A stretch of 64,000 bases of DNA. Origin: an uncultured Gammaproteobacteria bacterium. GTDB lineage: Bacteria > Patescibacteriota > Patescibacteriia > UBA9934. The notes under the pieces are model-generated. The model searched no databases, was not told where the DNA came from, and saw only the letters and a program-made list of their open reading frames with translations. Position numbers and translations under genes: made by a program. The stretch lies in NCBI GenBank assembly GCA_964599455.1, contig CAZREA010000002.1, positions 51,810-115,809 of the forward strand, written 5' to 3'. Below, piece after piece: positions 1 through 64,000 of this stretch (positions are counted from its first letter, which is position 1; every line of letters starts with the position of its first letter).

Positions 1-140
1 GCGATGAGAATTGAAAATCAAAATAGAAACCATCATCAATCGCCGGACCAATAGTACGCTTCGTATCTGGCCAAAGTTCCATAACCGCAGCAGCAAGAAG
101 ATGCGCGAGTGAGTGGCGACGATGTTCGAGTTGTTCGGAG
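1..140 (-). CDS. partial N-terminus of a threonyl-tRNA synthetase/AlaX-like protein (runs off the left edge)
   Basis: Minus-strand translation from an ATG at 138-140 gives [44 protein letters not shown]; the HxxxH plus TIGP..DGFY pattern resembles the ThrRS/AlaX editing-type second additional domain. Family call from memory of the motif only. Confidence 0.35.
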
Positions 141-460
141 GACATAGAGTAGGAGACAGACCCTGACGATAGGAAGGGTCTAACAGATTATGATAAAGAA
201 TTTTTCTTGATCCTTCCTCACGTCAGGATCTTCACGAACAAAAACCCGGCACACAGAATCACTCCTTGATTCCATGGCCGGGGTCCTGGGCAGGACGGTT
301 CCACCCGGTTTATTCAATCCGTTTTCTCTCGGACTCAATCACTTTTCTGTACGAATCCCTCGATTTAGAGGAAAAAACGCTCGCACGACACGATCTGCTC
401 GCGGGTTGGTAGTCCGGTCACTGCAGAATATTCCTATAATGGAAAAGAATTGTTTACTCG

Positions 461-1636
461 TCAAGTGCCACTCTCGGGGACCTCGATCACGACATCAATG
501 TGATCGGACAGAGTTGGCATACGCTTCAGCCAAAACGGCGTAAAGGTGATGGAGACGTTTTCGATAGCATCAGAGGATTGCAACAGTGTATAGACCTCAT
601 TCGGCGCCCGACCAAGAAAACGATCTTTTGCAAGAGTGGGTGCATCTTGGGAGATAATGGCCGTACCATCAAGATACACACTCACCACTGCTGTACCTTT
701 TTGCGTATCGATGCTTTCAACGGTCATTTGTGTACCATCGGTGTTTAATGCATGCAAGGCAAATCCTTCAGGCAAGCGTTTGCGCAAAAGGGTTTCAGCA
801 TACGCTTTGACCATGTTTTTATCGAAATAGACGGCAGAGATATCTCCCTTAAGCGTCAGCGCAAACGCACCGGTTTCAGTGCCTACCGCTACATCTGTTG
901 TCTTATTGATTACCTCGATAGCATACACGCCTTGCTCGGCTAAACTCGCATCGAGTCCTTGCGATAACGACGTCTTTGCACTTGCGAGCAAGTCAGCTTG
1001 CAACGTTGTCGTTGCGTCCGCAATATCCTGCTCGGTGAGTGTGCGAATATATTGCACGCCGCCAGTCATAGCATCGGTTGAGACGCCGTAAATTTTATCT
1101 TGGAGCGATGCTGCTAATCCAGGAATAGTGAATGAAGAAGCGCCAATATTACCCGAGGCTCCAACCACATCTGCCTGCGCATACACTTGGACCTGGCCCT
1201 GCGCTGGAACCGACGTGGTATCGCGAATACGGAATAAAGTCCCCTCCTTCGAAAGAAGGCGGGTAGTCGCCACAAGCGGCTGAGCGGCATTCGTATTATT
1301 AATAAGCGTTACATAGCCACCAGCCTTAGCTTCAACAGCGCGGGCACCTTCTTGCGGCAAGGTAAAGACTTTGCTTTTTTCCAACGTCGTTTCCCGGACC
1401 ATGCCCGCGATTTGTCCTTCGTCCAGCGGATCGGCTACGACATCGACACTTGCAGTGGCGGTGACGATTTTTGGATGAGCAGTCACGGTAATGGTGGCAC
1501 GAGAAACCGAAAGATACACCACCGCCAACAACATCAGAAACGTAATACCCACAAAACCCACGGCAATGCGCTGATAGACACGAAGTGAACGCGACAATGG
1601 CTGATGCGTTGCCGCTAAACGTTCTCCCTTGGTCAT
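461..1636 (-). CDS. hypothetical membrane-anchored protein
   Basis: 391-aa ORF with a single N-terminal TM segment (ITFLMLLAVVYLSV) followed by a long Thr/Ala/Gly-rich extracytoplasmic region; no recognisable catalytic motif. Confidence 0.5.
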   Translation of the reverse strand: MTKGERLAATHQPLSRSLRVYQRIAVGFVGITFLMLLAVVYLSVSRATITVTAHPKIVTATASVDVVADPLDEGQIAGMVRETTLEKSKVFTLPQEGARAVEAKAGGYVTLINNTNAAQPLVATTRLLSKEGTLFRIRDTTSVPAQGQVQVYAQADVVGASGNIGASSFTIPGLAASLQDKIYGVSTDAMTGGVQYIRTLTEQDIADATTTLQADLLASAKTSLSQGLDASLAEQGVYAIEVINKTTDVAVGTETGAFALTLKGDISAVYFDKNMVKAYAETLLRKRLPEGFALHALNTDGTQMTVESIDTQKGTAVVSVYLDGTAIISQDAPTLAKDRFLGRAPNEVYTLLQSSDAIENVSITFTPFWLKRMPTLSDHIDVVIEVPESGT

Positions 1637-1689
1637 AGATATGAGTAGTATAGCACTAAGAGGCGGGCTAGTGGGGCAAGGTGACCATA

Positions 1690-2868
1690 CTATTTATTAC
1701 TCTTTCGATCAGCCTCATATTGTTTATCAACTTTTTCTTGAATTTTCTTCATCCAGCCACTTCCGTATACTCTCGTCATTTCCTTATTTAACGCACGAAA
1801 CGCAGGAAGCTTTGAACCGTCGACAGGCTTTTCATTCATCTCTTCAAAATATGCATCCAAGAAAAGCTTAAAAGGGATGCCTTTACTTAAGGCGTCGTCC
1901 AGAACCGTCTGTTCATATTTATACGCATTAATCTCGTTTCCCCCTGATGTTAGTTGGGCGATTCTTTCAGTTATTGCCTCATCCAACCACAGACCTTTTG
2001 TAATACTCTTCTTTTTTGCTTCAAATCGAAGACCTAACTTTCTTCTCTCATAAAAAACTTTCTCATTATCCGAAATCTCCCCCTTCTGAATAATAGTTCC
2101 AGAAAGATAGTGGGAAATTTCATGAAAAACCGTTTCTTTAAGATCCTGATCTCCAATAGCATTTTCCAGATCTATGCCAATAGCGGATGATCCTTCATGA
2201 ATAATTCCTCTAGCCTCCACATCGTAAAGACGGTCCGCCGCAAAAAAAGATAAACGTTTTATACGCTCTTCCAGCTTAGGATTCCAATCCATTTTCTGTT
2301 CCTCAAAAAGTTTTTTGAGCCGATCACAAAATTCATCTCGATATTTTTCAATCTTTTCTCTATTTTCAAGAAAAAGTTTCTCTTGATATCGTTTCCGTTG
2401 ATCTAAAATGGCCCACAATGTAGCAGTAGGAACATTATTCTGTGAAAAGAGGATCCAAAATTTTTCTGGGCTATCAGGAAAAGGTTCTAAAGTACCAACC
2501 CATGTCTGCTGAACCATTTCATCTTTCAATGCGGTCTGTAGTGCGATAGCGGCTTGGAATTGCATGTCTAAAGATTCTTGTCTTTTCGCAAAAAGCTCCC
2601 CGAAAGGAAGACGTGCCATGACGGCATACTGTCTTCGCAGAGAAAGAAGCTCGCTCTTCACCTCATTTTGATTCTTTTCTCCGCTTAAAATCTTCTCTTC
2701 AAGTTCTTTTATTCTTTTGGATAATCTTTCCAAACTTATAAGATGACGAGCTTTCCAATTTCCATATGTTTCACGCACAAATTTTGTAGTCTTTTCTCCA
2801 TCCTGAAGATATTGCTCATTATCCTGAGAAACAAATTCCGGATGCTGGCCCATTCTTTCAAAAGACAT
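1690..2868 (-). CDS. hypothetical protein with an HExxH zinc-metallopeptidase-like motif
   Basis: 392-aa ORF, Lys/Glu-rich with coiled-coil character, containing HEISHYLSG (HExxH); no signal peptide. Family not recognised. Confidence 0.45.
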   Translation of the reverse strand: MSFERMGQHPEFVSQDNEQYLQDGEKTTKFVRETYGNWKARHLISLERLSKRIKELEEKILSGEKNQNEVKSELLSLRRQYAVMARLPFGELFAKRQESLDMQFQAAIALQTALKDEMVQQTWVGTLEPFPDSPEKFWILFSQNNVPTATLWAILDQRKRYQEKLFLENREKIEKYRDEFCDRLKKLFEEQKMDWNPKLEERIKRLSFFAADRLYDVEARGIIHEGSSAIGIDLENAIGDQDLKETVFHEISHYLSGTIIQKGEISDNEKVFYERRKLGLRFEAKKKSITKGLWLDEAITERIAQLTSGGNEINAYKYEQTVLDDALSKGIPFKLFLDAYFEEMNEKPVDGSKLPAFRALNKEMTRVYGSGWMKKIQEKVDKQYEADRKSNK

Positions 2869-2875
2869 ATGATAA

Positions 2876-5800
2876 CTATTTTACCTTCACATTCTCACCC
2901 CCCACTAACACTCCTAATGACTGCACCAACGTTTCCGATGGCTTTACTTGATATTCGGTCGCGATACGACGGATGCCGTTGTCAGTGCTAACTTCTAAAT
3001 AGACACGCGAAGAGCCAGGGTATTTACGCAATAATTCACGTACTTGTACGATAAATGCGTTTGGTGGCTTTGGTGGCAAGCAAAGGGTGATCTCTTGCAT
3101 CAGGACACGCATCTCGGGTGATGCCGAAGGTTTCGGCGTTCTCGTCGAGTTTTGTGGAATAACGCCTTCATCTCCCTCGGGCCAAGCACCGCCTCGTAAT
3201 GTTTCTTCAAGACGAGGAATATCCTTTTCTTCAAAAAATACCAAACTATCGCCCAGGAGTGATCGCTCTTCAATATCCTCCTCACCACTTTCATTTGTTA
3301 CAGTCCGCGTGCGCAACGAGACTTTTCCGCTTAGCAGCACACTGCCACCTTCTATCAGCATGGGGCGATATTTTGTATATACTTTGGGAAAAAGAACAAC
3401 TTCAATAGCACCCGTTGGATCTTCGATGCGTGTAAAAGCCATGGGTTCATTTTTTTTCTTGGTATAAATTTGCTTGACTGTTGCAAGTGTTCCCGCAATG
3501 CGTACCACCGTTCCATCCGCAATCTCGTTGAGTGCCTTAATGGAAAAAATGCCCGCGCGTACAAAGCCATCGTGAAAAATCACCGCCGGATGCGACGACA
3601 CATACAATCCCAATAACTCCTTTTCCCAACCTAAAATGACACTCTTCGTTGTCGGCGGAACAATAGCAAGTTCAAGCTTACGCTGCTGCATTTCCCCACC
3701 CAGATCAAACAATGAAGACTGATTTCTTTCCTTTTCTTGCTGAACTTGTTTATTGAATTGAACGAGTTGCTCCAAATTTCCAAACAATTGTCCTCGATCA
3801 CCAAAACGATCGAGCGCTCCACAACGAATTAAGGCTTCAACCGTTTTCTTATTGAACGCATGCGATTTAATGCGTCCCAAAAAATCAGCCAAATCAAGAA
3901 AAGCTCCGCCGCGTTTGCGTTCACGTACCAATTCTTCGGCGATTTCTTCTCCCACGTTTTTAATGGCCATGAGTCCCCAACGCACATTCTTTGTTCCCTT
4001 CACCACGGCAAACCCAGCAAAGGATTCGTTCACATCCGGCGGCAACACCGTCAAACCGATACGTGAACACTCTTCAACTTCAATGGTGATACGATCAATG
4101 TTTCCCGCGTCAGAGTTGAGAAGCGCTGCCATGAAACATTCGGGATAGTATGCTTTGAGATATGCCGTTTGATAGGCAATCATGGCATAACAGGCGGCGT
4201 GTGATTTATTAAATCCGTATGCGGCAAAATCTTCCAGCTTTTGAAAAATCTTCTCTCCTACCTCTTGCTTCACGCCGTTTTTTACCGCACCTTCCACAAA
4301 CTTTACTTTCATCTTCGCCATGAGTTCTGCAATTTTCTTACCCATGGCTTTGCGCAAACTATCCGCTTCACCAGCGGTAAAACCAGCCAGATCTTTGGAA
4401 ACTTGCATGACTTGCTCCTGATACACCGGAATACCGTACGTTTCTTTAAACGCATTTTCCATGAGCGGATGTTCGTACGAAACCCGCTCGATACCATGCT
4501 TGCGCCGAATAAAACTTTCAATAAACTGCATCGGGCCCGGTCGATACAACGACACCATGGCGATAATATCTTCAAACATACTCGGTTGAAGATCGCGGAT
4601 ATACCGTTTCATGCCATCAGATTCAAGCTGGAACACTCCCGTGGTATCACCTCGTCCTAAAAGTTCGAATGTTGCTTTGTCATCAAGCGGAATGGCCTTC
4701 ATGTCGATTTCGACGCCATGTACAGCCCGGATAATTTCGAGTGTATCTTCAATAATAGTTAGGTTGGATAAACCCAAAAAGTCCATCTTCACGAGTCCAG
4801 CTGCTTCAGCAGAATTCAGCGAGTACTGCGTTACAAGCGCCATGTCATCATGCTGACCCGCTTGTAATGGCACGCGCTCAACAAGCGGACGATCACCAAT
4901 CACAATGCCACACGCATGTTGCGATGCGTGACGAGGATTGCCCTCAATCTTCATGGCCAAATCAAGCACGCGGCGGGCCATGGGATTGCTGTCGTACATT
5001 ACCTTTAAATCAGGGGATTCTTCGACCGCAATTTTGAGTGGTGTATGTTTTCCTTGGTTAGGCGGGGGAACGCCCTTCGCGATTTCATCAGCTTCTTGAA
5101 AAGTAAGACCAAGCACGCGTGCTGCATCACGCACCGCAGCGCGCGGCATCATTGTTCCAAAGGTAATGATGCCCGCCACCCGATCGGTTCCATATTTATG
5201 TGTAATATATTCCAAAACCTTGCCACGACCACGATCAGCAAAGTCCGTATCAATATCCGGCATTGACACACGATCAGGATTTAAAAAACGCTCAAACAGC
5301 AAGCCGTAGCGCAATGGTTCAATATCCGTGATACGCAAGGCATAGGCAACGATCGACCCAGCCGCTGATCCACGTCCTGGTCCCACAAGTACGCCATGAT
5401 CTTTTGCCCAGGTGATGTAATCCTGCACGATCAAAAAGTACGAAGAAAATCCCATGCGCACAATCGTTCCATATTCAAACTCCAACCGCTCCATGACTTC
5501 GGTAGGAATCGGATCACCATACCGTTCTTTAAGTCCTGTAATACACAATTCTCGTAACACCTCATTATCCGTCTTCCCTTCTGGCAAAGGGAAAATAGGT
5601 AAAAAATTCTTTCCCAATTCCAATTCGAAATTAATACGATTAGCGATGCGTTTTGTGTTCTCTAACGCTTCAGGAACATCCGCAAACGCCTCCATAATTT
5701 CTTCAGCTGTACCAAATGACAAATCAACTTCGTCGGTACTGGTGCGACGGAATTCTTCAAGGGTACGTCCGCGCTGAATACAGAGCTGGGCATCATATCC

Positions 5801-6457
5801 TTCACGGTCTTCAGGATCGAGATAGAAAATATTCTTTGTTGCCACCAGCGGCACCTCAAGTTCTTTTGCAAATCGACGAAAGGCATCATTCACATCCACT
5901 TGTCGTGGCATGTCTGGGTGATGAATGAGTTCTAAGAAAAAATTCTCTTTACCAAAAATATCTTGATATTCAGCAATGAGTGTTTTTGCTTTTTCATTAT
6001 CACCATTCACAATCGCGGTCGGGATTTCGCCGCCCACACTTCCGGTCAGCGCAATCAAACCCTTAGCGTGTAATCGCAAAAATGCCTTATCGACACGCGG
6101 CTTGTAATAGAAACCTTCCAAAAATGCCGCCGTCACGATGCGCGACAAATTGCGATATCCCTCCTCATTTTCGATCAACAACATGAGGCGATACGGCCGA
6201 TCATCCACGCGCGCACGCTTGTCAGTCATGCCGTGTTGCGCGACATAAATATCGCAGCCAAGAATCGGCTTGATATCGTTTTCTTTACACGCTTTGAAAA
6301 ATTCAACCGCACCGTACATGTTGCCATTATCGGTAAGTGCAAGCGAACTCATGCCCAATTCTTTTGCACGTTTTACCAAAGCCTTTGGCTTTGGTAGCGC
6401 CTCAAGAAGCGAGTAGTGAGAGTGATTGTGCAAATACACGAAATCCTTGGGATCCAT
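2876..6457 (-). CDS. dnaE: DNA polymerase III alpha subunit
   Basis: 1193 aa; N-terminal PHP domain (LHNHSHYSLLEA..LALTDNGNMYGAVEF), polymerase core and OB-fold, and overall length typical of DnaE. Confidence 0.95.
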   Translation of the reverse strand: MDPKDFVYLHNHSHYSLLEALPKPKALVKRAKELGMSSLALTDNGNMYGAVEFFKACKENDIKPILGCDIYVAQHGMTDKRARVDDRPYRLMLLIENEEGYRNLSRIVTAAFLEGFYYKPRVDKAFLRLHAKGLIALTGSVGGEIPTAIVNGDNEKAKTLIAEYQDIFGKENFFLELIHHPDMPRQVDVNDAFRRFAKELEVPLVATKNIFYLDPEDREGYDAQLCIQRGRTLEEFRRTSTDEVDLSFGTAEEIMEAFADVPEALENTKRIANRINFELELGKNFLPIFPLPEGKTDNEVLRELCITGLKERYGDPIPTEVMERLEFEYGTIVRMGFSSYFLIVQDYITWAKDHGVLVGPGRGSAAGSIVAYALRITDIEPLRYGLLFERFLNPDRVSMPDIDTDFADRGRGKVLEYITHKYGTDRVAGIITFGTMMPRAAVRDAARVLGLTFQEADEIAKGVPPPNQGKHTPLKIAVEESPDLKVMYDSNPMARRVLDLAMKIEGNPRHASQHACGIVIGDRPLVERVPLQAGQHDDMALVTQYSLNSAEAAGLVKMDFLGLSNLTIIEDTLEIIRAVHGVEIDMKAIPLDDKATFELLGRGDTTGVFQLESDGMKRYIRDLQPSMFEDIIAMVSLYRPGPMQFIESFIRRKHGIERVSYEHPLMENAFKETYGIPVYQEQVMQVSKDLAGFTAGEADSLRKAMGKKIAELMAKMKVKFVEGAVKNGVKQEVGEKIFQKLEDFAAYGFNKSHAACYAMIAYQTAYLKAYYPECFMAALLNSDAGNIDRITIEVEECSRIGLTVLPPDVNESFAGFAVVKGTKNVRWGLMAIKNVGEEIAEELVRERKRGGAFLDLADFLGRIKSHAFNKKTVEALIRCGALDRFGDRGQLFGNLEQLVQFNKQVQQEKERNQSSLFDLGGEMQQRKLELAIVPPTTKSVILGWEKELLGLYVSSHPAVIFHDGFVRAGIFSIKALNEIADGTVVRIAGTLATVKQIYTKKKNEPMAFTRIEDPTGAIEVVLFPKVYTKYRPMLIEGGSVLLSGKVSLRTRTVTNESGEEDIEERSLLGDSLVFFEEKDIPRLEETLRGGAWPEGDEGVIPQNSTRTPKPSASPEMRVLMQEITLCLPPKPPNAFIVQVRELLRKYPGSSRVYLEVSTDNGIRRIATEYQVKPSETLVQSLGVLVGGENVKVK

Positions 6458-6669
6458 AGGCGAAAATCAAAAGAAGAGTAACAGAGATTACCGCTTCTTG
6501 CATCCACAGAAAGTCCACAACGCACGTTGACAATAAAAGGCAATTTTGATGGAATAGAAATAACCTCGCGAAGCTCCGCTTCCTGTGGGTGGTACAAAAT
6601 CAACTCCCCAACAGTTCCTCATCTTTTGAGGTATCTGGGGGGTTATTTTGTTATATATCCCGAGAGTAT

Positions 6670-6745
6670 GGGTCAGTAGAGGTAACGGCAGCCTCGGCGA
6701 GGTTACCACCCGCAGGTGCGAGTTCGATTCTCGTCTGATCCACCA
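6670..6745 (+). tRNA. tRNA with encoded CCA, anticodon probably UAC (Val)
   Basis: 7-bp acceptor stem gggtcag/ctgatcc, 4-bp D-stem gagg/cctc, canonical T-arm gcgag-TTCGATT-ctcgt, discriminator A and CCA at 6743-6745. The anticodon stem has one A-C mismatch and the loop is gTTACCa, so isotype is uncertain. Confidence 0.6.
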
Positions 6746-6774
6746 ACAAGTTAAAAGCTTGCTCTCAGGACCAA

Positions 6775-6815
6775 AAAATCCCCTCATCACATACCGTGAG
6801 GGGATTTTGTATTGT
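6775..6815 (+). terminator. rho-independent terminator after the tRNA
   Basis: Hairpin atcccctca...tgaggggat followed by TTTTGTATTG. Confidence 0.6.
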
Positions 6816-6889
6816 GCAAAAAATTTCTTTTCTGTTAGGGTGAGAAAGGCTGTATTCAAAATCTCCATCTTCAACACGAGGAGAGAAAG

Positions 6890-7495
6890 ATGAAATACAT
6901 CATCACCGCTTTGCTCCTCGTCGTTCTCGGCTGCGGCCGGAATAAAGAGGAGGAGCAGTGCTCCGAGGTGAACATTTCGGAGTTCCCCGAGGATGACGAT
7001 CCTCGCTGGAGTATGCAGGGAGTATGGCTCACCAAGGCCGATCCGTTTCGTCGTCGCGTAGAGTGCGCGGAGCTCCCAGCCTTCGGGGTATACGCGACCA
7101 AACCGGGAGATCACCAGATCGACGAAATCCAAGTCGTAATTGTAGATTATTACGATCAAACTTGGATCGAAAGTCTTCCTGATGCCGGTCTATCAATCAC
7201 CGTCAACGGCGAACGGATCGGAACGTTCGACCCAGCAGGATTCGGGTCGAATACGTACGGCCTCGGAGCCGAGTGGGATGTCGTCATTTCGGACCTCGAC
7301 ATCTTCGTCAGCCCCGAAAGCCCTGTCACGTTCCAGTTTGTCCTGGTGGCGTGGCAGAACGAAGAGATTCTCGCCGGAATCGAGGATCTCTGGGATAAAG
7401 AAAAAGACAAGCTACAGATTTCTGCGATCGCGGCCGGTTACGGCTGCTGTTACGGCGGGCAAAGTAGAGCAATGTATCTCATCCCGCCCGACTAG
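6890..7495 (+). CDS. GC-rich hypothetical lipoprotein
   Basis: 201 aa; Shine-Dalgarno AGGAGAG upstream; signal peptide with lipobox LLVVLGC-G; about 60% GC against an AT-richer flank; sits directly downstream of a tRNA. Confidence 0.6.
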   Translation: MKYIITALLLVVLGCGRNKEEEQCSEVNISEFPEDDDPRWSMQGVWLTKADPFRRRVECAELPAFGVYATKPGDHQIDEIQVVIVDYYDQTWIESLPDAGLSITVNGERIGTFDPAGFGSNTYGLGAEWDVVISDLDIFVSPESPVTFQFVLVAWQNEEILAGIEDLWDKEKDKLQISAIAAGYGCCYGGQSRAMYLIPPD

Positions 7496-7519
7496 AGGAA
7501 GCTCGCACCCATTTGCCAG

Positions 7520-7566
7520 AGACCCACCCGTGGTCCCCGGCTCCGGGTGCGTTTCTGTTTTTACAA
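7520..7566 (+). terminator. GC-rich hairpin plus T-run, terminator-like
   Basis: cacccg...cgggtg stem followed by cgTTTcTGTTTTT; a near-identical 3' half recurs at 25940-25988. Confidence 0.45.
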
Positions 7567-7587
7567 TGTGCTAACCTATCAAAATCT

Positions 7588-8142
7588 ATGCCAACCATCA
7601 CTCTTGTCAGCTCTAATCCGCAAAAAGTCATCGAAGCACAGAGCATCCTTATCGGAACTGATATCGTCGCTCAAGGACTTGATCTTCCCGAGATTCAATC
7701 ATTCAATCTTGAAGAAATTGTTCGCGCAAAAGCCGAGGCGGCGTATCAGCAATTACAGTCACCCGTTTTGGTAGATGATGTCGCTATGGACATTTCGGTA
7801 TTAAAAGGATTTCCCGGACCATTTGTAAAATTTTGGGAGAAAAATGTGGGATATGATTTAGCAGTCGATATTGGGGGAAAATTTGAAGATCATCGCGCAG
7901 TCGTCCGATGTGGAGTGGGGTATGCAGATGGATCGAACATACTTTATACCGAAGGAATAATTGCCGGACAGCTTGTTGCTCGTCGGAATGGAGAAGGGTT
8001 TGGCTTTGATTTTTATTTTATTCCCGATGGTTATAATCAAACATTCGGTGAAATGGGACGAGAAGCAAAGAACAAAATCTCGCATCGGTATCTTGCTTTT
8101 GCGGCAATGAAAACAAAACTAAAAGAAAACGGCATTGTGTAA
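7588..8142 (+). CDS. rdgB: non-canonical purine NTP pyrophosphatase (RdgB/Ham1 ITPase family)
   Basis: The ORF track starts at 7513, but the internal ATG at 7588 gives MPTITLVSSNPQKV (ITLATGNKGK-like N-terminus); FGFDFYFIPDGYNQTFGEM and KNKISHR motifs are typical of Ham1/RdgB. Confidence 0.85.
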   Translation: MPTITLVSSNPQKVIEAQSILIGTDIVAQGLDLPEIQSFNLEEIVRAKAEAAYQQLQSPVLVDDVAMDISVLKGFPGPFVKFWEKNVGYDLAVDIGGKFEDHRAVVRCGVGYADGSNILYTEGIIAGQLVARRNGEGFGFDFYFIPDGYNQTFGEMGREAKNKISHRYLAFAAMKTKLKENGIV

Positions 8143-8179
8143 TTATATTTTGAAAATATTTTCAATATAAGCGCGGCCA

Positions 8180-8803
8180 TTACTGGCCGCACGAAACGAA
8201 GACGCCTCGGCCCGAGAAGCAATCAAGAAATCGCTTCCAGGGAATATAGGCATGTGACTGGGTGTTGAGACTAGTGAAACCAGTTGAGTTGTGAAGAATG
8301 ACACCAGCCTCATCTTCATGCTCGTAATACCCGTAGACAAGGACAAGATGACCATTCCGGCTTTGTGGCGGATCACCATCGCGATAGCGAATCTGCGGTG
8401 ACACCGAAGCGATGAGAAATTCGTCGTTGTTCACGGCGGTTTGGATATCGCTCTGCACGATCTCTTTCGCAGTACGTGCTGGACGAGCGATTTGCGTTGA
8501 GACAAACTCGGCGAGCTCGTGATGATACGCACCGATAATGCGACCATCAGTCTTCCGATACACGTCCTTCTGGGTTGCACTTTCGTAGAGATCAGTGAGA
8601 GAAGGTGGTTGAAGTTCGAGGCTCAGTGCCATCATGCGCAGGCAACACATGCCGCACCAATTCCCTTCTGGCAATTGCCAATTTCCATCCTTCCAGTCAA
8701 AAATCCACTGCTCAATGTTTTCCTTTGGTTCGATTTGCGGAACGTAGTATTGGCGAGGATGCTGCCGCATCGGTGAGACGAGGATTTCCATGTTGTTCTC
8801 CAT
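8180..8803 (-). CDS. C39-like (papain-fold) cysteine peptidase domain protein
   Basis: NWCGMCCLRMMALSL (Cys motif) and GHLVLVYGY (His motif) resemble the Peptidase_C39_2 family. Start uncertain: ATG candidates overlap the upstream TrmB-like ORF, so a non-ATG start is possible. Confidence 0.45.
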   Translation of the reverse strand: MENNMEILVSPMRQHPRQYYVPQIEPKENIEQWIFDWKDGNWQLPEGNWCGMCCLRMMALSLELQPPSLTDLYESATQKDVYRKTDGRIIGAYHHELAEFVSTQIARPARTAKEIVQSDIQTAVNNDEFLIASVSPQIRYRDGDPPQSRNGHLVLVYGYYEHEDEAGVILHNSTGFTSLNTQSHAYIPWKRFLDCFSGRGVFVSCGQ

Positions 8804-9557
8804 GGGTATGCCAGAGTTGTTCGAAGAGCCACCGTTGGGTTTGTGCGAATGTTTTTGAAGAGACAACAAATCCCATTACTTCCCTATGAAAGTTGAGCAT
8901 CGCGACCCGATCTTCGTAGATATATGTCTCACTTTCAAAAGCATAACGATCGACGATACGAATTTGCCGCAGGTATCTCTCATCATTCTTTTGCATTTCC
9001 CGAGCACGCAGAGAATCGGTAGCAATCACGCGAATAGGAATATTCCTTCCTACGCGTTCGCGAATAAACTCGTCATGATGACGCTGATCAAAGACCCGAT
9101 CTTCTTCTTCAAAATTCGATAGCAAAAGAATTTCATCTTTGGCGTGCTCAAGAATATCCGCACTAATCCGTGCCAAACCTTCTTTTCCGGAAAAGAATTG
9201 CAAAACCGGCTTGTGCTCCTCCTGCGAATACTCCGCTAACAGATTCGGCATGACCTCTTCAATACTTTCGGCCTGGCGGCGCAAGCGACGAATATCAGTC
9301 CGCAAACGTGCAAGCACAGCCTTTGGTGGTTTCGCCCAAATCTTTTTTCGCGAACCAATCACCTCTTCCTCCATCAATCCCGCTTCTTTTAATTGCGCGA
9401 AAGCAAGGTAAGCCGACGATCGGTCCATCGCACATATTTGAGCAATTTTTCCAATCGATGCAGCTCCTATCCGGTAGCTTTCCAGATAAAAAACCGTTGC
9501 ATTAGGGCTAAGATTGAGGAGTTGTAACGCTTCTTTGAGCTCATGAAGCATGGCCAT
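8712..9557 (-). CDS. TrmB-family HTH transcriptional regulator
   Basis: N-terminal winged-helix region (NATVFYLESYRIGAASIGKIAQICAMDRSSAYLAFAQLKEAGLM) plus a C-terminal TrmB-like domain. Confidence 0.55.
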   Translation of the reverse strand: MAMLHELKEALQLLNLSPNATVFYLESYRIGAASIGKIAQICAMDRSSAYLAFAQLKEAGLMEEEVIGSRKKIWAKPPKAVLARLRTDIRRLRRQAESIEEVMPNLLAEYSQEEHKPVLQFFSGKEGLARISADILEHAKDEILLLSNFEEEDRVFDQRHHDEFIRERVGRNIPIRVIATDSLRAREMQKNDERYLRQIRIVDRYAFESETYIYEDRVAMLNFHREVMGFVVSSKTFAQTQRWLFEQLWHTHGEQHGNPRLTDAAASSPILRSANRTKGKH

Positions 9558-9680
9558 AATAAATGAGCATATCGTATAACCTAAATAAAATCCACATCTA
9601 TTGAACTAATATCGTATTTTCTTGCTTATATTAGCTATTTGTATATTTCTTCTTTTGTAGAATACTTATCTACAACATTC

Positions 9681-9695
9681 ATCCACAGTGTGGAT
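9681..9695. promoter_or_regulatory. 15-bp perfect palindrome ATCCACAGTGTGGAT in an AT-rich divergent promoter, putative operator
   Basis: Lies between the TrmB-like regulator (minus strand) and the MazG-like gene (plus strand); a TCCACA half-site also occurs about 95 bp upstream. Confidence 0.4.
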
Positions 9696-9737
9696 ATCTT
9701 CTTCCTCACTCATGTGCAAAACTAGAAAGAGCTCCTT

Positions 9738-10118
9738 ATGAAATCCTCCATCACCCACTACAACAAGCTCATCCGTGACAATATTCCTGCAAAGATGGAC
9801 AAAAAAGGTATTGGATATGAGGCACGAAAATTGTCGGCTAAAGAATATGAACAGGAACTTTTGAAAAAAGTCAGCGAAGAAGCAAGCGGTGTCGCACAGG
9901 CAAAAACGAAAAGCGAGATTATCGCTGAGCTCGCCGATCTTTTGGACGTCATCGACGAAGTGAAGCGCTTAAAAAATATTAAGCCGAGCGAGCTCAAGAA
10001 CGCACAAAAAGAAAATACCAAACGCAAAGGTGGATTCAAGAAGCGTCTTTTCTTACTCTGGTCATCCAATGCAGATGGCTATAAAACAAATAAGAAGACG
10101 AGTACAAAAAAGAAATAA
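9738..10118 (+). CDS. MazG-like all-alpha nucleoside triphosphate pyrophosphohydrolase
   Basis: HYNKLIRDNIP...EELLKKV...EIIAELADLLDVIDEV...KRKGGF matches the small house-cleaning NTP-PPase family (YNKLVRDKIP / EELADILEV / ERGGF). Confidence 0.7.
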   Translation: MKSSITHYNKLIRDNIPAKMDKKGIGYEARKLSAKEYEQELLKKVSEEASGVAQAKTKSEIIAELADLLDVIDEVKRLKNIKPSELKNAQKENTKRKGGFKKRLFLLWSSNADGYKTNKKTSTKKK

Positions 10119-10122
10119 GAAA

Positions 10123-10155
10123 AGACTCCTCGCATATCACGAGGAGTTTTTTTAT
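10123..10155. terminator. bidirectional rho-independent terminator
   Basis: actcctcg-catatca-cgaggagt stem with TTTTTTT on the plus strand and an A-run (T-run in reverse) on the other side; sits between convergent genes. Confidence 0.7.
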
Positions 10156-10421
10156 TCACGATCTCTTGTTCGAACAATTTCAATAACCTTTTTAATCCCG
10201 TCAGCAATACCGGATACCATGGCCAAATTACCATCAAATTTTCGTTTCATGGAAAGCACCGCATCCTCAAGTTCAAAAACCTTTTGCTTTACCTCATCAA
10301 CCAGTCCGTGCACATGACGAATAAGAACCGCGGCTTGATACATGAGCCAGCACAGGAATGCCGTAAACCACAGCGCGCAGAAAGCGAGGACGATGAATAA
10401 GATGTCGCGGGATTCGAGCAT
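10152..10421 (-). CDS. small membrane protein (DUF948-like)
   Basis: 89 aa; N-terminal TM (ILFIVLAFCALWFTAFLCWLMY) followed by a coiled-coil segment. Confidence 0.4.
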   Translation of the reverse strand: MLESRDILFIVLAFCALWFTAFLCWLMYQAAVLIRHVHGLVDEVKQKVFELEDAVLSMKRKFDGNLAMVSGIADGIKKVIEIVRTRDRE

Positions 10422-10575
10422 AGGGAAAAATGGATATTACGGATTGAGGCGGATAGAAACGGATGTGAGAAGGCTTCTAAGAAAATGATAACATGAAAAG
10501 AAAGGCTCAGCAGAACAGATGCCTCCTGACGCTTGCCCTGAGCAACTGCGAAGGGTCGGGATGACAAACGAATCT

Positions 10576-13038
10576 CTACCCCCTCACCTCAGCGTCAAAC
10601 TTCACTTTCATCGCTTCCAGGATACCGCGAATCGTTGTCTCTACTTCTTCTGAGGTAAGCGTTCGGTCAGATGTACCAAAAGTGAACGAGAAGGTCAGGC
10701 TCTTTTGTCCATCCGTAACTCCTTTTCCGCGATAGATTTCGATAAGATCAACATCTCGCACGAGTGGCTGTTTCTGCAAAAGCGTGATGATGTCGGCGTA
10801 CTCAATGCGTTCAGGCAAAGCAAATGAAAGGTCGCGTTGCACCGTTGGAAAGGCAGAAACAGGAGCATATGAACGCCGCTGTTTCATGAACGGAATACAA
10901 CGTTCGATATCCAACACACAGGCAAACACCGGGCGCACAATACCAAATGCATCTTGGTTGGCTAATGCAACTTGTCCGATGAAACCGATCTCCGTTTTTT
11001 CATTTCCTAATTGCGCAATGATTTTTGCCGATCGGCCTGGATGCCAAGGAAGTTGATCGGCTATGCGTTCAAGCGATATTCGCAAACCTGTCCTTTGCGC
11101 AACAACACTCAACGCTCCACGGATACGACGAAACGCTTGTTCAGGATCTTTAGCACCATACGTTGCAAACACAAGCTGCATGCGCTCGTCGGGAATATCG
11201 TTTTCGCGATAAAGATAGATACGAGAGAGCTCAAATACATCCGCAGCTGCTTCGACCATTTCATTCTTGACAATATCGCGCAACACAGACGGCATCAGGC
11301 TAGTACGCAAATAACCCAAATCTTCCGACAACGGGTTCCAAACTTTGATCGCTTCAACGGGAGATAAACCGTAGCGTTCAAGATCTTTCGCCTCAATAAA
11401 AGAGTATCCGAAAAATTCCGTGAATCCTTCTTCGGCAAGCATGCGCTTTATCCGCCCTTCCCATACGAGCGACACATCATCGACATATGCTGGCGGTGGT
11501 GCAGTCGGCAATTCACACGGCATGTGGTGATAGCCATACATGCGAGCGACCTCCTCAGTGAGATCTACCTCGTGTTCGATATCATGATCGCGCCAATACG
11601 GAACAGTAGCGGTCACACGAGATCCATTCACTGAAAGAATAAAACCAAGACGTTCAAGGATCTTCTTCATCTCATCATCTGAAATACTCACTCCAATACG
11701 ATCACAGATCTTTTTAAACAATACCGGGTACGATTGCGTTTTATATGCAGCTGCTCGAACATCAATCGGAGCACTTGCAAGCCTACCGCCCGCGATTTCG
11801 GTTGCGAGTTTGACCGCATACGCAAGCGCAGCCGGAAGCGCTTCGGTTGAGAGTCCTTTTTCAAATAATAACTGTGAATCAGAATAAAGATTCAGTTCAC
11901 GTGCGGTCTTGCGAACGGAAACCGGCTCGAATGTCGCCGCTTCAAACACCACGATGCTCGTCGCATCAGTCGTGCCGCTTTCCTGTCCGCCCATAACTCC
12001 AGCGACGGCAATGGGCTTGTCAGCATCGGCAATCACCAAATGCTTAGTTTGCAATTGATAGGTCTTGCCATCAAGTGCAACGAGAGATTCACCTTTTTGT
12101 GCTTTGCGCACAATAATTTGCTTGCCAGAGAGTTTCTCGCCATCAAAAGCGTGCAAAGGCTGACCGAATTCGTGCAAAACAAGATTCGTAATATCGACAA
12201 TATTGTTGATGGGTCGATGTCCGGCCATGAGGAGTTTTTTTTGCAGCCACCATGGAGATGGACCGACTTTAACCCCTTCAACCACAGCAGCCATGTAGCG
12301 TGGGCAGAGTTTGGGATCTTGGATGGTAACGGATAGTGACGGATTGGCAACGGATGGGACGGACCCTCCTACGCTCTCACCAGCACTTGAGCTTCGGAGG
12401 GCAGGTAAAACGGATTGCGGATCTTGTTGCAAAAGATGCGCCTGATATGTCCCCGATACCGCTGCAGCGCATTCTCGAGCAAGACCGGCGATGCCCATGC
12501 AGTCTGGACGATTCGTTGTTACTTCGATATCAAAAATGACATCATCAAGCTCAAGCGCTTGAGCAATTGGGGTTCCAGCCGCAGCATTGGTGAGCGTTGT
12601 CAGATCCCAAATTTCTCTTTCAGCGCACGCAAGTTTTTCAAATCCCACTTCAACGGAAGCACAAATCATACCTACGCTTTTCACGCCACGGATCTCAGTC
12701 TCGGCGAGTTCAACGAGATCGCCTTCGCCATGCCATTTCACTTTTGATCTGGGAAGTGCAACAAAAACTCTTTGTCCTTCGTATAAATTTGTTCCTCCAC
12801 ACACAATTTCAACCGTCTTCTCGCCAATATCAGTAACGGCAATACGCAACTTGTTTGCATTAGGATGTGCTTTCAGTTCCTTAATAACACCCACGACCAT
12901 GTGCGCAAATCGCTCAGCGACGTTGTCGATATGTTCTACCGACATCGACCGAAGACTGACTTCTTTGGCGAAGTCTTGCGGCGAGAGATCGGTTTGAAGG
13001 TATTCTTTTAACCAAGAGTAAGAAGCGAGGATGTTCAT
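10576..13038 (-). CDS. pheT: phenylalanine--tRNA ligase beta subunit
   Basis: 820 aa; tRNA-binding N-terminus, B3/4, B5 and FDX-ACB domains. Contains an in-frame ~95-bp insertion element encoding ALRSSSAGESVGGSVPSVANPSLSV. Confidence 0.95.
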   Translation of the reverse strand: MNILASYSWLKEYLQTDLSPQDFAKEVSLRSMSVEHIDNVAERFAHMVVGVIKELKAHPNANKLRIAVTDIGEKTVEIVCGGTNLYEGQRVFVALPRSKVKWHGEGDLVELAETEIRGVKSVGMICASVEVGFEKLACAEREIWDLTTLTNAAAGTPIAQALELDDVIFDIEVTTNRPDCMGIAGLARECAAAVSGTYQAHLLQQDPQSVLPALRSSSAGESVGGSVPSVANPSLSVTIQDPKLCPRYMAAVVEGVKVGPSPWWLQKKLLMAGHRPINNIVDITNLVLHEFGQPLHAFDGEKLSGKQIIVRKAQKGESLVALDGKTYQLQTKHLVIADADKPIAVAGVMGGQESGTTDATSIVVFEAATFEPVSVRKTARELNLYSDSQLLFEKGLSTEALPAALAYAVKLATEIAGGRLASAPIDVRAAAYKTQSYPVLFKKICDRIGVSISDDEMKKILERLGFILSVNGSRVTATVPYWRDHDIEHEVDLTEEVARMYGYHHMPCELPTAPPPAYVDDVSLVWEGRIKRMLAEEGFTEFFGYSFIEAKDLERYGLSPVEAIKVWNPLSEDLGYLRTSLMPSVLRDIVKNEMVEAAADVFELSRIYLYRENDIPDERMQLVFATYGAKDPEQAFRRIRGALSVVAQRTGLRISLERIADQLPWHPGRSAKIIAQLGNEKTEIGFIGQVALANQDAFGIVRPVFACVLDIERCIPFMKQRRSYAPVSAFPTVQRDLSFALPERIEYADIITLLQKQPLVRDVDLIEIYRGKGVTDGQKSLTFSFTFGTSDRTLTSEEVETTIRGILEAMKVKFDAEVRG
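12326..12420. repeat. RPE-like palindromic element, copy 1, in frame inside pheT
   Basis: aacggat direct repeats, then gaccctcc...ggagggca inverted arms; homologous copies at 20036-20125 and 56483-56576. Confidence 0.7.
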
Positions 13039-13039
13039 A

Positions 13040-14116
13040 CTAAAACTGTTTCAGGAACCGCAAATCATTGCGATACAAAATACGAATATCATCAACATTC
13101 ACACCACTCTTCATCATAAGTGTCCGTTCAACGCCCCAACCAAAGGCAAAGCCGTTGTACTTTTTAGGATCAAGTCCGCCCGCTTTGAGCACGTTGGGGT
13201 GGACCATACCGGCGCCGCCAAGTTCGAGCCAGCCACCTTTGCAAAGTTTACATTTCACACCTTTCACAAATCCTTCCCCTTTGCAAACATCGCAGGAAAT
13301 ATCGAGCTCGAAGCTTGGTTCGGTAAAGCGAAAATGATAGGGGCGTAAACGGGTTTTGGTTTTTTCTCCAAAAAACCGCTTCACAAAGAAATCGAAAACG
13401 CCACGTAATTGGGTAACCGTTACTTTCTCATCAATCATTAATCCCTCAAATTGATGAAACATAGGAAGATGACGAGCAGTTGCTTGCCGACGGTAACACT
13501 TTCCAATCGAAATCATACGAATGGGCATACGTTCTTTTTCCATTTCTCGAACCTGACCATTACTCGTGTGCGGCGTGAGAACAATCTTCCCCTTTGCACC
13601 GGTCATGACTTTTCCGTGATGATCATCGATAAAAAACGTTTCCCAATCATCGCGCGCCGGATGTTCTTTTGGCATGTTGAGTGACTCGAAGGCGTAGTAA
13701 TCCCAATCAACTTCCGGATGACGAGAACGAACAAATCCCAATTTATAAAAAATAGAAGAAATCTCTTCAATTGCTTGAGAGGTGAGGTGGAGATGGCCGT
13801 TTTGTGATGGTGCAGGTGGTAACGTCACATCAAGCCATTCGCTCGCAGCAAGATCGGGAGATTGACCGGCAAGTAAACGAGCTTTGGCCGCTTCATACGC
13901 ACCTTCGAGGCCAGCTTTGAGGGCATTTGCTTTTGGCCCCGCAATGCGCTTTTGCTCGGGAGTAAGTGCACCAAGAATACCCATCGCATCAGCAAGTTTA
14001 CCCTTGCGCCCCATGTAAGAAATACGAAGCTCCTCCAATGCTTCAGATGAGGTTACATCAGCAAATTGGGCAATTGCCTCTTTTTCAAGAAGCTCCCAGG
14101 TGTGCAAATAATCCAT
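13040..14116 (-). CDS. pheS: phenylalanine--tRNA ligase alpha subunit
   Basis: Class II aaRS motifs (FRFTEPSFE, GWLELGGAGMVHPNVL, GFAFGWGVERTLMM). Confidence 0.95.
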   Translation of the reverse strand: MDYLHTWELLEKEAIAQFADVTSSEALEELRISYMGRKGKLADAMGILGALTPEQKRIAGPKANALKAGLEGAYEAAKARLLAGQSPDLAASEWLDVTLPPAPSQNGHLHLTSQAIEEISSIFYKLGFVRSRHPEVDWDYYAFESLNMPKEHPARDDWETFFIDDHHGKVMTGAKGKIVLTPHTSNGQVREMEKERMPIRMISIGKCYRRQATARHLPMFHQFEGLMIDEKVTVTQLRGVFDFFVKRFFGEKTKTRLRPYHFRFTEPSFELDISCDVCKGEGFVKGVKCKLCKGGWLELGGAGMVHPNVLKAGGLDPKKYNGFAFGWGVERTLMMKSGVNVDDIRILYRNDLRFLKQF

Positions 14117-14117
14117 A

Positions 14118-15209
14118 CTACATGACTAAGCGAACGATATCGCGATAGGTTACCAATACCACAATCAGCAACAGCAAGGCAAAACCCGCAGCATGGACGG
14201 TATGTTCAATTTTGGCAGTGAGTGGTTTGCGGCGAATGGCTTCGATGAGAAGGAAGACCACGCGACCGCCATCAAGCGCCGGGAACGGCAAAATGTTCAA
14301 CACCGCCAAATTCACCGACAACATCGCCGCGAATTGCAACAAATGAATCCAGCCTAAATCGAGAATTTGTCCTGTCAGTGCTGCAATTCCAACCGGGCCA
14401 GAGAGTTGTGCGGCAACATCTTTCTTTTCTAACAATCCGGTGAGAAGTCCCCAAAAACCCGAAACGACACCTGCAGTCATGCCGATAGTCGTTTGCGCAC
14501 CCTTTACGGGAGCAAGATACCAGGGATAGCGAATACTTCCCGTTTCGACCAATGCCACGCCCACTCCTTCGTGCTGCAATTCTTCGAGCATGGCAGGCGT
14601 TACATTTATCGTCTTTGTATCTTCACCACGAAGAATGACAAATTCAATCGGCGAGCCGTCGATATTCGGTGAAAGCGCCGCACGCGCATCTTGTCCGGAC
14701 GTAAATTCCTGACCATCAATACGCACTACCTTATCGCCGGCCAATAATCCCTCGGTTGCTGCAGGAGAATTTTTCAGAACTTCAACGATATGAATGGCGC
14801 GATCACTCACGATGGCACCATCCTCTACCCCATCTTCCAATAACGATGGCAAACCGATACCAAATCCAACCGTAAACAATACCCAGGCCAAAATGAGGTT
14901 CATGACCACACCACCCACCAACACACCGAAACGCCATGGAATACTCTTGGTCGCAAACGATCCCGCCGAGAATCGATCTGTTTCATCAGGACCTTCTCCT
15001 TTAATACGCACAAAACCACCAAGCGGAATAGCATTTACCGACCACAACGTGCCATTTTTATCTTTTTTACCAAAAATCTTCGGCGGAAATCCGATCCCAA
15101 ACTCTTCAACCGTCATCCCGGCTTTGCGAGCCATGAAGTAATGGCCGAATTCGTGACCAACGACAAGAACGGAGAGGATAAAAAGAAAGACGAGGATGGT
15201 GAGCAACAT
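14118..15209 (-). CDS. rseP: RIP metalloprotease RseP (site-2 protease, M50)
   Basis: HEFGHYF motif in TM1, a PDZ domain, and LDGG in the last TM. Confidence 0.9.
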   Translation of the reverse strand: MLLTILVFLFILSVLVVGHEFGHYFMARKAGMTVEEFGIGFPPKIFGKKDKNGTLWSVNAIPLGGFVRIKGEGPDETDRFSAGSFATKSIPWRFGVLVGGVVMNLILAWVLFTVGFGIGLPSLLEDGVEDGAIVSDRAIHIVEVLKNSPAATEGLLAGDKVVRIDGQEFTSGQDARAALSPNIDGSPIEFVILRGEDTKTINVTPAMLEELQHEGVGVALVETGSIRYPWYLAPVKGAQTTIGMTAGVVSGFWGLLTGLLEKKDVAAQLSGPVGIAALTGQILDLGWIHLLQFAAMLSVNLAVLNILPFPALDGGRVVFLLIEAIRRKPLTAKIEHTVHAAGFALLLLIVVLVTYRDIVRLVM

Positions 15210-15250
15210 ATAGATAAAATAATATCAGGAAAACAGTAGCATTCACAAAT

Positions 15251-16243
15251 TCATAATCCTTTCGTAAGGTTCATACCGCTTGTGATATGACGAATGGTCG
15301 AGGTGAGCCTGTAGGCATTCGCATAAGTACAAAGACCTAAATAAGAGCTCACATTCTTTTTCGTCACTCGTCGAACCATCCTGTGCGCAGTATCAGGACG
15401 TATGATCGTTGCATAGGGGAGAAGAATATAACCAAGGAAGTCAAAACCCTGCGTCCAGGTACGAACATGTATTTTATCTGGATGTAATTCGATCTTGAGA
15501 TTCTTACGAAGAAAAGCATCGACCTGCCCTGCTAATGCAAATCCTTTCTTTCGAGAAGAGGTGAGCATAATAAAATCGTCACAATAACGAAGATACTGTT
15601 TTACTCTGAGCGTTTGTTTTACATACCAATCAAGCTCGTGAAGATATACATTGGCAAATAATTGACTCGTAAGGTTGCCAAGAGGAATTCCTGTTCCGGG
15701 CGACACGGAAAAACTTGTAACGATATTACGCAGTAATGTCATTACGCGCGGGTCCGATATCCGTTTGGAGAGAAGCTGGAGCAGAATGACATGATTGATT
15801 GACGCAAAAAATTTTCGTACGTCACACTTTATCGCATGTATGGTTTTTGTATTGTTCTTTGATGTTTGGTGAGCGAACTTTCGCAACCTTCGTACTGCAG
15901 CATGAGTACCCTTACCAACTCTACACGAATAGCTGTCATGAATAAACCGTTCCTCAAATAACGGTTCGATAACATTGACAATGGCCTGATGAACAACTCT
16001 ATCCTTTACCTCTGCTTTATGGATTATCCGCTCCTTTGGGTCGTGAATGGAAAAGGCTTGATAAGGGCGGTGGCGATAGCTACCCGAAATAAGCTCTTCT
16101 CGTATTGCAAAAAGGTTGTCCTCAAGCCTCCGTTCGAATACCATGACGTCTTCACGAGTCCGCTTACCTTTACGAAAACGTTCCCACGCCAAAAGCAGAT
16201 TCTCAATCGATGCCAAGTGCTCGAATACATCGTTATTCCCCAT
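15251..16243 (-). CDS. diversity-generating retroelement (DGR) reverse transcriptase
   Basis: RT motifs: SYSCRVGKGTHAAV (motif 2), KCDVRKFFASINH (motif A), LGNLTSQLFANVYL (the DGR-type IGxxxSQ motif B'), and RYCDDFIML (YxDD). At 330 aa it is the size of bRT. TR/VR repeats lie adjacent. Confidence 0.85.
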   Translation of the reverse strand: MGNNDVFEHLASIENLLLAWERFRKGKRTREDVMVFERRLEDNLFAIREELISGSYRHRPYQAFSIHDPKERIIHKAEVKDRVVHQAIVNVIEPLFEERFIHDSYSCRVGKGTHAAVRRLRKFAHQTSKNNTKTIHAIKCDVRKFFASINHVILLQLLSKRISDPRVMTLLRNIVTSFSVSPGTGIPLGNLTSQLFANVYLHELDWYVKQTLRVKQYLRYCDDFIMLTSSRKKGFALAGQVDAFLRKNLKIELHPDKIHVRTWTQGFDFLGYILLPYATIIRPDTAHRMVRRVTKKNVSSYLGLCTYANAYRLTSTIRHITSGMNLTKGL

Positions 16244-16265
16244 TCTATGAATGACACTATTTTCT

Positions 16266-16275
16266 CCCCCCCCCC
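16266..16275. repeat. C10 homopolymeric tract in the 56-bp RT/avd divergent intergenic region
   Basis: ctcccccccccccaggc; a slipped-strand-prone tract positioned where divergent promoters would lie. Confidence 0.6.
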
Positions 16276-16299
16276 AGGCTTAACCGAGAAGAGCGACAA

Positions 16300-16656
16300 T
16301 TGCTCCGCGGAGGTCCCGGCGATATTCCCATCGTTCATACGCTCTATGACACCTATGTTTTATGGAATGAAGTGTTAGAAAAGTTTCCTAAACTGCAACG
16401 TTACACGCTCGGTGAAAACTGTTCGCGATACTTACTCTGTACCCTCGAGCTTCTTCTCGCTGCCGCAACATTAGCAAGCCAAACAGAGAAATTGATAAAA
16501 CTGAAAGAAGCAAGCGCGAAGATTGATACCGTGAAACTCCTTGTACGACTCTGTAAAGATTGTAAATGCATAACCAATATCCACTATCTCAAAACCGAAT
16601 CCAAACTTATTGATATAGGAAAGATGTTGGGAGGATGGATAAAATCTGCAGGATAA
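16300..16656 (+). CDS. avd: Avd-like accessory protein (four-helix-bundle family), encoded opposite to RT and TR
   Basis: FPKLQRYTLGENCSRYLLCTLELLLAAATLA and a C-terminal IDIGKMLGGWIKS resemble the four-helix-bundle/Avd family (BPP-1 Avd ends VGRILGSWIARV). The minus strand has no ORF of 60 aa or more here. Start codon uncertain. Confidence 0.6.
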   Translation: MLRGGPGDIPIVHTLYDTYVLWNEVLEKFPKLQRYTLGENCSRYLLCTLELLLAAATLASQTEKLIKLKEASAKIDTVKLLVRLCKDCKCITNIHYLKTESKLIDIGKMLGGWIKSAG

Positions 16657-16658
16657 GA

Positions 16659-16690
16659 GAAGGAGCGCCTTTCGGCGCTCCTTTGCCTTG
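16659..16690. terminator. perfect hairpin between avd (+) and TR (-), putative bidirectional terminator
   Basis: aggagcgcc-tttc-ggcgctcct with T-rich flanks. Confidence 0.5.
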
Positions 16691-16696
16691 ATGAGA

Positions 16697-16832
16697 ACTC
16701 CCGAGGGGAGGGACGGAGTAACCGGGGTTGTCGTTGCTCCGCCAATTGGCGTTCAGCTTGACCTTACCGGAATCGGTGTTGCGGTTCACAACCACCACGT
16801 TCTGCCACTCCTCGTTATCATTCTCGGGGACG
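16697..16832 (-). repeat. DGR template repeat (TR)
   Basis: 136 bp, about 88% identical to 17280-17415. All 16 mismatches are T in this copy on the plus strand, i.e. A on the minus (sense) strand. The in-frame TR translation (NDNEEWQNVVVVNRNTDSGKVKLNANWRSNDNPGYSVPPLG) is rich in AAC/AAT Asn codons. Confidence 0.85.
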
Positions 16833-17279
16833 CCTCCCTTTACATCCCATTCTTCCAGGCCACCGGGTACAGACGCATCCAAGGCCAGCCGAATCTCCAG
16901 ACCCCTGGCTCGTACTGACCGTACCCTGAATTTTATGCGGAACCTGTCGCCGAATACAGGCTGGTTCCAAAATGGAATGCGGAGTGCTCGTCAATCCGCG
17001 CCGCACGCTCCGGCATTCAAGGGAAAACGGGATTCCGACGGCATATTGGGACTGCAAGAGATTTCGGCGATCCACCTTCGCCAAGGCTACGGTGGACGCA
17101 CTGGCCTACTTTCCGCTCACAGTTTACCAAAAAGTTGGACAAATAGAAGAGCGGCACCTGGGGAATACCGTCCTTCGTAGGAGGCAAAAACCAGATGCCG
17201 CGAGTCCGCTGCGCGGACGGACGGCCAAGGGACAAATCCCAAGGCCTCCGAGCGCCAAGCGTTCAAGTGCCGAGTATCA

Positions 17280-17415
17280 CTACCCGAGGGGAGGGACGGA
17301 GTAACCGGGGCGGTCGTCGCTCCGCCAACTGGCGAACAGCCTGACCTCACCGGAACCGGTGTGGCGGAGCACAACCACCACGCTCTGCCACTCCTCGCCA
17401 CCATTCTCGGGGACG
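17280..17415 (-). repeat. DGR variable repeat (VR) at the 3' end of the target gene
   Basis: Counterpart of the TR; VR carries C/G/A wherever TR has A (sense strand). It ends exactly at the target-gene stop codon (TAA, 17280-17282). The identical 28-nt GC-rich 3' segment cccgaggggagggacggagtaaccgggg is initiation-of-mutagenic-homing (IMH)-like. Confidence 0.85.
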
Positions 17416-18212
17416 TTAGCCTCATAGCCAGCGCAGTACCAGGCACAGGTCTTGTCGTAGTCGATGACGCCCACCCGCTTCGGGAACAACCACGCGAGCA
17501 CCAGGCCTTCGTCCGCGAGGGACTGGGCATTGCGCACCGACGTGACGTCTTTTCGCTTGCGGTTGGCCGAGAGGTCATTGATGATGACCCACTCGACGAC
17601 CGCGTGGTGTGTCTCATTGCCGTTGAGGAGCCGAAGGCGCTCCACGTCCTCGCCCTGATAAGGCATCGGCTTGGAGTGCAGCAGCTCCCAGCGCCAGTGC
17701 TTGGGGTGGACACGACGCATCGCTTCCCAGTGACGCTCGAAGGTAAGGTACACGCCCTCCGTGCCCTCGCCCCAGCGGATGCGGAGGCTGCGAAACGCAT
17801 CCTTGCCCTTGGGCCAGGCGGGAGCAGTATCGGCGAGCCGGAAGAACACGTCTTCAGTGATACCCCAGTTACCGGCCTCGTTCTGGGCACGAAGGGCGGC
17901 GAGCTGCTCGTCCACCGTCTGCTCGAATGGGTTGGCGTCGGCCTTCTGGTTCGCGGCCTCCACCACGAACTTCATCAGCTCGTCGTCGCCGAGAAGCTTG
18001 AGGAAGAGGGCCATGGAGCCGCCGAAGCGGAAGAAACGGCCGAAGAACTCATCGGCCTGACGGAGAAACACGTTCATCACGCACCTCGAAGCCATCTCTG
18101 ACCAGCCCACAGGAACGCGGCATGCGCCCCATGAACCCTGCCTCTGTTTATTGAGAATGGCGGTTTGGAGCCAAAAAAGCCACAAAACGCCATGCTCAAC
18201 TACGAGAAACAA
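17280..18212 (-). CDS. DGR target protein (variable C-terminus), GC-rich
   Basis: 310-aa ORF at about 60% GC whose last ~45 codons are the VR (…NGGEEWQSVVVVLRHTGSGEVRLFASWRSDDRPGYSVPPLG). N-terminal start uncertain; no obvious signal peptide; fold not recognised. Confidence 0.7.
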   Translation of the reverse strand: MFLVVEHGVLWLFWLQTAILNKQRQGSWGACRVPVGWSEMASRCVMNVFLRQADEFFGRFFRFGGSMALFLKLLGDDELMKFVVEAANQKADANPFEQTVDEQLAALRAQNEAGNWGITEDVFFRLADTAPAWPKGKDAFRSLRIRWGEGTEGVYLTFERHWEAMRRVHPKHWRWELLHSKPMPYQGEDVERLRLLNGNETHHAVVEWVIINDLSANRKRKDVTSVRNAQSLADEGLVLAWLFPKRVGVIDYDKTCAWYCAGYEANVPENGGEEWQSVVVVLRHTGSGEVRLFASWRSDDRPGYSVPPLG

Positions 18213-18263
18213 GGGGTAATAATAACAAAAAAAAGCAAAAAAGTCAACGAACGTGACTGAAAT

Positions 18264-19088
18264 CTACGAATTCTTTTCAAAAAGAAGCTCGATGTGATTC
18301 ATGAGCTTGGGAAGCCCTTGCGCAATGTCCGCACTCAACGGTCCCTCGTGATCATCCATCGCCTCAAGAGCAATCCGAATCATAGAATGAAACCGTGTGG
18401 GAAGATGCTCAAGGCACCATCGCGCTGCAGCTCTCTTGGAGATGGGCTTGTTTTCGTGAAGCGTATAGGCGATTCGGCACAACTGAATCGTAAAATACAT
18501 CTGGTTCCACAAATCGTGACTTCCCCACTCTTCAATGCCTCTTTTTACTTCCTTAAACTTTTCTTGCAACGCATCCTGCAAAAGATGCGGATCTATTTCT
18601 GAAATAAACATTTTTGGCTCCGGACCGTAGAGCACAAGACCGCAATCACGAATATTTTGTATATCCATACTCGCCCCTTCCATATGAGCATTGTCTCGCA
18701 TTTGACCGCCAGAAAAACCGATCGTTTCAAGATGATTTTGTATCTCGCTTGTAATCGACTCTTTATTGGCAATGTCTAACTCTAGACGACGAAACCACGA
18801 ACTTGTTGCAAGTGGACCATTTTCATACCATTGTTGCAGACGAGATTGCCCTTCTGCATCAAGTGTCCTCGTTGTTACTACAAACACATCAACATCACTT
18901 CGTTCTTCTTCAAAATCGCCATACGACAATGATCCGTAAATATAGATTCCATACAAAACATCTTCCAACACGCTTGGAAGTTCTTTTTGTAAAATTCGTA
19001 AACATTTTTTGAGATCTTCGGGAATATTTTCTGTTTCAAAGTTTCGTTGACGTTGATATTCCATATTGTTCAAAACTGTATGATCCAT
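18264..19088 (-). CDS. nucleotidyltransferase (ANT(3'')/AadA-like, with DUF4111-like C-terminus)
   Basis: GIYIYGSLSYGDFEEERSDVDVFVV is the Pol-beta-superfamily GS-x(n)-D-x-D motif; length and C-terminal domain resemble the aminoglycoside adenylyltransferase family. Confidence 0.65.
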   Translation of the reverse strand: MDHTVLNNMEYQRQRNFETENIPEDLKKCLRILQKELPSVLEDVLYGIYIYGSLSYGDFEEERSDVDVFVVTTRTLDAEGQSRLQQWYENGPLATSSWFRRLELDIANKESITSEIQNHLETIGFSGGQMRDNAHMEGASMDIQNIRDCGLVLYGPEPKMFISEIDPHLLQDALQEKFKEVKRGIEEWGSHDLWNQMYFTIQLCRIAYTLHENKPISKRAAARWCLEHLPTRFHSMIRIALEAMDDHEGPLSADIAQGLPKLMNHIELLFEKNS

Positions 19089-19116
19089 ACATCACTTCTT
19101 TATCGTTTTTGTAATC

Positions 19117-20517
19117 TCATGCAAAAGTCTGCAACAGCGACAGTATTTCCTCTTTCTTCTCTTGCAAAAGAGCTTCGTCTTTCGCTTCAATCGTCACCCG
19201 CAAAATAGGCTCCGTGTTTGACGCACGAATCAAAAACCACCAATCACGATCAAACTCGCAACGCACGCCATCGATCGTCATCACGGTTGTTGCTTGCGAG
19301 GCATATTTTTCTTTTAACGCATCAATAGCTTCTTGTTTTTGATGAATTTCCAGATTCATTTCTTCGCTTTGGGCATAACGGCGATACGGGCGAACAAGAT
19401 CGGCAAATGATTGTCCAGATTTCTTCCACGTTGTGGCTATGCGAACAAAGGCGTGCTCAGTTGCTTCCAAAAAATGAAATTCGGGAAAGAAAAAATGGCT
19501 CGAGAATTCTCCGGCAAGCACAGCGTTTTCTTTTTTCATCAGTGCACTAATTTTAGTACGACCAACCGGTGACCAAATTACCTCTCCACCATGCGTTTCA
19601 ATTGCATCATTTACTGCGCGACTTTGATTCACGCACACCAATACTTTTCCGGATCCATGTTGTCGCAGATATTCCGTAGCCATGACCGCCAATGCCATGT
19701 CGCCCGTCAACGGCACACCTTCGTTATCAACAAAACCAATACGATCGGCATCGCCATCGAAGGCGACACCGAAATCCGCATTTACTTCCAAGACTTTTGC
19801 TCGGAGCACATCAAGCGTCTCAGTCTTTGCAGGATTCGCTTCGTGGTTTGGGAAATGCGCATCAGGTTCGGCATACAGTTCAACGCATTTGATGCCCAGT
19901 TTTTCACACAAGGGCTTAAACGCAACCGCCCCCATACCATTGCCATAATCAACGACGATTTTGATCCCATGAAGCGATTCGATACCGGGCCATCGCATGC
20001 AGGCTTGGAGATAATCTTCGAGGACGGCGACGGATTTCACGGATCCTTGCACAGACCCTCCTATACTCTTCCCTTCGCTTTCGCTCAGGGTCGAGCTTCG
20101 GAGGGCAGGTGGAACGGATGGCACCGGACTCTCTTCGATGATCTTATACATGTCACTGCCAGTGATCGGCGAACCATCGCCCAACGTGATTTTGATTCCA
20201 TTATATTCAGCAGGATTATGCGAAGCAGTGATCATGATGCCCGCGTTAGCTCCATATAATCCGACGACTGCATAATAAAAAAGAGGTGTCGTGCACATGC
20301 CAATATCAAGCACGTTCACACCAAGACTTGTCAGAGCTTCAGTCGCCGCCAAAGCGAGTTGCGGACTCGTCTCACGCATATCACGTCCGACGACCACGGT
20401 TTTTGCGCCTGTTTTTGCGACCAAAGCCCGTGCTACTGCTTCGGCTAAGGTTGGCGTTATTTCTGCAATCAAACCGCGAATATCGTAGGCACGAAAAATG
20501 TGTTGAGGAAAAAGCAT
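19117..20517 (-). CDS. phosphoglucomutase/phosphomannomutase family protein
   Basis: Active-site GIMITASHNPAEYNGIK and a four-domain layout. Contains an in-frame RPE-like insertion encoding PPALRSSTLSESEGKSIGGSVQGSV. Confidence 0.9.
   Translation of the reverse strand: MLFPQHIFRAYDIRGLIAEITPTLAEAVARALVAKTGAKTVVVGRDMRETSPQLALAATEALTSLGVNVLDIGMCTTPLFYYAVVGLYGANAGIMITASHNPAEYNGIKITLGDGSPITGSDMYKIIEESPVPSVPPALRSSTLSESEGKSIGGSVQGSVKSVAVLEDYLQACMRWPGIESLHGIKIVVDYGNGMGAVAFKPLCEKLGIKCVELYAEPDAHFPNHEANPAKTETLDVLRAKVLEVNADFGVAFDGDADRIGFVDNEGVPLTGDMALAVMATEYLRQHGSGKVLVCVNQSRAVNDAIETHGGEVIWSPVGRTKISALMKKENAVLAGEFSSHFFFPEFHFLEATEHAFVRIATTWKKSGQSFADLVRPYRRYAQSEEMNLEIHQKQEAIDALKEKYASQATTVMTIDGVRCEFDRDWWFLIRASNTEPILRVTIEAKDEALLQEKKEEILSLLQTFA
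20036..20125. repeat. RPE-like palindromic element, copy 2, in frame inside the PGM/PMM gene
   Basis: gaccctcc...gagcttcggagggcaggt..aacggat core shared with copy 1; the loop sequence is diverged. Confidence 0.65.
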
Positions 20518-20598
20518 AAGAAAAAGGATTTTTCATTGACTTTTAGGTCTGCTGTGCGTACGCTTACGGTAACAGATTCTTCATCTTTTTTCTACGAT

Positions 20599-21153
20599 AT
20601 GGAACTTGTTTTCTTGGTTCTTTTGGGACTCATCATTGTTGTGGCTTTGTGGTTAATGTTTACATTCAACGGTTTGGTGACTTTAAAAAATCGCGTGCAG
20701 GAAGCACTTAGTGACATCGAGGTTCAATTGAAACGTCGCTACGATCTTATTCCCAACTTGGTCAATACCGTGAAGGGATATGCGCAGCATGAAGACAGCG
20801 TTTTTACCAAAGTGACCGAAGCTCGATCAAAAGCCATGCAAGCAGGAACACCCGCCGAACATGCGCAAGCGGAAAACATGCTCACGCAAACGTTAAAATC
20901 ACTTTTTTCGGTTGCTGAGGCCTATCCAGACTTGAAAGCATCGGAGAATTTCCGCCATTTGCAAACCGAGCTTGTTGATGCAGAAGATAAAATTCAAGCT
21001 TCGCGCCGCTTCTACAATAGCCAGGTTCGCGACTTCAACACCAAATTGCAAGTCTTTCCTACCAACATGATTGGCACCTTACTCGGATTCACTTCTTATC
21101 AATTCTACGATGCACCTGAAGGTGTTGAAGCTACGCCGGAAGTGAAGTTCTAA
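20599..21153 (+). CDS. lemA: LemA family protein
   Basis: N-terminal TM followed by the LemA signature (NGLVTLKNRVQEALSDIEVQLKRRYDLIPNLV...RRFYN); start taken at the internal ATG at 20599. Confidence 0.85.
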   Translation: MELVFLVLLGLIIVVALWLMFTFNGLVTLKNRVQEALSDIEVQLKRRYDLIPNLVNTVKGYAQHEDSVFTKVTEARSKAMQAGTPAEHAQAENMLTQTLKSLFSVAEAYPDLKASENFRHLQTELVDAEDKIQASRRFYNSQVRDFNTKLQVFPTNMIGTLLGFTSYQFYDAPEGVEATPEVKF

Positions 21154-21155
21154 CT

Positions 21156-22046
21156 ATGTACTCGGCCATAACCTCCAACAAACGCCGCACCTGGGTACTC
21201 ATGATTATCATGAGTGCTTTTGTCTTGAGCTTGAGTGCATTTTTAGGATGGTTCATGGGCGCAGATACGTACACCGCGATTATTGGGGCAACGCTATTCA
21301 CAACCGTGTACGCACTGATCAGTTACTACTTCTCCGATCAGATTGCATTAATGACCAGTGGAGCGAAGCCGATACAAAAACGTGATGCACCCGAGCTGTA
21401 CAATCTGGTAGAAAATCTGTGTATCGCCAGTGGCCAACCAACGCCCGCTATCTACATTATTCCCGACGAAAGCCCAAATGCCTTCGCGACCGGACGCGAC
21501 CCTCAGCACGCATCGATTGCTGTGACCAGTGGGCTTCTCCGTATTCTTGATAAACAGGAATTAGAAGGTGTGATCGCCCACGAGCTTTCTCATATCAACA
21601 ATTATGATATCCGTATCATGACGATTGTGGTCGTACTTGTTGGCGCCATCATGTTGCTTTCAGATTTACTTTTGCGCGGTCATCTGTTTAGTGGCAGCAA
21701 TCGTCGCGAAGGCAATGCGGCAGTCTTGCTGCTTATTGGCGTAGCACTTGCGATTCTCTCTCCGCTTTTAGCTGAAATCATCAAACTCGCCGTTTCTCGA
21801 CAGCGAGAATATCTGGCTGATGCGTCGGGAGCGTTACTTACTCGGTATCCCGAAGCACTAGCCACAGCACTGGAAAAAATCGCGCAAGGCAGTGCCATGA
21901 AGCCGATGCATAATCCTAATCACGCCACTGCGCATCTCTTTATTTCTAGTCCATTTCGCGGAACAAAATCTTGGCTCTCGCAACTCTTCTCTACACATCC
22001 GCCAACAGAGGAACGTGTGAAGCGTTTGAGGGGTATGGGTCAATAA
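21156..22046 (+). CDS. htpX: zinc metalloprotease HtpX (M48)
   Basis: HELSHINNYD HExxH motif, four TM segments, and the common lemA-htpX adjacency. Confidence 0.9.
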   Translation: MYSAITSNKRRTWVLMIIMSAFVLSLSAFLGWFMGADTYTAIIGATLFTTVYALISYYFSDQIALMTSGAKPIQKRDAPELYNLVENLCIASGQPTPAIYIIPDESPNAFATGRDPQHASIAVTSGLLRILDKQELEGVIAHELSHINNYDIRIMTIVVVLVGAIMLLSDLLLRGHLFSGSNRREGNAAVLLLIGVALAILSPLLAEIIKLAVSRQREYLADASGALLTRYPEALATALEKIAQGSAMKPMHNPNHATAHLFISSPFRGTKSWLSQLFSTHPPTEERVKRLRGMGQ

Positions 22047-22048
22047 GT

Positions 22049-24316
22049 ATGGCAGAACAGATGTTGGAAAAATTTAGCAATCCGTTGAAAAGCGTGCTCA
22101 CGCGAGCACTTGTTTTTGCTGCTGAACGCGGCGCAGAAACCATTACGCCGTCGCATCTTTTATGGGCACTAGCTACAGAACAAGAAGCCGTCAGTTCCGC
22201 GATTCTCCATAAAGCCCGTATCAATCTTGAAAGCATCATGACCGCAGCGCCTGGCGCTCGTGGTCCTGTTGCCGATTTCTCTCCCGAATCTGTTCCCAAT
22301 CTTGCCGAAGAAACGCGACGTATTTTAGAAAAAGCCATTCTCGCTGCCAATCTGCACGATCATCCCTTCGTTAGCACTCCGCATGTGCTGTTCGGATTTT
22401 TACAAGTACATCAACAAGAAGTAAGTGCGCTGTTGTTTACGACCGCAAACGTTGAACGACGCACATTTGAACACCACATTATTAAGGCACTCAAAGATGC
22501 GCGCGTACTGACCATCGATGAACAGAAAAAAGAAGAAGCAACAACGGAAACGTGTGAGCAGTGTGGCGAAAGTCATGATGGGGAGAGCGAAAAAAGTGCT
22601 TTGGAATATTTTGGCATTGAACTCACTGCCAAAGATCGACAGTCTGCCTTTTTACCACTGGTTGGTCGCGATGACGAGATTGAACGTCTTGCCCTTATTT
22701 TGACACGCAAAACCAAAAATAATCCTTTACTCCTGGGCGAGCCGGGCGTTGGCAAAACCGCTATTGTTGAGGGGCTGGCGCAACGCATTATTGCTGGCAC
22801 TGTTCCCGCAGCACTCAAGGAGGCGCGCATTTTTTCGCTTGATATGGCCGGACTTGTTGCAGGCGCCATGTATCGGGGTGATTTTGAAGCACGTTTGCTG
22901 GATATTTTGGAAGAAGTCGCCGAAATGAAACAGGCAATCTTATTTATCGATGAAGTTCATACCGTTGTGGGCGCCGGATCGGGTGGGAGTGCGCTTGATG
23001 CCAGTAATATCATGAAACCCGCACTTGCACGCGGCAATGTGCGCATTATTGGTGCAACCACATTTGAAGAATACAAAAAACATATCGAAATTGATGGCGC
23101 TCTGACGCGTCGTTTTATTCCGATTACCGTTTCTGAACCAAGTGCCAAAGATACGCTAAAAATTTTAGAAGGCATCCTACCCACCTTCACCAGCTTCCAT
23201 AAAGTTACCCTGAAAAAGCAGCTTCTCTCCACAATCGTCGAGCATGCCGAGCGGTATTTGCCCATCAAACGTTTCCCCGATAAAGCAATCGATATTCTTG
23301 ATGAACTTGGTGCACGTTGTGCAGGACGAGCAATCGAACACGCCGATATTCTCGCCACCGTCAGCCGCATTACCGGCATGCCGTTAGAACAATTGTCTGT
23401 TGATGAAAAACAAAAACTACGAAACGTAAAAGAGGAATTGCGCGAACATATTTTAGGACAAGATCAGGCCGTCGCCGCTATTGCTGATGCACTGCAAAAA
23501 GCAAAGCTCGGAATGTCCCCTCTTAATCGACCATTGGCATCATTTTTGTTTGCCGGACCATCGGGTGTAGGAAAAACCGAGCTCGGCAAAGCAGTTGCGC
23601 GCGTCATGTTTGGTGATGAAAAAGCACTCGTGCGCCTGGACATGACCGAATACAACGAAGGTCATAGTGTGAGCAAACTCACGGGCGCGCCTGCAGGCTA
23701 TGTTGGCTATCGCGATCGTGCTCGTCTTACTGATGCCGTGAAAGAACGTCCGCATTGTGTGGTGTTATGTGATGAACTGGAAAAAGCCCATCGTGATGTA
23801 CAAAACTTGTTGTTACATATTTTAGAAGAGGGGGAATTGCGTGATAGCGCCGGTACACTCATCAATTTCCGCAACGTGATTATCATCGCCACAACGAATG
23901 CGGGGCGAGAAAAATTTGAACGCGGTCAATTGGGATTTGCTGGCACCCACACGAATACCGAGCTTGATGCGCGATCATTGCTGGAGGATGCTTTTAAATC
24001 TGAGCTTCTCAACCGTTTTGATCGTATCTGCTTATTCCAGCCGCTTACAACCGAAACCTACGCCGGCATTGCACAAAAAGAATTGCGCGCACTCTCCCAA
24101 CGTCTCCAAAAACAACATCGTTCACTGACGGTTGATCGCCACGTCATCGAGCACATCGCGAACACCGTCAGCCACAAAAAAGGCGCGCGTGATATTCGTC
24201 ATCTTATCGCTCAACTCATCGAAAAACCCTTAACAGAAACGCTGCTTACGGAAAAAAGTATAAAGAAAGCATTGAAGGTAAAGAAGGATGCCAAAGGAAA
24301 GATTGTCATCGTATAA
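22049..24316 (+). CDS. clpC: ATP-dependent Clp protease ATP-binding subunit (ClpC/ClpB-like AAA+ chaperone)
   Basis: Two Clp_N repeats and two AAA+ modules (GEPGVGKTAIVEGLA; FAGPSGVGKTELGKAVA) with a sensor-2 region; start taken at the internal ATG at 22049. Confidence 0.9.
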   Translation: MAEQMLEKFSNPLKSVLTRALVFAAERGAETITPSHLLWALATEQEAVSSAILHKARINLESIMTAAPGARGPVADFSPESVPNLAEETRRILEKAILAANLHDHPFVSTPHVLFGFLQVHQQEVSALLFTTANVERRTFEHHIIKALKDARVLTIDEQKKEEATTETCEQCGESHDGESEKSALEYFGIELTAKDRQSAFLPLVGRDDEIERLALILTRKTKNNPLLLGEPGVGKTAIVEGLAQRIIAGTVPAALKEARIFSLDMAGLVAGAMYRGDFEARLLDILEEVAEMKQAILFIDEVHTVVGAGSGGSALDASNIMKPALARGNVRIIGATTFEEYKKHIEIDGALTRRFIPITVSEPSAKDTLKILEGILPTFTSFHKVTLKKQLLSTIVEHAERYLPIKRFPDKAIDILDELGARCAGRAIEHADILATVSRITGMPLEQLSVDEKQKLRNVKEELREHILGQDQAVAAIADALQKAKLGMSPLNRPLASFLFAGPSGVGKTELGKAVARVMFGDEKALVRLDMTEYNEGHSVSKLTGAPAGYVGYRDRARLTDAVKERPHCVVLCDELEKAHRDVQNLLLHILEEGELRDSAGTLINFRNVIIIATTNAGREKFERGQLGFAGTHTNTELDARSLLEDAFKSELLNRFDRICLFQPLTTETYAGIAQKELRALSQRLQKQHRSLTVDRHVIEHIANTVSHKKGARDIRHLIAQLIEKPLTETLLTEKSIKKALKVKKDAKGKIVIV

Positions 24317-24409
24317 AAAGATTTCAAAACAACAAGCCCCACGCCGAGAACGACGCGAGCCGCTCCCGGTGGCCGGGTGAGGCTTGTCGTTCGGCGCGGG
24401 GCCGAGGGT

Positions 24410-25027
24410 TCAGGGGACCGGGGTGAAGTTCGTCCAGCGATGCATCTCAGGATCGCCACCGGGGTTCTCGAAGTAGAAGACGAGATCCCCCGCCATCATG
24501 CACAGTCGGGCACCGTGCTTGATGGTGGCACCGTTGGGGTAGGTGTCGACGTTGGACGCGAGGATCGCGAGCGGCTTCTGCTTGTCCGGACAGGAGTCGA
24601 TGAGGCCGTCGGCGAGAGAGATGGGCGAGTCGCGCTGCGGGTTGTTGACCCACATGATGCCCTGGGTGCTGCCCGTCCCGGAGACGAGCTTGACCTCGAC
24701 CATCACGCCGTTCTCGGTCGCGTTGACCTCGCTGATGCCCTCCGGACTCAAACAGAGCACCTGGTCCACCCACGGCATCGGCGAACGATAGCCGAGGGTG
24801 TAGTAGCCGGCACCCGCGTCGGTGCAGAACTGGCTCAGGTTGATGTAGTCGTGGAAGTCCGGCACCTTCGGCTCATCGGCCGAGGTATCCGCACAGCCAC
24901 TGGCGATGAGGAGTCCCAAGAAAGCGATGCGCAAAGCGCACCTCCGAAGAAGGAGTACGACGTTAGCCTCGTCGCCAGGCTGTGCCGCAGAGACTTTGGC
25001 AACGTACAAAAATAGCAGAAAATCCAT
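24410..25027 (-). CDS. GC-rich hypothetical lipoprotein
   Basis: Signal peptide plus lipobox LLIASGCAD; about 62% GC; function unknown. Confidence 0.5.
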   Translation of the reverse strand: MDFLLFLYVAKVSAAQPGDEANVVLLLRRCALRIAFLGLLIASGCADTSADEPKVPDFHDYINLSQFCTDAGAGYYTLGYRSPMPWVDQVLCLSPEGISEVNATENGVMVEVKLVSGTGSTQGIMWVNNPQRDSPISLADGLIDSCPDKQKPLAILASNVDTYPNGATIKHGARLCMMAGDLVFYFENPGGDPEMHRWTNFTPVP

Positions 25028-25125
25028 TCCCTGTCCACCAAGAACCGCAAAAACTGGTCAAAAGGCCAGTTTTATGTTATCGTCTCGTGTCGACAATTTC
25101 CTACCACCTGTCGACCGAGGCAACC

Positions 25126-25473
25126 ATGAACATTCGCATGTTCACTATCGGTGCCACCATCCCGACAATCGCCGCGGTCATGATGGCCCTCACCTTCCCA
25201 TTTTCTGGCGCCATGAGCGGTGCCCTCAGCGTTGGGCTCGACAGCCTGTTCGGACCGGAGTGGGAGATGATCCCGTTGATGTCGCTCGCCCCGCTCCTCA
25301 TCGCCTACCTGTCGTACTGTCTGGCGGTGAGCATCATCATCTGGTTCTTCTTCCGACTCGCGGACGACAAGACGGTCTACCCGCCAGTCGACGAAGAGGG
25401 GCGACCGATGACCGCTTCGTTCAGCAGCCACGGCGGAGGCTTCCGCCTGTTGCGGCGGCATCATCGCCCGTGA
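25126..25473 (+). CDS. small hypothetical membrane protein (GC-rich island)
   Basis: Two or three predicted TM helices (TIPTIAAVMMALTF; LAPLLIAYLSYCLAVSIIIWFFF). Confidence 0.4.
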   Translation: MNIRMFTIGATIPTIAAVMMALTFPFSGAMSGALSVGLDSLFGPEWEMIPLMSLAPLLIAYLSYCLAVSIIIWFFFRLADDKTVYPPVDEEGRPMTASFSSHGGGFRLLRRHHRP

Positions 25474-25577
25474 ACGCAAGCAACCGCTTGGCCGGACGTC
25501 GTCGCTATGACGTCCGGAGCCCCTCAGTATTTGCAAAGATTTGTAGATACCGAGGGACTTCAACATCAGGAGACACC

Positions 25578-25910
25578 ATGCCCGTCATCATGACCGTCAC
25601 CGCACCCGCCAGCTCCGAGGACAAGACCTGGGCCGACCGGGATGCATTTTTCATCCTGCAAGGTCTGGGGGTGAAGCCACGGAACGCCCTCGCACGCTGG
25701 TTCCAAGGCCCTCGATTCATCCGCGTCATCGTCAAGACCCAAGACGCGGGGGACATCAAACTCCACATCAAGGTCATCCACGACAAGACCACCATCAGCT
25801 CGAGCGACGTCACCGTCGTGAACATCCACGTGCTCGACGAGCTCCTGCAGGCCATGCAGAACATCTCGCACGCCTGGCTGAGCAGAAATATCGCAGTTTG
25901 GAGACGCTGA
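25578..25910 (+). CDS. small hypothetical protein (GC-rich island)
   Basis: Shine-Dalgarno AGGAGACACC before the ATG at 25578; 110 aa. The 334-aa ORF 24906-25910 is treated as a read-through chimera. Confidence 0.4.
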   Translation: MPVIMTVTAPASSEDKTWADRDAFFILQGLGVKPRNALARWFQGPRFIRVIVKTQDAGDIKLHIKVIHDKTTISSSDVTVVNIHVLDELLQAMQNISHAWLSRNIAVWRR

Positions 25911-25939
25911 ACGACACCTTGTGCACTCACGTGCCAAAG

Positions 25940-25988
25940 ACGCCACCTCGGCGCCCGCGGCCGTGGGTGCGTTTTTGTTTTTACCTTC
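25940..25988 (+). terminator. GC-rich hairpin plus T-run, terminator-like; paralogous to 7520-7566
   Basis: …gccgtgggtgcgTTTTTGTTTTTac versus …ctccgggtgcgTTTcTGTTTTTac at 7540-7566. Confidence 0.45.
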
Positions 25989-26064
25989 GTTCTATGCGAA
26001 AGGGGTTTGGCATGCCAAACCCCCTCGGCCGTAGCACAGGGATACAGCGGCCCATGGGCGAGGC

Positions 26065-26559
26065 CTACATCTCAAAATACCTTTGCAAAATTGCCCGATA
26101 AATATCACCACGTCCTACTGACCCAACGATAACTCCCTCCTTTACAACGGGCACATGATGAATGCCACTTGCAACCATAAGCGCACCGACTTTTAAAATA
26201 GGTGTATCGGGTTCGGCGGTAATGAGACGCGTGGCCATGAGATCAGCCACCACTTTTCCTCCTACATGCTCAAGATCCTGTTCCATTTCTTGAAAATCTA
26301 AAAACGCGTGTGGTACTGCGGTCCATTCTTTATATCCGGGAAAGATGCCCCGAAATAAATCCTTTTCCGACACAATACCGACCAGCTTTCCCTGTTCATC
26401 AACCACATATGCGGTTGACACTCCCTCCTTCAACAACAATCCCGCAACCTCGCGCCAGCTGACATGTGGCAGTACAACCACACCGGGCGCAGACATGACA
26501 TCACGGACATGCATAGAATTTCTCGTGAAGAGTCTTTTGGGCGATGACAGGACTTTCAC
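26065..26559 (-). CDS. CBS domain pair protein
   Basis: Two CBS motifs (VRDVMSAPGVVVLPHVSWREV...; ...LMVASGIHHVPVVKEGVIVGSVGRGDIYRAI). Confidence 0.8.
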   Translation of the reverse strand: MKVLSSPKRLFTRNSMHVRDVMSAPGVVVLPHVSWREVAGLLLKEGVSTAYVVDEQGKLVGIVSEKDLFRGIFPGYKEWTAVPHAFLDFQEMEQDLEHVGGKVVADLMATRLITAEPDTPILKVGALMVASGIHHVPVVKEGVIVGSVGRGDIYRAILQRYFEM

Positions 26560-26609
26560 GCAAAAAAAATGCGAAGTGCTGTCTCAATTCGAGTATACTA
26601 TACACATCT

Positions 26610-27395
26610 ATGGCGTCACTGGGGGAACAACGAGCAATGGCCACGCAATTGCGTGCCGATCAGCATGCTGCCCGCTTTGGTGGATCGGCCTCTTTAGGAT
26701 TAAACAATAGTGATTTTCTTGGCCTTGCCCCTGAAGACGAAAACCTCACCACTCTCGAATCAGAAGACGATCTCGTAGACCGCTATCTGGACGGAGGAGA
26801 TGACGGCAATCCCTGGACCCTCCCCCCGTCAGCATTCAATGCCGAAACGCAACGCCTACGTGTTGCACAGGGGATTGGTGCGCCCGATACATTCGATGAA
26901 AGCACTGCCAATCTTCTTGATCCTGAAAGCGATGACGAAATGACATTCGGTGAAGAACTTGATGCCGCCGATGAAGCTGATGATGCCGAAGCTGCACAAG
27001 ATGTAGAGCGACGCGCAAATGCTGCCGCAGAAGCACAAGAAGAAGATGATTTTAAAAAAGAGAAACGCGAATTTATCATGAGGTTTACCGGCAACAGTGG
27101 GAATGCGGGTGACTCGATAGGAGCGGCAGGATTTACGGTTTTTCTTGTCACGGGCCTTTGGTATCTAGGAAGACTTGTCTGTACTATCTTCGTCTCTGAC
27201 TATAGACAAGATATTGTCTGGCAAAATTTTCCTCACTATACATTTAAAAAACCAGCAGACTGTGCATATGGACTTGCGTACTTCTTTGCTCTTCTTCTTT
27301 TAGGAAGTGCGGGATTAGCACTCTTTTTCGGTATAATTTCCATTATCTACATCCAAGTAACCAACGTCATTAGCATTATCGAATTTGTTTCTTAA
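26610..27395 (+). CDS. hypothetical acidic protein with a C-terminal membrane anchor
   Basis: A long Asp/Glu-rich low-complexity region followed by two C-terminal TM helices; start taken at the ATG at 26610 to avoid the convergent-overlap region. Confidence 0.45.
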   Translation: MASLGEQRAMATQLRADQHAARFGGSASLGLNNSDFLGLAPEDENLTTLESEDDLVDRYLDGGDDGNPWTLPPSAFNAETQRLRVAQGIGAPDTFDESTANLLDPESDDEMTFGEELDAADEADDAEAAQDVERRANAAAEAQEEDDFKKEKREFIMRFTGNSGNAGDSIGAAGFTVFLVTGLWYLGRLVCTIFVSDYRQDIVWQNFPHYTFKKPADCAYGLAYFFALLLLGSAGLALFFGIISIIYIQVTNVISIIEFVS

Positions 27396-27401
27396 AATAC
27401 T

Positions 27402-28631
27402 ATGGAACTCTCTGAACGCAGCAAAACCATTCTCAAACTCGTCGCCTTTCTTGGCGTCACGTTCGTTATTGGCTTTGCCCTCTATACCCTTTTCTTTTCT
27501 TCTTCGCCCTCGGTAAGCGGTCCGGGCAACACCACATCCGATAACACCAATCAAGGATCATTACCCAATGCCGGTGATTCAAACGGAACCCCCACAACAA
27601 GTCAACCGGGAACGGATGATGAACCCGGGCGACTGGAGCCTTCTCCCGTTGCTGATGGCGGCCTAACGTTTACCACCCAAATTACGAACACTGCCGTTTC
27701 TAGCCCCACCATCATGACCGATGGAAATATCGCCTATTACGATCCAGCTGATGGACGCTTTTATTCGATTAATGAAAAAGGAACGGTCGAAGCACTCAGC
27801 TTAGCGCAATTTCCGGAAGCAGAAAACGTCGTGTTTGATGCCGGAGCTACTGAGGCTGTTATCGAATTCCCTGATGGTAGTAATATCGTGTACAACTTTG
27901 AAACAGCCGAACAGGTCACACTTCCCGAACATTGGAGTGAATTCTCTTTCTCGGCAGATGGAACCGATATTGCGTCAAAAAGTTTGGGAAATGATGTCTC
28001 GAGTCGAGCACTCGTCATCACCTCGGCCGATGGTTCATCGACTGAAGTAGTGGCCAGCTTAGGAGACAATGCCGATAAAATCGATGTCGATTGGTCGCCA
28101 GCAGGAGATATTGTCGGATTCTCGGAAACAGGCGGAGGAGCATCGGCATTTGGGCAGAATAAAATTTATACGATCGGTACCGATGGTGAAGCATCGGGAA
28201 TTTTCACGGTAAACGGATCAAACTTTTTATCGGAATGGTCTCCGAGTGGAAAGTATCTTTTGTACTCAGTTGCTGATGCGAGTGATGACTATCGTGCCAG
28301 CTTGTGGTATGTCGATGCGCGCGGCGATCGCAAGGGTGATACGCGGGTTCGGCTTTCGGTAAAAACAACGGCAAATAAATGCGCGTTTGCTTCTGAAACC
28401 GTGGTGTACTGTGCCGTTCCCAATACCATGCCCACCGGTGGTGGTACCAGTGCATCGCTCATCACCTCCCCCGACACGCTGTATAAAATTACCGTTCCTT
28501 CGGGGAAAGCATCGGTTGCTGCTATTCCTGCTGCTGATACGCAAATGTTCAACCTTTCCCTTTCTGCCGACGGAGATATCCTCTATTTTACCGATGAAAG
28601 CGGCAAACTGAACGTCATTCGCTTACAATAA
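27402..28631 (+). CDS. TolB-like beta-propeller repeat protein, membrane anchored
   Basis: N-terminal TM, then repeated DWSPxG/EWSPSG motifs (DWSPAGDIVGF, EWSPSGKYLLY) typical of TolB/WD40-like propellers. Confidence 0.6.
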   Translation: MELSERSKTILKLVAFLGVTFVIGFALYTLFFSSSPSVSGPGNTTSDNTNQGSLPNAGDSNGTPTTSQPGTDDEPGRLEPSPVADGGLTFTTQITNTAVSSPTIMTDGNIAYYDPADGRFYSINEKGTVEALSLAQFPEAENVVFDAGATEAVIEFPDGSNIVYNFETAEQVTLPEHWSEFSFSADGTDIASKSLGNDVSSRALVITSADGSSTEVVASLGDNADKIDVDWSPAGDIVGFSETGGGASAFGQNKIYTIGTDGEASGIFTVNGSNFLSEWSPSGKYLLYSVADASDDYRASLWYVDARGDRKGDTRVRLSVKTTANKCAFASETVVYCAVPNTMPTGGGTSASLITSPDTLYKITVPSGKASVAAIPAADTQMFNLSLSADGDILYFTDESGKLNVIRLQ

Positions 28632-28636
28632 ACTCT

Positions 28637-29281
28637 ATGCGCGACTATTTTTGGCACATCATGATTTCTCTCGGCATTCTTGCCGTCATTGTGGTCGTTT
28701 TTCTCATTAGCTCGCTGCGCTTTTCTGACTCCATCACCTACACCGATGAAGAAACACTCACTACCCCCAGCGTCACCGTTGCCGACCCACAACGAGGCAA
28801 TACTGAGGCAAAAGTACGCATCGTAGTGTTTAGTGATTACGCCTGTCCGAGTTGCGCTACACTCGACACCACACTGCAAGCACTTTCAGAAAAATATCCC
28901 GATGATCTTTTGGTTGTTTGGAAAGATATGCCGAATGATACACGTTATCCGCAAGCCATCCCGGCAGCCATCGCTGCACGCTGCGCGGGCGAACAAAAAC
29001 AATTCTGGGCCTATCACGATCTCCTCTTACAAAATCAAGCTCAACTAGGAGACGAGCTGTACAGCGGCATTGCCACTTCTCTTAAACTCAACGAACAAAC
29101 CTTTAATCGTTGCCGCGAAACCGAAAGCACTAAACCCCTCGTTGAACGCACCTTCAATGAAGGTATCGCGCTCGGTATCACCGCCACGCCGACTGTATGG
29201 ATCAATGACGAACGATACACAGGATTAACGAGCACATCTGAACTTGAACGTGCTTTCAAAACTGCTCTAAATAAAAAATAA
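28637..29281 (+). CDS. DsbA-like thiol:disulfide oxidoreductase (thioredoxin fold)
   Basis: N-terminal TM and the CPSC active site (VFSDYACPSCATLD). Confidence 0.8.
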   Translation: MRDYFWHIMISLGILAVIVVVFLISSLRFSDSITYTDEETLTTPSVTVADPQRGNTEAKVRIVVFSDYACPSCATLDTTLQALSEKYPDDLLVVWKDMPNDTRYPQAIPAAIAARCAGEQKQFWAYHDLLLQNQAQLGDELYSGIATSLKLNEQTFNRCRETESTKPLVERTFNEGIALGITATPTVWINDERYTGLTSTSELERAFKTALNKK

Positions 29282-29285
29282 TTCT

Positions 29286-30680
29286 GTGTCTTTTTCTCGT
29301 ACTCTCTTCTCTTCCCTTTTGCTGTGCATACTGACAGCTCTTTTTCCTTTTTCTCAAGCTCAAGCTGCCATAAGTTGCTCGACCAATGTATCGTGCATCT
29401 GTTCGGGAAGCATGGACGATGGCACGGTTCCGGGAAGAGAGTTGAGTTATGATTACGCAAAAAGCAAGGAGTCTTGTTACGAACGGTGCGCAGCCTTTGG
29501 CAGCATATCGTACGAACTGCAGTGCAATGGAACTACGCTTGAACAGGGCAATATTCAGCAACTGGACTCAGTAAATACTTCCCGTGTTGATGAAAAAAAA
29601 ATTCCTAATCTCAATGTCGAAATTCCGGGATTAACAGAAGAAGAATTGGAAGCCTCCGTCACTACCGATGAGCAAGGCAATATTGAAACTAATCTTATTG
29701 GCGTCTATGTAAATGCCGTTTTCATGTACGGCATCGTGGTGGCTACCATCGTCGCCGTCGTAATATTGATGATTGCAGGTTTCCAATACATGACCGCGGG
29801 AGGGAATAAGAAAGGTGTCACCCAAGCCAAAGAGCGGATTCGTAATACGGTCATTGGCCTCATTCTCCTTTTAAGTTGTTACAGCATTGCCTTTTTAATC
29901 GATCCACGCACCACGCGTTTTAGTCCGCTATCGTTACAAAATATTGATGCCATTGAATACTTCCCCCCGGAAGGAGAGGATCTTGATCTCACACCCAATG
30001 ACAGCTTAACCGGTGCAACTGAAGCCATGTCCGGCAATTACTTAAACGCCCCCAGCGCATATATGCGCTACCCTGCCGGAGCACGACTTGATGGAGAAAC
30101 CTTGGAGGCGCTTCGAGAAGCTGCGAAGGATTTTTATACAACCTATAAAAAACGGATTGTCATTACCTCGGCCACGCGTGATTTAGAAAAACAAGCAAGA
30201 CTTTTTTATAATAATTGCCTCAAAACTGGCGGTGTTTGCTCGATACCAACTTGTAATCCGGCCAGTAGCAGCGTCATTTTGAAACAAGATGGTTTATACA
30301 AACTCACCGGTACCCTTCGGGGCGTCACCAATGGCACTACCATCATTACGGAGATGGTGGCCAATGCCAAATACGGCAACTGTCCCCACACCTCAGCCGT
30401 TGCCATTGATGCCTGGTGTGACGACGGTGGATCAAACTATCAACACAATCCTACTTGTCAGGCAAATCTCATTACCACCATGATTAAACATGGATTTTGT
30501 CGTCTCAAATCCGAAGTTTGGCATTTTGAATTGAATACCAAAAAAGTTTCCACCAATTGCTCAGCCAGTAATAGCTCGATCATTTATAGCACCGCCAATT
30601 CTGGCAATGTCGCCCCTCCTGCAAATTGCCAAAAATGGGATTTTAAAAAACATACGTGTATTGTAAAGGTGGTGGAGTGA
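29286..30680 (+). CDS. secreted Cys-rich protein with a VirB2/TrbC-like two-TM hairpin and a C-terminal M15 (VanY-like) peptidase domain
   Basis: Signal peptide ending FSQAQA; about 10 Cys in the first 80 residues; TM-KKG..AKERIRN-TM hairpin typical of T4SS pilins; then M15 motifs ITSATRDLEKQARLF, HTSAVAIDAW and EVWHFEL (compare SGYRS..Q, SxHxxGxAxD, EWWHFE). Confidence 0.55.
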   Translation: MSFSRTLFSSLLLCILTALFPFSQAQAAISCSTNVSCICSGSMDDGTVPGRELSYDYAKSKESCYERCAAFGSISYELQCNGTTLEQGNIQQLDSVNTSRVDEKKIPNLNVEIPGLTEEELEASVTTDEQGNIETNLIGVYVNAVFMYGIVVATIVAVVILMIAGFQYMTAGGNKKGVTQAKERIRNTVIGLILLLSCYSIAFLIDPRTTRFSPLSLQNIDAIEYFPPEGEDLDLTPNDSLTGATEAMSGNYLNAPSAYMRYPAGARLDGETLEALREAAKDFYTTYKKRIVITSATRDLEKQARLFYNNCLKTGGVCSIPTCNPASSSVILKQDGLYKLTGTLRGVTNGTTIITEMVANAKYGNCPHTSAVAIDAWCDDGGSNYQHNPTCQANLITTMIKHGFCRLKSEVWHFELNTKKVSTNCSASNSSIIYSTANSGNVAPPANCQKWDFKKHTCIVKVVE

Positions 30681-30762
30681 TGATATAGAAAGTGATCGGT
30701 TAAAGCGGTAAAAACGTTTAACCGGTTAACCAATTTGATCGCCTTAACCACTTTAACCGTTT

Positions 30763-32067
30763 ATGTTTACCTGCTCCCACTGCGACACCCAATACCCCAA
30801 ATGGACCGGGCGATGCACCGAATGCGGCAAATGGGGCACGATTATCGATGAAGATGAAACTGCGTCCAGCGCAATGACCACCGCACCCACAACCACCAAA
30901 AAAGGACAAAAGAAAACCAAGGCCGCACCCGTCATTTCTCTAGCACATGCCCAACATCTCACAGCGGTGCGCGAAGAGACCGGGATTGTCGAATTTGATC
31001 GTGTTCTCGGGGGTGGATTAGTTGCAGGATCAGTAACACTTCTTGCAGGCGAACCGGGCATCGGAAAATCGACACTCGTTGCGCAACTTGCAGGAGCACT
31101 GAGCACTCATAAGAAAACGGTATATTACGCCTCGGGCGAAGAATCGGAAGGGCAAGTGCAACTGCGCTGCAAACGCCTTGCGATTCCCACCAAACAGATC
31201 GTCTTCTCCAATACTGTTGACGTTGCCAGCATCATTGCCGCAGCACAAACACAATCATTGTCGCTTCTCATCATCGATTCGATTCAAACCATGTATGTAG
31301 AAGAAGTTGATGCGGTCCCCGGCTCTCCGAATGCAGTAAAGGCGGCGACTGCACAACTGGTTGGTTACGCCAAGGCAAAAAATGTGCCGGTGTTAATTAT
31401 TGGGCAAGTTACGAAAGAGGGGTCAGTTGCTGGTCCCAAAACACTCGAACATCTGGTTGATACAGTACTTACTCTTGAAGGTGATCCGGATGCACCCTAT
31501 CGCATGTTGCGCGTTGCCAAGCATCGTTTTGGCAGCACTGAAGAGATTGGCGTTTTTGAGATGACCGAACAAGGTTTGGCAACCGTTGAAAATCCTTCGG
31601 CACGTTTTTTGGCAGAGCGAGTGCCCGGTGCGGGATCGGTTGTTTGTGCCATCATGGATGGCAACCGACCGTTTCTGGTTGAAGTACAGGCACTTGTGGA
31701 AAAAAGCTTTTTTGCTAATCCGGTACGCCGCACATCAGGCTATGACAATGGGCGTTTACAAATGCTCCTTGCCATTATCAATAAACGTGCTGGCGTGCGA
31801 TTGTACGATCAAGATGTCTACGTCAATATTGTTGGTGGCGTAAAGGTCAATGAAAATGCTGCTGATTTAGCCGTTGCGGCAGCGATTATCTCTGCTGCGC
31901 AAAATAGAACCTTTGCCAAAGAGACGATCTTTTTTGGTGAAGTTGGACTTGGTGGAGAAATTCGCACCGTCCCCTTTCATGATCGTCGAGCAAAAGAAGC
32001 TGAGCGATACGGTTTTACTACGATCATGTCACCAAAAACGATGAAACAGGTAAAAGAACTTGTTTAA
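30763..32067 (+). CDS. radA: DNA repair protein RadA (Sms)
   Basis: C4 zinc finger (CSHCDTQYPKWTGRCTECGKWG), Walker A (GEPGIGKSTL), KNVPV and a Lon-protease-like C-terminus. Confidence 0.95.
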   Translation: MFTCSHCDTQYPKWTGRCTECGKWGTIIDEDETASSAMTTAPTTTKKGQKKTKAAPVISLAHAQHLTAVREETGIVEFDRVLGGGLVAGSVTLLAGEPGIGKSTLVAQLAGALSTHKKTVYYASGEESEGQVQLRCKRLAIPTKQIVFSNTVDVASIIAAAQTQSLSLLIIDSIQTMYVEEVDAVPGSPNAVKAATAQLVGYAKAKNVPVLIIGQVTKEGSVAGPKTLEHLVDTVLTLEGDPDAPYRMLRVAKHRFGSTEEIGVFEMTEQGLATVENPSARFLAERVPGAGSVVCAIMDGNRPFLVEVQALVEKSFFANPVRRTSGYDNGRLQMLLAIINKRAGVRLYDQDVYVNIVGGVKVNENAADLAVAAAIISAAQNRTFAKETIFFGEVGLGGEIRTVPFHDRRAKEAERYGFTTIMSPKTMKQVKELV

Positions 32068-32100
32068 GGGATTTTTCCATGCTATTTTCCTTACAGAAAT

Positions 32101-32493
32101 ATGCCTCCTCTCTCTCCCTTACAGTACCGTTGGTCCTTGGTAAAGAAAGCGCTTTTCGGAGATCATGAAATTATCTACGAAGTTTTGGTGCATCATAAAA
32201 ATAATCTGCCTGCAAAAAATGTAGAAGTTTCTTGGCAAAGAGATGGTGAATATATTGTCGGAACAATCATGACAGGCGGCGAAACCTACATGACCCAAGC
32301 GCGTTCAGCTCAGGAATTTGTAGAAATGGTTAATGACGCACTCTATGCGGCATATGAGGTTCCTCAAGAATACGCTCAGCAACTCGGAGGATATTATCGT
32401 CTCATGCCATCAGCGGATGAATTTAACAGATTGAATAATGTAGCGATCAAAAAGTCGTCGCTCAATTTTGATAGAACAGCTATAGCTGCATAA
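32101..32493 (+). CDS. hicB: HicB-like antitoxin (UPF0150/RNase H-like fold)
   Basis: DGEYIVGTIMTGGETYMTQARSAQEFVEMVNDALYAA resembles the HicB core (EGGY..F.DIPEA.TQGET..EA...A.DAL); it sits immediately upstream of a HicA-like ORF. Confidence 0.45.
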   Translation: MPPLSPLQYRWSLVKKALFGDHEIIYEVLVHHKNNLPAKNVEVSWQRDGEYIVGTIMTGGETYMTQARSAQEFVEMVNDALYAAYEVPQEYAQQLGGYYRLMPSADEFNRLNNVAIKKSSLNFDRTAIAA

Positions 32494-32499
32494 ATTCCT

Positions 32500-32751
32500 A
32501 TGGGGGAATATGCCGATGTCAAACGCAAAAGAATACTTAAGCTCCTGAAATGGTTGGATGCGCAATCAGGTTTCTCAATAGATCATGGCGGCAATCATCA
32601 GTGGAATGTAAAACATGTTTCGTGGCTAAGACCATTCCCCATTCCCTTCAAACATAATATTGTGAACAAACACATCATAAAAGCACTGATGGAAAAGGTG
32701 ATAGAAACAACTGTCTGTACGAAAGAGGAATTTGATCAACGATTAAAATAG
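32500..32751 (+). CDS. hicA: HicA-like mRNA interferase toxin
   Basis: GGNHQWNVKH...RPFPIPFKHNIVNKHIIKALMEKV matches the HicA pattern GSNH..L.H....P.H...I....I.K.L. Confidence 0.5.
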   Translation: MGEYADVKRKRILKLLKWLDAQSGFSIDHGGNHQWNVKHVSWLRPFPIPFKHNIVNKHIIKALMEKVIETTVCTKEEFDQRLK

Positions 32752-32847
32752 GGAAAGATGATTCAACGAGTCGTCTTTTTTTAAATTCTTGACCATAGAT
32801 TTTGAACTGCTACCCTGGTACCGCCTTTTGGTAGGAGGATATACTTC

Positions 32848-33732
32848 ATGAGAATCAGTCGAGAACTTTCACGACAAGATGCGGAAAGAGCCGCACAGTC
32901 GCTTCGGGAACTTTTGCCAAACGGGGAAATTCCCCGCGTGGCCGTCGTTCTCGGCAGCGGCTGGGGCGATGCTCTTCCTTTGCAGGTTGCTCATGAGCGG
33001 CCCCTGCACGGAGGAGTGTCAGGCTTCGAGGACCTCGAACCTCATCCAACCCACGCGCGCAGAGTGCGTGTCGGAACCGTCAACGGAATATTGGTGATTG
33101 CGCTCCAAGGGCGCATTCATCTCAACGATGCGCTTCCGGGAACGACGGAGGAAGGTCGAATCTACGCCATGACGCGTCTGCAGGTGGAGATGCTGTACGC
33201 CCTGGGCGTACGCACCTTCATCCTGACCTGTGCCGCGGGTAGGTTGAGACCGAAGGGAAAGCCGCTGATCCCGGTAGGCAGCCTGGTGGTCATGGACGGT
33301 TTCGTGACCGGTTTTGCTCCGGCTATGCCGGGATTCAGTGGTGAGTTCCGAACCGCTGAAGATCTCCTCATCCACGAAAAGGAGGTGCTCAACGCCATCA
33401 AGAAAGGCGCACGGAATAATCCAAAAGTTCGAGTCGGCGGCTACCTCATGGTTCGCGGCCCGTTCTTTGAGGGGCGGAGGTACGACAAGCGGGTATATGC
33501 CAATACCGGCGCAAGCGTCATTGGCATGAGCGTGCTGCCCGAGGCAGCAGCACTCGCCGCTGCTTCGATGGGACGCGAGTCGTGCCGCATCGTAGGACTC
33601 GCCTTCGTCAGCAACGACGAGAAAGAGGTACACAGCGACGAAGAGATCCGTCGTCGTGCAGGCGAGTCGAGCGTCAAGCTCGGCGGGGCGCTCGAGCGCC
33701 TTATCGCGTACCTCGACACGAATCCGCAGTGA
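32848..33732 (+). CDS. purine nucleoside phosphorylase family protein (PNP/MTAP family, PF01048-like), GC-rich
   Basis: VVLGSGWGD, ALQGRIH, LTCAAGRL and GMSVLPEAAALA motifs; about 60% GC. Confidence 0.75.
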   Translation: MRISRELSRQDAERAAQSLRELLPNGEIPRVAVVLGSGWGDALPLQVAHERPLHGGVSGFEDLEPHPTHARRVRVGTVNGILVIALQGRIHLNDALPGTTEEGRIYAMTRLQVEMLYALGVRTFILTCAAGRLRPKGKPLIPVGSLVVMDGFVTGFAPAMPGFSGEFRTAEDLLIHEKEVLNAIKKGARNNPKVRVGGYLMVRGPFFEGRRYDKRVYANTGASVIGMSVLPEAAALAAASMGRESCRIVGLAFVSNDEKEVHSDEEIRRRAGESSVKLGGALERLIAYLDTNPQ

Positions 33733-33776
33733 CCGTAGGCCCATGCTGCACTCACGTGCGGCATGGGCCTTCATGT

Positions 33777-35852
33777 TTATTCCAGATGCACCGCCTCGAC
33801 GTATTCTTGTAATTTATTTTTCAATGGTGGGAAAGCGGTGAGTTCGGGACTTTGGTCAAGCAGTTCTTTGGCAAAATCTTTGGCGTACGACATTAAATCA
33901 ATATCTTCACGCGTGCCAAGCGCAAATTGCTGGAAGCCTGATTGCTCGGTACCAAAAATATTCCCGCCACCGCGCAATTGCAAATCTTTTTCCGCCAAAT
34001 CAAAACCATCTTGATTGTCTTCAATCGCAAGCAAACGCTCACGAGCAACTTCTCCAAGCACGCCTGAAGGATGCAAAAAACAATAACTCTGATCATCACC
34101 ACGCCCGACACGACCACGCAACTGATGCAGCTGCGCTAAACCAAATCGCTCCGCACCTTCAACATACATCACGGTTGCATTTGGCACGTCCACTCCCACT
34201 TCAACAACGGTTGTAGAAATAAGCATATCGGCTTCACCTTGAGCGAAAGCACGCATGACATCGTCTTTTTCTTTGGTTTTCATGCGACCATGGAGCATGG
34301 CAATGCGATACTTTTTAAAAGGACCAGTCACAAATTCTTTCATAACTTCATGTACTGAATTTGCTCCCAAGGCATCCGATTCTTCAATGAGCGGACAAAC
34401 GACAAACACCTGACGACCCGCATCCATTTCGGTACGCATGCGCGAAAATGCTTCTTCTTCCCGACCAAGATCGGTAATTTTCGTTAAAATCGGCTTTCGG
34501 CCAGCAGGATATTCATCCAAAATCGAACGATCCAAGTCTCCATAGAGCACAAGCGCGAGCGAGCGAGGAATCGGTGTTGCCGTCATCGATAACAAATGCG
34601 GCACCACCTCTCCACCCCCATGCTTATCTTTTAATGCCTGGCGCTGACGCACACCAAAACGATGCTGCTCATCAACGACCACTAATCCCAGTCGATCAAA
34701 AAAGACATCTTGGGTTAACAAGGCGTGCGTACCAATGACAATATGCACGGCGCCATTTTTCAGTGCGGCGAGCAGTTGTGCTTTGGTGACCTCCTTATCA
34801 CCAATGCGACGCTTTGTGCGTGTATAGAGTGCGATGGAAAGTTTTTTGCCAAACAATTTTTGCAATGTTTGGGCGTGTTGTTCGGCAAGAATTTCCGTTG
34901 GGGCCAATAACGCAGTCTGCAATCCTTCCTGTGCGGCATTCAAGGCAACAAGTGCCGCTACAATCGTTTTTCCACTTCCCACATCACCCTCCAGTAACCG
35001 ATTCATGGGCTCAGGTCGATCCATGTCTTTAATAATTGCCCAGATGGCTTTTCGCTGCGCTCCAGTTAACTGAAAGGGTAAATCAGCAACCGCTTTCTTT
35101 ACGACATTTTCAACAAAAGGAACGCGAGGCGCGCGATGCTGACGTAAATCACGCCGACTTTTCGCATGCAATAATTGATATAAGAAAAATTCATCAAACT
35201 TCATGCGTCGTAACGCACGATTTTTGTCTTCCGAAGTAGGAGGAAAATGGAGTAAAGGCAACGCCTCATGCAAAGTAAGTAAATCAGCTTCTCTCATGAT
35301 GCGCTCAGGAATCCATTCTTCGACTTCTTTTAGCGCAGAAAGAGCTACCTCGACAACCTTGCGACGCATTTTCTGCGTCAAACCACCGGTCAATTTATAA
35401 ATCGGCATGATACGACCCGTTTCCTTTGCACCCTTTGCGGTACCTAATACTTCGTAGACGGGATTTACCAATGAAAGCCCATACCGATCATCAACTTTTC
35501 CCGCCAACGAAACAATCTGTCCCGGTTTCATGATTTTAGTAAGAAACCCCTGATGGAACCATATACCTTTGATTGAAGCGCTACCGTCGCTTACTAATAC
35601 TTCCGTAATCATCATGCGTCCATTTTTTGCACCTTTACGATTTTGAATCGCCATGACACTTCCTTGTACCGTTACTTTTTGTCCTGGCTTTACATCGGCA
35701 ATTGCAAGTGTATGGGAAAGATCATCGTAACGAAAGGGGAAATCAAAAAGCGCATCTTTTACTGTTTGTATACCAAGACGCGTAAAATCTTTAGCCTTTG
35801 CGGCACCAATGCCCACGATTAATGAAATATTGCTCGTTAACCGAAATGCCAT
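33777..35852 (-). CDS. recG: ATP-dependent DNA helicase RecG
   Basis: Wedge/OB N-domain and SF2 helicase motifs (GDVGSGKT, DEQHRFG, SMTATPIPRSL, QLRGRVGRG). Confidence 0.95.
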   Translation of the reverse strand: MAFRLTSNISLIVGIGAAKAKDFTRLGIQTVKDALFDFPFRYDDLSHTLAIADVKPGQKVTVQGSVMAIQNRKGAKNGRMMITEVLVSDGSASIKGIWFHQGFLTKIMKPGQIVSLAGKVDDRYGLSLVNPVYEVLGTAKGAKETGRIMPIYKLTGGLTQKMRRKVVEVALSALKEVEEWIPERIMREADLLTLHEALPLLHFPPTSEDKNRALRRMKFDEFFLYQLLHAKSRRDLRQHRAPRVPFVENVVKKAVADLPFQLTGAQRKAIWAIIKDMDRPEPMNRLLEGDVGSGKTIVAALVALNAAQEGLQTALLAPTEILAEQHAQTLQKLFGKKLSIALYTRTKRRIGDKEVTKAQLLAALKNGAVHIVIGTHALLTQDVFFDRLGLVVVDEQHRFGVRQRQALKDKHGGGEVVPHLLSMTATPIPRSLALVLYGDLDRSILDEYPAGRKPILTKITDLGREEEAFSRMRTEMDAGRQVFVVCPLIEESDALGANSVHEVMKEFVTGPFKKYRIAMLHGRMKTKEKDDVMRAFAQGEADMLISTTVVEVGVDVPNATVMYVEGAERFGLAQLHQLRGRVGRGDDQSYCFLHPSGVLGEVARERLLAIEDNQDGFDLAEKDLQLRGGGNIFGTEQSGFQQFALGTREDIDLMSYAKDFAKELLDQSPELTAFPPLKNKLQEYVEAVHLE

Positions 35853-35918
35853 AATCGCACATCACAAGAAAAAGATCTTGGCGATTATATCGCGTTTGTG
35901 AAAAAAGGCAAGCTCTCC

Positions 35919-36476
35919 CTACTTCCTCGCTACGTATACCGTCAGTGGCGGAATGTTCCACCAGATCATAAAATGTTTTACTCTTGAAAAAGATAAGGGG
36001 AGATATTTGGCAATAGTATGCGTAAATTGAAAAATCAAAAAAATGCCCTCTGGCTTCAGGACGTGGGCCGTGGCCCGTACAATGGTATTGGCAAGTTCGG
36101 GTGTAAAAAAAGAAAACGGAATGCTCGAAATCACCGCATCTACCCCCTCCACTTCATGTTCTTTCACGATATGTGCAACATTCTGCGCCAAACCACGCAC
36201 AATAACCACTCGTTCATCATGACTAAATTTTTCTTTCAGCTGCAACAAGAATGTTTCATTTTGTTCAATAAGAATAAGACGTGAGGTTGGACTCATACGT
36301 CGGGCAACCTCACCTGATACCGGACCAAGACCGGGGCCATATTCAACAACCACGACTGGCTTAGAAAAATCGAGTTGATCAACAATCTTTTTTGCTGCCG
36401 ATGGCACCGTTTGCACAATCGATGCAACATTTTTGAGATCCCGAAAAAACGTGGAGAGAAACTTTAATGCTTCCAT
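35919..36476 (-). CDS. class I SAM-dependent methyltransferase (rRNA adenine dimethylase/Erm-like fold)
   Basis: VVEYGPGLGPVS glycine-rich SAM motif; start taken at the internal ATG at 36476. Shorter than KsgA. Confidence 0.55.
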   Translation of the reverse strand: MEALKFLSTFFRDLKNVASIVQTVPSAAKKIVDQLDFSKPVVVVEYGPGLGPVSGEVARRMSPTSRLILIEQNETFLLQLKEKFSHDERVVIVRGLAQNVAHIVKEHEVEGVDAVISSIPFSFFTPELANTIVRATAHVLKPEGIFLIFQFTHTIAKYLPLSFSRVKHFMIWWNIPPLTVYVARK

Positions 36477-36489
36477 AGCGCCCAGCAGT

Positions 36490-37350
36490 TTACTTGCTTG
36501 GTGGTATTTCTTCAACATCGGGCCTGGTCGGCATAGCAAAAATAGGAGGCGGAGGTAAAGATACGTACTCATTATCGTCGTTATCATCCTGATTACTATC
36601 CCCTTTCCCAGAAGAACTATGGTCTTGAGCATCACTTAACGCATGCTTCATCGCACCTCGTACCTCATCTTCATCAGGCACCTCCTCTAAATCAGGTCCG
36701 GAAACGGGAGTAATAGCGGCATCATCACTGATATTCTCCTCGTTCAAACCTTGCAACGTTTGATCAAACTCTTCGGCTAAAGCATCAAAAAAAGCTCGGA
36801 GGAGCTCCGTATCACCCGACTGTTCACGTACATATCGCCCAATGCCATTAAAGTCTAACTGTTGAAAAACCATCAGTGCGTCAGGATCAGTATCATCTCC
36901 TTCATGAATACGAAATGCTGACTGCTGACAAATTTCCAGAATATCTTTCATTACTTGCCTTCTTTCAGAAAATGGGAGTGCTTCAAGAATTTCTCTTGCT
37001 TTTGTAGTGAGGTGGTAATGAAATTGCGACAAAAGAACGCCATCAAGTGCCTGCATCGCTTGCTCAAGATCGGCAGTATACACGTCTCGTTCCGAAAGGA
37101 TGCCCAGCAACATGCGCTCAGCGGCCTTCATGGTTTGCTCATCCCATCCATTTTTTAAAAGGGTGAGGAGCAAATGGTCTAGTCGAGCTTCGATACGCAT
37201 ATACGCTTCACGCTCGCTTCCTGACGCTTTTGCGGCAAGTTCACGAGTCTTGGCACATTCGACGGTAACTTTTGCAGAAAAGGTATCAAATTCCCTTGAT
37301 TCTTTCTGGCGCATCGACTCTGATCTGCCTGTTTCTTGAAATGGAGGCAT
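36490..37350 (-). CDS. hypothetical acidic protein
   Basis: 286 aa; Asp/Glu-rich C-terminus; no recognised domain. Confidence 0.4.
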   Translation of the reverse strand: MPPFQETGRSESMRQKESREFDTFSAKVTVECAKTRELAAKASGSEREAYMRIEARLDHLLLTLLKNGWDEQTMKAAERMLLGILSERDVYTADLEQAMQALDGVLLSQFHYHLTTKAREILEALPFSERRQVMKDILEICQQSAFRIHEGDDTDPDALMVFQQLDFNGIGRYVREQSGDTELLRAFFDALAEEFDQTLQGLNEENISDDAAITPVSGPDLEEVPDEDEVRGAMKHALSDAQDHSSSGKGDSNQDDNDDNEYVSLPPPPIFAMPTRPDVEEIPPSK

Positions 37351-37461
37351 AAAAATGATTTTTTATAGCATAACAGAGAGCTGTTCAAAGAAAAATGATG
37401 CCCCTTGAAAACTCAGAGATTCACAAAATTCTTCTTTTCTGGCAGACTATGTTCGCATCCT

Positions 37462-37549
37462 GGTGGGGTGCTCGAGTGGTTTAAGAGGACAGTCTTGAAA
37501 ACTGTTGTGCTGAAAGGTACCGCGAGTTCGAATCTCGCCCCCACCGCCA
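37462..37549 (+). tRNA. tRNA-Ser (anticodon UGA), class II with long variable arm, CCA encoded
   Basis: Acceptor ggtgggg/ccccacc; anticodon stem acagt/actgt with loop cTTGAAa; long variable arm; T-arm gcgag-TTCGAAT-ctcgc. Confidence 0.8.
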
Positions 37550-37554
37550 AGAAA

Positions 37555-37590
37555 AAGTCTCGGTTTGTGCCGAGGCTTTTTCTTATTCGC
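37555..37590 (+). terminator. rho-independent terminator after tRNA-Ser
   Basis: agtctcgg...ccgaggct hairpin followed by TTTTTCTT. Confidence 0.65.
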
Positions 37591-37622
37591 AAGCTTTGCT
37601 ACAGTCCGCTGCGGAGGTGAAC

Positions 37623-38174
37623 ATGGACGATATTCTCGTCGTTGGTGTCCTGCAAGATCTTCCGGGCGCGGTGAAGATCCTGGAAGAGGGTCTCAATCGC
37701 GACGGCCCAGCGGCAAAGCGTGGTCCGCTGCGGCAGTCCGCCATCAACTCGGCGTTTCGTGGCAACGGTCGCGTAATTGCTGTGTTCCACAATGAGGTGA
37801 TCGTCGCCTGGGCACAGCTCGCAAACATCGACTTGCTCTATGGCCCGTCGTTCGTCGAGCTGTGTCGATATTGGGGCGACGATCACTACATCGCTTCGAA
37901 CATGTTCAAAGTGCTCCTGACCGAAGCCTGTCATGTAGCGCTCGATGAATGGGACGCGATCCAACTCAACTGCACGGTGTGGCAGGAAACAATCCTTCCA
38001 AGCTTCATGCACATGGGGTCGCGTATCCTCAGAGATGAAGAAGGAAAGGTGTGGTACATATGGACGGCGACTGTCGGATCGTCGCCCGTCGATGAGCAAC
38101 TCGTCTTCGACGATGAACCCAAGCTCCCCCACATCCTCGATCGCGCTCGGTGCTTCCGCTTCGTTCGCTCCTAA
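37623..38174 (+). CDS. GC-rich hypothetical protein directly downstream of tRNA-Ser
   Basis: Shine-Dalgarno GGAGGTGAAC then ATG at 37623; 183 aa; about 58% GC; followed by hairpin gcagaccc-ttca-cggggtctgc at 38184-38215. The antisense ORF 37599-38132 is judged spurious. Confidence 0.45.
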   Translation: MDDILVVGVLQDLPGAVKILEEGLNRDGPAAKRGPLRQSAINSAFRGNGRVIAVFHNEVIVAWAQLANIDLLYGPSFVELCRYWGDDHYIASNMFKVLLTEACHVALDEWDAIQLNCTVWQETILPSFMHMGSRILRDEEGKVWYIWTATVGSSPVDEQLVFDDEPKLPHILDRARCFRFVRS

Positions 38175-38270
38175 AACCCTCTTCGCAGACCCTTCACGGG
38201 GTCTGCTTTCGTGTCTATTTCGTATTTCACTTCGAATTGAACAAACGATCTATTTTCGACCTTTCAAATG

Positions 38271-38639
38271 TCATTCTCGTTCATTTCTTTTATAATCTTC
38301 GATATATACATTCCTTAATACAGATGCAAGTTCGTCGGAATCTGTATCAACGAATGCTTTTGCTAATAATTTCATTCTTCGCTCGTGTCCTTCATCTTTC
38401 AGCGCTCGAATTCTTGTATCGAGAACCATCCGACCCTCATCAAGCTGATAAGCAGCACTTTCGCTACGCTGCATATCAGCTAGAAGAACGCGAAGTCGAC
38501 TTTTCAGATCTGCCAGGGTTCGTTTCTCTTCTTCTGAATAAACCCCGTCTAGCTCTGGTAAAACCCTGCGAATATCGTCAATGGTCAGCATAAGATAGGT
38601 TAATTTTTCTTTCCATAGAAAGAATAGAATATCTTGCAT
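38271..38639 (-). CDS. hypothetical protein
   Basis: 122-aa charged, helical ORF. Confidence 0.35.
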   Translation of the reverse strand: MQDILFFLWKEKLTYLMLTIDDIRRVLPELDGVYSEEEKRTLADLKSRLRVLLADMQRSESAAYQLDEGRMVLDTRIRALKDEGHERRMKLLAKAFVDTDSDELASVLRNVYIEDYKRNERE

Positions 38640-38807
38640 CTTCTAACAACCACCTCCTATCCATTCACCTCAAATTGCCATCCTCTCCCGATAACGTCTT
38701 CGGTGGAATTGATCTCTAGCGAGTGTCATAAAACCAATATGAACGGCTCGTGCAGTCGTTTTTATGTTACAGTACTTTTGAAAATCTGATCATAACATGC
38801 ATCAATC

Positions 38808-39287
38808 TTGAACCCCTCTATGTCACCACGCGTACTATCTGCCGCAGTCAAAAACATGTTCGTACTTCTGGAAGAATTGAACGATCTTGACCGCACGCTA
38901 GGTGATCGCGAAATCTTTCTTGAAGACTTACAAGATCCAACCTTGGAACAAGAAAATCTTGAAAAGGCACGTCAAGAAAAGCTCCGAACAATTCAGGAGC
39001 TAAGCGAACTTGTGAAGGGTGAGAGACTCGAAGTACTGAATCGTATGAAAGACGTGCAGCAAGCGCTTCTTGCGCATTGGGATGCTCTCTCTCCCGAAGA
39101 ACGCGGCGAATTTCATCATGAACTTACCCGACAACACGAGGTGGGTAAGTTCGCTTTTCTTGGAGAGAATCCTCTTTCCAGTTTTGCGAGTAAAATTGAG
39201 TTATGGCGCTTTCGTCAACGACGTGAAGCTGAGGAGGAATTAAAACGAGAACCTCCTCTGCGTGGCGCAAGGGAATATGTAAACTAA
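38808..39287 (+). CDS. hypothetical coiled-coil protein
   Basis: 159-aa Glu/Leu-rich ORF. Confidence 0.35.
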   Translation: MNPSMSPRVLSAAVKNMFVLLEELNDLDRTLGDREIFLEDLQDPTLEQENLEKARQEKLRTIQELSELVKGERLEVLNRMKDVQQALLAHWDALSPEERGEFHHELTRQHEVGKFAFLGENPLSSFASKIELWRFRQRREAEEELKREPPLRGAREYVN

Positions 39288-39304
39288 AAATATCTATCGC
39301 AATT

Positions 39305-40603
39305 ATGCCTTCCCTCGCTACGGCTCCCAATCCTTGGCCTTTGCTCATTTGTATCGTCGGTCTTCTGTTCATTGCCGGTATCGCCTTTACGGCCGTATGT
39401 CTTTTGCAATTTATCAAGAGAAATCCTCATCTGAAAAAAATCGTCACCGTCATAACCCTCATCATTGCAATTGGTTTTGTGATCATGTTCGGATTGTCAC
39501 GTATCACAAAGACGAGTCAGGTTGTGGTTGTTGATGCAACCTGCAATATTCCCGGAGCAGATACGTTTACCAGGATTTTTCCAGGAAAGGTATGGATGAA
39601 AGATGTAACGAGTGGTGATATTTTTCCCTTGCGCTTCCCTACTGCAGGACCGGAAGGGAGTCGCATGAAAATTTTTGATCACGATGGAAAGCAAGTTAAT
39701 ACGTGGCACAGCTATACGTTTTGCGATCCCGATGCGCCATTTCCCGAGCAAGTCAAAGATATTTTTGATGCATCGCAACCGATCACCGTTACCTATAATC
39801 GTCTCGGCATTATCCGCTCTTGGCAACTAATCGAAGTAGTATCTCCCGATGCACTCGATGGAGAGATGAGCAATGGTCTTCCGGATTGGGTTGAAGGAAG
39901 TATGTCATTCAATGAATACACCGATCTCACCATCGATCTGAATGGCGATGATCGCAAGGAAAAGGTGACGCTTACTCTACACCCTGCAACGTCCGATGAT
40001 GAAGAATCGACCACTCTGACGATTGATAATCAAACGGTAAAAATTCCTGGAAGAAATCCCCAAGGCTATTTTGGTGTTGTCGATTTTGATACCAACGATC
40101 TCACGAAAGAAATCGCGGTGAGTGATCCTGGTCCAAGCGGCGACTATACGACGACATTTTATCGCTACGATGGTCAACGAATCATCGCGCTCGGAACAAT
40201 TTCTGGACTCTACGAAGCGATGCGTTTTGATGGAGAAGGCAAACTCACCACAAGCACCCGAGCACACATCTTGGATACTTGGTTCTATGACGACGAATAC
40301 GTACTCTCAAACAATGTTCTCGTGCGGCAAGAAAAAGAATTTTATGCACGCGTCAATCATCAGAATCCAGTAACGGTTTTATCATCCATAACCTTGCGTC
40401 TTTCGCCACTTGAAGATCAGACTATTTTCACCGTTGAGCCGGGAGAAGTCGTGATCATCACGGGATGCGATGACATCGAGTGGTGCGCACTCATAAACGA
40501 TAAAGGCATGCAGGGATGGTTTTCACTCAAACAATATGGACTCGTAGGAGAAGATGCGGTTTCAGCAGATACGCTTTTTAATGGCTTGTCGTGGGCGGAT
40601 TAA
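39305..40603 (+). CDS. hypothetical membrane protein with a C-terminal SH3b-like segment
   Basis: Two N-terminal TM helices; the C-terminal CDDIEWCALINDKGMQGWFSLKQYGL is SH3b-like. Confidence 0.4.
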   Translation: MPSLATAPNPWPLLICIVGLLFIAGIAFTAVCLLQFIKRNPHLKKIVTVITLIIAIGFVIMFGLSRITKTSQVVVVDATCNIPGADTFTRIFPGKVWMKDVTSGDIFPLRFPTAGPEGSRMKIFDHDGKQVNTWHSYTFCDPDAPFPEQVKDIFDASQPITVTYNRLGIIRSWQLIEVVSPDALDGEMSNGLPDWVEGSMSFNEYTDLTIDLNGDDRKEKVTLTLHPATSDDEESTTLTIDNQTVKIPGRNPQGYFGVVDFDTNDLTKEIAVSDPGPSGDYTTTFYRYDGQRIIALGTISGLYEAMRFDGEGKLTTSTRAHILDTWFYDDEYVLSNNVLVRQEKEFYARVNHQNPVTVLSSITLRLSPLEDQTIFTVEPGEVVIITGCDDIEWCALINDKGMQGWFSLKQYGLVGEDAVSADTLFNGLSWAD

Positions 40604-41514
40604 CTATGGAGCTTCCCTCTCAGATAAAAAATCTCTATTGCCATTGGGATCATCATACCGGAGGTGTGCATGAGACTCGAGAGAAGAGCTCTATACTCAT
40701 TCCCGACGAGCTCAAATGGTTCATTCATGAACGACTCGACATCTGGAAAAAGAAAACAGATAGCGAAGCGCCGCCGTATACAACCGATCCAATTTTATCC
40801 AAGTATCGTTTTTGTAATATCTTTCGCGAGTTTGATCGACAGACCATTGAGTTTCATACGCTTCTCAATCCTATTCGAGATAACTTTCCGCTCTGGCTTT
40901 TGAACATGTTTTATTGTCGGATGGTGGCACGAACTTCAACCATTAAACAGGTGGGGTTGTTGTCATTTGATGAAAAGATAAACGCGATTCGGTTGCAAAA
41001 ACTGCTCAACTCACCACGACCACGGTTCGGGACCCCGTACGTTTTCCCTATCAGTGTCATTCAAAAGAGTTCAACACCAACACGCGAGCTTTTTATTACT
41101 TCGTACTTGCCAAAAATCATATCTGCAATTGCTAACGAGATTCAAACCTGGAAAAAGATGTCGGTATACGATGGCGTTGCTCGCATCTTGCCCTTATTCG
41201 GATTCAATCTGCATTTCTTGTGGACCGAAGTGCTTATCGACGTCGCTTACCAATATCCGGAACACATTGATCTCTTTGCGCGTTTCCCGGTCGGACCTGG
41301 AGCACTGCCAACATTCCGTAGACTTGCTCCGCATCAAGATCCGAGTCTGCTTGCATCCGAACTCGCTTGCATACCCCTCGACACCAACATTACTATCAAT
41401 GGCAAACCCTTACGATTATCCGCAGAAAATTGGGAAGGTATCGGCTGCGAGTTTCGGAAATATACGAATCTCAAGCAAGGGAAAGGAAGAAAGAGGGTTT
41501 ATCAAAAAGAATAA
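40591..41514 (+). CDS. hypothetical protein
   Basis: 307-aa ORF; family not recognised. Confidence 0.35.
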   Translation: MGGLTMELPSQIKNLYCHWDHHTGGVHETREKSSILIPDELKWFIHERLDIWKKKTDSEAPPYTTDPILSKYRFCNIFREFDRQTIEFHTLLNPIRDNFPLWLLNMFYCRMVARTSTIKQVGLLSFDEKINAIRLQKLLNSPRPRFGTPYVFPISVIQKSSTPTRELFITSYLPKIISAIANEIQTWKKMSVYDGVARILPLFGFNLHFLWTEVLIDVAYQYPEHIDLFARFPVGPGALPTFRRLAPHQDPSLLASELACIPLDTNITINGKPLRLSAENWEGIGCEFRKYTNLKQGKGRKRVYQKE

Positions 41515-41517
41515 TGT

Positions 41518-42195
41518 ATGTCTATAAAAACAAGAAAGATCGGCTTAATCATCTTTGACTGTGATGGGGTGTTGGTAGATAGCGAAAGAATTACCAACGA
41601 AGTGTTTTGTGAAATGCTCAACGAATTAGGCGCATCAGTGGATATACACTATATGTTCGATCATTTTGTTGGGAATTCCATGTCGCAATGTTTGGAAAAG
41701 ATTGAAGCCCTATTAGGCCGCCCTCCTTCCGATAACTTCGTTAATGAATATAAAGAAAGAACGCAAATCGCTCTTTCGGAAAAATTACAGCCCGTGCCTG
41801 GAATCAAATCTGTATTAGAAAGATTATCTATTCCCTTTTGTATTGCTTCAAGTGGAGATCATGAAAAAATTAAATATACACTCAGTCATACGGGACTTTA
41901 TGAAAAATTTATCGGTCATATTTTTAGCGTAACTGATATTGAGAGAAGCAAACCTTATCCGGATGTTTATCTTTTCGCCGCAAAACAAATGGGCTATGCA
42001 CCGGAAGAATGCCTGGTCGTTGAAGATACTCCGCTTGGCGTACAGGCGGGTGTTGCAGCAGGAATGACGGTTTTTGGTTTTTCGAAAGATATGGCTGAGA
42101 ATAAATTGCTGGAGGCGGGAGCGCATCATACATTTCATACGATGAACGATTTCATAAGCGAGATGTGTGACTTTTTTGAAGAAAAAGTCTCCTAA
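41518..42195 (+). CDS. HAD-IA family hydrolase (beta-phosphoglucomutase-like)
   Basis: DxDGV motif (IIFDCDGVLVDSE), S/T motif, K and DD motifs (VVEDTPLGVQAG). Confidence 0.85.
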   Translation: MSIKTRKIGLIIFDCDGVLVDSERITNEVFCEMLNELGASVDIHYMFDHFVGNSMSQCLEKIEALLGRPPSDNFVNEYKERTQIALSEKLQPVPGIKSVLERLSIPFCIASSGDHEKIKYTLSHTGLYEKFIGHIFSVTDIERSKPYPDVYLFAAKQMGYAPEECLVVEDTPLGVQAGVAAGMTVFGFSKDMAENKLLEAGAHHTFHTMNDFISEMCDFFEEKVS

Positions 42196-42255
42196 TGCTA
42201 CAGTGATGTGTGCATATACTTTTCCTCATACTTTTCATGATTTAAACCAACATTT

Positions 42256-43089
42256 ATGCGAATCTCTTCCCTTTTCGCGCTTGGCGCCTTGTTACTCTCG
42301 TTCGCACCAATGCATACAGTCCACGCAGCGGGTTCGGTCGGTGCTGGTGATCTTATTCGTGGTGAAACTTTTTCAGCCGTGTACTACATGGGTGAAGATG
42401 GATTCCGTTACGTATTTCCAAATGAGAAAACCTACAAAACCTGGTACGCTGATGAAGACGGAAATGCGGACTTTTCGAGCGTTACAACCATCTCAGATGC
42501 CGAGCTTGCCAAAATCCAAATCGGCGGCAACGTCACCTATCGTCCTCAATCAAGAATGGTAAAAATTAACACCGATCCAAAAGTCTACACCGTTGCCGAA
42601 GGTGGAGTTTTACGCTGGATAAGTACAGAGATGATCGCTGAAGAGGTGTATGGCTCATCGTGGAATATGAAAATTGATGATGTTCCAGACGGCTTTTTCG
42701 CGAATTACTCAATTGGAGAACCGATTGAAGAAGCGGAAGATATTGGAGAAAAGATTTGTTTCGACAATACTGAGCCATGCGAATATACGATTAGCGATGA
42801 CAAGGGATTAACTGCATACCTCAGCATCTGGATAGATACAGAAGGATATGCGCTGGGTGGTACAAGTTATGACGGTGATACCACGTTTACCATTGATGCC
42901 GGTGAAACTGTTCGATTCTGGAACGTTGATGACGACATGAACCACACGGCTACCGCAGATGATAGCTCATGGGGAACCGGGACACTGGAGTTCGATGAAA
43001 AATTCGTCAAACGCTTCAACGAACCGGGTACTTACGAATTCTATTGCAGCTATCACCCCGAAATGACCGGAACGATCATTGTGGAGTAA
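42256..43089 (+). CDS. secreted protein with a C-terminal cupredoxin (plastocyanin-like blue copper) domain
   Basis: Signal peptide; C-terminal YEFYCSYHPEMTGTIIVE type-1 copper ligand pattern (C..H..M). Confidence 0.7.
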   Translation: MRISSLFALGALLLSFAPMHTVHAAGSVGAGDLIRGETFSAVYYMGEDGFRYVFPNEKTYKTWYADEDGNADFSSVTTISDAELAKIQIGGNVTYRPQSRMVKINTDPKVYTVAEGGVLRWISTEMIAEEVYGSSWNMKIDDVPDGFFANYSIGEPIEEAEDIGEKICFDNTEPCEYTISDDKGLTAYLSIWIDTEGYALGGTSYDGDTTFTIDAGETVRFWNVDDDMNHTATADDSSWGTGTLEFDEKFVKRFNEPGTYEFYCSYHPEMTGTIIVE

Positions 43090-43175
43090 AAAATGCAAAA
43101 GCGATCCTTCGATGGATCGCTTTTGCGTTCATTGACAATTAACTCCTTTTTTCATTACCATACCTGAGCAATTTT

Positions 43176-43265
43176 GGAGAGGTGGCCGAGTGGTCGAAGG
43201 CACCACATTGCTAACGTGGCAAGGGGTAAAACCCTTCGGAGGTTCGAATCCTCTCCTCTCCGCCA
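43176..43265 (+). tRNA. tRNA-Ser (anticodon GCU), class II, CCA encoded
   Basis: Acceptor ggagagg/cctctcc; anticodon loop tTGCTAa; long variable arm; T-arm ggagg-TTCGAAT-cctct. Confidence 0.8.
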
Positions 43266-43312
43266 TCCCCGGTCGCCCTTCCTCACGTCAGGGCTATGGG
43301 GGATGTCTTTCT

Positions 43313-43687
43313 ATGAACCACCAAGAAGCAGAACAACTTATTCGCATATATGGCGAAGCGTGGATGGAACGTGATGTAGAAAAAATTCTCCACGTTTTTA
43401 CTTCAGACGCCACGTATTTTGATCCGCGCGAAGGTACGCAGGTTGGCCATGAGGGCATTCGCAACTACTGGAATTTTAAAGTTCTAAATAATCAGAAAGA
43501 TATACATTTCACCCTTCTTCATATTTGGATTGATGGCGATACCGTTATCGCGGAATGGAATGCCACTTTTATCGACATTTCCCGCTCGCTGCATATCGAC
43601 ATGACTGAAGTTGCCATTTTTGGCGTGCGTGATAATAAATTCTCTTCCCTTCGCGAATACTATACAAATATAAAAACACCTCTTTAA
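43313..43687 (+). CDS. SnoaL/NTF2-like domain protein
   Basis: The ATG at 43313 lies downstream of the tRNA (the ORF track start at 43190 overlaps the tRNA); EAWMERDVEKILHVFTSDATYFDP pattern typical of SnoaL-like proteins. Confidence 0.5.
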   Translation: MNHQEAEQLIRIYGEAWMERDVEKILHVFTSDATYFDPREGTQVGHEGIRNYWNFKVLNNQKDIHFTLLHIWIDGDTVIAEWNATFIDISRSLHIDMTEVAIFGVRDNKFSSLREYYTNIKTPL

Positions 43688-43764
43688 ACAGAAGTCGAGC
43701 TAAGAAAAAATAAGACCAAAAAACGGCCCTGAAAGAGGACCGTTTTTTTGACTGTGTGGTAAGG

Positions 43765-44784
43765 TTATCGTTTTGGTTCCGCGTAGATAATCATATATGT
43801 TCCGTCTTCCGTAACCGTAATTCCTGGATCGCCTCCGCCTTGAATATTCGTGGCAACGGGATCGGTCCATACTTTACCATCCGTCGTACTGCTGTAGCCG
43901 ATATAGCCATTATAGCTTCCATAAAAACGAATGGTACCGTCATCATTGACCATATTTCCTACCCAATACATTTCTGATGATCGGTTACTTGTCACCTCGG
44001 TAAAGTTTTTTCCGTCGGTGGAGATCGCGTCGAACGCCTTGCCGTTTTCTTTGGCACGAGCCGCAAGCATATACCAAGTATCACCTACCCGTACTTCTGA
44101 TCCATCAACCACACTTGATTGTGTAGAGATGAAACGTTTTCCTTCTTCATAAACATAATTGATACCATCATCAGAAATGGCGGAGCCGTAGTAAAACGTT
44201 TTCCCCATACCCAACTCGTGTGTCGTAAAGAAGAGACGATATTTTCCATCGGCCGTGGTGGTGATTGTGGGATCGTAGGGAGATTGAATGCTGGGAAAAT
44301 CTTTAATGTGGATAGGTTCGATTGCCGATGCGACTCCGTCTTTGATAATCCGCGCCGCAACCTGTCCATAACATTCACCGCTGTCTTCACCAAACCACTG
44401 AAAAACAGCAACTGTCGTTCCATCTGCTGCAGTTGTGACGCTCGGAACACCTCCACCTTCAACAAAAACCTCAGGAGAACCGAATGTTTTTCCATCGGCA
44501 CTCGTTGCTTTATAGAGCGTTATTTCTGACCATGTAAGATCTTCACCTTGTGGTTTAAATGTTTGGAGATTTTGGTTACATGTTGGCCATTCGTCAGAAG
44601 TATCTTTTGTATCCTTTTCATCATCTGGAGTTTTTGCCACTTTTTGTGCATCATCGGTTGTCGCATTGATACTTGCAACCTCTGATTCTTGGTCGCTAAA
44701 GTATTTATATCCTTGCACGGACGCTACGCTTGCTGTTCCTGCAAAAGCAAGAATAAGCAGAGGGGTAAGATACTTTGTATTCAT
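43765..44784 (-). CDS. secreted beta-propeller protein (GH43/GH32/BNR-like fold)
   Basis: Signal peptide; repeated Asp-Gly-Thr/Trp beta-propeller blades; precise family uncertain. Confidence 0.45.
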   Translation of the reverse strand: MNTKYLTPLLILAFAGTASVASVQGYKYFSDQESEVASINATTDDAQKVAKTPDDEKDTKDTSDEWPTCNQNLQTFKPQGEDLTWSEITLYKATSADGKTFGSPEVFVEGGGVPSVTTAADGTTVAVFQWFGEDSGECYGQVAARIIKDGVASAIEPIHIKDFPSIQSPYDPTITTTADGKYRLFFTTHELGMGKTFYYGSAISDDGINYVYEEGKRFISTQSSVVDGSEVRVGDTWYMLAARAKENGKAFDAISTDGKNFTEVTSNRSSEMYWVGNMVNDDGTIRFYGSYNGYIGYSSTTDGKVWTDPVATNIQGGGDPGITVTEDGTYMIIYAEPKR

Positions 44785-44831
44785 AGAATACATCCAGTAT
44801 AACATTATTTTCATCATCCATACCATCGGGA

Positions 44832-45380
44832 TTGAAACATGTTATACTTTCTTCAGCTATGGAGGCAGTTGATCAACAAGGAATTCCTCAGGATCCCGAT
44901 GCCATTGATGCGGGTGATATTTTGTTATGGTGGAAAAGCTGGGAATATCCGCCCGTTGAACGGCCGACCAAGTGGTATGCCGTTGCTGCGGGTATTGGCT
45001 TGGGGTGTTTACTTTATGCCATGATGACGGCGAATTTTGTATTTGCACTCATTGTTATTATGTTTGCCGCCATTGTCATGGTTCGCGACATGCGTAAACC
45101 TCAAAAAACCACAACCTATATTACAAGTGAGGGAGTCGTCTTTAATGAGCAACTCTATCGATTTAAAGATATTCAGGATTTTTCCATTGTCTACGAACCA
45201 CCGGAAGTAAAAAATCTCTATCTTTCTTTTAACCGCGCCTTTCGTCCTGTGCTTTCCATTCCCTTAGAAGAAGCCAATCCTAACATCGTTCGCGCTTCCC
45301 TTTTACCGTTTATCTACGAGAATCTTGCACGCGAAAGCGAAAGCTTGACGGATACCCTCCGCCGCGTGTATAAATTGTAG
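44832..45380 (+). CDS. hypothetical membrane protein
   Basis: 182 aa; two central TM helices. Confidence 0.4.
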   Translation: MKHVILSSAMEAVDQQGIPQDPDAIDAGDILLWWKSWEYPPVERPTKWYAVAAGIGLGCLLYAMMTANFVFALIVIMFAAIVMVRDMRKPQKTTTYITSEGVVFNEQLYRFKDIQDFSIVYEPPEVKNLYLSFNRAFRPVLSIPLEEANPNIVRASLLPFIYENLARESESLTDTLRRVYKL

Positions 45381-45438
45381 CGTTGTTTGGCCATTTTCTT
45401 CGTTTTTAGAGAAAGAAAATGGCGAGCGAAACGTTGTC

Positions 45439-45538
45439 ATTTGGAGATAGTTTTTGTCCGAAGAGCGAGGACCGGCGAGGCGTACTACCCATGTACGGTG
45501 AGCCGGCCGCAGCGATGAGGGCAAAAAATAGCCCAAAT
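45439..45538 (+). ncRNA. candidate structured small RNA/leader element, copy A (paralog at 62255-62356)
   Basis: About 100 nt, ~90% identical to copy B. Differences fall in hairpin loops or as compensatory pairs (ccgGc/gCcgg versus ccgAc/gTcgg). Hairpins gtcc-loop-ggac, cgtac-loop-gtacg and gggc-aaaaaata-gccc. Lies 17 nt upstream of tRNA-Arg. Strand assumed. Confidence 0.45.
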
Positions 45539-45555
45539 GCCGACGTTTCGATAAT

Positions 45556-45632
45556 GCGCTCGTAGCTCAGTTGGATAGAGCATCAGCTTGCGGAGCTGAG
45601 GGTCGCACGTTCGAGTCGTGCCGAGCGCACCA
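45556..45632 (+). tRNA. tRNA-Arg, anticodon read as GCG, CCA encoded
   Basis: Acceptor gcgctcg/cgagcgc; D-loop with A20; anticodon stem tcagc/gctga with loop tTGCGGa; T-arm gcacg-TTCGAGT-cgtgc; discriminator A. Confidence 0.75.
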
Positions 45633-45719
45633 GCTCTCTTGATTGTACATAGGTAGAATCCAGGGAAAGAAAAAAGACTCCTGTTCGGGGGTCTTTTTGT
45701 TTGTCGCCACTTTCAGAGA

Positions 45720-46223
45720 TCAAATCATCTCGGTCATTTTAATCTTTTCGACGAGTGCTTCAGCTTCGAGGCGTACCTTAAAAGCATCCCTTATCCCAGC
45801 ATCATAAGTGGTGTGATGCGGGCGAACGACTTTTTCGAAAGAGACGCCTTGTTTCTCCAAGGTGCCAGCAAGTTCCTCTACCGACGTCTGGGTGGGATAG
45901 ATTTCAATATGGTCAAATCCGGAAATCTGACTCCCATCAGGTTTTTGATCGGCAAGTTCAAGATGCGTGATGTCTCCGAGTACAGTTGCTAAGACATGAG
46001 GAAAACGAATAATCGCAATTCGACGTGCCGAGATAATGGATTGATAGACAAAAACGCTCTCTTTCTCAAATAGCGCACGAATGTGCTCGAATTCTGCCGC
46101 ATCGCCACATTTATAACACAGATGATCGGCGTGGGCAGCGGGATGATGCGTCGTGGCCCAGGCATTGAATGCTGCGAGAAAGGGTTCAGCGTCGCGGAAA
46201 AATGTTTGCAAATTGGGATACAT
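45720..46223 (-). CDS. hypothetical protein (possibly a VOC/YecM-like metalloprotein fold)
   Basis: 167-aa ORF; weak resemblance only. Confidence 0.35.
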   Translation of the reverse strand: MYPNLQTFFRDAEPFLAAFNAWATTHHPAAHADHLCYKCGDAAEFEHIRALFEKESVFVYQSIISARRIAIIRFPHVLATVLGDITHLELADQKPDGSQISGFDHIEIYPTQTSVEELAGTLEKQGVSFEKVVRPHHTTYDAGIRDAFKVRLEAEALVEKIKMTEMI

Positions 46224-46289
46224 ATTGATGCGATATTTTATGTATGTTCGTTTCGGGCGAGAATGGGGTTTGGCAACGCCAAACCTCTA

Positions 46290-46979
46290 CTAGAACGCGT
46301 CACCGGTTTCGATGCTATCCCAGGTTTTTCCATCAACGGGTGCGGTCTTTTTGCCGCTAAATAACGGGTGTAGGGCAGCAGTTCCATGCCGACTGACCGC
46401 GATGAGATGCTTTTTACTACCATAAACCGCGGCAAAAGAGCCTGATTGCGGGAGATCTTTTTCCGCTAACCAAATGACAGTGTTTTCATAGGTTGCATCC
46501 ATATATTTTTGCAGTTCTCCAGAAAGCTTGTCGATGATGGGATAGGATTCAGCTTTACTGTTGCTTTGCCAATTCCAATGTCCGCCATCCCAAGCAACAT
46601 AGCCTGTTTTTTTGGCATCAGCCGTGGCTACAATTTTACTGCCTTGATATTTCGCATAGGCAAGATCATTAAACAAGCCGTATTTGTTCATCGTCGATTT
46701 TATGCGATTAATGTAGTCCCAATCTGCGGCGCAATCAACCGCCGTGCCACGTCGATGATTGGAATAGAGTGTTTTCGACGAACCTTTCGCAACAAGTTCT
46801 TTTTGCAACGTCAACGATCGCCAACTACCCGCTTTCTCCGTCGACAGCACAAAGCCAAAAAGTCCTTCGTACGAAATATTTTGAGCAACAAGATCTTCAT
46901 GTGCCTTAATGAGTGCTTCAAGCACAGCTGGCAAGGCAATAATTTTACGTTCGTTGAGAACGATATATTGAAGAGACAT
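46290..46979 (-). CDS. M15 family peptidase (VanY / D-Ala-D-Ala carboxypeptidase-like)
   Basis: SWRSLTLQKELVAKG, SNHRRGTAVDC and GHWNWQ correspond to the M15 zinc-ligand motifs. Confidence 0.65.
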   Translation of the reverse strand: MSLQYIVLNERKIIALPAVLEALIKAHEDLVAQNISYEGLFGFVLSTEKAGSWRSLTLQKELVAKGSSKTLYSNHRRGTAVDCAADWDYINRIKSTMNKYGLFNDLAYAKYQGSKIVATADAKKTGYVAWDGGHWNWQSNSKAESYPIIDKLSGELQKYMDATYENTVIWLAEKDLPQSGSFAAVYGSKKHLIAVSRHGTAALHPLFSGKKTAPVDGKTWDSIETGDAF

Positions 46980-46985
46980 ATATCT

Positions 46986-47798
46986 TTACCGAGACTTTTT
47001 TGCGAAAGAAAAAAGCACACTTCCTATATACAATCCCAACGCAACTAACACAATGGTCGCTCCTGCCGCCAAATCAGCCACAAACGATAACCACAGCCCC
47101 ACCATAATCGCAATCACCGCATTGATAACTGCAATACCTAATGTCGCTACAAATCCTTTTCCCCAGCGCTCGGCAGCTAATACGGGAATAACCATGAGCG
47201 CACTTACCAAAAGTGCACCAACGACACGCATGCCCACAGCTACAACAACCGCAGCGAGAGCCGCAAAAAGCATCTCGTAGATAACCACCGGAATACCCTG
47301 CGCTTTTGCCAAACGATCATCAAAAGTAATAAGAAAGAATTCTTTATAAAAGAGAAAAATGATCAGGAGTGCAACAAAACCAATGCCATACATCACCGCG
47401 ACATCCATCCACGTTACTGCAGTGATACTGCCAAAAAGATACGAGAGAAGCTGCGTATTAAATTTCTTCACGAGCCCCATAACCACCACCGCAATCGCCA
47501 AACTTCCCGATAACACCAATGCCAGGGCTGCATCACCGGACAATTGACCCTTGCTGCGCAAACGCTCCATCACAAGCGCCGCCATCACGGCACTCATCAT
47601 CGCTGCCCACAACGACGACATGCCAAAGACAAATCCCAAGGCTACTCCGGCCAATGAGGCGTGCGCCAAGGTGTCGGCGAAAAACGATTGCCGTCGCGCC
47701 ACAAAAAAAGTGCCGACCGTGGGCGCCAACAAACCCACCGCCAGCCCTGCCAACAACGCACGCTGCAAAAAGGCAAAAGTAAATAAAGCTTCAACCAT
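46986..47798 (-). CDS. znuB: metal ABC transporter permease (ZnuB/TroC-like)
   Basis: 8-TM ABC-3 family pattern; conserved FxxD and VGxxL motifs. Confidence 0.8.
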   Translation of the reverse strand: MVEALFTFAFLQRALLAGLAVGLLAPTVGTFFVARRQSFFADTLAHASLAGVALGFVFGMSSLWAAMMSAVMAALVMERLRSKGQLSGDAALALVLSGSLAIAVVVMGLVKKFNTQLLSYLFGSITAVTWMDVAVMYGIGFVALLIIFLFYKEFFLITFDDRLAKAQGIPVVIYEMLFAALAAVVVAVGMRVVGALLVSALMVIPVLAAERWGKGFVATLGIAVINAVIAIMVGLWLSFVADLAAGATIVLVALGLYIGSVLFSFAKKSR

Positions 47799-47802
47799 AG
47801 AA

Positions 47803-48978
47803 TTAATGACGATGAAGAACGCGCACGGAGCTATCAAGCCAACGCTTTTCACAAGCCCAAGCGGCCAGGAGGGTGGATAACGGTACCGCCAGAATCAAGG
47901 CTGTGCCACCAACAAGTGCCCGCAATATTTCTTCTACAATCGTCTCGGTATTTAACAGCACCCACAAGGGTGGATTATCGGGCATCGAAAACAACAAAAA
48001 GAGCGGAAATGATGCCCCAACATAAGCCAATGCAAGCGTGTTAATGAGTGCAGCGATGTGCTCACGCCCAACAGAAAGTCCGCGTTTATACAATTCATAA
48101 AAATCAAGATTGGGGTTGGCATGATGAATTTCTTCAACGGCCGCCACTTGAGCAGTAGTCACATCATCAAGCACACCGAGTACACCAATAACAATTCCTC
48201 CTAACAACAGTCCACGCAAATCAAGTCCTGACAAATATCCTAATTGCAAATACACCGCCTCTTCGGTACTTGCACCTGTTAACATCGCAAAGGTTACTGA
48301 GAGATACGCTAAACCAAAAGCAACCGTCAGTGTCAACAATGTTGCCACCAAAGCGACATAACTGCGACGATGGAAGCCGTGAGAAAGCACAATTGAAACG
48401 ACAGCAATAACCACCGACCCAATAGCGCTTACCAAAAAGGGATTATCTCCGGCCACGATACGCGGCACCACATATGCAAGCAATACGACAAAAGAGATTC
48501 CCAAGCCAAATAACGACATGAACCCACGTTTTCGCCCTAATGCGATGGCAAGAGCAAAAAAGAATAGTGCAAAAACCGCAACAATTGGAAGGCGAAATTG
48601 ATCAATAACCACATACAGAGCTCCAGTGTTATTGGGAGATTTCATCATCAAAACTGGATCTCCTTCGCGCAAAAGCGTATGCGCCGATCCTGCCTTGGTA
48701 GTTGTATATTCGATTGTCTGTACAGAACCTTTCTCGTTTCCGGAAACGATTTCGACGAGCACAACTTGTGTAATATCACCAAAACCGGCGATCTCAGTTT
48801 CCTTTTGTTCAATAATGCTCAGCACGTTACCAAGCATATATGAGGGAAAGGTATCGTGAAGAACGGCTTGAGTTGAGGAAGGAATACCCGTGTCTTCCTG
48901 TGCAAGAAGCGAAAAAGGGGGAAATATCAAAAAGATACTGCAGATGACGCCGACAATGAGTAAAAAAATGTTTTTCAT
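47803..48978 (-). CDS. YibE/F-like polytopic membrane protein
   Basis: Signal peptide/TM, an extracytoplasmic domain, then 7-8 TM helices; resembles the YibE/F family. Confidence 0.55.
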   Translation of the reverse strand: MKNIFLLIVGVICSIFLIFPPFSLLAQEDTGIPSSTQAVLHDTFPSYMLGNVLSIIEQKETEIAGFGDITQVVLVEIVSGNEKGSVQTIEYTTTKAGSAHTLLREGDPVLMMKSPNNTGALYVVIDQFRLPIVAVFALFFFALAIALGRKRGFMSLFGLGISFVVLLAYVVPRIVAGDNPFLVSAIGSVVIAVVSIVLSHGFHRRSYVALVATLLTLTVAFGLAYLSVTFAMLTGASTEEAVYLQLGYLSGLDLRGLLLGGIVIGVLGVLDDVTTAQVAAVEEIHHANPNLDFYELYKRGLSVGREHIAALINTLALAYVGASFPLFLLFSMPDNPPLWVLLNTETIVEEILRALVGGTALILAVPLSTLLAAWACEKRWLDSSVRVLHRH

Positions 48979-49076
48979 ATATTTCTATGCACGGAAGATT
49001 GATCATTCTTCATCAGGGCAAAACGACCCTTTTTCTATACTAAACGTCCATCATCCACCATATCCCATCCCTATCC

Positions 49077-49781
49077 TTAGTGATACCACCCATGATCCCT
49101 TCCCTGTTCATGCGGCACCAAATGACGATTAAGACAAAAAATACGAGACGCTTCACGTTCAACAGCTGAGATATCGTGCGACACCATAATAATAGTCATA
49201 TGAGAAGACCGATGCAGTTGTCGCAAGACATCATAAAGTGTTTTTTGTTGTATTTCGTCCACTGCGGCCATGGGCTCATCGAGCACTAACACGCGTGGCT
49301 CGCCCGCAAGCGCACGGGCCAAAAAAGCGCGTTGACGCTCACCACCGGAAACATTCCCAATACGACGCTGCGCCAGATGTTCAATACCACACACGCGCAA
49401 GGCTTTTTGCACACGCGCTTTATCGTGCGTGGTTAAGCGGCGCAAAGGACCGCGCAGTGCGGTTCGACCACTCATGACGATTTCAGCAACCGTGGCCGGA
49501 AAAGCATGATGAAACGAAGCAGCATGTTGCGGTACAAAACCAACTTGCGCTCGCGACGCTGCAATCGCAGATTTACCAAACCAGGTGACGCTTCCCTCTT
49601 GAACTGGCAATAAACCCAGTAATAACTCTAGCAATGTAGTTTTTCCCCCACCATTTGGACCGATTATACCAACATATTCTCCTTCACGAATTTCAAAATC
49701 GATATGATCTAAAACAAGCGTTTCTCCACGGGAGAAACGGAGATCTTGAACTTTTACAATGGGACGACGTAATGAAGGCAT
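49077..49781 (-). CDS. znuC: metal ABC transporter ATP-binding protein (ZnuC-like)
   Basis: Walker A GPNGGGKTTLL, signature LSGGERQRAFLARAL, Walker B LVLDEP. Confidence 0.85.
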   Translation of the reverse strand: MPSLRRPIVKVQDLRFSRGETLVLDHIDFEIREGEYVGIIGPNGGGKTTLLELLLGLLPVQEGSVTWFGKSAIAASRAQVGFVPQHAASFHHAFPATVAEIVMSGRTALRGPLRRLTTHDKARVQKALRVCGIEHLAQRRIGNVSGGERQRAFLARALAGEPRVLVLDEPMAAVDEIQQKTLYDVLRQLHRSSHMTIIMVSHDISAVEREASRIFCLNRHLVPHEQGRDHGWYH

Positions 49782-49785
49782 GATT

Positions 49786-50742
49786 TTATTGGCAATTCAG
49801 TGCTGATTGTAACGCGTGAAGATTTTCCTGCATCAGTGAGAGATAGGCTTTCCCTTGGCTTCGTTGTTCATCGGTAAGGGTTTCGATAGGATGAAGAACG
49901 GCCGTCGTTCCATCAATCTCTTCGGCAATAGTTTGGGCTAATGCAGGATTTGTTGCTTCTTCAAAAAAGATGGTGTGCACACCTAAAGCGCGAGCTTGGG
50001 TAACAATATCTGCAATATCCTGAGCAGACGGCTCTTCATCATGATGCACGCCAATTACTCCATGCATAGTGACATCATACCGCATTTGCCAATACTGAAA
50101 GGCATCGTGCGCGACCACGACGTCATGTAATTTGCAGGTGCTGAGTTCTCTCTGGAAATCAGTATCAAGTTGCTGGAGCCGTTCTTGATACCGTGTCGCA
50201 TTCTGTGCAAAAAGCTGGGCATGTACAGGGTCTGCTACGCTGAGTTCTTGAGCGATGAGCGCGACTATCTGTTTCGCAAGATCAGGTGACAACCAAAAAT
50301 GAGGATCGGGAAAATTCTCCTGATATTCATATATCCACTCATCCTCATGTCCATCTTTTTCTGCTTGTAACAATAAACCAGTCATGCGTTCAGCGATAAC
50401 AAATCCACGTTGCACGGAAGATAAATTGTGTTCAATCATTTCTTCCATCCACGGATCAATGCCTGCACCATGTGCAAACAGCAGATCAGCGTTACTGAGC
50501 TTTGCCAAATCCTGCACCGAAGGCTCGTAATCATGAGGTTCAGCACCATCAGGAACGACTTGGATGACCAACACCGCTTCGCCGCCAACTATTTCAATAA
50601 AATGCGCCAATGGATAAAAAGAGGTCGCAACCGTCAAGCGATTGTCTGATGAAACGCTTTGCGTCTGTGGCCGGGTCATGAAAAAGATACCGACTACGAC
50701 AATACCCAAAAGAACACATCCAATCCTTACGAGGTTTTTCAT
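49786..50742 (-). CDS. znuA: metal (Zn/Mn) ABC transporter substrate-binding protein (ZnuA/TroA-like)
   Basis: TroA-like fold (two lobes with His/Asp-rich metal-binding regions); start taken at the internal ATG at 50742 (MKNLVRIG...). Confidence 0.75.
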   Translation of the reverse strand: MKNLVRIGCVLLGIVVVGIFFMTRPQTQSVSSDNRLTVATSFYPLAHFIEIVGGEAVLVIQVVPDGAEPHDYEPSVQDLAKLSNADLLFAHGAGIDPWMEEMIEHNLSSVQRGFVIAERMTGLLLQAEKDGHEDEWIYEYQENFPDPHFWLSPDLAKQIVALIAQELSVADPVHAQLFAQNATRYQERLQQLDTDFQRELSTCKLHDVVVAHDAFQYWQMRYDVTMHGVIGVHHDEEPSAQDIADIVTQARALGVHTIFFEEATNPALAQTIAEEIDGTTAVLHPIETLTDEQRSQGKAYLSLMQENLHALQSALNCQ

Positions 50743-50756
50743 AATAAGAAAACGTA

Positions 50757-51449
50757 TCACGTGGCACTGCCGTAAGCAAGGGTGAGAACTTCGATTCGCT
50801 TTGCACCTGCTGCTTGTAATGCCAAAGCTGCTGCGGTGGCCGTTGAGCCGGTTGTCCACACATCATCCACAAGCAGAATCGTTTTTTCTCGAACCATATC
50901 AGGCTTTACACAAAGAAAAGGTTGTTCGGTGATAATCGCGACTCGTTCCTGTTTGTCCTTTTGCGCCTGCGCCTTGCCCGGAGTCCGTGTCAGGACATCA
51001 CAAACAGGTTTTTGCAGAAAATCCCCTACCCCATCCGCTATGGTTCTCGCTTGATTAAAACCTCGCTCGGCCTGTTTTTGTGGAGCTAACGGAACAGGAC
51101 AGATGCAATCACTATCGCCAAATAGTGACCCAACCTGTTCTCTTTCTAAATGTTCTTTCGTTAAAAACCATAACAGTTCAATACCCTGTTTATCTCCACT
51201 ATATTTATAAGCTTGCAACAATTGACGTACGGTTGGTGATCCATACGGAAAAAATGCCTGTACTCGGGCAATTGGCTCGGGAATCTCGGTTGGATGCCAG
51301 ATATTTTTCGGTCTTTCAAAGACATCAGTACATGATCGACAGAGCAAATCTCCTTCCGTCCCACAGGTAACACACTGCCGCGGGAAACAGGCATCAAGAA
51401 GCAAGGTCCACCAACGACCTATTCCCAACGATATTGCGCGACCTTCCAT
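50757..51449 (-). CDS. comF: ComF family protein (phosphoribosyltransferase-like competence protein)
   Basis: N-terminal C4 zinc finger (CVTCGTEGDLLCRSC) and a C-terminal PRTase motif ILLVDDVWTTGST. Confidence 0.75.
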   Translation of the reverse strand: MEGRAISLGIGRWWTLLLDACFPRQCVTCGTEGDLLCRSCTDVFERPKNIWHPTEIPEPIARVQAFFPYGSPTVRQLLQAYKYSGDKQGIELLWFLTKEHLEREQVGSLFGDSDCICPVPLAPQKQAERGFNQARTIADGVGDFLQKPVCDVLTRTPGKAQAQKDKQERVAIITEQPFLCVKPDMVREKTILLVDDVWTTGSTATAAALALQAAGAKRIEVLTLAYGSAT

Positions 51450-52003
51450 GTGGTATCGGCTTTGACAAGCACAAGAACAATTTCTTGATAACGAACTTCG
51501 GCATTCCCCGGATTGCCTCGCGCTTCATTGCGTTGCGTTTGGATACGCAGAGTCATTTCTGTATCGGTTTGGGAAACGGTTTTGGTACTCATAACCGTCG
51601 TTGAGATGCCATAATATCCGCCTTCAAGACTCTCTTCACTCTTACGGGAATCTTCGGCATTGCGTTCAAGCTCGGCACCAAGCTGATCGGTCACCAAACT
51701 CAAGACATCATGAATATTTTCGTAATTACTTTCTGATGAATAGCTGCCGAGACGCTCGACAAACGTGCGCGCCACAGTGGCCGGAGCCGTGACCTTGGGT
51801 GTGCTGGAAACGGTTGCGGGCGTGGTGGTATCGGTGGAAGTTGTCGGTTGGTCTTCGTTTGTTGGCAGAGTCTGTGTATTATCTGTTTCTGTGGTCTCAA
51901 CCTTAGCTTGTGGAGAGAATAAGAAAAGCCATAGCAATAAACCGATAAGGCCAAGTAGCAAAATAAGTGCCAAAACAATTTCGATAATGCGTTTGCGTTC
52001 CAT
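51419..52003 (-). CDS. hypothetical membrane-anchored protein (possible VirB8-like T4SS component)
   Basis: N-terminal TM, a Thr/Pro-rich linker and a ~100-aa globular C-terminus; lies at the edge of the T4SS-like cluster. Confidence 0.35.
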   Translation of the reverse strand: MERKRIIEIVLALILLLGLIGLLLWLFLFSPQAKVETTETDNTQTLPTNEDQPTTSTDTTTPATVSSTPKVTAPATVARTFVERLGSYSSESNYENIHDVLSLVTDQLGAELERNAEDSRKSEESLEGGYYGISTTVMSTKTVSQTDTEMTLRIQTQRNEARGNPGNAEVRYQEIVLVLVKADTTWKVAQYRWE

Positions 52004-52006
52004 AGA

Positions 52007-53938
52007 TTATACGTTGGATGGCGAAGATTCGCTTTGTTGCGATTGACGGAATTCTTCACGGGCACGTTCTTGTTGCAGAAGTTGCTCAGGATTTGTGGTG
52101 ATGAGTTGATCTTCCGTATACGAGGCTACCACCTTAATCGCTGCATGCTTTTGGCCGGCAAAGAAAATGCCCTCTCCAACGGCCGCTTCAAGCAACAAAT
52201 ACTTTTCATTTTGCGTAAGATTGAACGTACGCGCTACTAAATCAACGGCGGCCGGGGCTTGTTTGAGAAGAATCTGCAGCGATGAGTTTGTCACGATCGC
52301 TTGACCGTATTGTGAAGTAAGAAAATCGTTAACGTCTTGGGTAATGGTGGTGACGCCAAGATAGTATTTACGCGCGCGTTTGGCGAGCGCAAAAATAAAC
52401 TTGGCCGAATCTTCATTTTGCATGAGCCACCATGCTTCATCAATCACGAGAATACGCTTCTTTCGTTCAGAACGCACCACATTCCAAATGTAATTCACGA
52501 TAGTGTAGATGGCCATCGGTCGCAATTCATCTTCCAAATCACGCACAGAAAAAACCACCAGTTGATTGCGCATCTGTACGGTTGTAGGAGAATTCAGCAA
52601 GCCTGAAAATGTTCCGGTAGCATACTTTTCAATACGCGCCACCAAATTTTCTCCACCTTGCATACCCTGTAAAATATCCATGAGATCTCCCAAAACCGGA
52701 TAGTTCTCTACATTTACAAGCGATGGTAAATCGGGCGTAATATCTTTTTTGGCATATGCCTCCAACAAGGCACGATCGAGCATACTATCTTCCTCTGGTG
52801 TAAATCCCAACACCCCTCGCTCCCCCATCGGTTTACCAATCATGATACGCAAAAGACCCTTAAGCGTAATAACGGCACTGCGCAAAATATCATCAACAGA
52901 TGTTTCTTCACCTTTAGGACGAGGAAGATCAAAGGGATTCACTTTGGCTTCTGAAGCCAAGGAAACATTAATAAACGTACCCCCAACCGCATCGGACAAT
53001 TGGCGATATTCCATTTCCGGATCAATGACAATAACATCGGTTCCCATCATGAGTGAACGTAAGATTTCGAGTTTTACCGTATAGCTTTTACCGGCACCGG
53101 AACTGGCAAAGACGACGGTGTTCGCATTTTGTAACGAAAAACGATCAAATAAAATGAGCGAGTTATTGTGACGATTGATGCCGTATAAAATACCATTGTC
53201 ACTGGTAACATCAGACGAGGTGAACGGAAATGACGACGCAATCGGCGACGTGTTCATGTTAAAACTAATCATGAGTTCGTCGTTGCACAGCGGCAGCGTG
53301 GAATTAAAACCTTGTTCGGATTGATAAAACCCGCGCTTACTGTACATGAGCTTGGTGCCGAAAATCGATTCGATCTCTTCAGTTCGTTTATCCAGTTCTT
53401 CTTTACTTTTGGCGTACACGGTCACGTAAAACGCAAATTGGAAAAAATGTTCGATGCCTTGGGTTAAATCATCACGAAGCTGTTCGACATCGCGCAAGGC
53501 CGTTTCTTGAATAGGATCACGAGGCTTTCCCGTGTCGTGATCGGAGACGATTTGCGACTCGATGATACCGACTTTATCGCGCAGCTGCTTGAGAATAACT
53601 TCGGGTGGAATGGGATAAAAATACATCCCCATATCAATCGTTCCTTTGTAATTGATAATGGGTCCTCCCCATCCAATTCCCACATAACGAGGGTAAGCGG
53701 TCACAAAAAGCGTACGTACGTACCGATCGCCTAGGATAAGAAAATTTGGCTGCACGTCAAACGATGATGGTGCAATCAAATCACGAATAGAAACGGTACC
53801 GCGTCGATAAGTGCGCTCTTCTTCGAGCGTGGTTTTTTCTTCAACGCTGCGCAGCTCTTTATCGGATAATACGCGCTGCGTGCCGGCTTTGGCTGCAGCT
53901 GCCTGCTGCCGTTTGAGATCTTCAATGTTAAACGACAT
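52007..53938 (-). CDS. virB4: VirB4/TraE-like conjugal-transfer ATPase, C-terminal (ATPase) part
   Basis: Walker A ASSGAGKSYT, IDPEMEY and DEAW (Walker B); AAA_10/DUF87-like architecture. Confidence 0.8.
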   Translation of the reverse strand: MSFNIEDLKRQQAAAAKAGTQRVLSDKELRSVEEKTTLEEERTYRRGTVSIRDLIAPSSFDVQPNFLILGDRYVRTLFVTAYPRYVGIGWGGPIINYKGTIDMGMYFYPIPPEVILKQLRDKVGIIESQIVSDHDTGKPRDPIQETALRDVEQLRDDLTQGIEHFFQFAFYVTVYAKSKEELDKRTEEIESIFGTKLMYSKRGFYQSEQGFNSTLPLCNDELMISFNMNTSPIASSFPFTSSDVTSDNGILYGINRHNNSLILFDRFSLQNANTVVFASSGAGKSYTVKLEILRSLMMGTDVIVIDPEMEYRQLSDAVGGTFINVSLASEAKVNPFDLPRPKGEETSVDDILRSAVITLKGLLRIMIGKPMGERGVLGFTPEEDSMLDRALLEAYAKKDITPDLPSLVNVENYPVLGDLMDILQGMQGGENLVARIEKYATGTFSGLLNSPTTVQMRNQLVVFSVRDLEDELRPMAIYTIVNYIWNVVRSERKKRILVIDEAWWLMQNEDSAKFIFALAKRARKYYLGVTTITQDVNDFLTSQYGQAIVTNSSLQILLKQAPAAVDLVARTFNLTQNEKYLLLEAAVGEGIFFAGQKHAAIKVVASYTEDQLITTNPEQLLQQERAREEFRQSQQSESSPSNV

Positions 53939-53941
53939 AGG

Positions 53942-54643
53942 TTAAGACAGTTTGGTTTCAAGTTGCAGCTTCGCAATCTCTTCGAGTGGTTGCGTATCGG
54001 CAACTTCAGGATTATAGGTGTTGTAATACAACTCAATAAGGCCCTGCGTATCAAGGAGCGCCACCGCAAGTCCCATACTTTCCAAGCCACCTCCAATCAT
54101 CTCTGCTCTACGCATGAGTCGTTCGTGGCGTTCGGCAAATTGCTTGGCATTGAGCTTTACTACTGAAGCCGGTGAGATGGCTGTTTGGACCTTAGCGAAA
54201 AAACCTTTGCCTTTTTCGCCCGATTCCGAAGGATCGTAGGGAATAATCACAAAAAAACGCTTTTGCATGATTTCTCCCAAATCGACCAGTTCTTTAATAA
54301 ACGAAACGTAATCGCGAATTTGTGTTTTTAACAGCTCGTTGGCAATGGTTTCTTCTTGTGATTTTAACTTTGCAAGATAGCCATCAATATTCATTTTGCG
54401 CGATTGAATGCAAATCTGAATTGGATGTTCGAGCGTATTTAAAAACTGCATGTAGCCTTGAATAACCGCTTGTTGTTCGTCGTCACTTTTGAGGGCAAAA
54501 TTGATACTGGAAACCATGAGCACACTGCGCATGGTGCCGTCTTTCATGACCACGGCATTTTCACGAATTTCGGCAATATCCAAAAAACGTTGCGTGGGAG
54601 GAGCGAATTTTGGCTTGGTCATGGTAGTGCTCGTTTTTGCCAT
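53942..54643 (-). CDS. VirB4-like N-terminal domain encoded as a separate ORF (split gene or pseudogene)
   Basis: FLDIAEIRENAVVMKDGTMRSVLMVSSINFALKSDDEQQAVIQGYMQFLNTL resembles the VirB4/PrgJ N-terminal region. Its stop TAA is separated by 3 nt (CCT) from the ATG of the ATPase ORF. Confidence 0.5.
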   Translation of the reverse strand: MAKTSTTMTKPKFAPPTQRFLDIAEIRENAVVMKDGTMRSVLMVSSINFALKSDDEQQAVIQGYMQFLNTLEHPIQICIQSRKMNIDGYLAKLKSQEETIANELLKTQIRDYVSFIKELVDLGEIMQKRFFVIIPYDPSESGEKGKGFFAKVQTAISPASVVKLNAKQFAERHERLMRRAEMIGGGLESMGLAVALLDTQGLIELYYNTYNPEVADTQPLEEIAKLQLETKLS

Positions 54644-54652
54644 ACAAAAATA

Positions 54653-55099
54653 TTATCTTCCCTCTTCTTCATCACTGCGATAAACGCCACCCGTATTCAC
54701 AACGAGCGTTAACTCAGACAAACGCGACGTTTCCAATGGACTTTTGACCGGACGTTTTTCCACAGCGGCGGCAATATCCTTTTTTAAATAGACGCGTAAA
54801 TCAGCATCAGACAGCGTTTTATCCCAAATACGACGAGCAGGTTTTTTGATCGTCTGAAAAACATTTAACACAATAAAATGCAACGGTTGCCCATTCACTT
54901 TACCAAAGGCAAAAGCTGCACCAAGCCCAGCAACGGGCAATCCAACGGCAAGCATGGCCACGACATTTAAAAAGATGCGATAAATAATAAATTCAGTCAC
55001 GATCACGCCGACCATGATAATAAATTGTCGCAAGGTAATCGGACCAAGAATTTTTGGCTCGACATCAAGAAATTGTGGCACGACAAATTGCTGAGGCAT
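54653..55099 (-). CDS. PrgI/VirB3-like small T4SS membrane protein
   Basis: Start taken at the internal ATG at 55099 (MPQQFVVPQFLDVEPKILGPITLRQF...) followed by two TM helices, matching the PrgI family layout. Confidence 0.5.
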   Translation of the reverse strand: MPQQFVVPQFLDVEPKILGPITLRQFIIMVGVIVTEFIIYRIFLNVVAMLAVGLPVAGLGAAFAFGKVNGQPLHFIVLNVFQTIKKPARRIWDKTLSDADLRVYLKKDIAAAVEKRPVKSPLETSRLSELTLVVNTGGVYRSDEEEGR

Positions 55100-55221
55100 G
55101 AGGGAAGTATAGCAGAAGGGAGAGAGGGGATTGAGGGAAAAGGATAAGGAATGTTTTTGAGGAGGTTTTAAGGAGGAATCAGGTGATAAAACATCACAAA
55201 TCATCCACATCTTCTCTCCCC

Positions 55222-57171
55222 TCAAAACCGCAGTCGCTCGTTTAACCCCGACAACGCCTTTACTTCGGCGGGGCCCAGGCTTTCGTCGCCCTTGGCGCGC
55301 AAACGCGCAGCAATCTCGGCGATAGCAACTGCATTTTGTAACGATTCGGTCATCATGCGCACGTATACTGTTTGCAGCGGGCTTTTGCGCCAAGCTAAAA
55401 TACCACGAACCCGTTCTTGATAATCACTTTTTTCCAGCGTTTCCAACAATGATTCAATTTTTCGCACCGCTTCTTCGGGTTGTGGCGATAAACGACGAAA
55501 ATCTGCCAGATTCATGGAGGCAAGTTGCTCAATAGGCCCCATGAGCTTGTTGCCCGGAACGACATCAGCAACTTTCTTTTGCTGCGCAGGCTCTGTCACC
55601 GGTGGCACACTGCCTTTGGTTAGCATTACTTTTGCGGGTGCGGGTTTTACCTCTTGTGCACGCGCCGTTGCCGCCGTTGCCTGTGCCGCTCGTTCAGCAT
55701 GGGCGTCGCGTGCACCCGAAACTTGCGCGCCAGGAAGAATGGGCGCGATGGAATCCGTAGGCAGCGAACCGGTAAGCGCGGCAAATTTCTTATCAAGCAT
55801 TTCCGCTTCTTGCAGTTCGATGCGATCAGCATCACGCTCGGCTATTTCTTCATCTTTCCCATCAACCGCAGAAACGGCTTCACCCGCCAAGCGATACATT
55901 TCTAATCCCGCCTTTATAGCCTCTAGAAGAAGAGGCAAGTGTGCGCCTTTCACTCGATAATCTCTCTCTAAAATATCGTGTGTTTGATACAGATCACGAA
56001 TACCTCGCAACGTTTTTCCTGCGATATCAGCAAAAGCTGCACGCGGTAATTGTACTTCATCAAGTGTGGCCCCGGCTTTTTCTAAAATATTATCGATCGC
56101 CTTGGCGAAAGCACCTTGCAACGCTTCGGCATGAGTTTTGTAGAGCTTCTTTGCAAGCTTCACATCAGCGATATCGGGCTGCGCGATTGCGTCATCCTGA
56201 CTCTTCTTTGTAGCGGGGCGAGTGCGCGAGGGATCTATCGTGCCCTTCCCAACGCTCTGTTTCTTCGGTTGTTCATGCAAAATCTCACCGCTAATTACGG
56301 GAACCTGGGCTGCAACGGCATGCGTGGGCATGATTTCGAGAGCGTGGTCGGGGGGGGTGATGATGGGCGCTGGTTCGGCCGCATCTGATGCCTTTTCCCC
56401 TGCGGCAAGGGAGACGGGTCGGCTTGCCCTGAGCGACGGCGAAGGGCGACCCGTCTGTACGTCGACAGAAGGCGCATCATGTCCGCTATCCGTTTTACTT
56501 GCCCTCCGAAGCTCGAGTGTCGGTGAGAGCGTAGGAGGGTCCGTTTTTGATCCGTCCTTATCCGTTCCTACTTCCCCCAACTCCACGCCATTAATCTCCT
56601 CCCCCAATATCTTCATTACTGCGTCATTCTGCTCTTTCGATAATCCCAATCCACCAATATTCAACGATCGACCAAAAAAGGTTCGTAAACTGTCATCAGT
56701 TTTTTGACCCGCGAGGCGTTGTTCGAGCAAAAAAGCCAAACGTTTTATGAGCACATCCGAAAATTGCACATTTGCTTTTTGAGCAATACGCTCGGCAAAT
56801 TTCTCAGACGTAATCCGTTCTTTTTCAACACGAAGCGCGGGATACGCTTTCACATCTCCACCCCAGGCAACAATTTGCTTTTCAACACCAGGAAGATATT
56901 TCTCCAAGGGCAGCAATCGATATCCCGCCACATCAGCAGCAATCTGTTTGGCTTTTTCTTCATCAATCGCAAACGCTTCTGCAATCATGGTAGGCATGTC
57001 GGCTAAAGGAAGTTGGTCGTCGAGAATAGCATCAGCGAGATCGAGAAACTCATTCGTCCGATCTTCGGGGAGTTGATATTTTTGAACGAGTTCATCCAAG
57101 ACATCATAAATTTGCCCATCCTGAAGAAAAGCACGAGTCGATGAAATATTCAGCAGTTTTGCTAAAACCAT
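55222..57171 (-). CDS. hypothetical protein in the T4SS-like cluster
   Basis: 649 aa with no recognised motif; contains RPE-like copy 3 in the opposite orientation (encoding GTDKDGSKTDPPTLSPTLELRRASKTDSG). Confidence 0.5.
   Translation of the reverse strand: MVLAKLLNISSTRAFLQDGQIYDVLDELVQKYQLPEDRTNEFLDLADAILDDQLPLADMPTMIAEAFAIDEEKAKQIAADVAGYRLLPLEKYLPGVEKQIVAWGGDVKAYPALRVEKERITSEKFAERIAQKANVQFSDVLIKRLAFLLEQRLAGQKTDDSLRTFFGRSLNIGGLGLSKEQNDAVMKILGEEINGVELGEVGTDKDGSKTDPPTLSPTLELRRASKTDSGHDAPSVDVQTGRPSPSLRASRPVSLAAGEKASDAAEPAPIITPPDHALEIMPTHAVAAQVPVISGEILHEQPKKQSVGKGTIDPSRTRPATKKSQDDAIAQPDIADVKLAKKLYKTHAEALQGAFAKAIDNILEKAGATLDEVQLPRAAFADIAGKTLRGIRDLYQTHDILERDYRVKGAHLPLLLEAIKAGLEMYRLAGEAVSAVDGKDEEIAERDADRIELQEAEMLDKKFAALTGSLPTDSIAPILPGAQVSGARDAHAERAAQATAATARAQEVKPAPAKVMLTKGSVPPVTEPAQQKKVADVVPGNKLMGPIEQLASMNLADFRRLSPQPEEAVRKIESLLETLEKSDYQERVRGILAWRKSPLQTVYVRMMTESLQNAVAIAEIAARLRAKGDESLGPAEVKALSGLNERLRF
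56483..56576. repeat. RPE-like palindromic element, copy 3, in frame inside the 55222-57171 gene, inverted orientation
   Basis: The plus strand reads ccgctatccgttttacttgccctccgaagctcgagtgtcggtgagagcgtaggagggtccgtttttgatccgtccttatccgttcc, the reverse complement of the copy 1 form. Confidence 0.7.
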
Positions 57172-57177
57172 ACCTCC

Positions 57178-60100
57178 TTAGGTCATGTAGCGGTCAGCAG
57201 CACGATAGGCATTACGAAGATCATTCAGACGTTTCATTTCAGCTTTACCTGCACCACCTGGATCTATAACCGTTGCACGATGGGTACGCAACGTTTGATC
57301 GATAACCGACATCGCTTCTTTAATAGCTGTCTTTCTTCCCACATCCGTTTCAGCACGCATCATATCTCCGAGCTTCTGGATCTCCTGAGGAGTCAACCCT
57401 CGTATTACCGTATTTGTTACATCATTTCTAGTTGTTGCTGCAAAAGCACTTGATACCGCAGGTGCAAGTTGTCTTACCGCGGAAGGATCAGCCTGAATAA
57501 CCTGTTGCACTCGTAACTGTGCGTCGCGAGGAACAGCAAATGCAGGATTTGAAGCTGCATTCAAATCAAGACGAGGGATGAGATCACCAAGATTTTTACC
57601 TGCGAGCAATAATTTCTTACGAATAGCATTAGCGTCATCCATACTAATAGCCGATCTCGTCTCCATATCTTCAAGCTGTGCTTGAATTTCATCGTGTACC
57701 GCGCTACTTGTTTTTCGAAGATCAACATCAGCTTTAGCCATTGCCAAGACTGCATTATCGGCATTTGGGCCCATAAAATGATAATCTCGCAAATCAGATT
57801 CGTCGACCTGTTTATTTTTATATGCCTCAACAAGATTATCAGATTCTTGAGTAGCAAAAGCCTGCGTAACAAAGGTGTTTCTTACATCGGCAGTCGTAAT
57901 GCTCGGCGACATTCCCGGAGGCGCCACTCTCGCCGCTTCTGCTACTTCTTCAGCCGCCATGTCCTCAGATCGAGTTCCGGCCTTAATCAAGGCTTGGACA
58001 ACGCTTACATTAATAGGCGGCCCCACGACACCAGGCGCGGGAGTTGAAGAAGTGGTATTTCCAAGATCTGCTAACGTTACCGATCGAGCACCTCCACGCT
58101 TGTACAGATCAGTCAGACGATCTGTATCGCCAGCATTCCTTGCACTTGGTAATGCAGGAGCGATTTTTGAAGAACCATATGCACCACGAGCCAATTCATC
58201 CCATTTAGAAATATTCTTTCCGCTTTCGGTTTTGGCGTAAGAAGCCTTAAGTGCCGCGATCACCGCTGGATCTCCTACGGCTTCATCACGCATGACGCGA
58301 GGATCAAAATCTGGAGAATCGATAAAGGCTTGTGCCTTAGCTGCATCAACCTCCATGTATTTATCGATAAATTGAGAGCGTGCCTTCTTCCAATCGCCAT
58401 CATCAAGTAAACGATGATCTTTATCGTGGTCGTATTCCGCAAGAATACCTTTCGCAAAATTCTCTGCATGCTGTTTGCCATTTCTATCTCGTTTCTCACT
58501 AGCATCTCTAAACTTCTTGAATAATTTGGCATCTTTGAGCATTTCTGCCTGCAAATTTCTTGCAATCGCATAATCTTCTTGGGTTTTTGGCTGTACACCT
58601 CTACTTATCTGATGCAAACGCTCAAGCTTGACATCTTCTGTCATGCCCGCAATAGCTTCCTTTGCCTTTTTATTTTCAGGCTCATCTAAATGATGAAGAG
58701 CTCCGTAGGCCGCAGTACCTGCATTCATGATAGTGGTTGAGCCCAGGAAGGCACCGGCACCGGTCAATTTCTTTGCAGACCATGCACCTGCAGTTCTTGC
58801 GCCGCGAACAGTACTATCAAACGGATGCTCGGCAACAGAAGCACTTTTCGCAACGAAACGAGCAGTTTTAGATAAACCTCCCGTTCCCACAGTTCGTTCA
58901 AGACCTGCCGCAGTAAGATTTCCACCAACACGCGTAAGTGTTGCTGGAACCGCCAAACCCGCCCGTGCCACCCGTCCGCCAATACGAGCACTCGTACTCA
59001 TCACGCGCCTGCCCATTTTTTCGTTGATAACCTTCCCTGCCAAACCGCCCAATTTGCTCGACCACTGAGCCGATTCTTTCATGCCCACTAACAAGAAGAC
59101 AACGCCCAGCAGTAAGCCCGTGAGATTGCTTGATTCAAAAATTTCCAAATACAACTGACCATAGGTCGTGCGCTTTTCTGGTTCGGGGAAACTTTCGGTT
59201 TGAGCAAGGTTGCCATTTGAGGCTGCGGCTAAGGACAACCACAAGAAAAAGGCGAGCATCGGGCCCAGAACCAAGGCCGCAGTAAATTGCCCCATCCATT
59301 GACCCCAAAAACTTCCCAAAAAGCCAATAACTTCTTTTGATCCCCAGGCAAAAAATGCCAAAGGTGACATGATGACGGCAATCCACAACACAATAATGCG
59401 CCAAATAAAGGCAACGGCGAGGAGCACAATCACTACCATGACCGCACCTTGCACAATAAGTTTTCCGTAGGCATTGGCGATGTTGGAGGCAACAGAAATT
59501 GCGACGTCACCCGCTTCCGAAGCAGCTTCGAGCGTTGAAGCAGAATATTGCGAGGCTTGCGGCATGACGAGGAGCTGGGCAAAGTTTCCTGCCGCGATAT
59601 CGAGGAGTGCGTTTACGAACGTCATCATGACGATTTGACTTGCATCAATCGCCAAGCCACACACGGTACGACTGAAGTTCACAAGCACAACCGCGCCAAA
59701 CAACCGAGGCAATTGTTGATCCCAGCCACTACCTGTCTTAAAACCCACCATGGTTTTGACGGCGATGACCAATAACACGATAACCACACCCATGTTGACG
59801 ACATCACGGGTAAGCGTCCAGCCAAGAGTAACGATGTTGGAATTGGCAAAGTTGTTGTAGTTAAGCACCTGAATGACCACGACTTCTAACAACGTAATGG
59901 TGATGGAACCCAATCCGTTTGCCACCCAGTTCATGACCTGAGCAATGTAGCCACCAATCCAAATTCCCACTCCATCGGCAGTAGTCCAGGCAAGATTGGC
60001 CGAACCACCGGTATTTGAAGAAGCAGCATCTGCAGCTGCAGACGAAGAAACCGTCGTATCTTCTTGAGCAAAGGCGACAGTAGGTTGAGCAAGAAGAACA

Positions 60101-60249
60101 TTTCCTGCAAAAACAAAAGTGACTACGCTAAAACATGCGAGTGCAAGCATTCTCAACCTTGTCCTAAGCAACATAGATATCAGTAGTATAGCAGAGATGA
60201 AAGAACGAATGCGTGAAAAATGAAGTGAAGATGTGGACGCGCCTTTCAC
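57178..60249 (-). CDS. VirB6/TrbL-like polytopic membrane protein with a long C-terminal domain
   Basis: 1023 aa; signal peptide, about 8 TM helices, then a ~600-aa Ala/Lys/Asp-rich soluble tail; positioned within the VirB4/PrgI cluster. Confidence 0.45.
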   Translation of the reverse strand: MKGASTSSLHFSRIRSFISAILLISMLLRTRLRMLALACFSVVTFVFAGNVLLAQPTVAFAQEDTTVSSSAAADAASSNTGGSANLAWTTADGVGIWIGGYIAQVMNWVANGLGSITITLLEVVVIQVLNYNNFANSNIVTLGWTLTRDVVNMGVVIVLLVIAVKTMVGFKTGSGWDQQLPRLFGAVVLVNFSRTVCGLAIDASQIVMMTFVNALLDIAAGNFAQLLVMPQASQYSASTLEAASEAGDVAISVASNIANAYGKLIVQGAVMVVIVLLAVAFIWRIIVLWIAVIMSPLAFFAWGSKEVIGFLGSFWGQWMGQFTAALVLGPMLAFFLWLSLAAASNGNLAQTESFPEPEKRTTYGQLYLEIFESSNLTGLLLGVVFLLVGMKESAQWSSKLGGLAGKVINEKMGRRVMSTSARIGGRVARAGLAVPATLTRVGGNLTAAGLERTVGTGGLSKTARFVAKSASVAEHPFDSTVRGARTAGAWSAKKLTGAGAFLGSTTIMNAGTAAYGALHHLDEPENKKAKEAIAGMTEDVKLERLHQISRGVQPKTQEDYAIARNLQAEMLKDAKLFKKFRDASEKRDRNGKQHAENFAKGILAEYDHDKDHRLLDDGDWKKARSQFIDKYMEVDAAKAQAFIDSPDFDPRVMRDEAVGDPAVIAALKASYAKTESGKNISKWDELARGAYGSSKIAPALPSARNAGDTDRLTDLYKRGGARSVTLADLGNTTSSTPAPGVVGPPINVSVVQALIKAGTRSEDMAAEEVAEAARVAPPGMSPSITTADVRNTFVTQAFATQESDNLVEAYKNKQVDESDLRDYHFMGPNADNAVLAMAKADVDLRKTSSAVHDEIQAQLEDMETRSAISMDDANAIRKKLLLAGKNLGDLIPRLDLNAASNPAFAVPRDAQLRVQQVIQADPSAVRQLAPAVSSAFAATTRNDVTNTVIRGLTPQEIQKLGDMMRAETDVGRKTAIKEAMSVIDQTLRTHRATVIDPGGAGKAEMKRLNDLRNAYRAADRYMT

Positions 60250-60298
60250 AGTAAACAGAAAAACGGCTCGAGTACATGAAGTACCCGAGCCGCACGAT

Positions 60299-62191
60299 TC
60301 ATTCCGCGGTCACCGTCAGACCACAGCCATCCGACGTGGGATCGTCGGTGGGCGTGACGCCCATGTCGCAGCCGTCCCAGTAGGCGGTTGCCTCGCCCTG
60401 GACGGTGCCAGACGGAAAAGGCGCGAGGCACGACCAGCTCGTCGCGCCATCGATCACGAATTCGACCGAGAAGCGCAGGCTGTCGCCCGAGCTCATCGAA
60501 CGGGTATAGGTGATCGAGGTCGCATCCTCGACCTCGGCGAGTTCGCTGGTCCAACCCGAGCTGTCGCCCGAGGCATCGGTGAACTCGCCCGACAGGGTGA
60601 TGCGATCAGCACGCTCGGCGTCGGGCGTCGTCCAGGTGAGGACGAGCACGTCGCCGGTCGAGCCACAGGTGTCGGATTCGTCGCCTTCCTCGACATCGGA
60701 CGTACCGGATTCGTCAGCATCTTCCCCATCCGATTCGTCGTCCTCGTCTTGAGTGGGATCGGGCGTGCCCGACCCCTGCGACTCTTCCTCTTCCTCTTCC
60801 TCTTCCTCTTCCTCGAGCTCTCCCGCCGTTGTGTAGGTCAAGTCCTCTTCATCTGCCGCACATTCCGTAATTACTTCCGGACTCAGACAGTACAGATCCG
60901 TACTACAGCTGCCGGTGGTGCTCACGGCGTCCTCGAAGTCATCTTCGTCGACCTCGATGACGGTGCGGTTGCTGAAGCCGAGCATGAGGTACGTGTCCCA
61001 CGAGACAATCGGCATGGCGATACCATCACTCATGAGGTACACGTCGCTCTTGCCGATAGGCGACACCAGGCTGCCATCGCGATAGCTGGCCGTTCCCGCC
61101 TTCGGATAGTCGGCGATGATGCCGCCCTCGAAGTCGGTGTCGTACAACAGATCATCATAGGTCGAGGCGGTGATGCCCCAGCTTTTGAGGATGCCCTGCC
61201 AGCCCGAGGTCGGCACTTTCAGACGATAGCGCTCGCCGTCGTCGGTGGTGCCGAACAGCAGCCAGACGCTCGTCGACGAGCTTTCGCTCACGACGGCGAA
61301 AATCTGCGTGTCGTCGGCGATGCCCTCGCCTTCGCCCAGACAGGTGAGTTCATCGGTGGTGATCAGGGCGACGTTGTCGAAGTCATAGTTGCGGGTGAGA
61401 AACGAGGTCTCGGTGATGAAGGGGCGAGCACTGTCGCCGTCGATGAGGTAGACGGCCGCATCGTCCGGCGTCTTCACGAGCGTGCCGTTGGGGTGCATGC
61501 GCACCACCGGCAGTTGCGACTGGTACAGGTGTCCACGGGTGAGGTCGCAGGTCAGGTCCGTGACCGCAATCTCGTCGCTGTCGCCATCGGTTGTCATATC
61601 GGCAGTCACGAACGAAAGCCCCTTGATGGAAGCACCTTTTATGCCGTCCTTCGAGGCCGTGCCGCTGTGGCGACCGATATGGATGTGATCGCCGCTGGCA
61701 TTGCCAGTCTCGCCCTCGTAGGCAAGGAACTGCCCGGCGGCCACCTCGCTGCCGCTGTCGATGAAGATCTCGGACAGATGCCCCAGGATGATATAGGTGC
61801 CGTCGCCGAGATCGATGTTGATGTGGTAGCCGAAGTTGACGTCGGCATCGGTGTCGTGCACGTATGCCGTACCCGACACCGGCGCGAACACCGGTACATC
61901 GATATCGTTGGGCGTGTCAAAATCCGCGTCGTAGCGGGTGCTCGTGCCCGTATGCGAGTAGCTACCACCCGCACCTTGCGTGCACAGGTACTCCTCGCCG
62001 GCCGCGAAGGGCAGGTTGATGGTGATACTGTCTTCGCCACCGCCAGTAATGCCCGTATCCTGCGTGTCCGTAGGAATACTCACGACCGTCGGCGTACAGG
62101 AAACAATGAACAGACCGAGAAACGAAGGAATGGAACGTGTCATGGGAAGAACCCTCTTGAGGATGCGATCATCAGCGATCACCTTCCCCAC
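60299..62191 (-). CDS. M23 (LytM-type) metallopeptidase lipoprotein with a poly-Glu tract, GC-rich
   Basis: Lipobox LGLFIVSCT; M23 motifs HTGTSTRYDADFD and GETGNASGDHIHIG; (GAG/GAA)n at about 60783-60815 encodes nine Glu; about 60% GC. The start appears to be GTG. The antisense 658-aa ORF is judged spurious. Confidence 0.7.
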   Translation of the reverse strand: MGKVIADDRILKRVLPMTRSIPSFLGLFIVSCTPTVVSIPTDTQDTGITGGGEDSITINLPFAAGEEYLCTQGAGGSYSHTGTSTRYDADFDTPNDIDVPVFAPVSGTAYVHDTDADVNFGYHINIDLGDGTYIILGHLSEIFIDSGSEVAAGQFLAYEGETGNASGDHIHIGRHSGTASKDGIKGASIKGLSFVTADMTTDGDSDEIAVTDLTCDLTRGHLYQSQLPVVRMHPNGTLVKTPDDAAVYLIDGDSARPFITETSFLTRNYDFDNVALITTDELTCLGEGEGIADDTQIFAVVSESSSTSVWLLFGTTDDGERYRLKVPTSGWQGILKSWGITASTYDDLLYDTDFEGGIIADYPKAGTASYRDGSLVSPIGKSDVYLMSDGIAMPIVSWDTYLMLGFSNRTVIEVDEDDFEDAVSTTGSCSTDLYCLSPEVITECAADEEDLTYTTAGELEEEEEEEEEEESQGSGTPDPTQDEDDESDGEDADESGTSDVEEGDESDTCGSTGDVLVLTWTTPDAERADRITLSGEFTDASGDSSGWTSELAEVEDATSITYTRSMSSGDSLRFSVEFVIDGATSWSCLAPFPSGTVQGEATAYWDGCDMGVTPTDDPTSDGCGLTVTAE

Positions 62192-62254
62192 TCGTTGGAA
62201 GTCTTATGAAAGACGAGTGGGAAAAACGATTGCATTGCGTTACAAAACGATTTT

Positions 62255-62356
62255 ATTTGGAGATAGTTTCTGTCCTGAAAAGCGAGGACCGACGAGGCGT
62301 ACTGACGAAAGTACGGTGAGTCGGCCGCAGCGATGAAGGCAGAAAATAGCCCAAAT
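62255..62356 (+). ncRNA. candidate structured small RNA/leader element, copy B
   Basis: Paralog of 45439-45538; followed by a strong hairpin ggggcttgg...ccaagcccc and about 500 bp without a credible ORF. Confidence 0.45.
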
Positions 62357-62870
62357 AAAATCGTTTTGCATGGTTGCCCGGGGGCTTGGACTCCCCATTT
62401 CCAAGCCCCATTACAGGAATAATGTTTCGCCAATGCTGTCCCTATTGCCGTTATCTGCCGTTTTCAACGACCGCTCGACAGACTGACGCACACGAGAGAT
62501 GCATGAAGCGAAATGCAGTGTTGTGGTTATTGCGGTAACACGAACGTTCCTCCAAAGCGTCGCGACAGGCTTGTCGGCGCGTTCTGTTTCCATTTCAAAA
62601 TGAAACAGCGATCTCAACAAGAGATCGCCAGCAAAAAATGTGCGGCTTTTTCACGGTGTCGTCCGCACACGGGACAAAGATCTGTTTTTTCGCACCGACA
62701 CCCGGACAAAAACACCTCCAACCTTCCCATCGTTTCTTTCCACTGTCCGTGAACACCTGACACGAAAAGTGCCGCTGTCAGCCGGCACTGAACGGTGGAT
62801 AAGTTTTAGGGACAAAAAAATACAATCTTATGATTGCATTTTTTGTCTCATTATTTTTGTCTTCACTTCA

Positions 62871-63275
62871 TCACGCCATGCCTACATATTTTTTGACGGT
62901 TTGAATTTCTTCATGCAATTCATGATCAGCAGTATCAACATACGACATGACGTGGTCGGTAATCGCTTCGTTCACTTCGCTGACGATATCTTTTCTCAAT
63001 GAAACAAATTTTTCATCCATACGAGCCATGAGACGATTCTCTTGTGCAATAAATCGTCCATCCATCTCATCTCGAATATCACGTTTCAAATCTCGTCCGT
63101 GTTGTTCAAGAGCATCGTGAAGATCGATACGTAATCGCTTACCTTGATCAAGAAGTCGATTACTAAACCGTTCATCCATAATCCGAAACTGATCCATCAT
63201 CACTTTTTGGAAGCGATGAAGATCTTTAATCGTAACGTAAGCGTCTTGTCGTGCCTGTTTTCTTGTACCTGCCAT
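62871..63275 (-). CDS. hypothetical coiled-coil protein
   Basis: 134-aa Arg/Asp/Glu-rich helical ORF. Confidence 0.35.
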   Translation of the reverse strand: MAGTRKQARQDAYVTIKDLHRFQKVMMDQFRIMDERFSNRLLDQGKRLRIDLHDALEQHGRDLKRDIRDEMDGRFIAQENRLMARMDEKFVSLRKDIVSEVNEAITDHVMSYVDTADHELHEEIQTVKKYVGMA

Positions 63276-63448
63276 AAAGATTATTCAGGGGAGAATAATG
63301 ACGGCAATGGGTCTGCGAAAAGAGTATAGCAAATAAACACCCCCCTTGATTTTTAGCCAAATTTTTGTTATATTCACTATGCCGAATCGTCGCTACATAT
63401 GGCGATGACGAGACAAAACCTTTTTTTCCGCTAGGAGGCTCGAAAGAG

Positions 63449-63919
63449 TTGAGAACCCTCATCAATGTTCTCCTCGGCTTGGGCCTCATGGCCTGTGCCG
63501 GCGGAGACGACGGACGTGGCTGCTCCTGTAGGGGCGACCACGACGAAACGGGCCGGGAAACCGCCCCGCCGGACACGAACGAGACCGGTCCTCTCCCCGA
63601 TGACTCGGGTGAGGAGACCGGCGAAGAGCTCTTCGTCCCCGAGCTCGGAGAGTGGAGCTGCGGAGATGAAGGCACGCCATTGGCGCATAATGGCGATGGT
63701 AGCTACGAGATCTTCCCCGTCTTCGGAAGAATCATCGTGGAAGACGGCGCGGGAAACTTCTACTGTGGAAATTGCGTTGATCCCTATCGGGGAGAAGGCG
63801 TTTTCACTGCCAAGAATACCGCCGAGATTATCCGCGAAAAGTACGAGGTCAACGAAGACGGTGAAATGACCGAGAAAATCATCGAAGAGATTCCGTATGA
63901 TTGCTTCTTGGTCGACTGA
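63449..63919 (+). CDS. small GC-rich acidic lipoprotein (putative)
   Basis: Shine-Dalgarno AGGAGGCT, then a TTG start giving LRTLINVLLGLGLMACAGG (lipobox LMAC); Asp/Glu/Gly-rich; about 60% GC. Confidence 0.35.
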   Translation: MRTLINVLLGLGLMACAGGDDGRGCSCRGDHDETGRETAPPDTNETGPLPDDSGEETGEELFVPELGEWSCGDEGTPLAHNGDGSYEIFPVFGRIIVEDGAGNFYCGNCVDPYRGEGVFTAKNTAEIIREKYEVNEDGEMTEKIIEEIPYDCFLVD

Positions 63920-63924
63920 GTCCG

Positions 63925-63995
63925 TTCGGTGAGCCAACGCGTTGGCTCACCGAAACAAAAAAATTCGCAACTTGAATGAGTTGCGAATTTTTTAT
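63925..63995 (+). terminator. tandem hairpins: a perfect 26-bp palindrome, then a hairpin plus T-run terminator
   Basis: cggtgagccaacgcgttggctcaccg, then aattcgcaact-tgaatga-gttgcgaatt followed by TTTTTATT. Confidence 0.6.
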
Positions 63996-64000
63996 TAACT

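Follow-up and report, generated by a model that had tools for sequence, protein, structure and literature searches.

The locus described here raises the question of whether a homopolymer at the head-to-head junction of two DGR genes, the reverse transcriptase gene (RT) and avd, may switch diversification on and off, and of how the remainder of the cassette is organised around it. The window, i.e. the whole stretch of 64,000 nucleotides that was analysed, contains all the sequence features listed by an earlier note on this DNA: the C10 run, the hairpin, and an avd gene on the strand opposite to that of RT, the template repeat (TR), the variable repeat (VR) and the target gene. The features of the locus are as follows, positions being counted from the first letter of the window.

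15251-16243, minus strand: RT gene, 330 aa (Pfam RVT_1, E=1.7e-21)
16247-16249 and 16251-16253, plus strand: two putative avd start codons (ATG) in two frames, read directly from the sequence, 3 and 7 nt off the RT start codon
16266-16275, plus strand: C10 homopolymer (G10 on the RT strand) in the putative 5' coding leader of avd
16300-16656, plus strand: avd ORF as assembled, TTG start, 118 aa (PF22296 bAvd, E=1.3e-13)
16660-16683, strand-neutral: perfect 10-bp hairpin, found by folding, in the interval between the avd stop codon and the TR 3' end
16700-16832, minus strand: TR, 133 nt, identified as a repeat of VR
16833-17121, minus strand: predicted structured 5' leader of the TR RNA (covariance-model domain 16975-17121, conserved blocks onward to TR)
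17122-17134, minus strand: extended -10 promoter-like box TTTTTGGTAAACT (TG at 17130-17129, TAAACT at 17127-17122), with a predicted transcription start at about 17114
17152-17170, minus strand: terminator-like hairpin and T run 3' of the target gene, from a terminator scan, aligned in the closest relatives
17225-17274, minus strand: five CTYGG pentamers in an array directly 3' of VR, from a pentamer count
17283-17415, minus strand: VR, at the 3' end of the target gene
17280-18095/18212, minus strand: target gene, about 271 aa from ATG 18095, 62-65% GC
18247-18219, minus strand: promoter-like site upstream of the target gene, from a promoter scan

The locus is a complete DGR of a Patescibacteria (CPR) lineage and an ordinary member of this group. 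By Pfam search and alignment, the RT combines its RVT_1 match (E=1.7e-21) with the DGR-type [I/L]GxxxSQ motif; within its motif LGNLTSQ, residues L188, G189, N190, T192, S193 and Q194 were invariant in an alignment of 42 relatives. Avd scored 51.8 bits against PF22296 (bAvd), for which the cut-off is 40. Over 133 nt, TR and VR show 16 mismatches and all 16 are located at TR adenines. The VR terminus meets the stop codon of the target ORF (17280-17282), and the final 28 nt of TR and VR are identical; divergence begins only past the repeat, where the CTYGG array, present after VR and not after TR, may distinguish IMH at the VR end from IMH* at the TR end. The target gene had no match in Pfam or by PDB sequence search. 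Relatives of the RT number in the thousands, the closest being 79% identical, and nearly all are labelled Patescibacteria/CPR; the nearest are Patescibacteria/Uhrbacteria, and the 80 genome loci used below belong almost all to Patescibacteria, Uhrbacteria, Saccharibacteria and similar groups. An independent Logan assembly (SRR16481182) is identical to the window over 4430 nt including C10 and breaks within TR at 16729. Assemblers tend to break at TR/VR repeats.

The inverted avd gene had been regarded by the earlier note as an unusual architecture, and a comparison of synteny with other CPR DGRs had been proposed. Eighty related genomic loci were fetched and their six-frame ORFs were searched with the Avd of the window using jackhmmer. 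In 74 of the 80 loci avd is the immediate upstream neighbour of RT, in opposite orientation. Among the six exceptions, RT is at a contig end in four (L013, L051, L055, L063) and TR directly adjoins RT in two (L018, L036). Detection of TR and VR indicated that the order VR, 220-520 nt, TR, a short gap with a hairpin, reversed avd and RT is kept in more than 60 loci. Wu et al. 2018 (PMC5758913) described the layout TR-(avd reversed)-RT as architecture B3 and assigned to it 90% of their CPR DGR set. The gene architecture is thus already known, and it is unusual solely by comparison with the Bordetella prototype. Gene order and strands in the window are the same as in the CPR DGRs described as B3 (PMC5758913) and as clade 2 by Roux et al. 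2021 (PMC8144416), with which the locus also shares RT relatives that are all CPR and a target without recognisable domain. In contrast, the avd tract, the leader RNA, the hairpin after TR and the CTYGG array are absent from those descriptions. With the DGR of Bordetella phage BPP-1 (mtd-avd-TR-brt) the locus has in common RT and Avd, adenine-specific TR/VR differences and the position of VR at the 3' end of the target. It differs from BPP-1 in that avd is inverted and head-to-head with RT. A conserved RNA structure is present 5' of TR in the window, whereas in Bordetella an essential structured spacer lies 3' of TR, a position at which the window has merely ~40 nt with a hairpin. Furthermore, VR is followed by the CTYGG array in the window and by a GC-rich cruciform in BPP-1, and the TR and VR of the window share their last 28 nt.

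The C10 run is the longest G/C homopolymer of the 64-kb window, in which the sole other run of at least 8, a C8 in the middle of an ORF, is at 56350. The avd-RT junction was compared in 75 loci. At the same junction site, 49 of them carry a run of G8-G12 on the RT strand (C on the avd strand) and four others carry another simple repeat, namely (CAGGA)9 in L052, (CT)16 in L053, (CT)11 in L076 and (GA)10 in L067, so that a repeat of either kind occupies the junction in 53/75 loci (~70%). Across 815,176 nt, 62 G/C runs of at least 8 were counted in total and 49 of these are at the avd-RT junction. The lengths are C8 in 5 loci, C9 in 18, C10 in 15, C11 in 7 and C12 in 4, and are not multiples of three. 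Across loci, 3 to 68 nt separate the run from the RT start; the run is tied instead to the N-terminus of Avd. From its placement the repeat is best described as a predicted insertion between the avd start codon and the Avd domain that is conserved across the clade. Two other roles for the run were considered and rejected: a Shine-Dalgarno-like element for RT, because of the variable distance of 3-68 nt to the RT start, and a conserved PPP protein motif, because the lengths are not multiples of 3, the frames differ, and the tract is swapped for (CT)n, (GA)n or (CAGGA)n.

The relation between tract length and the avd reading frame was determined in the window and in its relatives. In the window as assembled (C10), neither ATG 16247 nor ATG 16251 is in frame with Avd. 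With C11, ATG 16247 is in frame and gives M..FSPPPRLNREERQLLRGGPGDIPI / M..FSPPPRLNREERQLLRGGPGDIPIVHTLY... into Avd; with C9, ATG 16251 gives the same in-frame peptide. Among relatives, one locus with C10 is in frame as assembled (MELPLVTPPPRKTEIKRQLLRGGPGD in L003), and four with C11 (L004, L110-112) need C10 to read M(R/K)TPISPPPR..RK.RKLL.GGPGD in frame. Homologues devoid of the repeat (L108/109, L113-115) start at a plain in-frame ATG ~12 codons ahead of the GGPGD motif (MTNTKNKIEQGKLLGGGPGDLPI). In repeat-less loci the D-[IV]-P-I motif follows the avd ATG by a few codons, and this ATG is usually near or overlapping the RT start (RT starts being approximate), which makes near-abutting head-to-head starts the norm of the family. 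The earlier note had placed the run in a 56-bp divergent promoter between RT and avd. The gap of that size (16244-16299) exists only if avd starts at TTG 16300; the tract itself lies downstream of ATGs 16247 and 16251, in an N-terminal extension of avd, and the supposed promoter region would consist mostly of avd leader coding sequence.

An ATG located at most 45 nt upstream, with its frame open to the tract, was found in 49/52 repeat-bearing loci compared to 40% of random positions (binomial p=1e-16), a conservation that is partly confounded because some of these ATGs overlap the RT 5' end. Past the tract, none of the 52 repeat-bearing loci offers an in-frame ATG ahead of the Avd domain. As the tract lies between the sole available ATG and the Avd domain, its length sets the avd reading frame. 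A GTG or TTG after the tract, from which a shorter Avd could start, occurs in 10/52 loci, among them the window (TTG 16300). The leader ATGs are not preceded by a visible Shine-Dalgarno sequence. When the frame is counted from the nearest ATG, Avd is in frame in 14 loci; of the 35 out-of-frame loci, 11 need one more nucleotide and 24 one less. This distribution does not differ clearly from uniform (chi-square p=0.059); ~70% of assembled alleles are out of frame in a near-uniform manner, and a non-coding tract would give the same pattern. Finally, in L036, which is devoid of avd, a leader of the same kind, ATG TTA G10, lies within the RT reading frame, and only G9 or G12 would put RT in frame. 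This position fits a repeat that gates the machine rather than Avd specifically.

The earlier note had suggested looking for length variation of the tract in related genomes. Contigs with 100% identical RT, drawn from different samples, were compared in three related species; these are assembly consensus sequences, not reads. In the first species (P0056), the tract is G9 in 6 contigs and G10 in 4, with 3 further variable columns in 3.9 kb. In the second (P0071), G9, G10 and G11 all occur inside one otherwise identical sub-lineage; a second sub-lineage shows a cluster of ~20 substitutions within VR, which we read as the trace of past DGR activity and of recent VR diversification. In the third (P0073), G10 is found in 3 contigs and G9 in 2, with 4 further variable columns in 2.4 kb. 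One contig begins exactly in the tract. For the same locus, gene callers report an Avd of 83, 110, 128, 129 or 132 aa, or make no call. For the species of the window, one other assembly is available and it is also C10; a search of JGI metagenomes with the flank pattern and a variable gap gave 0 matches for this species, and a protein-based metagenome scan returned only relatives with at most 64% identity. The differences of one nucleotide could partly be Illumina consensus errors at G/C runs of 9-12. Combined with the conservation of the tract across the clade, the G9/G10/G11 differences between samples point to slipped-strand phase variation of Avd, and thus of retrohoming. The suggestion that the C tract is prone to slippage and a candidate for ON/OFF control is therefore upheld: the tract recurs across the clade and differs in length among near-identical elements of three related species, the window's species having C10 in both assemblies.

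In the Bordetella model, cDNA synthesis depends on both RT and Avd, according to Handa 2018 as reported in a review of reverse transcriptases (PMC8632793). As Avd would be needed together with RT, a tract that shifts its frame would switch mutagenic retrohoming. Slipped-strand mispairing would alter the length of the tract and thereby decide whether the Avd domain is read in frame from an ATG. The C10 allele of the window, in which no ATG is in frame, would be OFF, or at best weakly active through TTG 16300, and a full-length Avd would be regained with C9 or C11. Adenine mutagenesis of the target would then be switchable in the population in a heritable and reversible manner. For the locus as a whole, we consider it fairly probable that this is an ordinary CPR DGR in which the tract acts as a translational switch of Avd and TR is transcribed as its own RNA. 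Translational phase variation of Avd, taken by itself, is judged probable as well, if by no wide measure. An excess of states with one C too many (24/49) is unexplained under such a switch. The run has C on the avd strand in 49/49 loci, a bias that counts against the switch and that hypermutability alone does not explain.

The placement of the tract, a G/C run of at least 8 in 5' coding sequence, fits an SSR contingency locus, with a presumed effect on expression; by its length the tract is of the hypermutable class (G/C run of at least 8, or several units of a di- to pentanucleotide repeat). Homopolymers in 5' coding regions are known as poly-G in Neisseria hmbR and pgtA and in Campylobacter genes (PMC3786947, PMC2193922, PMC6321876). 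The avd tract shares with these loci a G/C run of 8-12 just past the start codon with lengths that shift the frame, the occurrence of all three frame states in nature, and length polymorphism between near-identical genomes, here of three related species. It differs from them in that the gene is an accessory factor of targeted hypermutation rather than a surface or restriction-modification gene, and in its hosts, which are Patescibacteria.

Repeat tracts also occur in overlapping divergent promoters, as in the TA repeats of Haemophilus influenzae hifA/hifB, the poly-C of Bordetella fim and the tracts of Neisseria porA/opc. As in these systems, one tract lies here between divergent genes and could affect both. 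In a transcriptional version of the switch, with the run in a promoter as in the earlier note, it would be located in the spacer of an RT promoter, or of overlapping divergent promoters, where its length would set the -35/-10 spacing and change transcription of RT and/or avd, not the reading frame of avd. We consider this unlikely as the main role of the tract. On the RT strand, a -10-like hexamer (TAACAT, TAGCAT, TATAAT, TAAAAT and similar) is present 0-8 nt past the run in 22/47 loci compared to 17.6% of controls, and a full -35/-10 pair with the run in its spacer in 10/47 compared to 6.6%; RT would need its own promoter near the junction because the TR RNA seems to terminate before avd, and the orientation of the run relative to RT is fixed (49/49). 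However, such promoter-like elements are found in less than half of the loci, several of the hexamers are merely the reverse complement of the avd ATG-YTA, and a sigma-70 scan gave no promoter in 16244-16299 of the window. In contrast to hifA/hifB, fim and porA/opc, the start codons are here 3-7 nt apart, the tract is downstream of the avd ATG, and promoter-like spacing is restricted to a minority of loci. The distance of 3-68 nt between the run and the RT start, with the run tied to the Avd N-terminus, is likewise at odds with a promoter role, and both the upstream-ATG test and the run inside the RT frame of L036 favour frameshifting. Located just upstream of RT, the tract may additionally tune the RT promoter, and a secondary transcriptional role in a subset of loci is possible.

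The large proportion of out-of-frame alleles could instead reflect constitutive decoding, in which a programmed frameshift on CCC_C, transcriptional slippage or a downstream TTG/GTG start would provide a low and fixed level of Avd. Most assembled alleles are out of frame though the DGRs look intact, with perfectly adenine-specific TR/VR differences; the 118-aa Avd from TTG 16300 is annotated by gene callers. Slippage of tRNA-Pro by +1 on CCC_C is an established phenomenon, and it could correct the commonest state, one C too many (24/49). A programmed frameshift needs a fixed offset, yet all three frame states are found (14, 11 and 24 loci) and they differ within species. The four loci with di- or pentanucleotide repeats do not carry ribosome slippery sites, and a downstream GTG or TTG is available in only 10/52 loci; this reading is accordingly held to be improbable. 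It is very hard to credit an artefact of sequencing or assembly, or decay of the element with avd as a frameshifted pseudogene: homopolymers are error-prone, an N gap lies beside the run in L061 and the contig of L102 ends exactly in it, but the run occupies the same position between unique flanks in 49 independent assemblies from many projects and chemistries, RT, TR, VR, hairpin and leader RNA are all intact, and VR has recently diversified in related species.

The translational switch of Avd is thus retained as the preferred reading, and it is accompanied by a TR that appears to be transcribed as a separate RNA. The 3' end of this RNA is likely set by the hairpin between TR and avd, in which 16660-16669 pairs with 16674-16683 around a TTTC loop to form a 10-bp stem with 7 GC pairs. 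Its RNA minimum free energy (MFE) is -22 kcal/mol on the minus strand (z -2.5) and -24.3 kcal/mol on the plus strand (z -3.6); in the window, the U tract on the TR strand is weak, with 4 T in the next 8 nt, and a consensus terminator scan did not list the hairpin. Hairpins in the 60 nt after TR were counted with RNAfold in 67 loci. A stack of at least 7 bp is present in 50/67 loci compared to 15% of control segments, and a stem followed by a T-rich tail on the TR strand in 37/67 compared to 2.3%; the median MFE of the segment is -18.3 kcal/mol, against -10.4 in controls (p=3e-18). The hairpin lies ~13 nt past TR in most loci, with differing sequences. Its retention in L036, which is devoid of avd, indicates that it belongs to TR. 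Most likely, the TR transcript stops at the hairpin and does not continue antisense into avd; the avd transcript may stop there as well. The earlier note had described a 9-bp hairpin that could terminate both transcripts: the structure is real and conserved, its perfect stem being 10 bp, but it is terminator-like mainly on the TR strand, and termination of avd is only possible. Read-through from TR to RT would indeed be antisense to avd, as the note had pointed out from the opposite orientation of avd, but since the hairpin is terminator-like mainly on the TR strand such read-through is probably prevented rather than tolerated.

The spacer between VR and TR is 450 nt long in the window by the repeat boundaries given above and has no credible ORF, as the earlier note had observed while proposing that it might hold structural elements of the TR RNA. 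This proposal is supported: the spacer holds a leader RNA with covariation, preceded by a conserved extended -10 box. The box is found at the same position in 37/38 loci compared to 45% of control positions, and in its form with TG in 28/38 compared to 3.8%. An alignment of relatives shows ~280 nt of conserved blocks that continue into TR. RNAalifold applied to 15 loci predicted 37 pairs, 30 of which have compensatory changes. A covariance model (R1) of the 5' leader domain, with 139 positions and 31 pairs, matched the window at 17121-16975 with 103 bits (E=3e-20). It matched 42 of 81 sources (the window and 41 of 80 loci), 29 of them outside the seed. Each matched source has a single match, on the TR strand in every case, that precedes TR by 190-350 nt (mostly 220-290). 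When the sources were aligned to the model, 93.7% of cells pair compared to 34-47% with slid partners, and 28/31 pairs have double changes; these pairing figures favour the structure because the alignment was fitted to the model. The leader matched no Rfam family, the sole hit being BSnc120 at chance level (E=0.38, 20 bits versus 114). The TR RNA would start at the extended -10 promoter (~17114), pass through the structured leader of ~280 nt and TR, and end at the hairpin (16683-16660). The functional DGR RNA of the clade thus probably comprises promoter, structured leader, TR and terminator hairpin, over ~455 nt in the window.

On the side of VR, at least 3 copies of CTYGG within 90 nt after VR are present in 18/66 loci compared to 0.36% of controls, and no such array follows TR in any of the 66 loci. 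The array is a candidate mark that would set the acceptor VR apart from the donor TR.

Searches of full-text literature, with the main CPR DGR study of Paul et al. 2017 (PMC5436926) outside their scope, gave no account of phase variation by a repeat tract in a DGR or in avd, and within the same scope no report of repeat-tract phase variation in Patescibacteria was found. Wu 2018 (PMC5758913), Roux 2021 (PMC8144416) and a 2021 review of reverse transcriptases (PMC8632793) make no mention of the tract, the leader RNA or the hairpin. A conserved repeat switch on avd therefore appears to be new, and the leader RNA, the terminator hairpin and the CTYGG array are apparently undescribed features of the clade. 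In its broadest form, the proposal would be that DGR hypermutation is phase-variable across Patescibacteria via the repeat at the avd/RT junction (or in RT where avd is lacking), that lineages alternate between exploring and locking variants, and that they do so with an undescribed leader-TR-hairpin RNA scaffold and a CTYGG array marking VR as acceptor; for this compound claim the arguments for and against are, in our view, evenly poised.

DGRs make up the majority of reverse transcriptases in CPR bacteria (PMC8632793). A tract switch, if true, would offer a simple answer, at the level of the population, to the question of how a DGR is held back in cells and a useful target variant kept from being overwritten at once; it would also join two classic mechanisms of evolvability, contingency loci and targeted retro-mutagenesis. 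Such a switch also accounts for avd often being cut short, wrongly called or absent in annotated CPR genomes, where a single locus yields anything from 83 to 132 aa or no call at all, and in pipelines for finding DGRs a frameshifted avd would be better handled as a switch state than as a pseudogene. For reconstitution and engineering it is useful that the likely functional DGR RNA of the clade is defined by its conserved promoter, leader RNA and terminator. The distribution of tract lengths relative to VR diversity in existing metagenomic reads offers a direct route for testing the idea of a switch.

A step in GC content is observed at 16690 in the window, from 45% to 60-65%. Chimeric assembly or recent horizontal transfer was rejected as its cause, as the independent assembly confirms the junction of avd, hairpin and TR, GC-rich targets are found family-wide, and there is no adenine-specific depletion outside VR. 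In 16 loci listed, the last 700 nt of the target including VR have a GC content of 0.51-0.68 compared to 0.32-0.59 for RT, and the excess of the target over RT has a median of 16 points in 58 loci.

Direct evidence for DGR activity in a close relative is provided by L093-L099, contigs of one related species that have an identical RT and were recovered from different samples. These contigs fall into two sub-lineages in which the VR differs (alignment columns 314-404), and the differences between the sub-lineages, about 20 clustered substitutions plus one 3-nt indel, are found in the VR only.

The following elements were identified in the window:

16833-17134, minus strand: conserved extended -10 box and leader RNA with covarying structure
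16975-17121, minus strand: match to the covariance model of the leader RNA
17225-17274, minus strand: five CTYGG pentamers, spaced 7-15 nt, immediately 3' of the VR
18219-18247, minus strand: strong sigma-70-like promoter upstream of the target gene (TTGACT-17-TATTAT with TG, 10/12 matches)
56350-56357, minus strand: C8 run midway through a 649-aa ORF (55222-57171, minus strand)

The leader RNA, about 280 nt long, lies 3' of the extended -10 box and is joined to the 5' side of the TR. A covariance model search of the related loci and the window detected it in 42 of the 81 sources, as one copy per locus, and it matched no family when compared with Rfam. At least three copies of CTYGG follow the VR in 18 of 66 related loci compared to 0.36% of controls, and no such array was found after the TR in these 66 loci. 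The array may be the signal that labels the VR as acceptor.

From the sigma-70-like promoter, the 5' UTR of the target gene would extend over about 115-135 nt, to the ATG at 18095 or at 18077. The GC content of target genes (16690-18100 in the window; loci L003-L082) is far above that of RT and avd regardless of host GC: 0.65 versus 0.43 in the window, 0.65 versus 0.33 in L011, with a median excess of 16 points. Adenine depletion outside the VR was considered as a cause and does not account for this excess.

Homopolymers were also found at other places in related DGRs:

L036 (CAVXIE010000003.1, Staskawiczbacteria), 5903-6010: G10 run in an avd-less DGR
L019, 5617-5627, and L031, 5615-5624 (Peribacteria): G11 and G10 runs near the avd 3' end

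In L036, ATG TTA G10 comes after the TR and its hairpin and leads into the RT N-terminus; only a tract of G9 or G12 puts the RT in frame, so in this locus the homopolymer would gate the RT itself. L019 and L031 are devoid of the 5' tract and carry instead a run adjoining the TR-avd gap; the avd frame of L031 extends beyond the TR. The very long runs of L034 (G28, G21, G32 and C13 within 3451-3626) and the G25 at the contig end of L013 (1-25) were also noted, and all of these seem to be errors of sequencing or assembly and not biological features. Within the 64-kb window, the C8 at 56350-56357 is the sole G/C run of at least 8 nt besides the avd tract, and as assembled it keeps the 649-aa ORF in frame.

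Follow-up and report, generated by a model that had tools for sequence, protein, structure and literature searches.

Two long hairpins in a 64-kb window and a candidate low-copy family of rod-shaped structured RNAs in Patescibacteria

A repeated hairpin element and its surroundings

The window, meaning the whole stretch of 64,000 nucleotides that was analyzed, harbors two copies of an element that folds into one long imperfect hairpin, referred to below as a rod. Copy A occupies positions 45427-45550 (124 nt) and copy B positions 62243-62368 (126 nt), both on the plus strand. A repeat of about 100 nt had been reported in the first-pass annotation, and both copies are present where it had placed them. 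The pair is listed as family D2 in our repeat scan and, together with a DGR repeat, constitutes the only such repeats in the window. The boundaries first assigned to the copies were too short: their flanks pair as an 18-bp closing stem (CGAAACGTTGTCATTTGG/CCAAATGCCGACGTTTCG in copy A and CAAAACGATTTTATTTGG/CCAAATAAAATCGTTTTG in copy B), and the similarity runs on into this stem on each side.

Copy A begins 48 nt past the stop codon of a 182-aa open reading frame and is followed on the same strand by a tRNA-Arg gene with anticodon GCG (45556-45632, plus strand; found by ARAGORN and scored at 68.1 bits by the Rfam tRNA model). This anticodon is uncommon for tRNA-Arg in bacteria relative to ACG. 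The element had been described as lying 17 nt upstream of the tRNA, which is arithmetically right for the shorter end, but 12 of the 17 nt belong to the closing stem and the true gap is 5 nt. A 9-bp hairpin with a 16-nt loop (GCCATTTTC/GAAAATGGC, 45390-45423, plus strand) lies 3 nt upstream of the rod. Further upstream, in the 3' end of the preceding open reading frame, a promoter-like TTGACG-18 nt-TATAAA was recognized by eye (45345-45374, plus strand); the promoter scan passed over this candidate because A occupies the sixth position of its -10 hexamer. Judged from its position, it could start a transcript spanning both the rod and tRNA-Arg. Downstream of the tRNA gene, sequence and fold indicate a terminator-like hairpin, GACTCC/GGGGTC followed by a T-run (45676-45698, plus strand), that was missed by the terminator scan. 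There is no T-run directly after copy A or copy B, and the possibility that the element itself is an intrinsic terminator was rejected on this ground. Logan assemblies from this organism or a related one are interrupted in the tRNA-Arg gene beside copy A (at the end of L001) and inside the rod of contig L118 (at the end of L120), which suggests that rod hairpins disturb short-read assembly.

Near copy B, ARAGORN found no tRNA and no recognizable promoter was seen. The copy and an M23-peptidase lipoprotein gene are divergently oriented, the copy being on the upstream side; this gene starts at 62143 and heads a T4SS-like cluster on the minus strand (51419-62143). The cluster further comprises a VirB4/TraG-like ATPase (52007-53938), a TraC-like gene, PrgI (54653-55393) and two large proteins of 649 and 1023 aa without assignment; the same cluster also adjoins the second rod of contig L188. 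An oriT or single-strand origin serving such genes was considered and rejected, as other copies have no such neighbors. Over the M23 gene, long open reading frames are present on both strands (60233-62209, plus, 658 aa; 60299-62191, minus, 630 aa), and GC content reaches 0.59 at 60000-62200, against 0.42-0.50 across most of the window. Copy B, too, is preceded by a 9-bp hairpin (62187-62221, 21 nt upstream), analogous and non-homologous to the one before copy A; the loops of the two measure 16-17 nt. The region after copy B (62370-62870) contains few open reading frames, a 10-bp hairpin GGGGCTTGGA/TCCAAGCCCC located 9 nt past the rod and two terminator-like sites on the minus strand (62630-62606 and 62789-62768). 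No relevant Rfam match was found at 62350-62900 (E≤5-10).

Elsewhere in the window, a DGR extends over 15251-18212. It includes a reverse transcriptase open reading frame (15251-16243, minus strand; RVT_1, E = 1.7e-21), a template repeat (16700-16832) and a variable repeat (17283-17415) at the 3' end of an open reading frame at 17280-18212 (minus strand), and the differences between the repeats fall where the template on the reverse transcriptase strand has A. With its own TR and VR and a distance of 30 kb, this reverse transcriptase led us to reject a retron or DGR RNA as an identity for the rods. The copies were likewise rejected as att sites of a genomic island: the repeats are 90% alike and not identical, lie 5' of a tRNA and have housekeeping genes between them. 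Two further features are a tRNA-Val(TAC) at 6670-6745, detected by ARAGORN and not reported by the Rfam tRNA model at gathering score, and an open reading frame at 40591-41514 with an HMUDK_hel domain (5-hmdU DNA kinase helical domain, E = 7.6e-14). The latter domain has its known role in the hypermodification of thymidine by phages, and one would not expect it in a chromosomal context.

Fold of the two window copies

When aligned, the two copies show a mean column identity of 91%, with 20 substitutions and two internal 1-nt indels. The indels shift every reading frame and the element is therefore non-coding; used as protein queries, the six frames of both rods had no match among 5.8 billion called proteins. 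Thirteen of the 20 substitutions fall in paired columns and seven in unpaired ones, three of these in the apical loop. RNAalifold predicts 41 pairs, of which six are fully compensated between the copies, one changes from G·U to A-U and none is broken. Among 200,000 random placements of 20 substitutions, six or more compensated pairs never occurred, and neither did zero broken pairs. The one compensation reported initially, a G/A change matched by a C/T change, is real (columns 52/81, G-C to A-U) and is joined by five others.

RNAfold predicts a single long rod for each copy instead of the three hairpins originally proposed. One of the three, cgtac/gtacg, holds. The other two, gtcc/ggac and gggc/gccc, are replaced by a long-range helix, TTTTTGTCC/GGGCAAAAA, with a compensated pair of its own (T-A to C-G, columns 30/102). 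The predicted energy of copy A is -62.8 kcal/mol (z -8.3) on the plus strand and -45.4 on the minus strand; copy B reaches -60.8 kcal/mol (z -8.9) and is again more stable on the plus strand than on the minus strand.

From the base upward, copy A is composed of an outer stem (45427-45444 pairing with 45533-45550; four pairs compensated relative to copy B), the middle helix (TTTTTGTCC at 45451-45459 pairing with GGGCAAAAA at 45519-45527), an asymmetric internal loop with GAGGA on its 5' side (45467-45471) and CCGCAG on its 3' side (45507-45512), a helix designated P2 (45472-45506, formed by CCGGC at 45472-45476 and GCCGG at 45502-45506) and an apical hairpin, CGTAC/GTACG (45481-45497), whose loop is variable. 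In copy B the corresponding parts are GAGGA at 62284-62288, P2 as CCGAC/GTCGG at 62289-62293/62320-62324 and CCGCAG at 62325-62330, all on the plus strand as in copy A. The apical loop differs between the two, reading TACCCAT in one and TGACGAAA in the other. The middle helix of copy A is flanked by symmetric purine loops, with ATAG opposite ATAG; reading the alignment by eye, we found that the apparent internal loops of the window copies are such symmetric purine stretches (ATAG/ATAG, GAAGAG/GAUGAG and GA/GA). These stretches can form tandem G·A pairs, and the rod would then be nearly continuous in both copies.

Compensatory changes had been put forward as evidence of RNA structure, an argument that does not suffice here. 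Long DNA palindromes can also keep their arms complementary, via hairpin-templated repair or template switching. Accordingly, a selfish palindromic DNA repeat of the REPIN, ERIC, Correia or MITE type has to be weighed. Its core would be recognized in trans by a nuclease or transposase and it would spread intergenically; template switching templated by the hairpin would generate 'compensatory' changes without any RNA function, and the arms would lengthen until they met an essential gene, for example a tRNA. We regard this explanation as the main rival to an RNA reading, though an unlikely one. It fits the observation that the duplicated unit is exactly the hairpin, with similarity stopping at the base of the stem, and that assemblies break at or in the element. 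On the other hand, the non-Watson-Crick G·A pairs are kept in both window copies, a sign that the arms are not merely driven to perfect complementarity, and no transposase was seen near any copy.

Relatives with a conserved asymmetric core

The element has no match in Rfam 15, either at gathering score or at E≤10. In the whole window only tRNAs reach the gathering score, and the two 400-nt regions searched at E≤10 matched only snoRNA, miRNA and leader models, at chance level (10-27 bits). The initial description of a structured element without a known family is thus supported in outline, with fold and boundaries corrected.

Homologs exist outside this genome, and in them the structure is kept and the sequence changed. 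A covariance model, R1, was built from copies A and B only and scores these two at 146.9 and 159.7 bits respectively. In other Patescibacteria contigs it identified a rod at 7800-7679 of L118, the same as 13800-13679 of L188 (minus strand, 43 bits), a second copy in L188 (3651-3530, minus strand, 38 bits), a more distant rod in L149 (10694-10783, plus strand, 32 bits), one in L140 (8421-8290, minus strand, 29 bits) and two in L010, namely L010a (2063-2158, plus strand, 28 bits) and L010b (3880-3975, plus strand, 13.7 bits), the latter recognized by its core. Over 696 kb of DNA from outside CPR, R1 gave no match at E≤1, although those loci had been chosen for containing both loop strings. The family as collected has about nine members from fragments of a few genomes, and at least two copies are present in the genomes of the window, L188 and L010. 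About 410 kb of CPR metagenome contigs, gathered via a YecM alignment, gave only the L140 and L149 members, and the element is therefore low-copy, with a density of roughly 1 per 90 kb of sampled CPR DNA.

Several other searches were carried out. An exact-pattern scan of species-representative genomes with AGCGAGGACN{25,50}CGCAGCGATGA, whose lower gap bound of 25 may miss short-tipped members, returned 115 stretches, all of them chance matches in high-GC genomes except for Patescibacteria contig L010. A relaxed motif-plus-stem scan gave 99 matches versus 53 in a reversed-sequence control, which amounts to noise. Two viral pattern scans yielded chance matches inside open reading frames only (L002 and L125). 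No match was obtained with copy B by blastn against phages and plasmids, which speaks against a selfish repeat. The stem arms gave no match in phages either, and no stem arm had a second site among the window and the loci sampled. Synteny was followed via the neighboring YecM gene, around which gene order is not conserved. The window is from a Patescibacteria genome: homologs of its YecM are named Uhrbacteria, Parcubacteria and Patescibacteria, with the nearest relative 68% identical. Other hairpins came to light in these contigs. In L147 (2688-2753) a rod hairpin starts at the 3' end of tRNA-Ser(GGA), and the CCAGCGAGATGA in its center, together with a GGTCG/CGACC helix there, recalls the rod family; a sequence similar to it lies downstream of tRNA-Ser(tga) in L146. 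A second, unrelated REP-like hairpin family, beginning GTCATTCYGAG… or GTCATTGCGAGGAG…, recurs across Patescibacteria contigs (L132, L136, L138, L140 and L161).

A core, 5'-Y-GAGGA-Y…short helix…CCGCAG-3', recurs in every clear relative, with CCGGAG in place of CCGCAG in L140. GAGGA is invariant in copies A and B, L140, L118/L188, L010a and L010b. From 5' to 3' the common layout consists of the stem, Y-GAGGA-Y, 0-3 nt, a P2 of 5 bp, a variable loop or hairpin, P2', 0-2 nt, CCGCAG and the returning stem. Within the core, GG pairs with CC and the Y before GAGGA pairs with the last G of CCGCAG; this Y-G pair and the next pair outward are found in six of six members. P2 covaries, being CCGGC/GCCGG in copy A, CCGAC/GUCGG in copy B, GGUCG/CGACC in L140, GUUCG/CGAGC in L010 and GUUUG/CGAGU in L118. 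In a hand-made ungapped alignment of the family, counted by script, standard pairs occupy 77% of cells in register versus 38-49% once the 3' partner has been shifted by 1-3 columns, and 21 of 25 pairs have changed on both sides. Members measure 89-127 nt, with 10-11 bp on the apical side. A K-turn pattern can be drawn by eye for copy A (GUCC-GAA-GA… / …UGA-GGGC) and not for copy B, L118 or L010b.

The enclosing stems are 25-40 bp long and often perfect, with energies of -82 kcal/mol in L118 and -86.6 kcal/mol in the second L188 copy. Their outer parts are shared only by the two window copies; no sequence relationship is seen when L010a is compared with L010b, L140 with the window or L118 with L010. 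The pairing of the long helix is conserved, and its sequence is not. Similarly, the two L188 rods have cores identical over 54 nt and stems only about 60% alike that are still paired. In L148 (938-1032), CCGCAGCG precedes GCGAGGA, so that the core strands occur in swapped order within a hairpin with a 20-bp stem and the two-strand loop is circularly permuted. Several known elements were compared with this architecture and dropped: an integron attC site, which is expected to have R''/R' boxes at its ends and a variable center, the opposite of the pattern seen; a sarcin-ricin-loop mimic, as only GAGGAC is common to members; hammerhead, twister and other ribozymes, as there is no three-way core; and an H/ACA-like guide.

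The relatives also bear on the palindromic DNA repeat. Perfect stems of 30-40 bp would be expected of such a repeat, and near-perfect ones of 33-40 bp are seen; equally expected would be the non-syntenic sites, the presence or absence of rods at orthologous positions between relatives and the way in which rods fill intergenic gaps and abut stop and start codons and tRNA ends. For example, a rod lies upstream of a 388-aa gene in L188 and is absent upstream of the homolog of that gene in the window genome. Against it stand the low copy number, the lack of any target-site duplication or shared junction motif at the ends of seven copies inspected by eye, and the conservation of the center and not the termini, which is the opposite of MITEs defined by terminal inverted repeats.

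Strand preference, tRNA linkage and comparison with known systems

The strand reading GAGGA to CCGCAG folds better than its complement in seven of eight members. Transition mismatches in the stems, scored on this strand, comprise 18 G·U versus 4 A·C (16:4 without the part shared by the L188 copies), a bias toward one strand that a process acting on double-stranded DNA does not predict. Most members adjoin no tRNA, and three end about 3-5 nt 5' of a tRNA gene on the same strand: copy A, the L140 rod, 3 nt before tRNA-Pro, and the L149 rod, which sits between two tRNA-Ser genes and 2-5 nt before the second. Taken together, the G·U excess, the tRNA linkage and the better fold of the core strand point to a single-stranded, probably RNA, function of that strand, with RNA as the favored reading and not a shown one.

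The same placements could be accounted for by a purely cis-acting hairpin, that is, a leader or spacer helix that serves RNase III or RNase P processing, insulation or end protection and gives rise to no independent product. The fixed short distance in tRNA leaders and spacers and the occupation of short gaps between genes would agree with this, and a tRNA with a comparable flanking helix is indeed found in L183, from the same DNA sample. There (145-262), tRNA-Gln is enclosed by a helix of its 5' and 3' flanks that continues past the acceptor stem for about 17 bp (-56.3 kcal/mol, z -7.2), which suggests that long processing-type stems around small RNAs may be used in this lineage. Even so, we consider a purely cis-acting role quite improbable. 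A helix of this kind would need no conserved, asymmetric core of 40-50 nt across distant genomes, identical within a genome, and with no U-tract after the rod it would not be an intrinsic terminator. Moreover, in three protein-gene contexts (L010a, L010b and the second L188 copy) the core strand is antisense to the flanking genes. This orientation counts against the RNA reading as well, as these copies would need promoters of their own.

Set beside the observed fold and its conservation, the conserved core, the wobble bias of one strand, the tRNA adjacency and the absence from Rfam, the element is most likely a small structured RNA, and we give about even chances to the fuller reading that copies A and B belong to an undescribed, low-copy, rod-shaped structured-RNA family of Patescibacteria (CPR). 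Under this RNA reading, the strand reading GAGGA to CCGCAG would be transcribed. In the tRNA-linked members, copy A included, the rod would be transcribed together with the tRNA, as its 5' leader or as a spacer, and its end 3-5 nt before the tRNA gene suggests release by RNase P, whose cut at the tRNA 5' end would free the rod with a tail of 3-5 nt. RNase III would probably then trim the long perfect stems. The stem would act as scaffold or processing helix, and the conserved internal loop as the functional surface, possibly one on which a protein or another RNA docks. A broader proposal is that these are CPR-wide small RNAs, punctuated by tRNAs and trimmed at their stems, in which the receptor-like GAGGA/CCGCAG loop is the handle of a new candidate RNP. 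This we hold to be possible but doubtful; within it, the permuted form in L148 would mean that selection acts on the two-strand loop as a module in its own right.

Should the broader proposal prove true, it would add an RNP or RNA-docking system that is new for bacteria, in organisms with minimal genomes. Patescibacteria account for a large part of bacterial diversity, and almost none of their non-coding RNAs are known. What makes the element unusual is a conserved asymmetric loop carried on stems that are free to vary, its occurrence in several lineages and its repeated placement 3-5 nt 5' of tRNAs. If it is an RNA, it offers a concrete handle on a new RNA-protein partnership and would indicate that these reduced genomes produce small RNAs by way of tRNA processing. 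If it is instead a selfish palindrome, it serves as a warning that perfect compensatory changes between two copies alone do not prove RNA structure.

Among known systems, rod-shaped housekeeping RNAs come to mind by shape. In 6S RNA, too, the 5' and 3' ends pair to form a rod interrupted by internal loops, and paralogs occur in some bacteria. The strings GAGGAC and GCAGC loosely recall SRP domain IV. A divergent 6S RNA or small SRP (4.5S) RNA is nevertheless close to refuted. Rfam yields no match even at E≤10; SRP RNA is single-copy, whereas the genomes here carry two or more copies, and the apical loop is variable and not a GNRA tetraloop. At 89-127 nt the rods are also shorter than 6S RNA (about 150-200 nt), which has a large open central bubble with long helices to either side, as against only 10-11 bp on the apical side of the rods. 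In the window copies, G·A pairs can close the 'central bubble', and L118 and L010b lack it altogether, so no open bubble is conserved. At the level of the loop, the 11-nt GAAA-tetraloop receptor offers a likeness in geometry only, with an asymmetric 3x2 loop closed by CC/GG and, at its other side, by a G-Y pair. The receptor reads CC-UAA-G / U-AU-GG and the rod CC-GCA-G / Y-GA-GG; the loop bases differ and no tetraloop partner was identified.

Small RNAs matured by tRNA enzymes include plant dicistronic tRNA-snoRNA genes, the tRNA-pre-miRNA units of MHV68 and bacterial sRNAs derived from tRNA spacers. As in the tRNA-linked rods, a hairpin RNA abuts a tRNA and cleavage by RNase P or RNase Z sets its end. 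These RNAs are usually found 3' of the tRNA or are unstructured spacers, whereas the rods lie 3-5 nt 5' of it. REPIN, ERIC and Correia elements have conserved arm or terminal sequences and occur in tens to hundreds of copies, and their hairpins, when transcribed, can be RNase III substrates. They share with the rods the form of imperfect intergenic palindromes of 100-130 nt duplicated as whole hairpins. In the rods, by contrast, it is the center that distant genomes have in common, the arms vary freely and copies are few.

In published work, the stem-loop TIGR arrays of CPR come closest in architecture: their stems vary, bases beside the loops are conserved and a 5-bp hairpin separates two spacers (PMC12045711; bioRxiv 10.64898/2026.09.09.750476). 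Both systems belong to CPR/Patescibacteria, both have stems that diverge even between neighboring units and conserved bases near central loops, and an apex hairpin is possible in both. This raised the question of whether a rod could be an orphan stem-loop tigRNA for a Tas (Nop-domain) protein whose gene lies elsewhere in the genome, and L010a indeed holds CGAGGACCTGTTCG and CGAGCCCCGCAGCG, both perfect box C-9 nt-box D intervals, with 12 nt between them. We nonetheless judge this very improbable. Such a pair of intervals occurs in one of eight members and in 2.7% of shuffled cores; single intervals are found in L118, L010b and L148 (one each), and copies A and B, L140 and L149 have none. No Nop or Tas domain was detected among some 50 window open reading frames tested against Pfam, and a neighboring 353-aa protein is BNR/sialidase-like. 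TIGR units form tandem arrays next to tas, and their two spacers, each 9 nt long and variable, are bounded by box C (CNA) and box D (YG), whereas the rods are solitary, with the window copies 16.8 kb apart and no arrays. Finally, the segments that would serve as spacers (GGAC… and …CCGCAG) are the most conserved part of the rod and not a variable one, and the two halves of this center pair with each other, with covariation in P2.

Follow-up and report, generated by a model that had tools for sequence, protein, structure and literature searches.

Adjacent trsD-like and virB4 genes in a conserved, relaxase-less T4SS-like cluster of Patescibacteria

Gene content and order of the cluster

We describe here a gene cluster on the minus strand of the window, which is the whole stretch of 64,000 nucleotides analysed, and its features are collected in Table 1. 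On the whole, the T4SS-like cluster proposed by the first-pass annotation is borne out by a VirB4 ATPase and by matches to PrgI and to the VirB8 fold, and the open reading frames it listed are all present as described, with corrections to the start of the 1023-aa frame and to the extent of the cluster, whose upstream edge is the M23 peptidase gene, beyond the interval 51419-60249 given earlier. The order M23, polytopic, 649-aa, PrgI, TrsD-like, VirB4, VirB8-like, ComF is maintained across 80 related loci in a synteny comparison, and radA (30763-32067) and recG (33777-35852) are found within the same window.

Table 1. Features of the cluster, in window positions and in the order of transcription
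Feature	Positions	Strand	Basis or remark
M23-family peptidase	60299-62191	minus	Pfam Peptidase_M23
Intrinsic-terminator-like hairpin	60253-60293	minus	13-bp stem, 8 GC pairs, T-run; hairpin proper 60293-60263
Extended -10 promoter box TGCTATACT	60185-60193	minus	10 nt upstream of ATG 60174
Polytopic membrane protein, ~998 aa from the suggested start (nominal ORF 57178-60249, 1023 aa from GTG)	57178-60174	minus	hydropathy, start reassessment
649-aa soluble protein, no known family	55222-57171	minus	ORF, no TM segments
Dispersed palindromic repeat copy	56422-56544	minus	in-frame in variable linker of the 649-aa ORF
Extended -10 box TGCTATACT	55106-55114	minus	ends exactly 6 nt before PrgI ATG
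PrgI/VirB3-like small membrane protein, 148 aa from the most likely start	54653-55099	minus	Pfam PF12666
TrsD/TraC-like protein, 233 aa	53942-54643	minus	VirB4 N-part and TrsD/TraD profiles
TAA-CCT-ATG junction between both VirB4 parts	53936-53944	minus	sequence reading
Short VirB4 ATPase, 643 aa	52007-53938	minus	NF045971 CD1110-family profile
VirB8-like bitopic protein, 194 aa	51419-52003	minus	AlphaFold2 and Foldseek
ComF-family (ComFC-type) protein, 230 aa	50757-51449	minus	TIGR00201, Pfam Pribosyltran

One may ask whether the cluster lies in an integrated conjugative element and the T4SS is the mating channel of that element, since the closest named relatives of its recognisable parts are Gram-positive conjugation systems and a MITE-like repeat flanks the region (45429-45538 and 62245-62356). 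However, no relaxase, coupling protein or integrase is present among the window ORFs scanned with Pfam, the cluster adjoins the znuABC housekeeping genes in the same gene order in dozens of species, and its GC content, the M23 gene excepted, is that of the surroundings; moreover, relaxases occur in only 103 genomes according to a published survey (Quinonero-Coronel et al. 2025, PMC12102498). We hold such an element to be very improbable. The cluster forms a conserved chromosomal unit without relaxase and is, in all probability, a vertically inherited T4SS typical of ABY1-class Patescibacteria, the relatives of Uhrbacteria and Falkowbacteria.

At the upstream edge, the M23 peptidase scores above the cut-off of Pfam Peptidase_M23 (E 6e-12), is a probable lipoprotein with its true start likely at ATG 62143 (MTRSIPSFLGLFIVSC...), and is a candidate for the VirB1-type cell-wall hydrolase of the cluster; at least 27 of the 80 related loci carry an ortholog immediately before the polytopic gene. 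An ORF on the opposite strand (60233-62209), where GC is 59%, was rejected as a shadow ORF. Hydropathy analysis gives the polytopic protein a signal or TM segment, some 6-7 TM segments within its first 400 aa and then about 600 aa of hydrophilic tail; at least 53 related loci conserve the TM core. The terminator-like hairpin follows the M23 stop codon directly and overlaps the nominal GTG start 60249, which together with the -10 box downstream of it suggests that translation begins at ATG 60174; across the window TGNTATACT is present 6 times, with 0.67 expected. This protein had been called VirB6-like, a name that is carried by topology and position, while every homology test to VirB6/TrbL, by Pfam, NCBIfam, PDB or hhalign, is negative; it occupies the VirB6 position, and VirB6 homology is unproven.

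The 649-aa protein has no TM segments by hydropathy and no family match in Pfam/NCBIfam profile searches. Its alignment shows conserved N- and C-terminal domains around a hypervariable middle, its gene is syntenic in nearly all of the 80 loci, and a strong Shine-Dalgarno sequence (aaggaggt) precedes it, 6 nt past the upstream stop. The proposed RPE-like insertion in this ORF is plausible, and what we observe there is an in-frame copy of a dispersed palindromic repeat in the hypervariable linker, where the residues are extra relative to the orthologs. The arms 12359-12421 and 56482-56544 have 92% complementarity; the repeat recurs at 20072-20122, and 10531-10555 matches 56422-46.

For the PrgI/VirB3-like protein, which has two TM segments, the earlier label holds with a Pfam PF12666 score of 36.1 bits above a cut-off of 27 (E 1e-8); its true start is most likely ATG 55099, and in 77 of 80 loci the next gene downstream is the TrsD-like one. 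The possible VirB8-like anchor protein is confirmed at the level of modelled fold. It consists of an N-terminal TM helix, a Thr/Pro-rich linker and an NTF2-like domain, and the AlphaFold2 model of the 194-aa protein (pLDDT 87.9) has its best Foldseek matches in CagV/VirB8, TrwG/VirB8, TcpC, PrgL and Brucella VirB8, with E from 1e-5 to 1e-3, so that a VirB8/NTF2 fold behind the TM helix is predicted; the gene is syntenic in most of the 80 loci. The comF label is supported at the family level: Pfam Pribosyltran is above its cut-off, TIGR00201 comF reaches E 2e-20 yet remains below its curated cut-off, and the match to the DZR_2 zinc ribbon is weak. At least 55 of 80 loci have the ComF gene after the VirB8-like one.

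The two VirB4 parts and their junction

Read on the minus strand, the junction is ...ctg tct TAA cct ATG tcg ttt..., with both ORFs in one shared frame and 3 nt apart, the distance that had been reported. Profile searches bear out the identity proposed for each of them. The 643-aa ORF is a VirB4 ATPase with 342.7 bits against the CD1110-family profile NF045971 (curated cut-off 325, E 4e-102), covering positions 158-730 of 752 in CD1110 and 282-892 of 894 in Mbov_0397, with Walker A (SSGAGKS) and Walker B (ILVIDEAW) intact in the translation. The 233-aa ORF, proposed as the VirB4 N-domain, matches NCBIfam Mbov_0397 VirB4 at positions 104-233 (E 2e-9), CD1110 at 2-103 (E 5e-5) and the TrsD/TraD profile (E 1e-6), and public gene calls start this TrsD-like gene at ATG 54622 (226 aa). 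Checked against full-length VirB4 profiles, both ORFs are colinear with complementary coverage, and in an in-silico concatenate residues 18-845 align as one stretch to profile positions 105-892 of 894, with a score of 290 bits, up from 252.6. Two stretches fall outside these profile matches: the C-terminal 100 residues of the TrsD-like protein, which are conserved, and the first 20-45 residues of the ATPase. The fold of the TrsD-like protein resembles TrwK, and, judging by these comparisons, the protein is the detached first N-terminal subdomain of VirB4. Among its 2750 homologs the best 120 are all of 201-244 aa with 65-81% identity, and the family, with 2475 clusters at 50% identity, mostly of 200-260 aa, consists mainly of stand-alone proteins.

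Our comparison set comprises 80 related species-representative loci, and in the 78 where both genes could be placed they are separate without exception. The stop of the TrsD-like gene is TAA, TAG or TGA, and virB4 lies in any of the three relative frames. The spacer was measured from this stop to the first in-frame ATG of virB4: 54 of the 78 loci have 1-10 nt there, and about 18 have tens to hundreds of nt. In three loci (L064, L066 and L068) it reaches 4.9-6.2 kb, and each of these has its own TGGTATACT box before virB4; the inserted DNA is GC-rich, and L064 and L068 have it extensively in common, L066 sharing only short stretches. Among the relatives, the small ORF is 51-78% identical and the large ORF, over full-length matches, 64-87%, and the ATPase start M-(A/S)-(F/I) is conserved. 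In addition, the two parts are naturally fused in P0312 (797 aa, three Colwellbacteria assemblies) and in P0314 (898 aa); in both, the VirB4 part is 50% identical to that of the window, with the TrsD-like part directly N-terminal to it.

Of the two alternatives left by the first-pass annotation, the 78 related species bear out the genuine two-gene arrangement, its translational coupling being predicted, and refute the recent nonsense mutation. A split of virB4 by such a mutation, or by a sequencing or assembly error, leaving a pseudogene or crippled system, would fit the shared frame, the single sense codon between the ORFs, where one base change could make the stop, and the full-length fused relatives. 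It has next to no probability, however, as the stop stands at the equivalent place in all 78 species with three stop codons and three frames, the ATPase start and both parts are highly conserved, the Walker motifs are intact, and an identical protein is found on two other public contigs. Programmed read-through of TAA-CCT, giving one fused VirB4 as the functional protein, could likewise draw on the shared frame and 3-nt spacer and on the in-frame 3- or 6-nt spacers of several relatives. Most spacers, however, are 1, 2, 4 or 5 nt or much longer and put the ATPase in another frame, the ATPase always has its own ATG and conserved N-terminus, all three stop codons serve, and a conserved recoding signal is absent among the relatives compared, which makes read-through extremely improbable. 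The TrsD-like protein might also be a separate paralog or an accessory factor (a regulator or a chaperone, for instance) that resembles the VirB4 N-terminus without completing the ATPase structurally. This we judge unlikely: the short VirB4 is without exactly the profile segment that the TrsD-like protein supplies, the fusions keep the canonical order, adjacency is near-universal, spacers of 1-10 nt occur, and PMC12102498 gives the TrsD gene and virB4 as essential in Southlakia epibionticum. We are therefore highly confident that the split VirB4 is the normal ancestral two-gene layout, as in the pGO1/pSK41 branch of the Gram-positive MPF-FATA systems.

Gene spacing and predicted expression

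The gaps are 9 nt between the PrgI and TrsD-like genes, 3 nt between the TrsD-like gene and virB4, and 3 nt between virB4 and the VirB8-like gene (TAA-TCT-ATG), while the last overlaps comF by 31 nt; a 3-nt gap is thus not peculiar to the VirB4 pair. Reading of the upstream sequences reveals no Shine-Dalgarno sequence before the trsD-like, virB4, virB8-like and comF genes, and from this together with the spacing we infer that these downstream cistrons would be translated by termination-reinitiation coupling, which would hold both VirB4 parts in fixed proportion. Upstream of prgI, a strict -10 box (TA[TC]A[AC]T) at the 6-nt spacing is present in 39 of the 76 sequences scored, the window itself included, and TGGTAAAAT- or TGGTAGAAT-type variants are near the same place in several further sequences. 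A box so close to the ATG predicts a leaderless prgI-trsD-virB4-virB8-comF mRNA.

Known relatives and possible role

Among the closest known layouts is TrsC-TrsD-TrsE of the staphylococcal conjugative plasmids pSK41/pGO1 (pGO1 subclass, MPF-FATA). In pSK41, trsC (135 aa), trsD (227 aa) and trsE (672 aa) have the same order as the window genes, TrsE aligns end-to-end with the 643-aa ORF (E 3e-40) with the same profile start position, and the profile built on the small ORF recognises TrsD. The two systems agree in order and sizes: a VirB3-like small membrane protein is followed by one of about 230 aa with remote homology to the N-terminus of VirB4 and, a few nt downstream, by a short VirB4 of about 650-670 aa. 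Both clusters also contain a peptidoglycan hydrolase. They differ in that the ATPases are 24% identical and TrsD is detectable only by profiles; the hydrolase is M23 here and CHAP/SLT there; the window cluster is chromosomal and ends in comF, while the other is plasmid-borne with a relaxase, the coupling protein TrsK and a recognisable TrbL/VirB6-family protein, none of which was found near the window cluster. Compared with full-length VirB4 (the CD1110 family, PrgJ-type in Gram-positives, and TrwK of R388), the two ORFs together are colinear and have the Walker motifs, whereas the break between them falls inside the N-terminal domain, at roughly profile position 150.

The TrsD and VirB4 pair is already known and catalogued for Patescibacteria. 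PMC12102498 reports TrsD as the most abundant T4SS component there, with 1664 of 2272 copies adjoining virB4, relaxases mostly absent, and comF, recG and radA in the T4SS loci of the ABY1 class. The window agrees in the TrsD homolog beside virB4, the PrgI/VirB3 protein, the lack of a relaxase and the chromosomal location, as well as in the ABY1 hallmarks of adjacent comF, nearby recG and radA and a detectable VirB8-like protein; there is no difference in kind, and the window is one more genome. The spacer statistics, the fused Colwellbacteria forms, the conserved prgI -10 box and the fold-level VirB8 assignment are not taken from that paper.

In the machine that we propose, the TrsD-like protein (about 230 aa) would be the first VirB4 N-subdomain and the TrsE-like short VirB4 (about 640 aa) the rest of the N-domain with the RecA-type ATPase, and the two polypeptides would assemble non-covalently into one VirB4 unit. 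By analogy with the VirB4 N-domain in the R388 structure, the TrsD-like part may dock the ATPase hexamer onto a membrane platform of PrgI/VirB3, the VirB8-like protein and the polytopic protein. The machine is probably not conjugative, because neither relaxase nor coupling protein is nearby. The T4SS is essential in S. epibionticum (Wang et al. 2023, as cited in PMC12102498), where comEC is dispensable (PMC12857230, which also gives the T4SS as essential), and ComB has been mentioned as precedent of a DNA-uptake T4SS (PMC11665869). Due to the coupled ComF gene and to radA and recG in the window, a role in DNA handling or uptake is the leading guess for this class. The Helicobacter pylori ComB system (with ComEC/ComFC) is similarly a relaxase-less T4SS with genetic linkage to recombination genes and a ComF-family protein. 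ComB belongs to the diderm VirB2-B10 type and shares no transcript with comF, whereas the envelope here is monoderm-like, and DNA uptake by the window T4SS is a guess by analogy; the likeness would suggest import rather than export.

A conserved two-gene VirB4 arrangement

On the minus strand of the window, the stop codon TAA of the 233-aa ORF is followed by one codon, CCT, and then by the ATG of the 643-aa ORF in the same frame, as the first-pass annotation had described. The other ORFs that it listed are present as well, with two refinements, namely the extent of the cluster and the start of the 1023-aa ORF. Two explanations had been offered for this pair, a genuine two-gene arrangement of VirB4 and a recent nonsense mutation, and comparison of the sequences confirms the former. 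The 643-aa ORF (the short VirB4, or ATPase) scores 342.7 bits (E = 4e-102) with the NCBIfam profile NF045971 of CD1110-family VirB4-like conjugal ATPases, above the curated cut-off of 325 bits, with a match to positions 158-730 of 752. Its translation has the Walker A motif SSGAGKS and the Walker B motif RILVIDEAW, and its Pfam matches are DUF87, AAA_10 and P-loop_TraG. The N-terminal domain and the ATPase domain of VirB4 are thus not found in one polypeptide, as the ATPase begins at position 158 of 752 and the separate 233-aa ORF supplies positions 2-103 (CD1110 profile, E = 5e-5). The small ORF further matches the Mbov_0397 VirB4 profile of NCBIfam (positions 104-233, E = 2e-9) and the TrsD/TraD profile NF041427 (residues 27-134 on profile positions 25-142 of 201, E = 1.1e-6), so the similarity to VirB4 N-domains that had been proposed for it is borne out. 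When the two ORFs are joined in silico, a single alignment results, of residues 18-845 to positions 105-892 of 894, and the concatenate scores above either ORF by itself against the VirB4 profile.

The score with NF041427 is 28.6 bits, below its curated cut-off of 200 bits, and in hhalign the profile of the small ORF is matched by TrsD of pSK41, a staphylococcal conjugative plasmid, with E = 1.8e-4 and a probability of 49%. By these matches the 233-aa ORF is related to the TrsD/TraD family by remote homology only. It has the size of a TrsD-type protein (about 200-230 aa) and the expected place, flanked by a VirB3-like gene and a short VirB4. The order and sizes are those of pSK41, with trsC (135 aa, VirB3-like), trsD (227 aa) and trsE (672 aa); the alignment of TrsE with the 643-aa ORF covers both proteins from end to end (E = 3e-40), and both begin at the same position of the VirB4 profile. 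A local copy of Pfam (E ≤ 0.1) gives no family for the small ORF, and PDB sequence searches with it, alone and as a profile, gave nothing relevant; for the public protein P0001, which is identical (226 aa, start ATG 54622), the precomputed annotation is PF26593, TraC-like. Of the 2750 database homologs of the small protein, each of the best 120 stands alone, at 201-244 aa and 65-81% identity; they belong to Patescibacteria wherever named, and have PF26593 in their precomputed annotation too.

Below we report the junction in related genomes, where 80 species-representative loci were fetched and both genes could be placed in 78. In all 78 the genes are separate. A stop codon, TAA, TAG or TGA, closes the small gene at the corresponding place, and the ATPase gene opens with a conserved start of its own, M-(A/S)-(F/I); relative to the small gene, it may be in any of the three frames. 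Measured to the first in-frame ATG, the spacer has 1-10 nt at 54 of the 78 loci; about 18 loci have 19-484 nt, and three species have 4.9-6.2 kb. This pattern of stops, starts, frames and spacers rules out the nonsense mutation suggested for the window, an error of sequencing or assembly, and also a conserved read-through fusion, for which neither the relative frame nor the spacer should vary among the loci. In the three species with long spacers (L064, 1132-6089; L066, 8672-14898; L068, 8666-14012), the gap is a 5-6 kb block of hypothetical or unannotated ORFs with 64% GC, against 52% in the flanks, and virB4 is preceded by its own -10 box TGGTATACT. The homology of the block is extensive between L064 and L068, and L066 has only short stretches in common. 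In one further related species (locus L055, 5288-9190), the VirB4 gene has an intein with a LAGLIDADG-type endonuclease region, inserted directly after the GAGKS of Walker A, giving a 1300-aa ORF.

We also searched 1.84 billion cluster representatives for relatives of the small protein. The matches are mostly 200-260 aa long, and two natural fusions from other Patescibacteria are found among them, P0312 (797 aa, seen in three assemblies, Candidatus Colwellbacteria) and P0314 (898 aa), in which a TrsD-like part is joined directly to a VirB4 50% identical to that of the window. These fusions are the best evidence that both polypeptides may act as one unit.

Features of the T4SS cluster and its surroundings in the window
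Feature	Coordinates	Strand	Remarks
M23 peptidase	60299-62191	-	
ORF opposite M23 gene	60233-62209	+	658 aa
Polytopic protein	57178-60249	-	1023 aa; about 998 aa if the start is ATG 60174
649-aa protein	55222-57171	-	
PrgI	54653-55099	-	
TrsD-like small ORF	53942-54643	-	233 aa
Short VirB4 (ATPase)	52007-53938	-	643 aa
VirB8-like protein	51419-52003	-	194 aa
ComF	50757-51449	-	
DsbA-like thioredoxin	28637-29281		
T4SS_pilin-domain protein	29286-30680		464 aa
radA	30763-32067		
recG	33777-35852		
HMUDK_hel ORF	40591-41514		307 aa
Retroelement reverse transcriptase	15251-16243	-	Pfam RVT_1
Retroelement template repeat	16700-16832	-	
Retroelement variable repeat	17283-17415	-	3' end of target ORF 17280-18212
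MITE-like element, two copies	45429-45538 and 62245-62356		about 125 nt, ~90% identical
Dispersed palindromic repeat	12359-12421, 20072-20122, 56422-56544, also 10531-10555		core CCCTCC...GAGCTTCGGAGGG, ACGGAT motifs flanking

Other members of the cluster

Searched by tblastn with the window proteins, the 80 loci have a fixed gene order: M23 peptidase, polytopic protein, 649-aa protein, PrgI, TrsD-like protein, VirB4, 194-aa protein and ComF, with a znuABC-type transporter often next after ComF. PrgI (148 aa, with two hydrophobic segments) matches Pfam PF12666 with 36.1 bits against a cut-off of 27. For the 194-aa protein, which had been proposed as a possible VirB8-like anchor, the AlphaFold2 model (pLDDT 87.9) has a transmembrane helix at residues 2-29, a linker and an NTF2-like alpha+beta domain, and its best PDB matches in Foldseek are CagV, TrwG/VirB8, TcpC, PrgL and Brucella VirB8 (E = 1e-5 to 1e-3, probability 1.00). 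These matches of the predicted model confirm the name VirB8-like at the level of the fold. Pfam and NCBIfam give no VirB8 sequence model for it, just a weak NTF2_YvbJ match (E = 0.028); the lack of a VirB8 profile match is usual for Gram-positive VirB8-like proteins.

The VirB6 label of the 1023-aa polytopic protein fares differently from one line of evidence to another. The protein has the topology of "extended VirB6" proteins: in the hydropathy plot, about 6-7 hydrophobic segments fall within residues 30-394, with a long hydrophilic tail after them. The place of its gene in the T4SS cluster is conserved across the related loci. Homology to VirB6/TrbL (PF04610) was found by none of the sequence methods: the window protein has no match in Pfam or NCBIfam, 18 orthologs have none in Pfam at E ≤ 1, nor do orthologs and neighbours in precomputed Pfam annotation; hhalign with the TrbL-family protein of pSK41 gives a probability of 1.9%, a profile search of PDB sequences gives nothing relevant, and one of a 5.8-billion-protein database gives 13 matches, none annotated. 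The label is therefore positional only and should stay provisional. The 649-aa protein is soluble and conserved at both ends, with no transmembrane segment and no family match in Pfam or NCBIfam. As to comF, the Pribosyltran domain is above its cut-off (31.2 against 26.3 bits), and the DZR_2 zinc ribbon (E = 1.4e-3) and TIGR00201 (73 against 233 bits) are below theirs. The TIGR00201 match extends over the full length (E = 2e-20), and by its profile matches the 230-aa ORF is probably a ComF-family (ComFC-type) protein with the PRTase fold. A 658-aa ORF also lies exactly opposite the M23 peptidase gene, and is almost certainly a shadow ORF from the local high GC (59%) and that gene's acidic repeats.

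Concerning expression, a strong terminator-like hairpin is located directly 3' of the M23 gene, a box TGCTATACT lies 10 nt upstream of the polytopic gene's ATG 60174, and a second TGCTATACT (55106-55114) stops exactly 6 nt short of the ATG of prgI. These proposed extended -10 boxes, with no -35 element, were picked out by eye before being tested. Of 76 sequences scored, the window among them, 39 have a strict -10 box at the 6-nt spacing before prgI, and several more have close variants; the extended form is TGnTATACT or TGnTATAAT. The motif TGNTATACT has 6 occurrences in the window against 0.67 expected, and a generic sigma-70 scan gives fewer promoter-like sites than chance. With the 6-nt geometry, transcription would begin at the A of the ATG of prgI, which predicts a conserved leaderless transcript of the T4SS operon. 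Downstream of prgI the junctions are 9, 3, 3 and -31 nt without Shine-Dalgarno sequences, showing that TAA-CCT-ATG is ordinary operon packing in this cluster, and virB4 is likely translated by termination-reinitiation coupling.

The wider neighbourhood

The ORFs that were scanned with Pfam in the 64-kb window include no relaxase and no VirD4/TcpA-type coupling protein, which a conjugative MPF-FATA T4SS would have with its cluster, and no integrase. The genes radA and recG and a T4SS-pilin-domain protein are located 17-22 kb from the cluster (26544-35852), together with the DsbA-like thioredoxin and two further ORFs without assignment. The MITE-like copies, one of them 17 nt upstream of tRNA-Arg and the other just upstream of the M23 gene heading the T4SS cluster, fold to a long near-perfect hairpin (z = -7.4 and -8.4); they have no Rfam match and no conserved ORF, and Rfam finds no known RNA upstream of the M23 gene. 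We also weighed, and rejected, an integrated element bounded by the 110-nt direct repeats (45.4 and 62.3 kb), because the repeats are this MITE-like hairpin and not a tRNA 3' end, and the scanned ORFs include no integrase. The dispersed palindromic repeat resembles the Rickettsia palindromic elements: its copies lie within coding sequences (pheT, a phosphoglucomutase-family gene and the 649-aa gene of the cluster), and where the 649-aa gene has its copy, in a hypervariable linker, the protein has residues that the orthologs lack.

Two other regions of the window are noticeable. A canonical diversity-generating retroelement occupies 15251-18212 (-), where all 16 mismatches within the 133-nt repeat fall on A of the template copy. 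The 307-aa ORF has the Pfam domain HMUDK_hel (5-hmdU DNA kinase helical domain, E = 8e-14), which is better known from phage DNA hypermodification pathways.

Relation to the T4SS of Patescibacteria

The closest relatives of the window are Uhrbacteria, Falkowbacteria or other Patescibacteria MAGs. MAG records with this Patescibacteria-type cluster (L002, L003, L004 and many others) carry the title "uncultured Gammaproteobacteria bacterium" or "Candidatus Kapaibacterium sp."; these organism names are probably placeholders or mistaken. In the 2025 survey (Quinonero-Coronel et al. 2025, PMC12102498), TrsD is the most abundant T4SS component in Patescibacteria, with 2272 homologs of which 1664 adjoin virB4, and is described as essential in Southlakia epibionticum; most of the systems lack a relaxase, homologs of VirB8 are almost restricted to class ABY1, and comF, recG and radA are common at ABY1 loci. 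The window fits this description point by point, with TrsD by virB4, VirB3/PrgI, comF adjacent, recG and radA near and no relaxase, and 26544-35852 is an ABY1-type neighbourhood in the same terms. The arrangement of TrsD with a short VirB4, and of comF, recG and radA at ABY1 loci, is hence already known from that survey, and the window adds nothing to it in these respects. Modest additions, not taken from the portions of PMC12102498 used here, are the spacer and frame statistics, the Colwellbacteria fusions, the fold-level VirB8 and the proposed conserved leaderless-type promoter.

For annotation, pipelines and readers should not flag the TrsD-like/VirB4 pair as a pseudogenised virB4, and the 194-aa neighbour can be named VirB8-like. 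In Southlakia epibionticum, the only species tested, the T4SS of Patescibacteria is essential to epibiotic growth according to PMC12102498, and reviews state that its role is not known, with effector delivery or uptake of DNA or nucleotides as speculations (PMC11665869, PMC12857230). For a system that is essential there, the list of its parts matters. A bolder reading, which we hold to be improbable, is that the ABY1 prgI-trsD-virB4-virB8-comF operon would be one import machine: a relaxase-less monoderm T4SS, translationally and physically coupled to ComFC and feeding RadA and RecG, would take DNA or nucleotides from the host cell, with a detachable TrsD gating assembly of the VirB4 motor. If true, this machine would be the monoderm counterpart of the ComB system of H. 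pylori.
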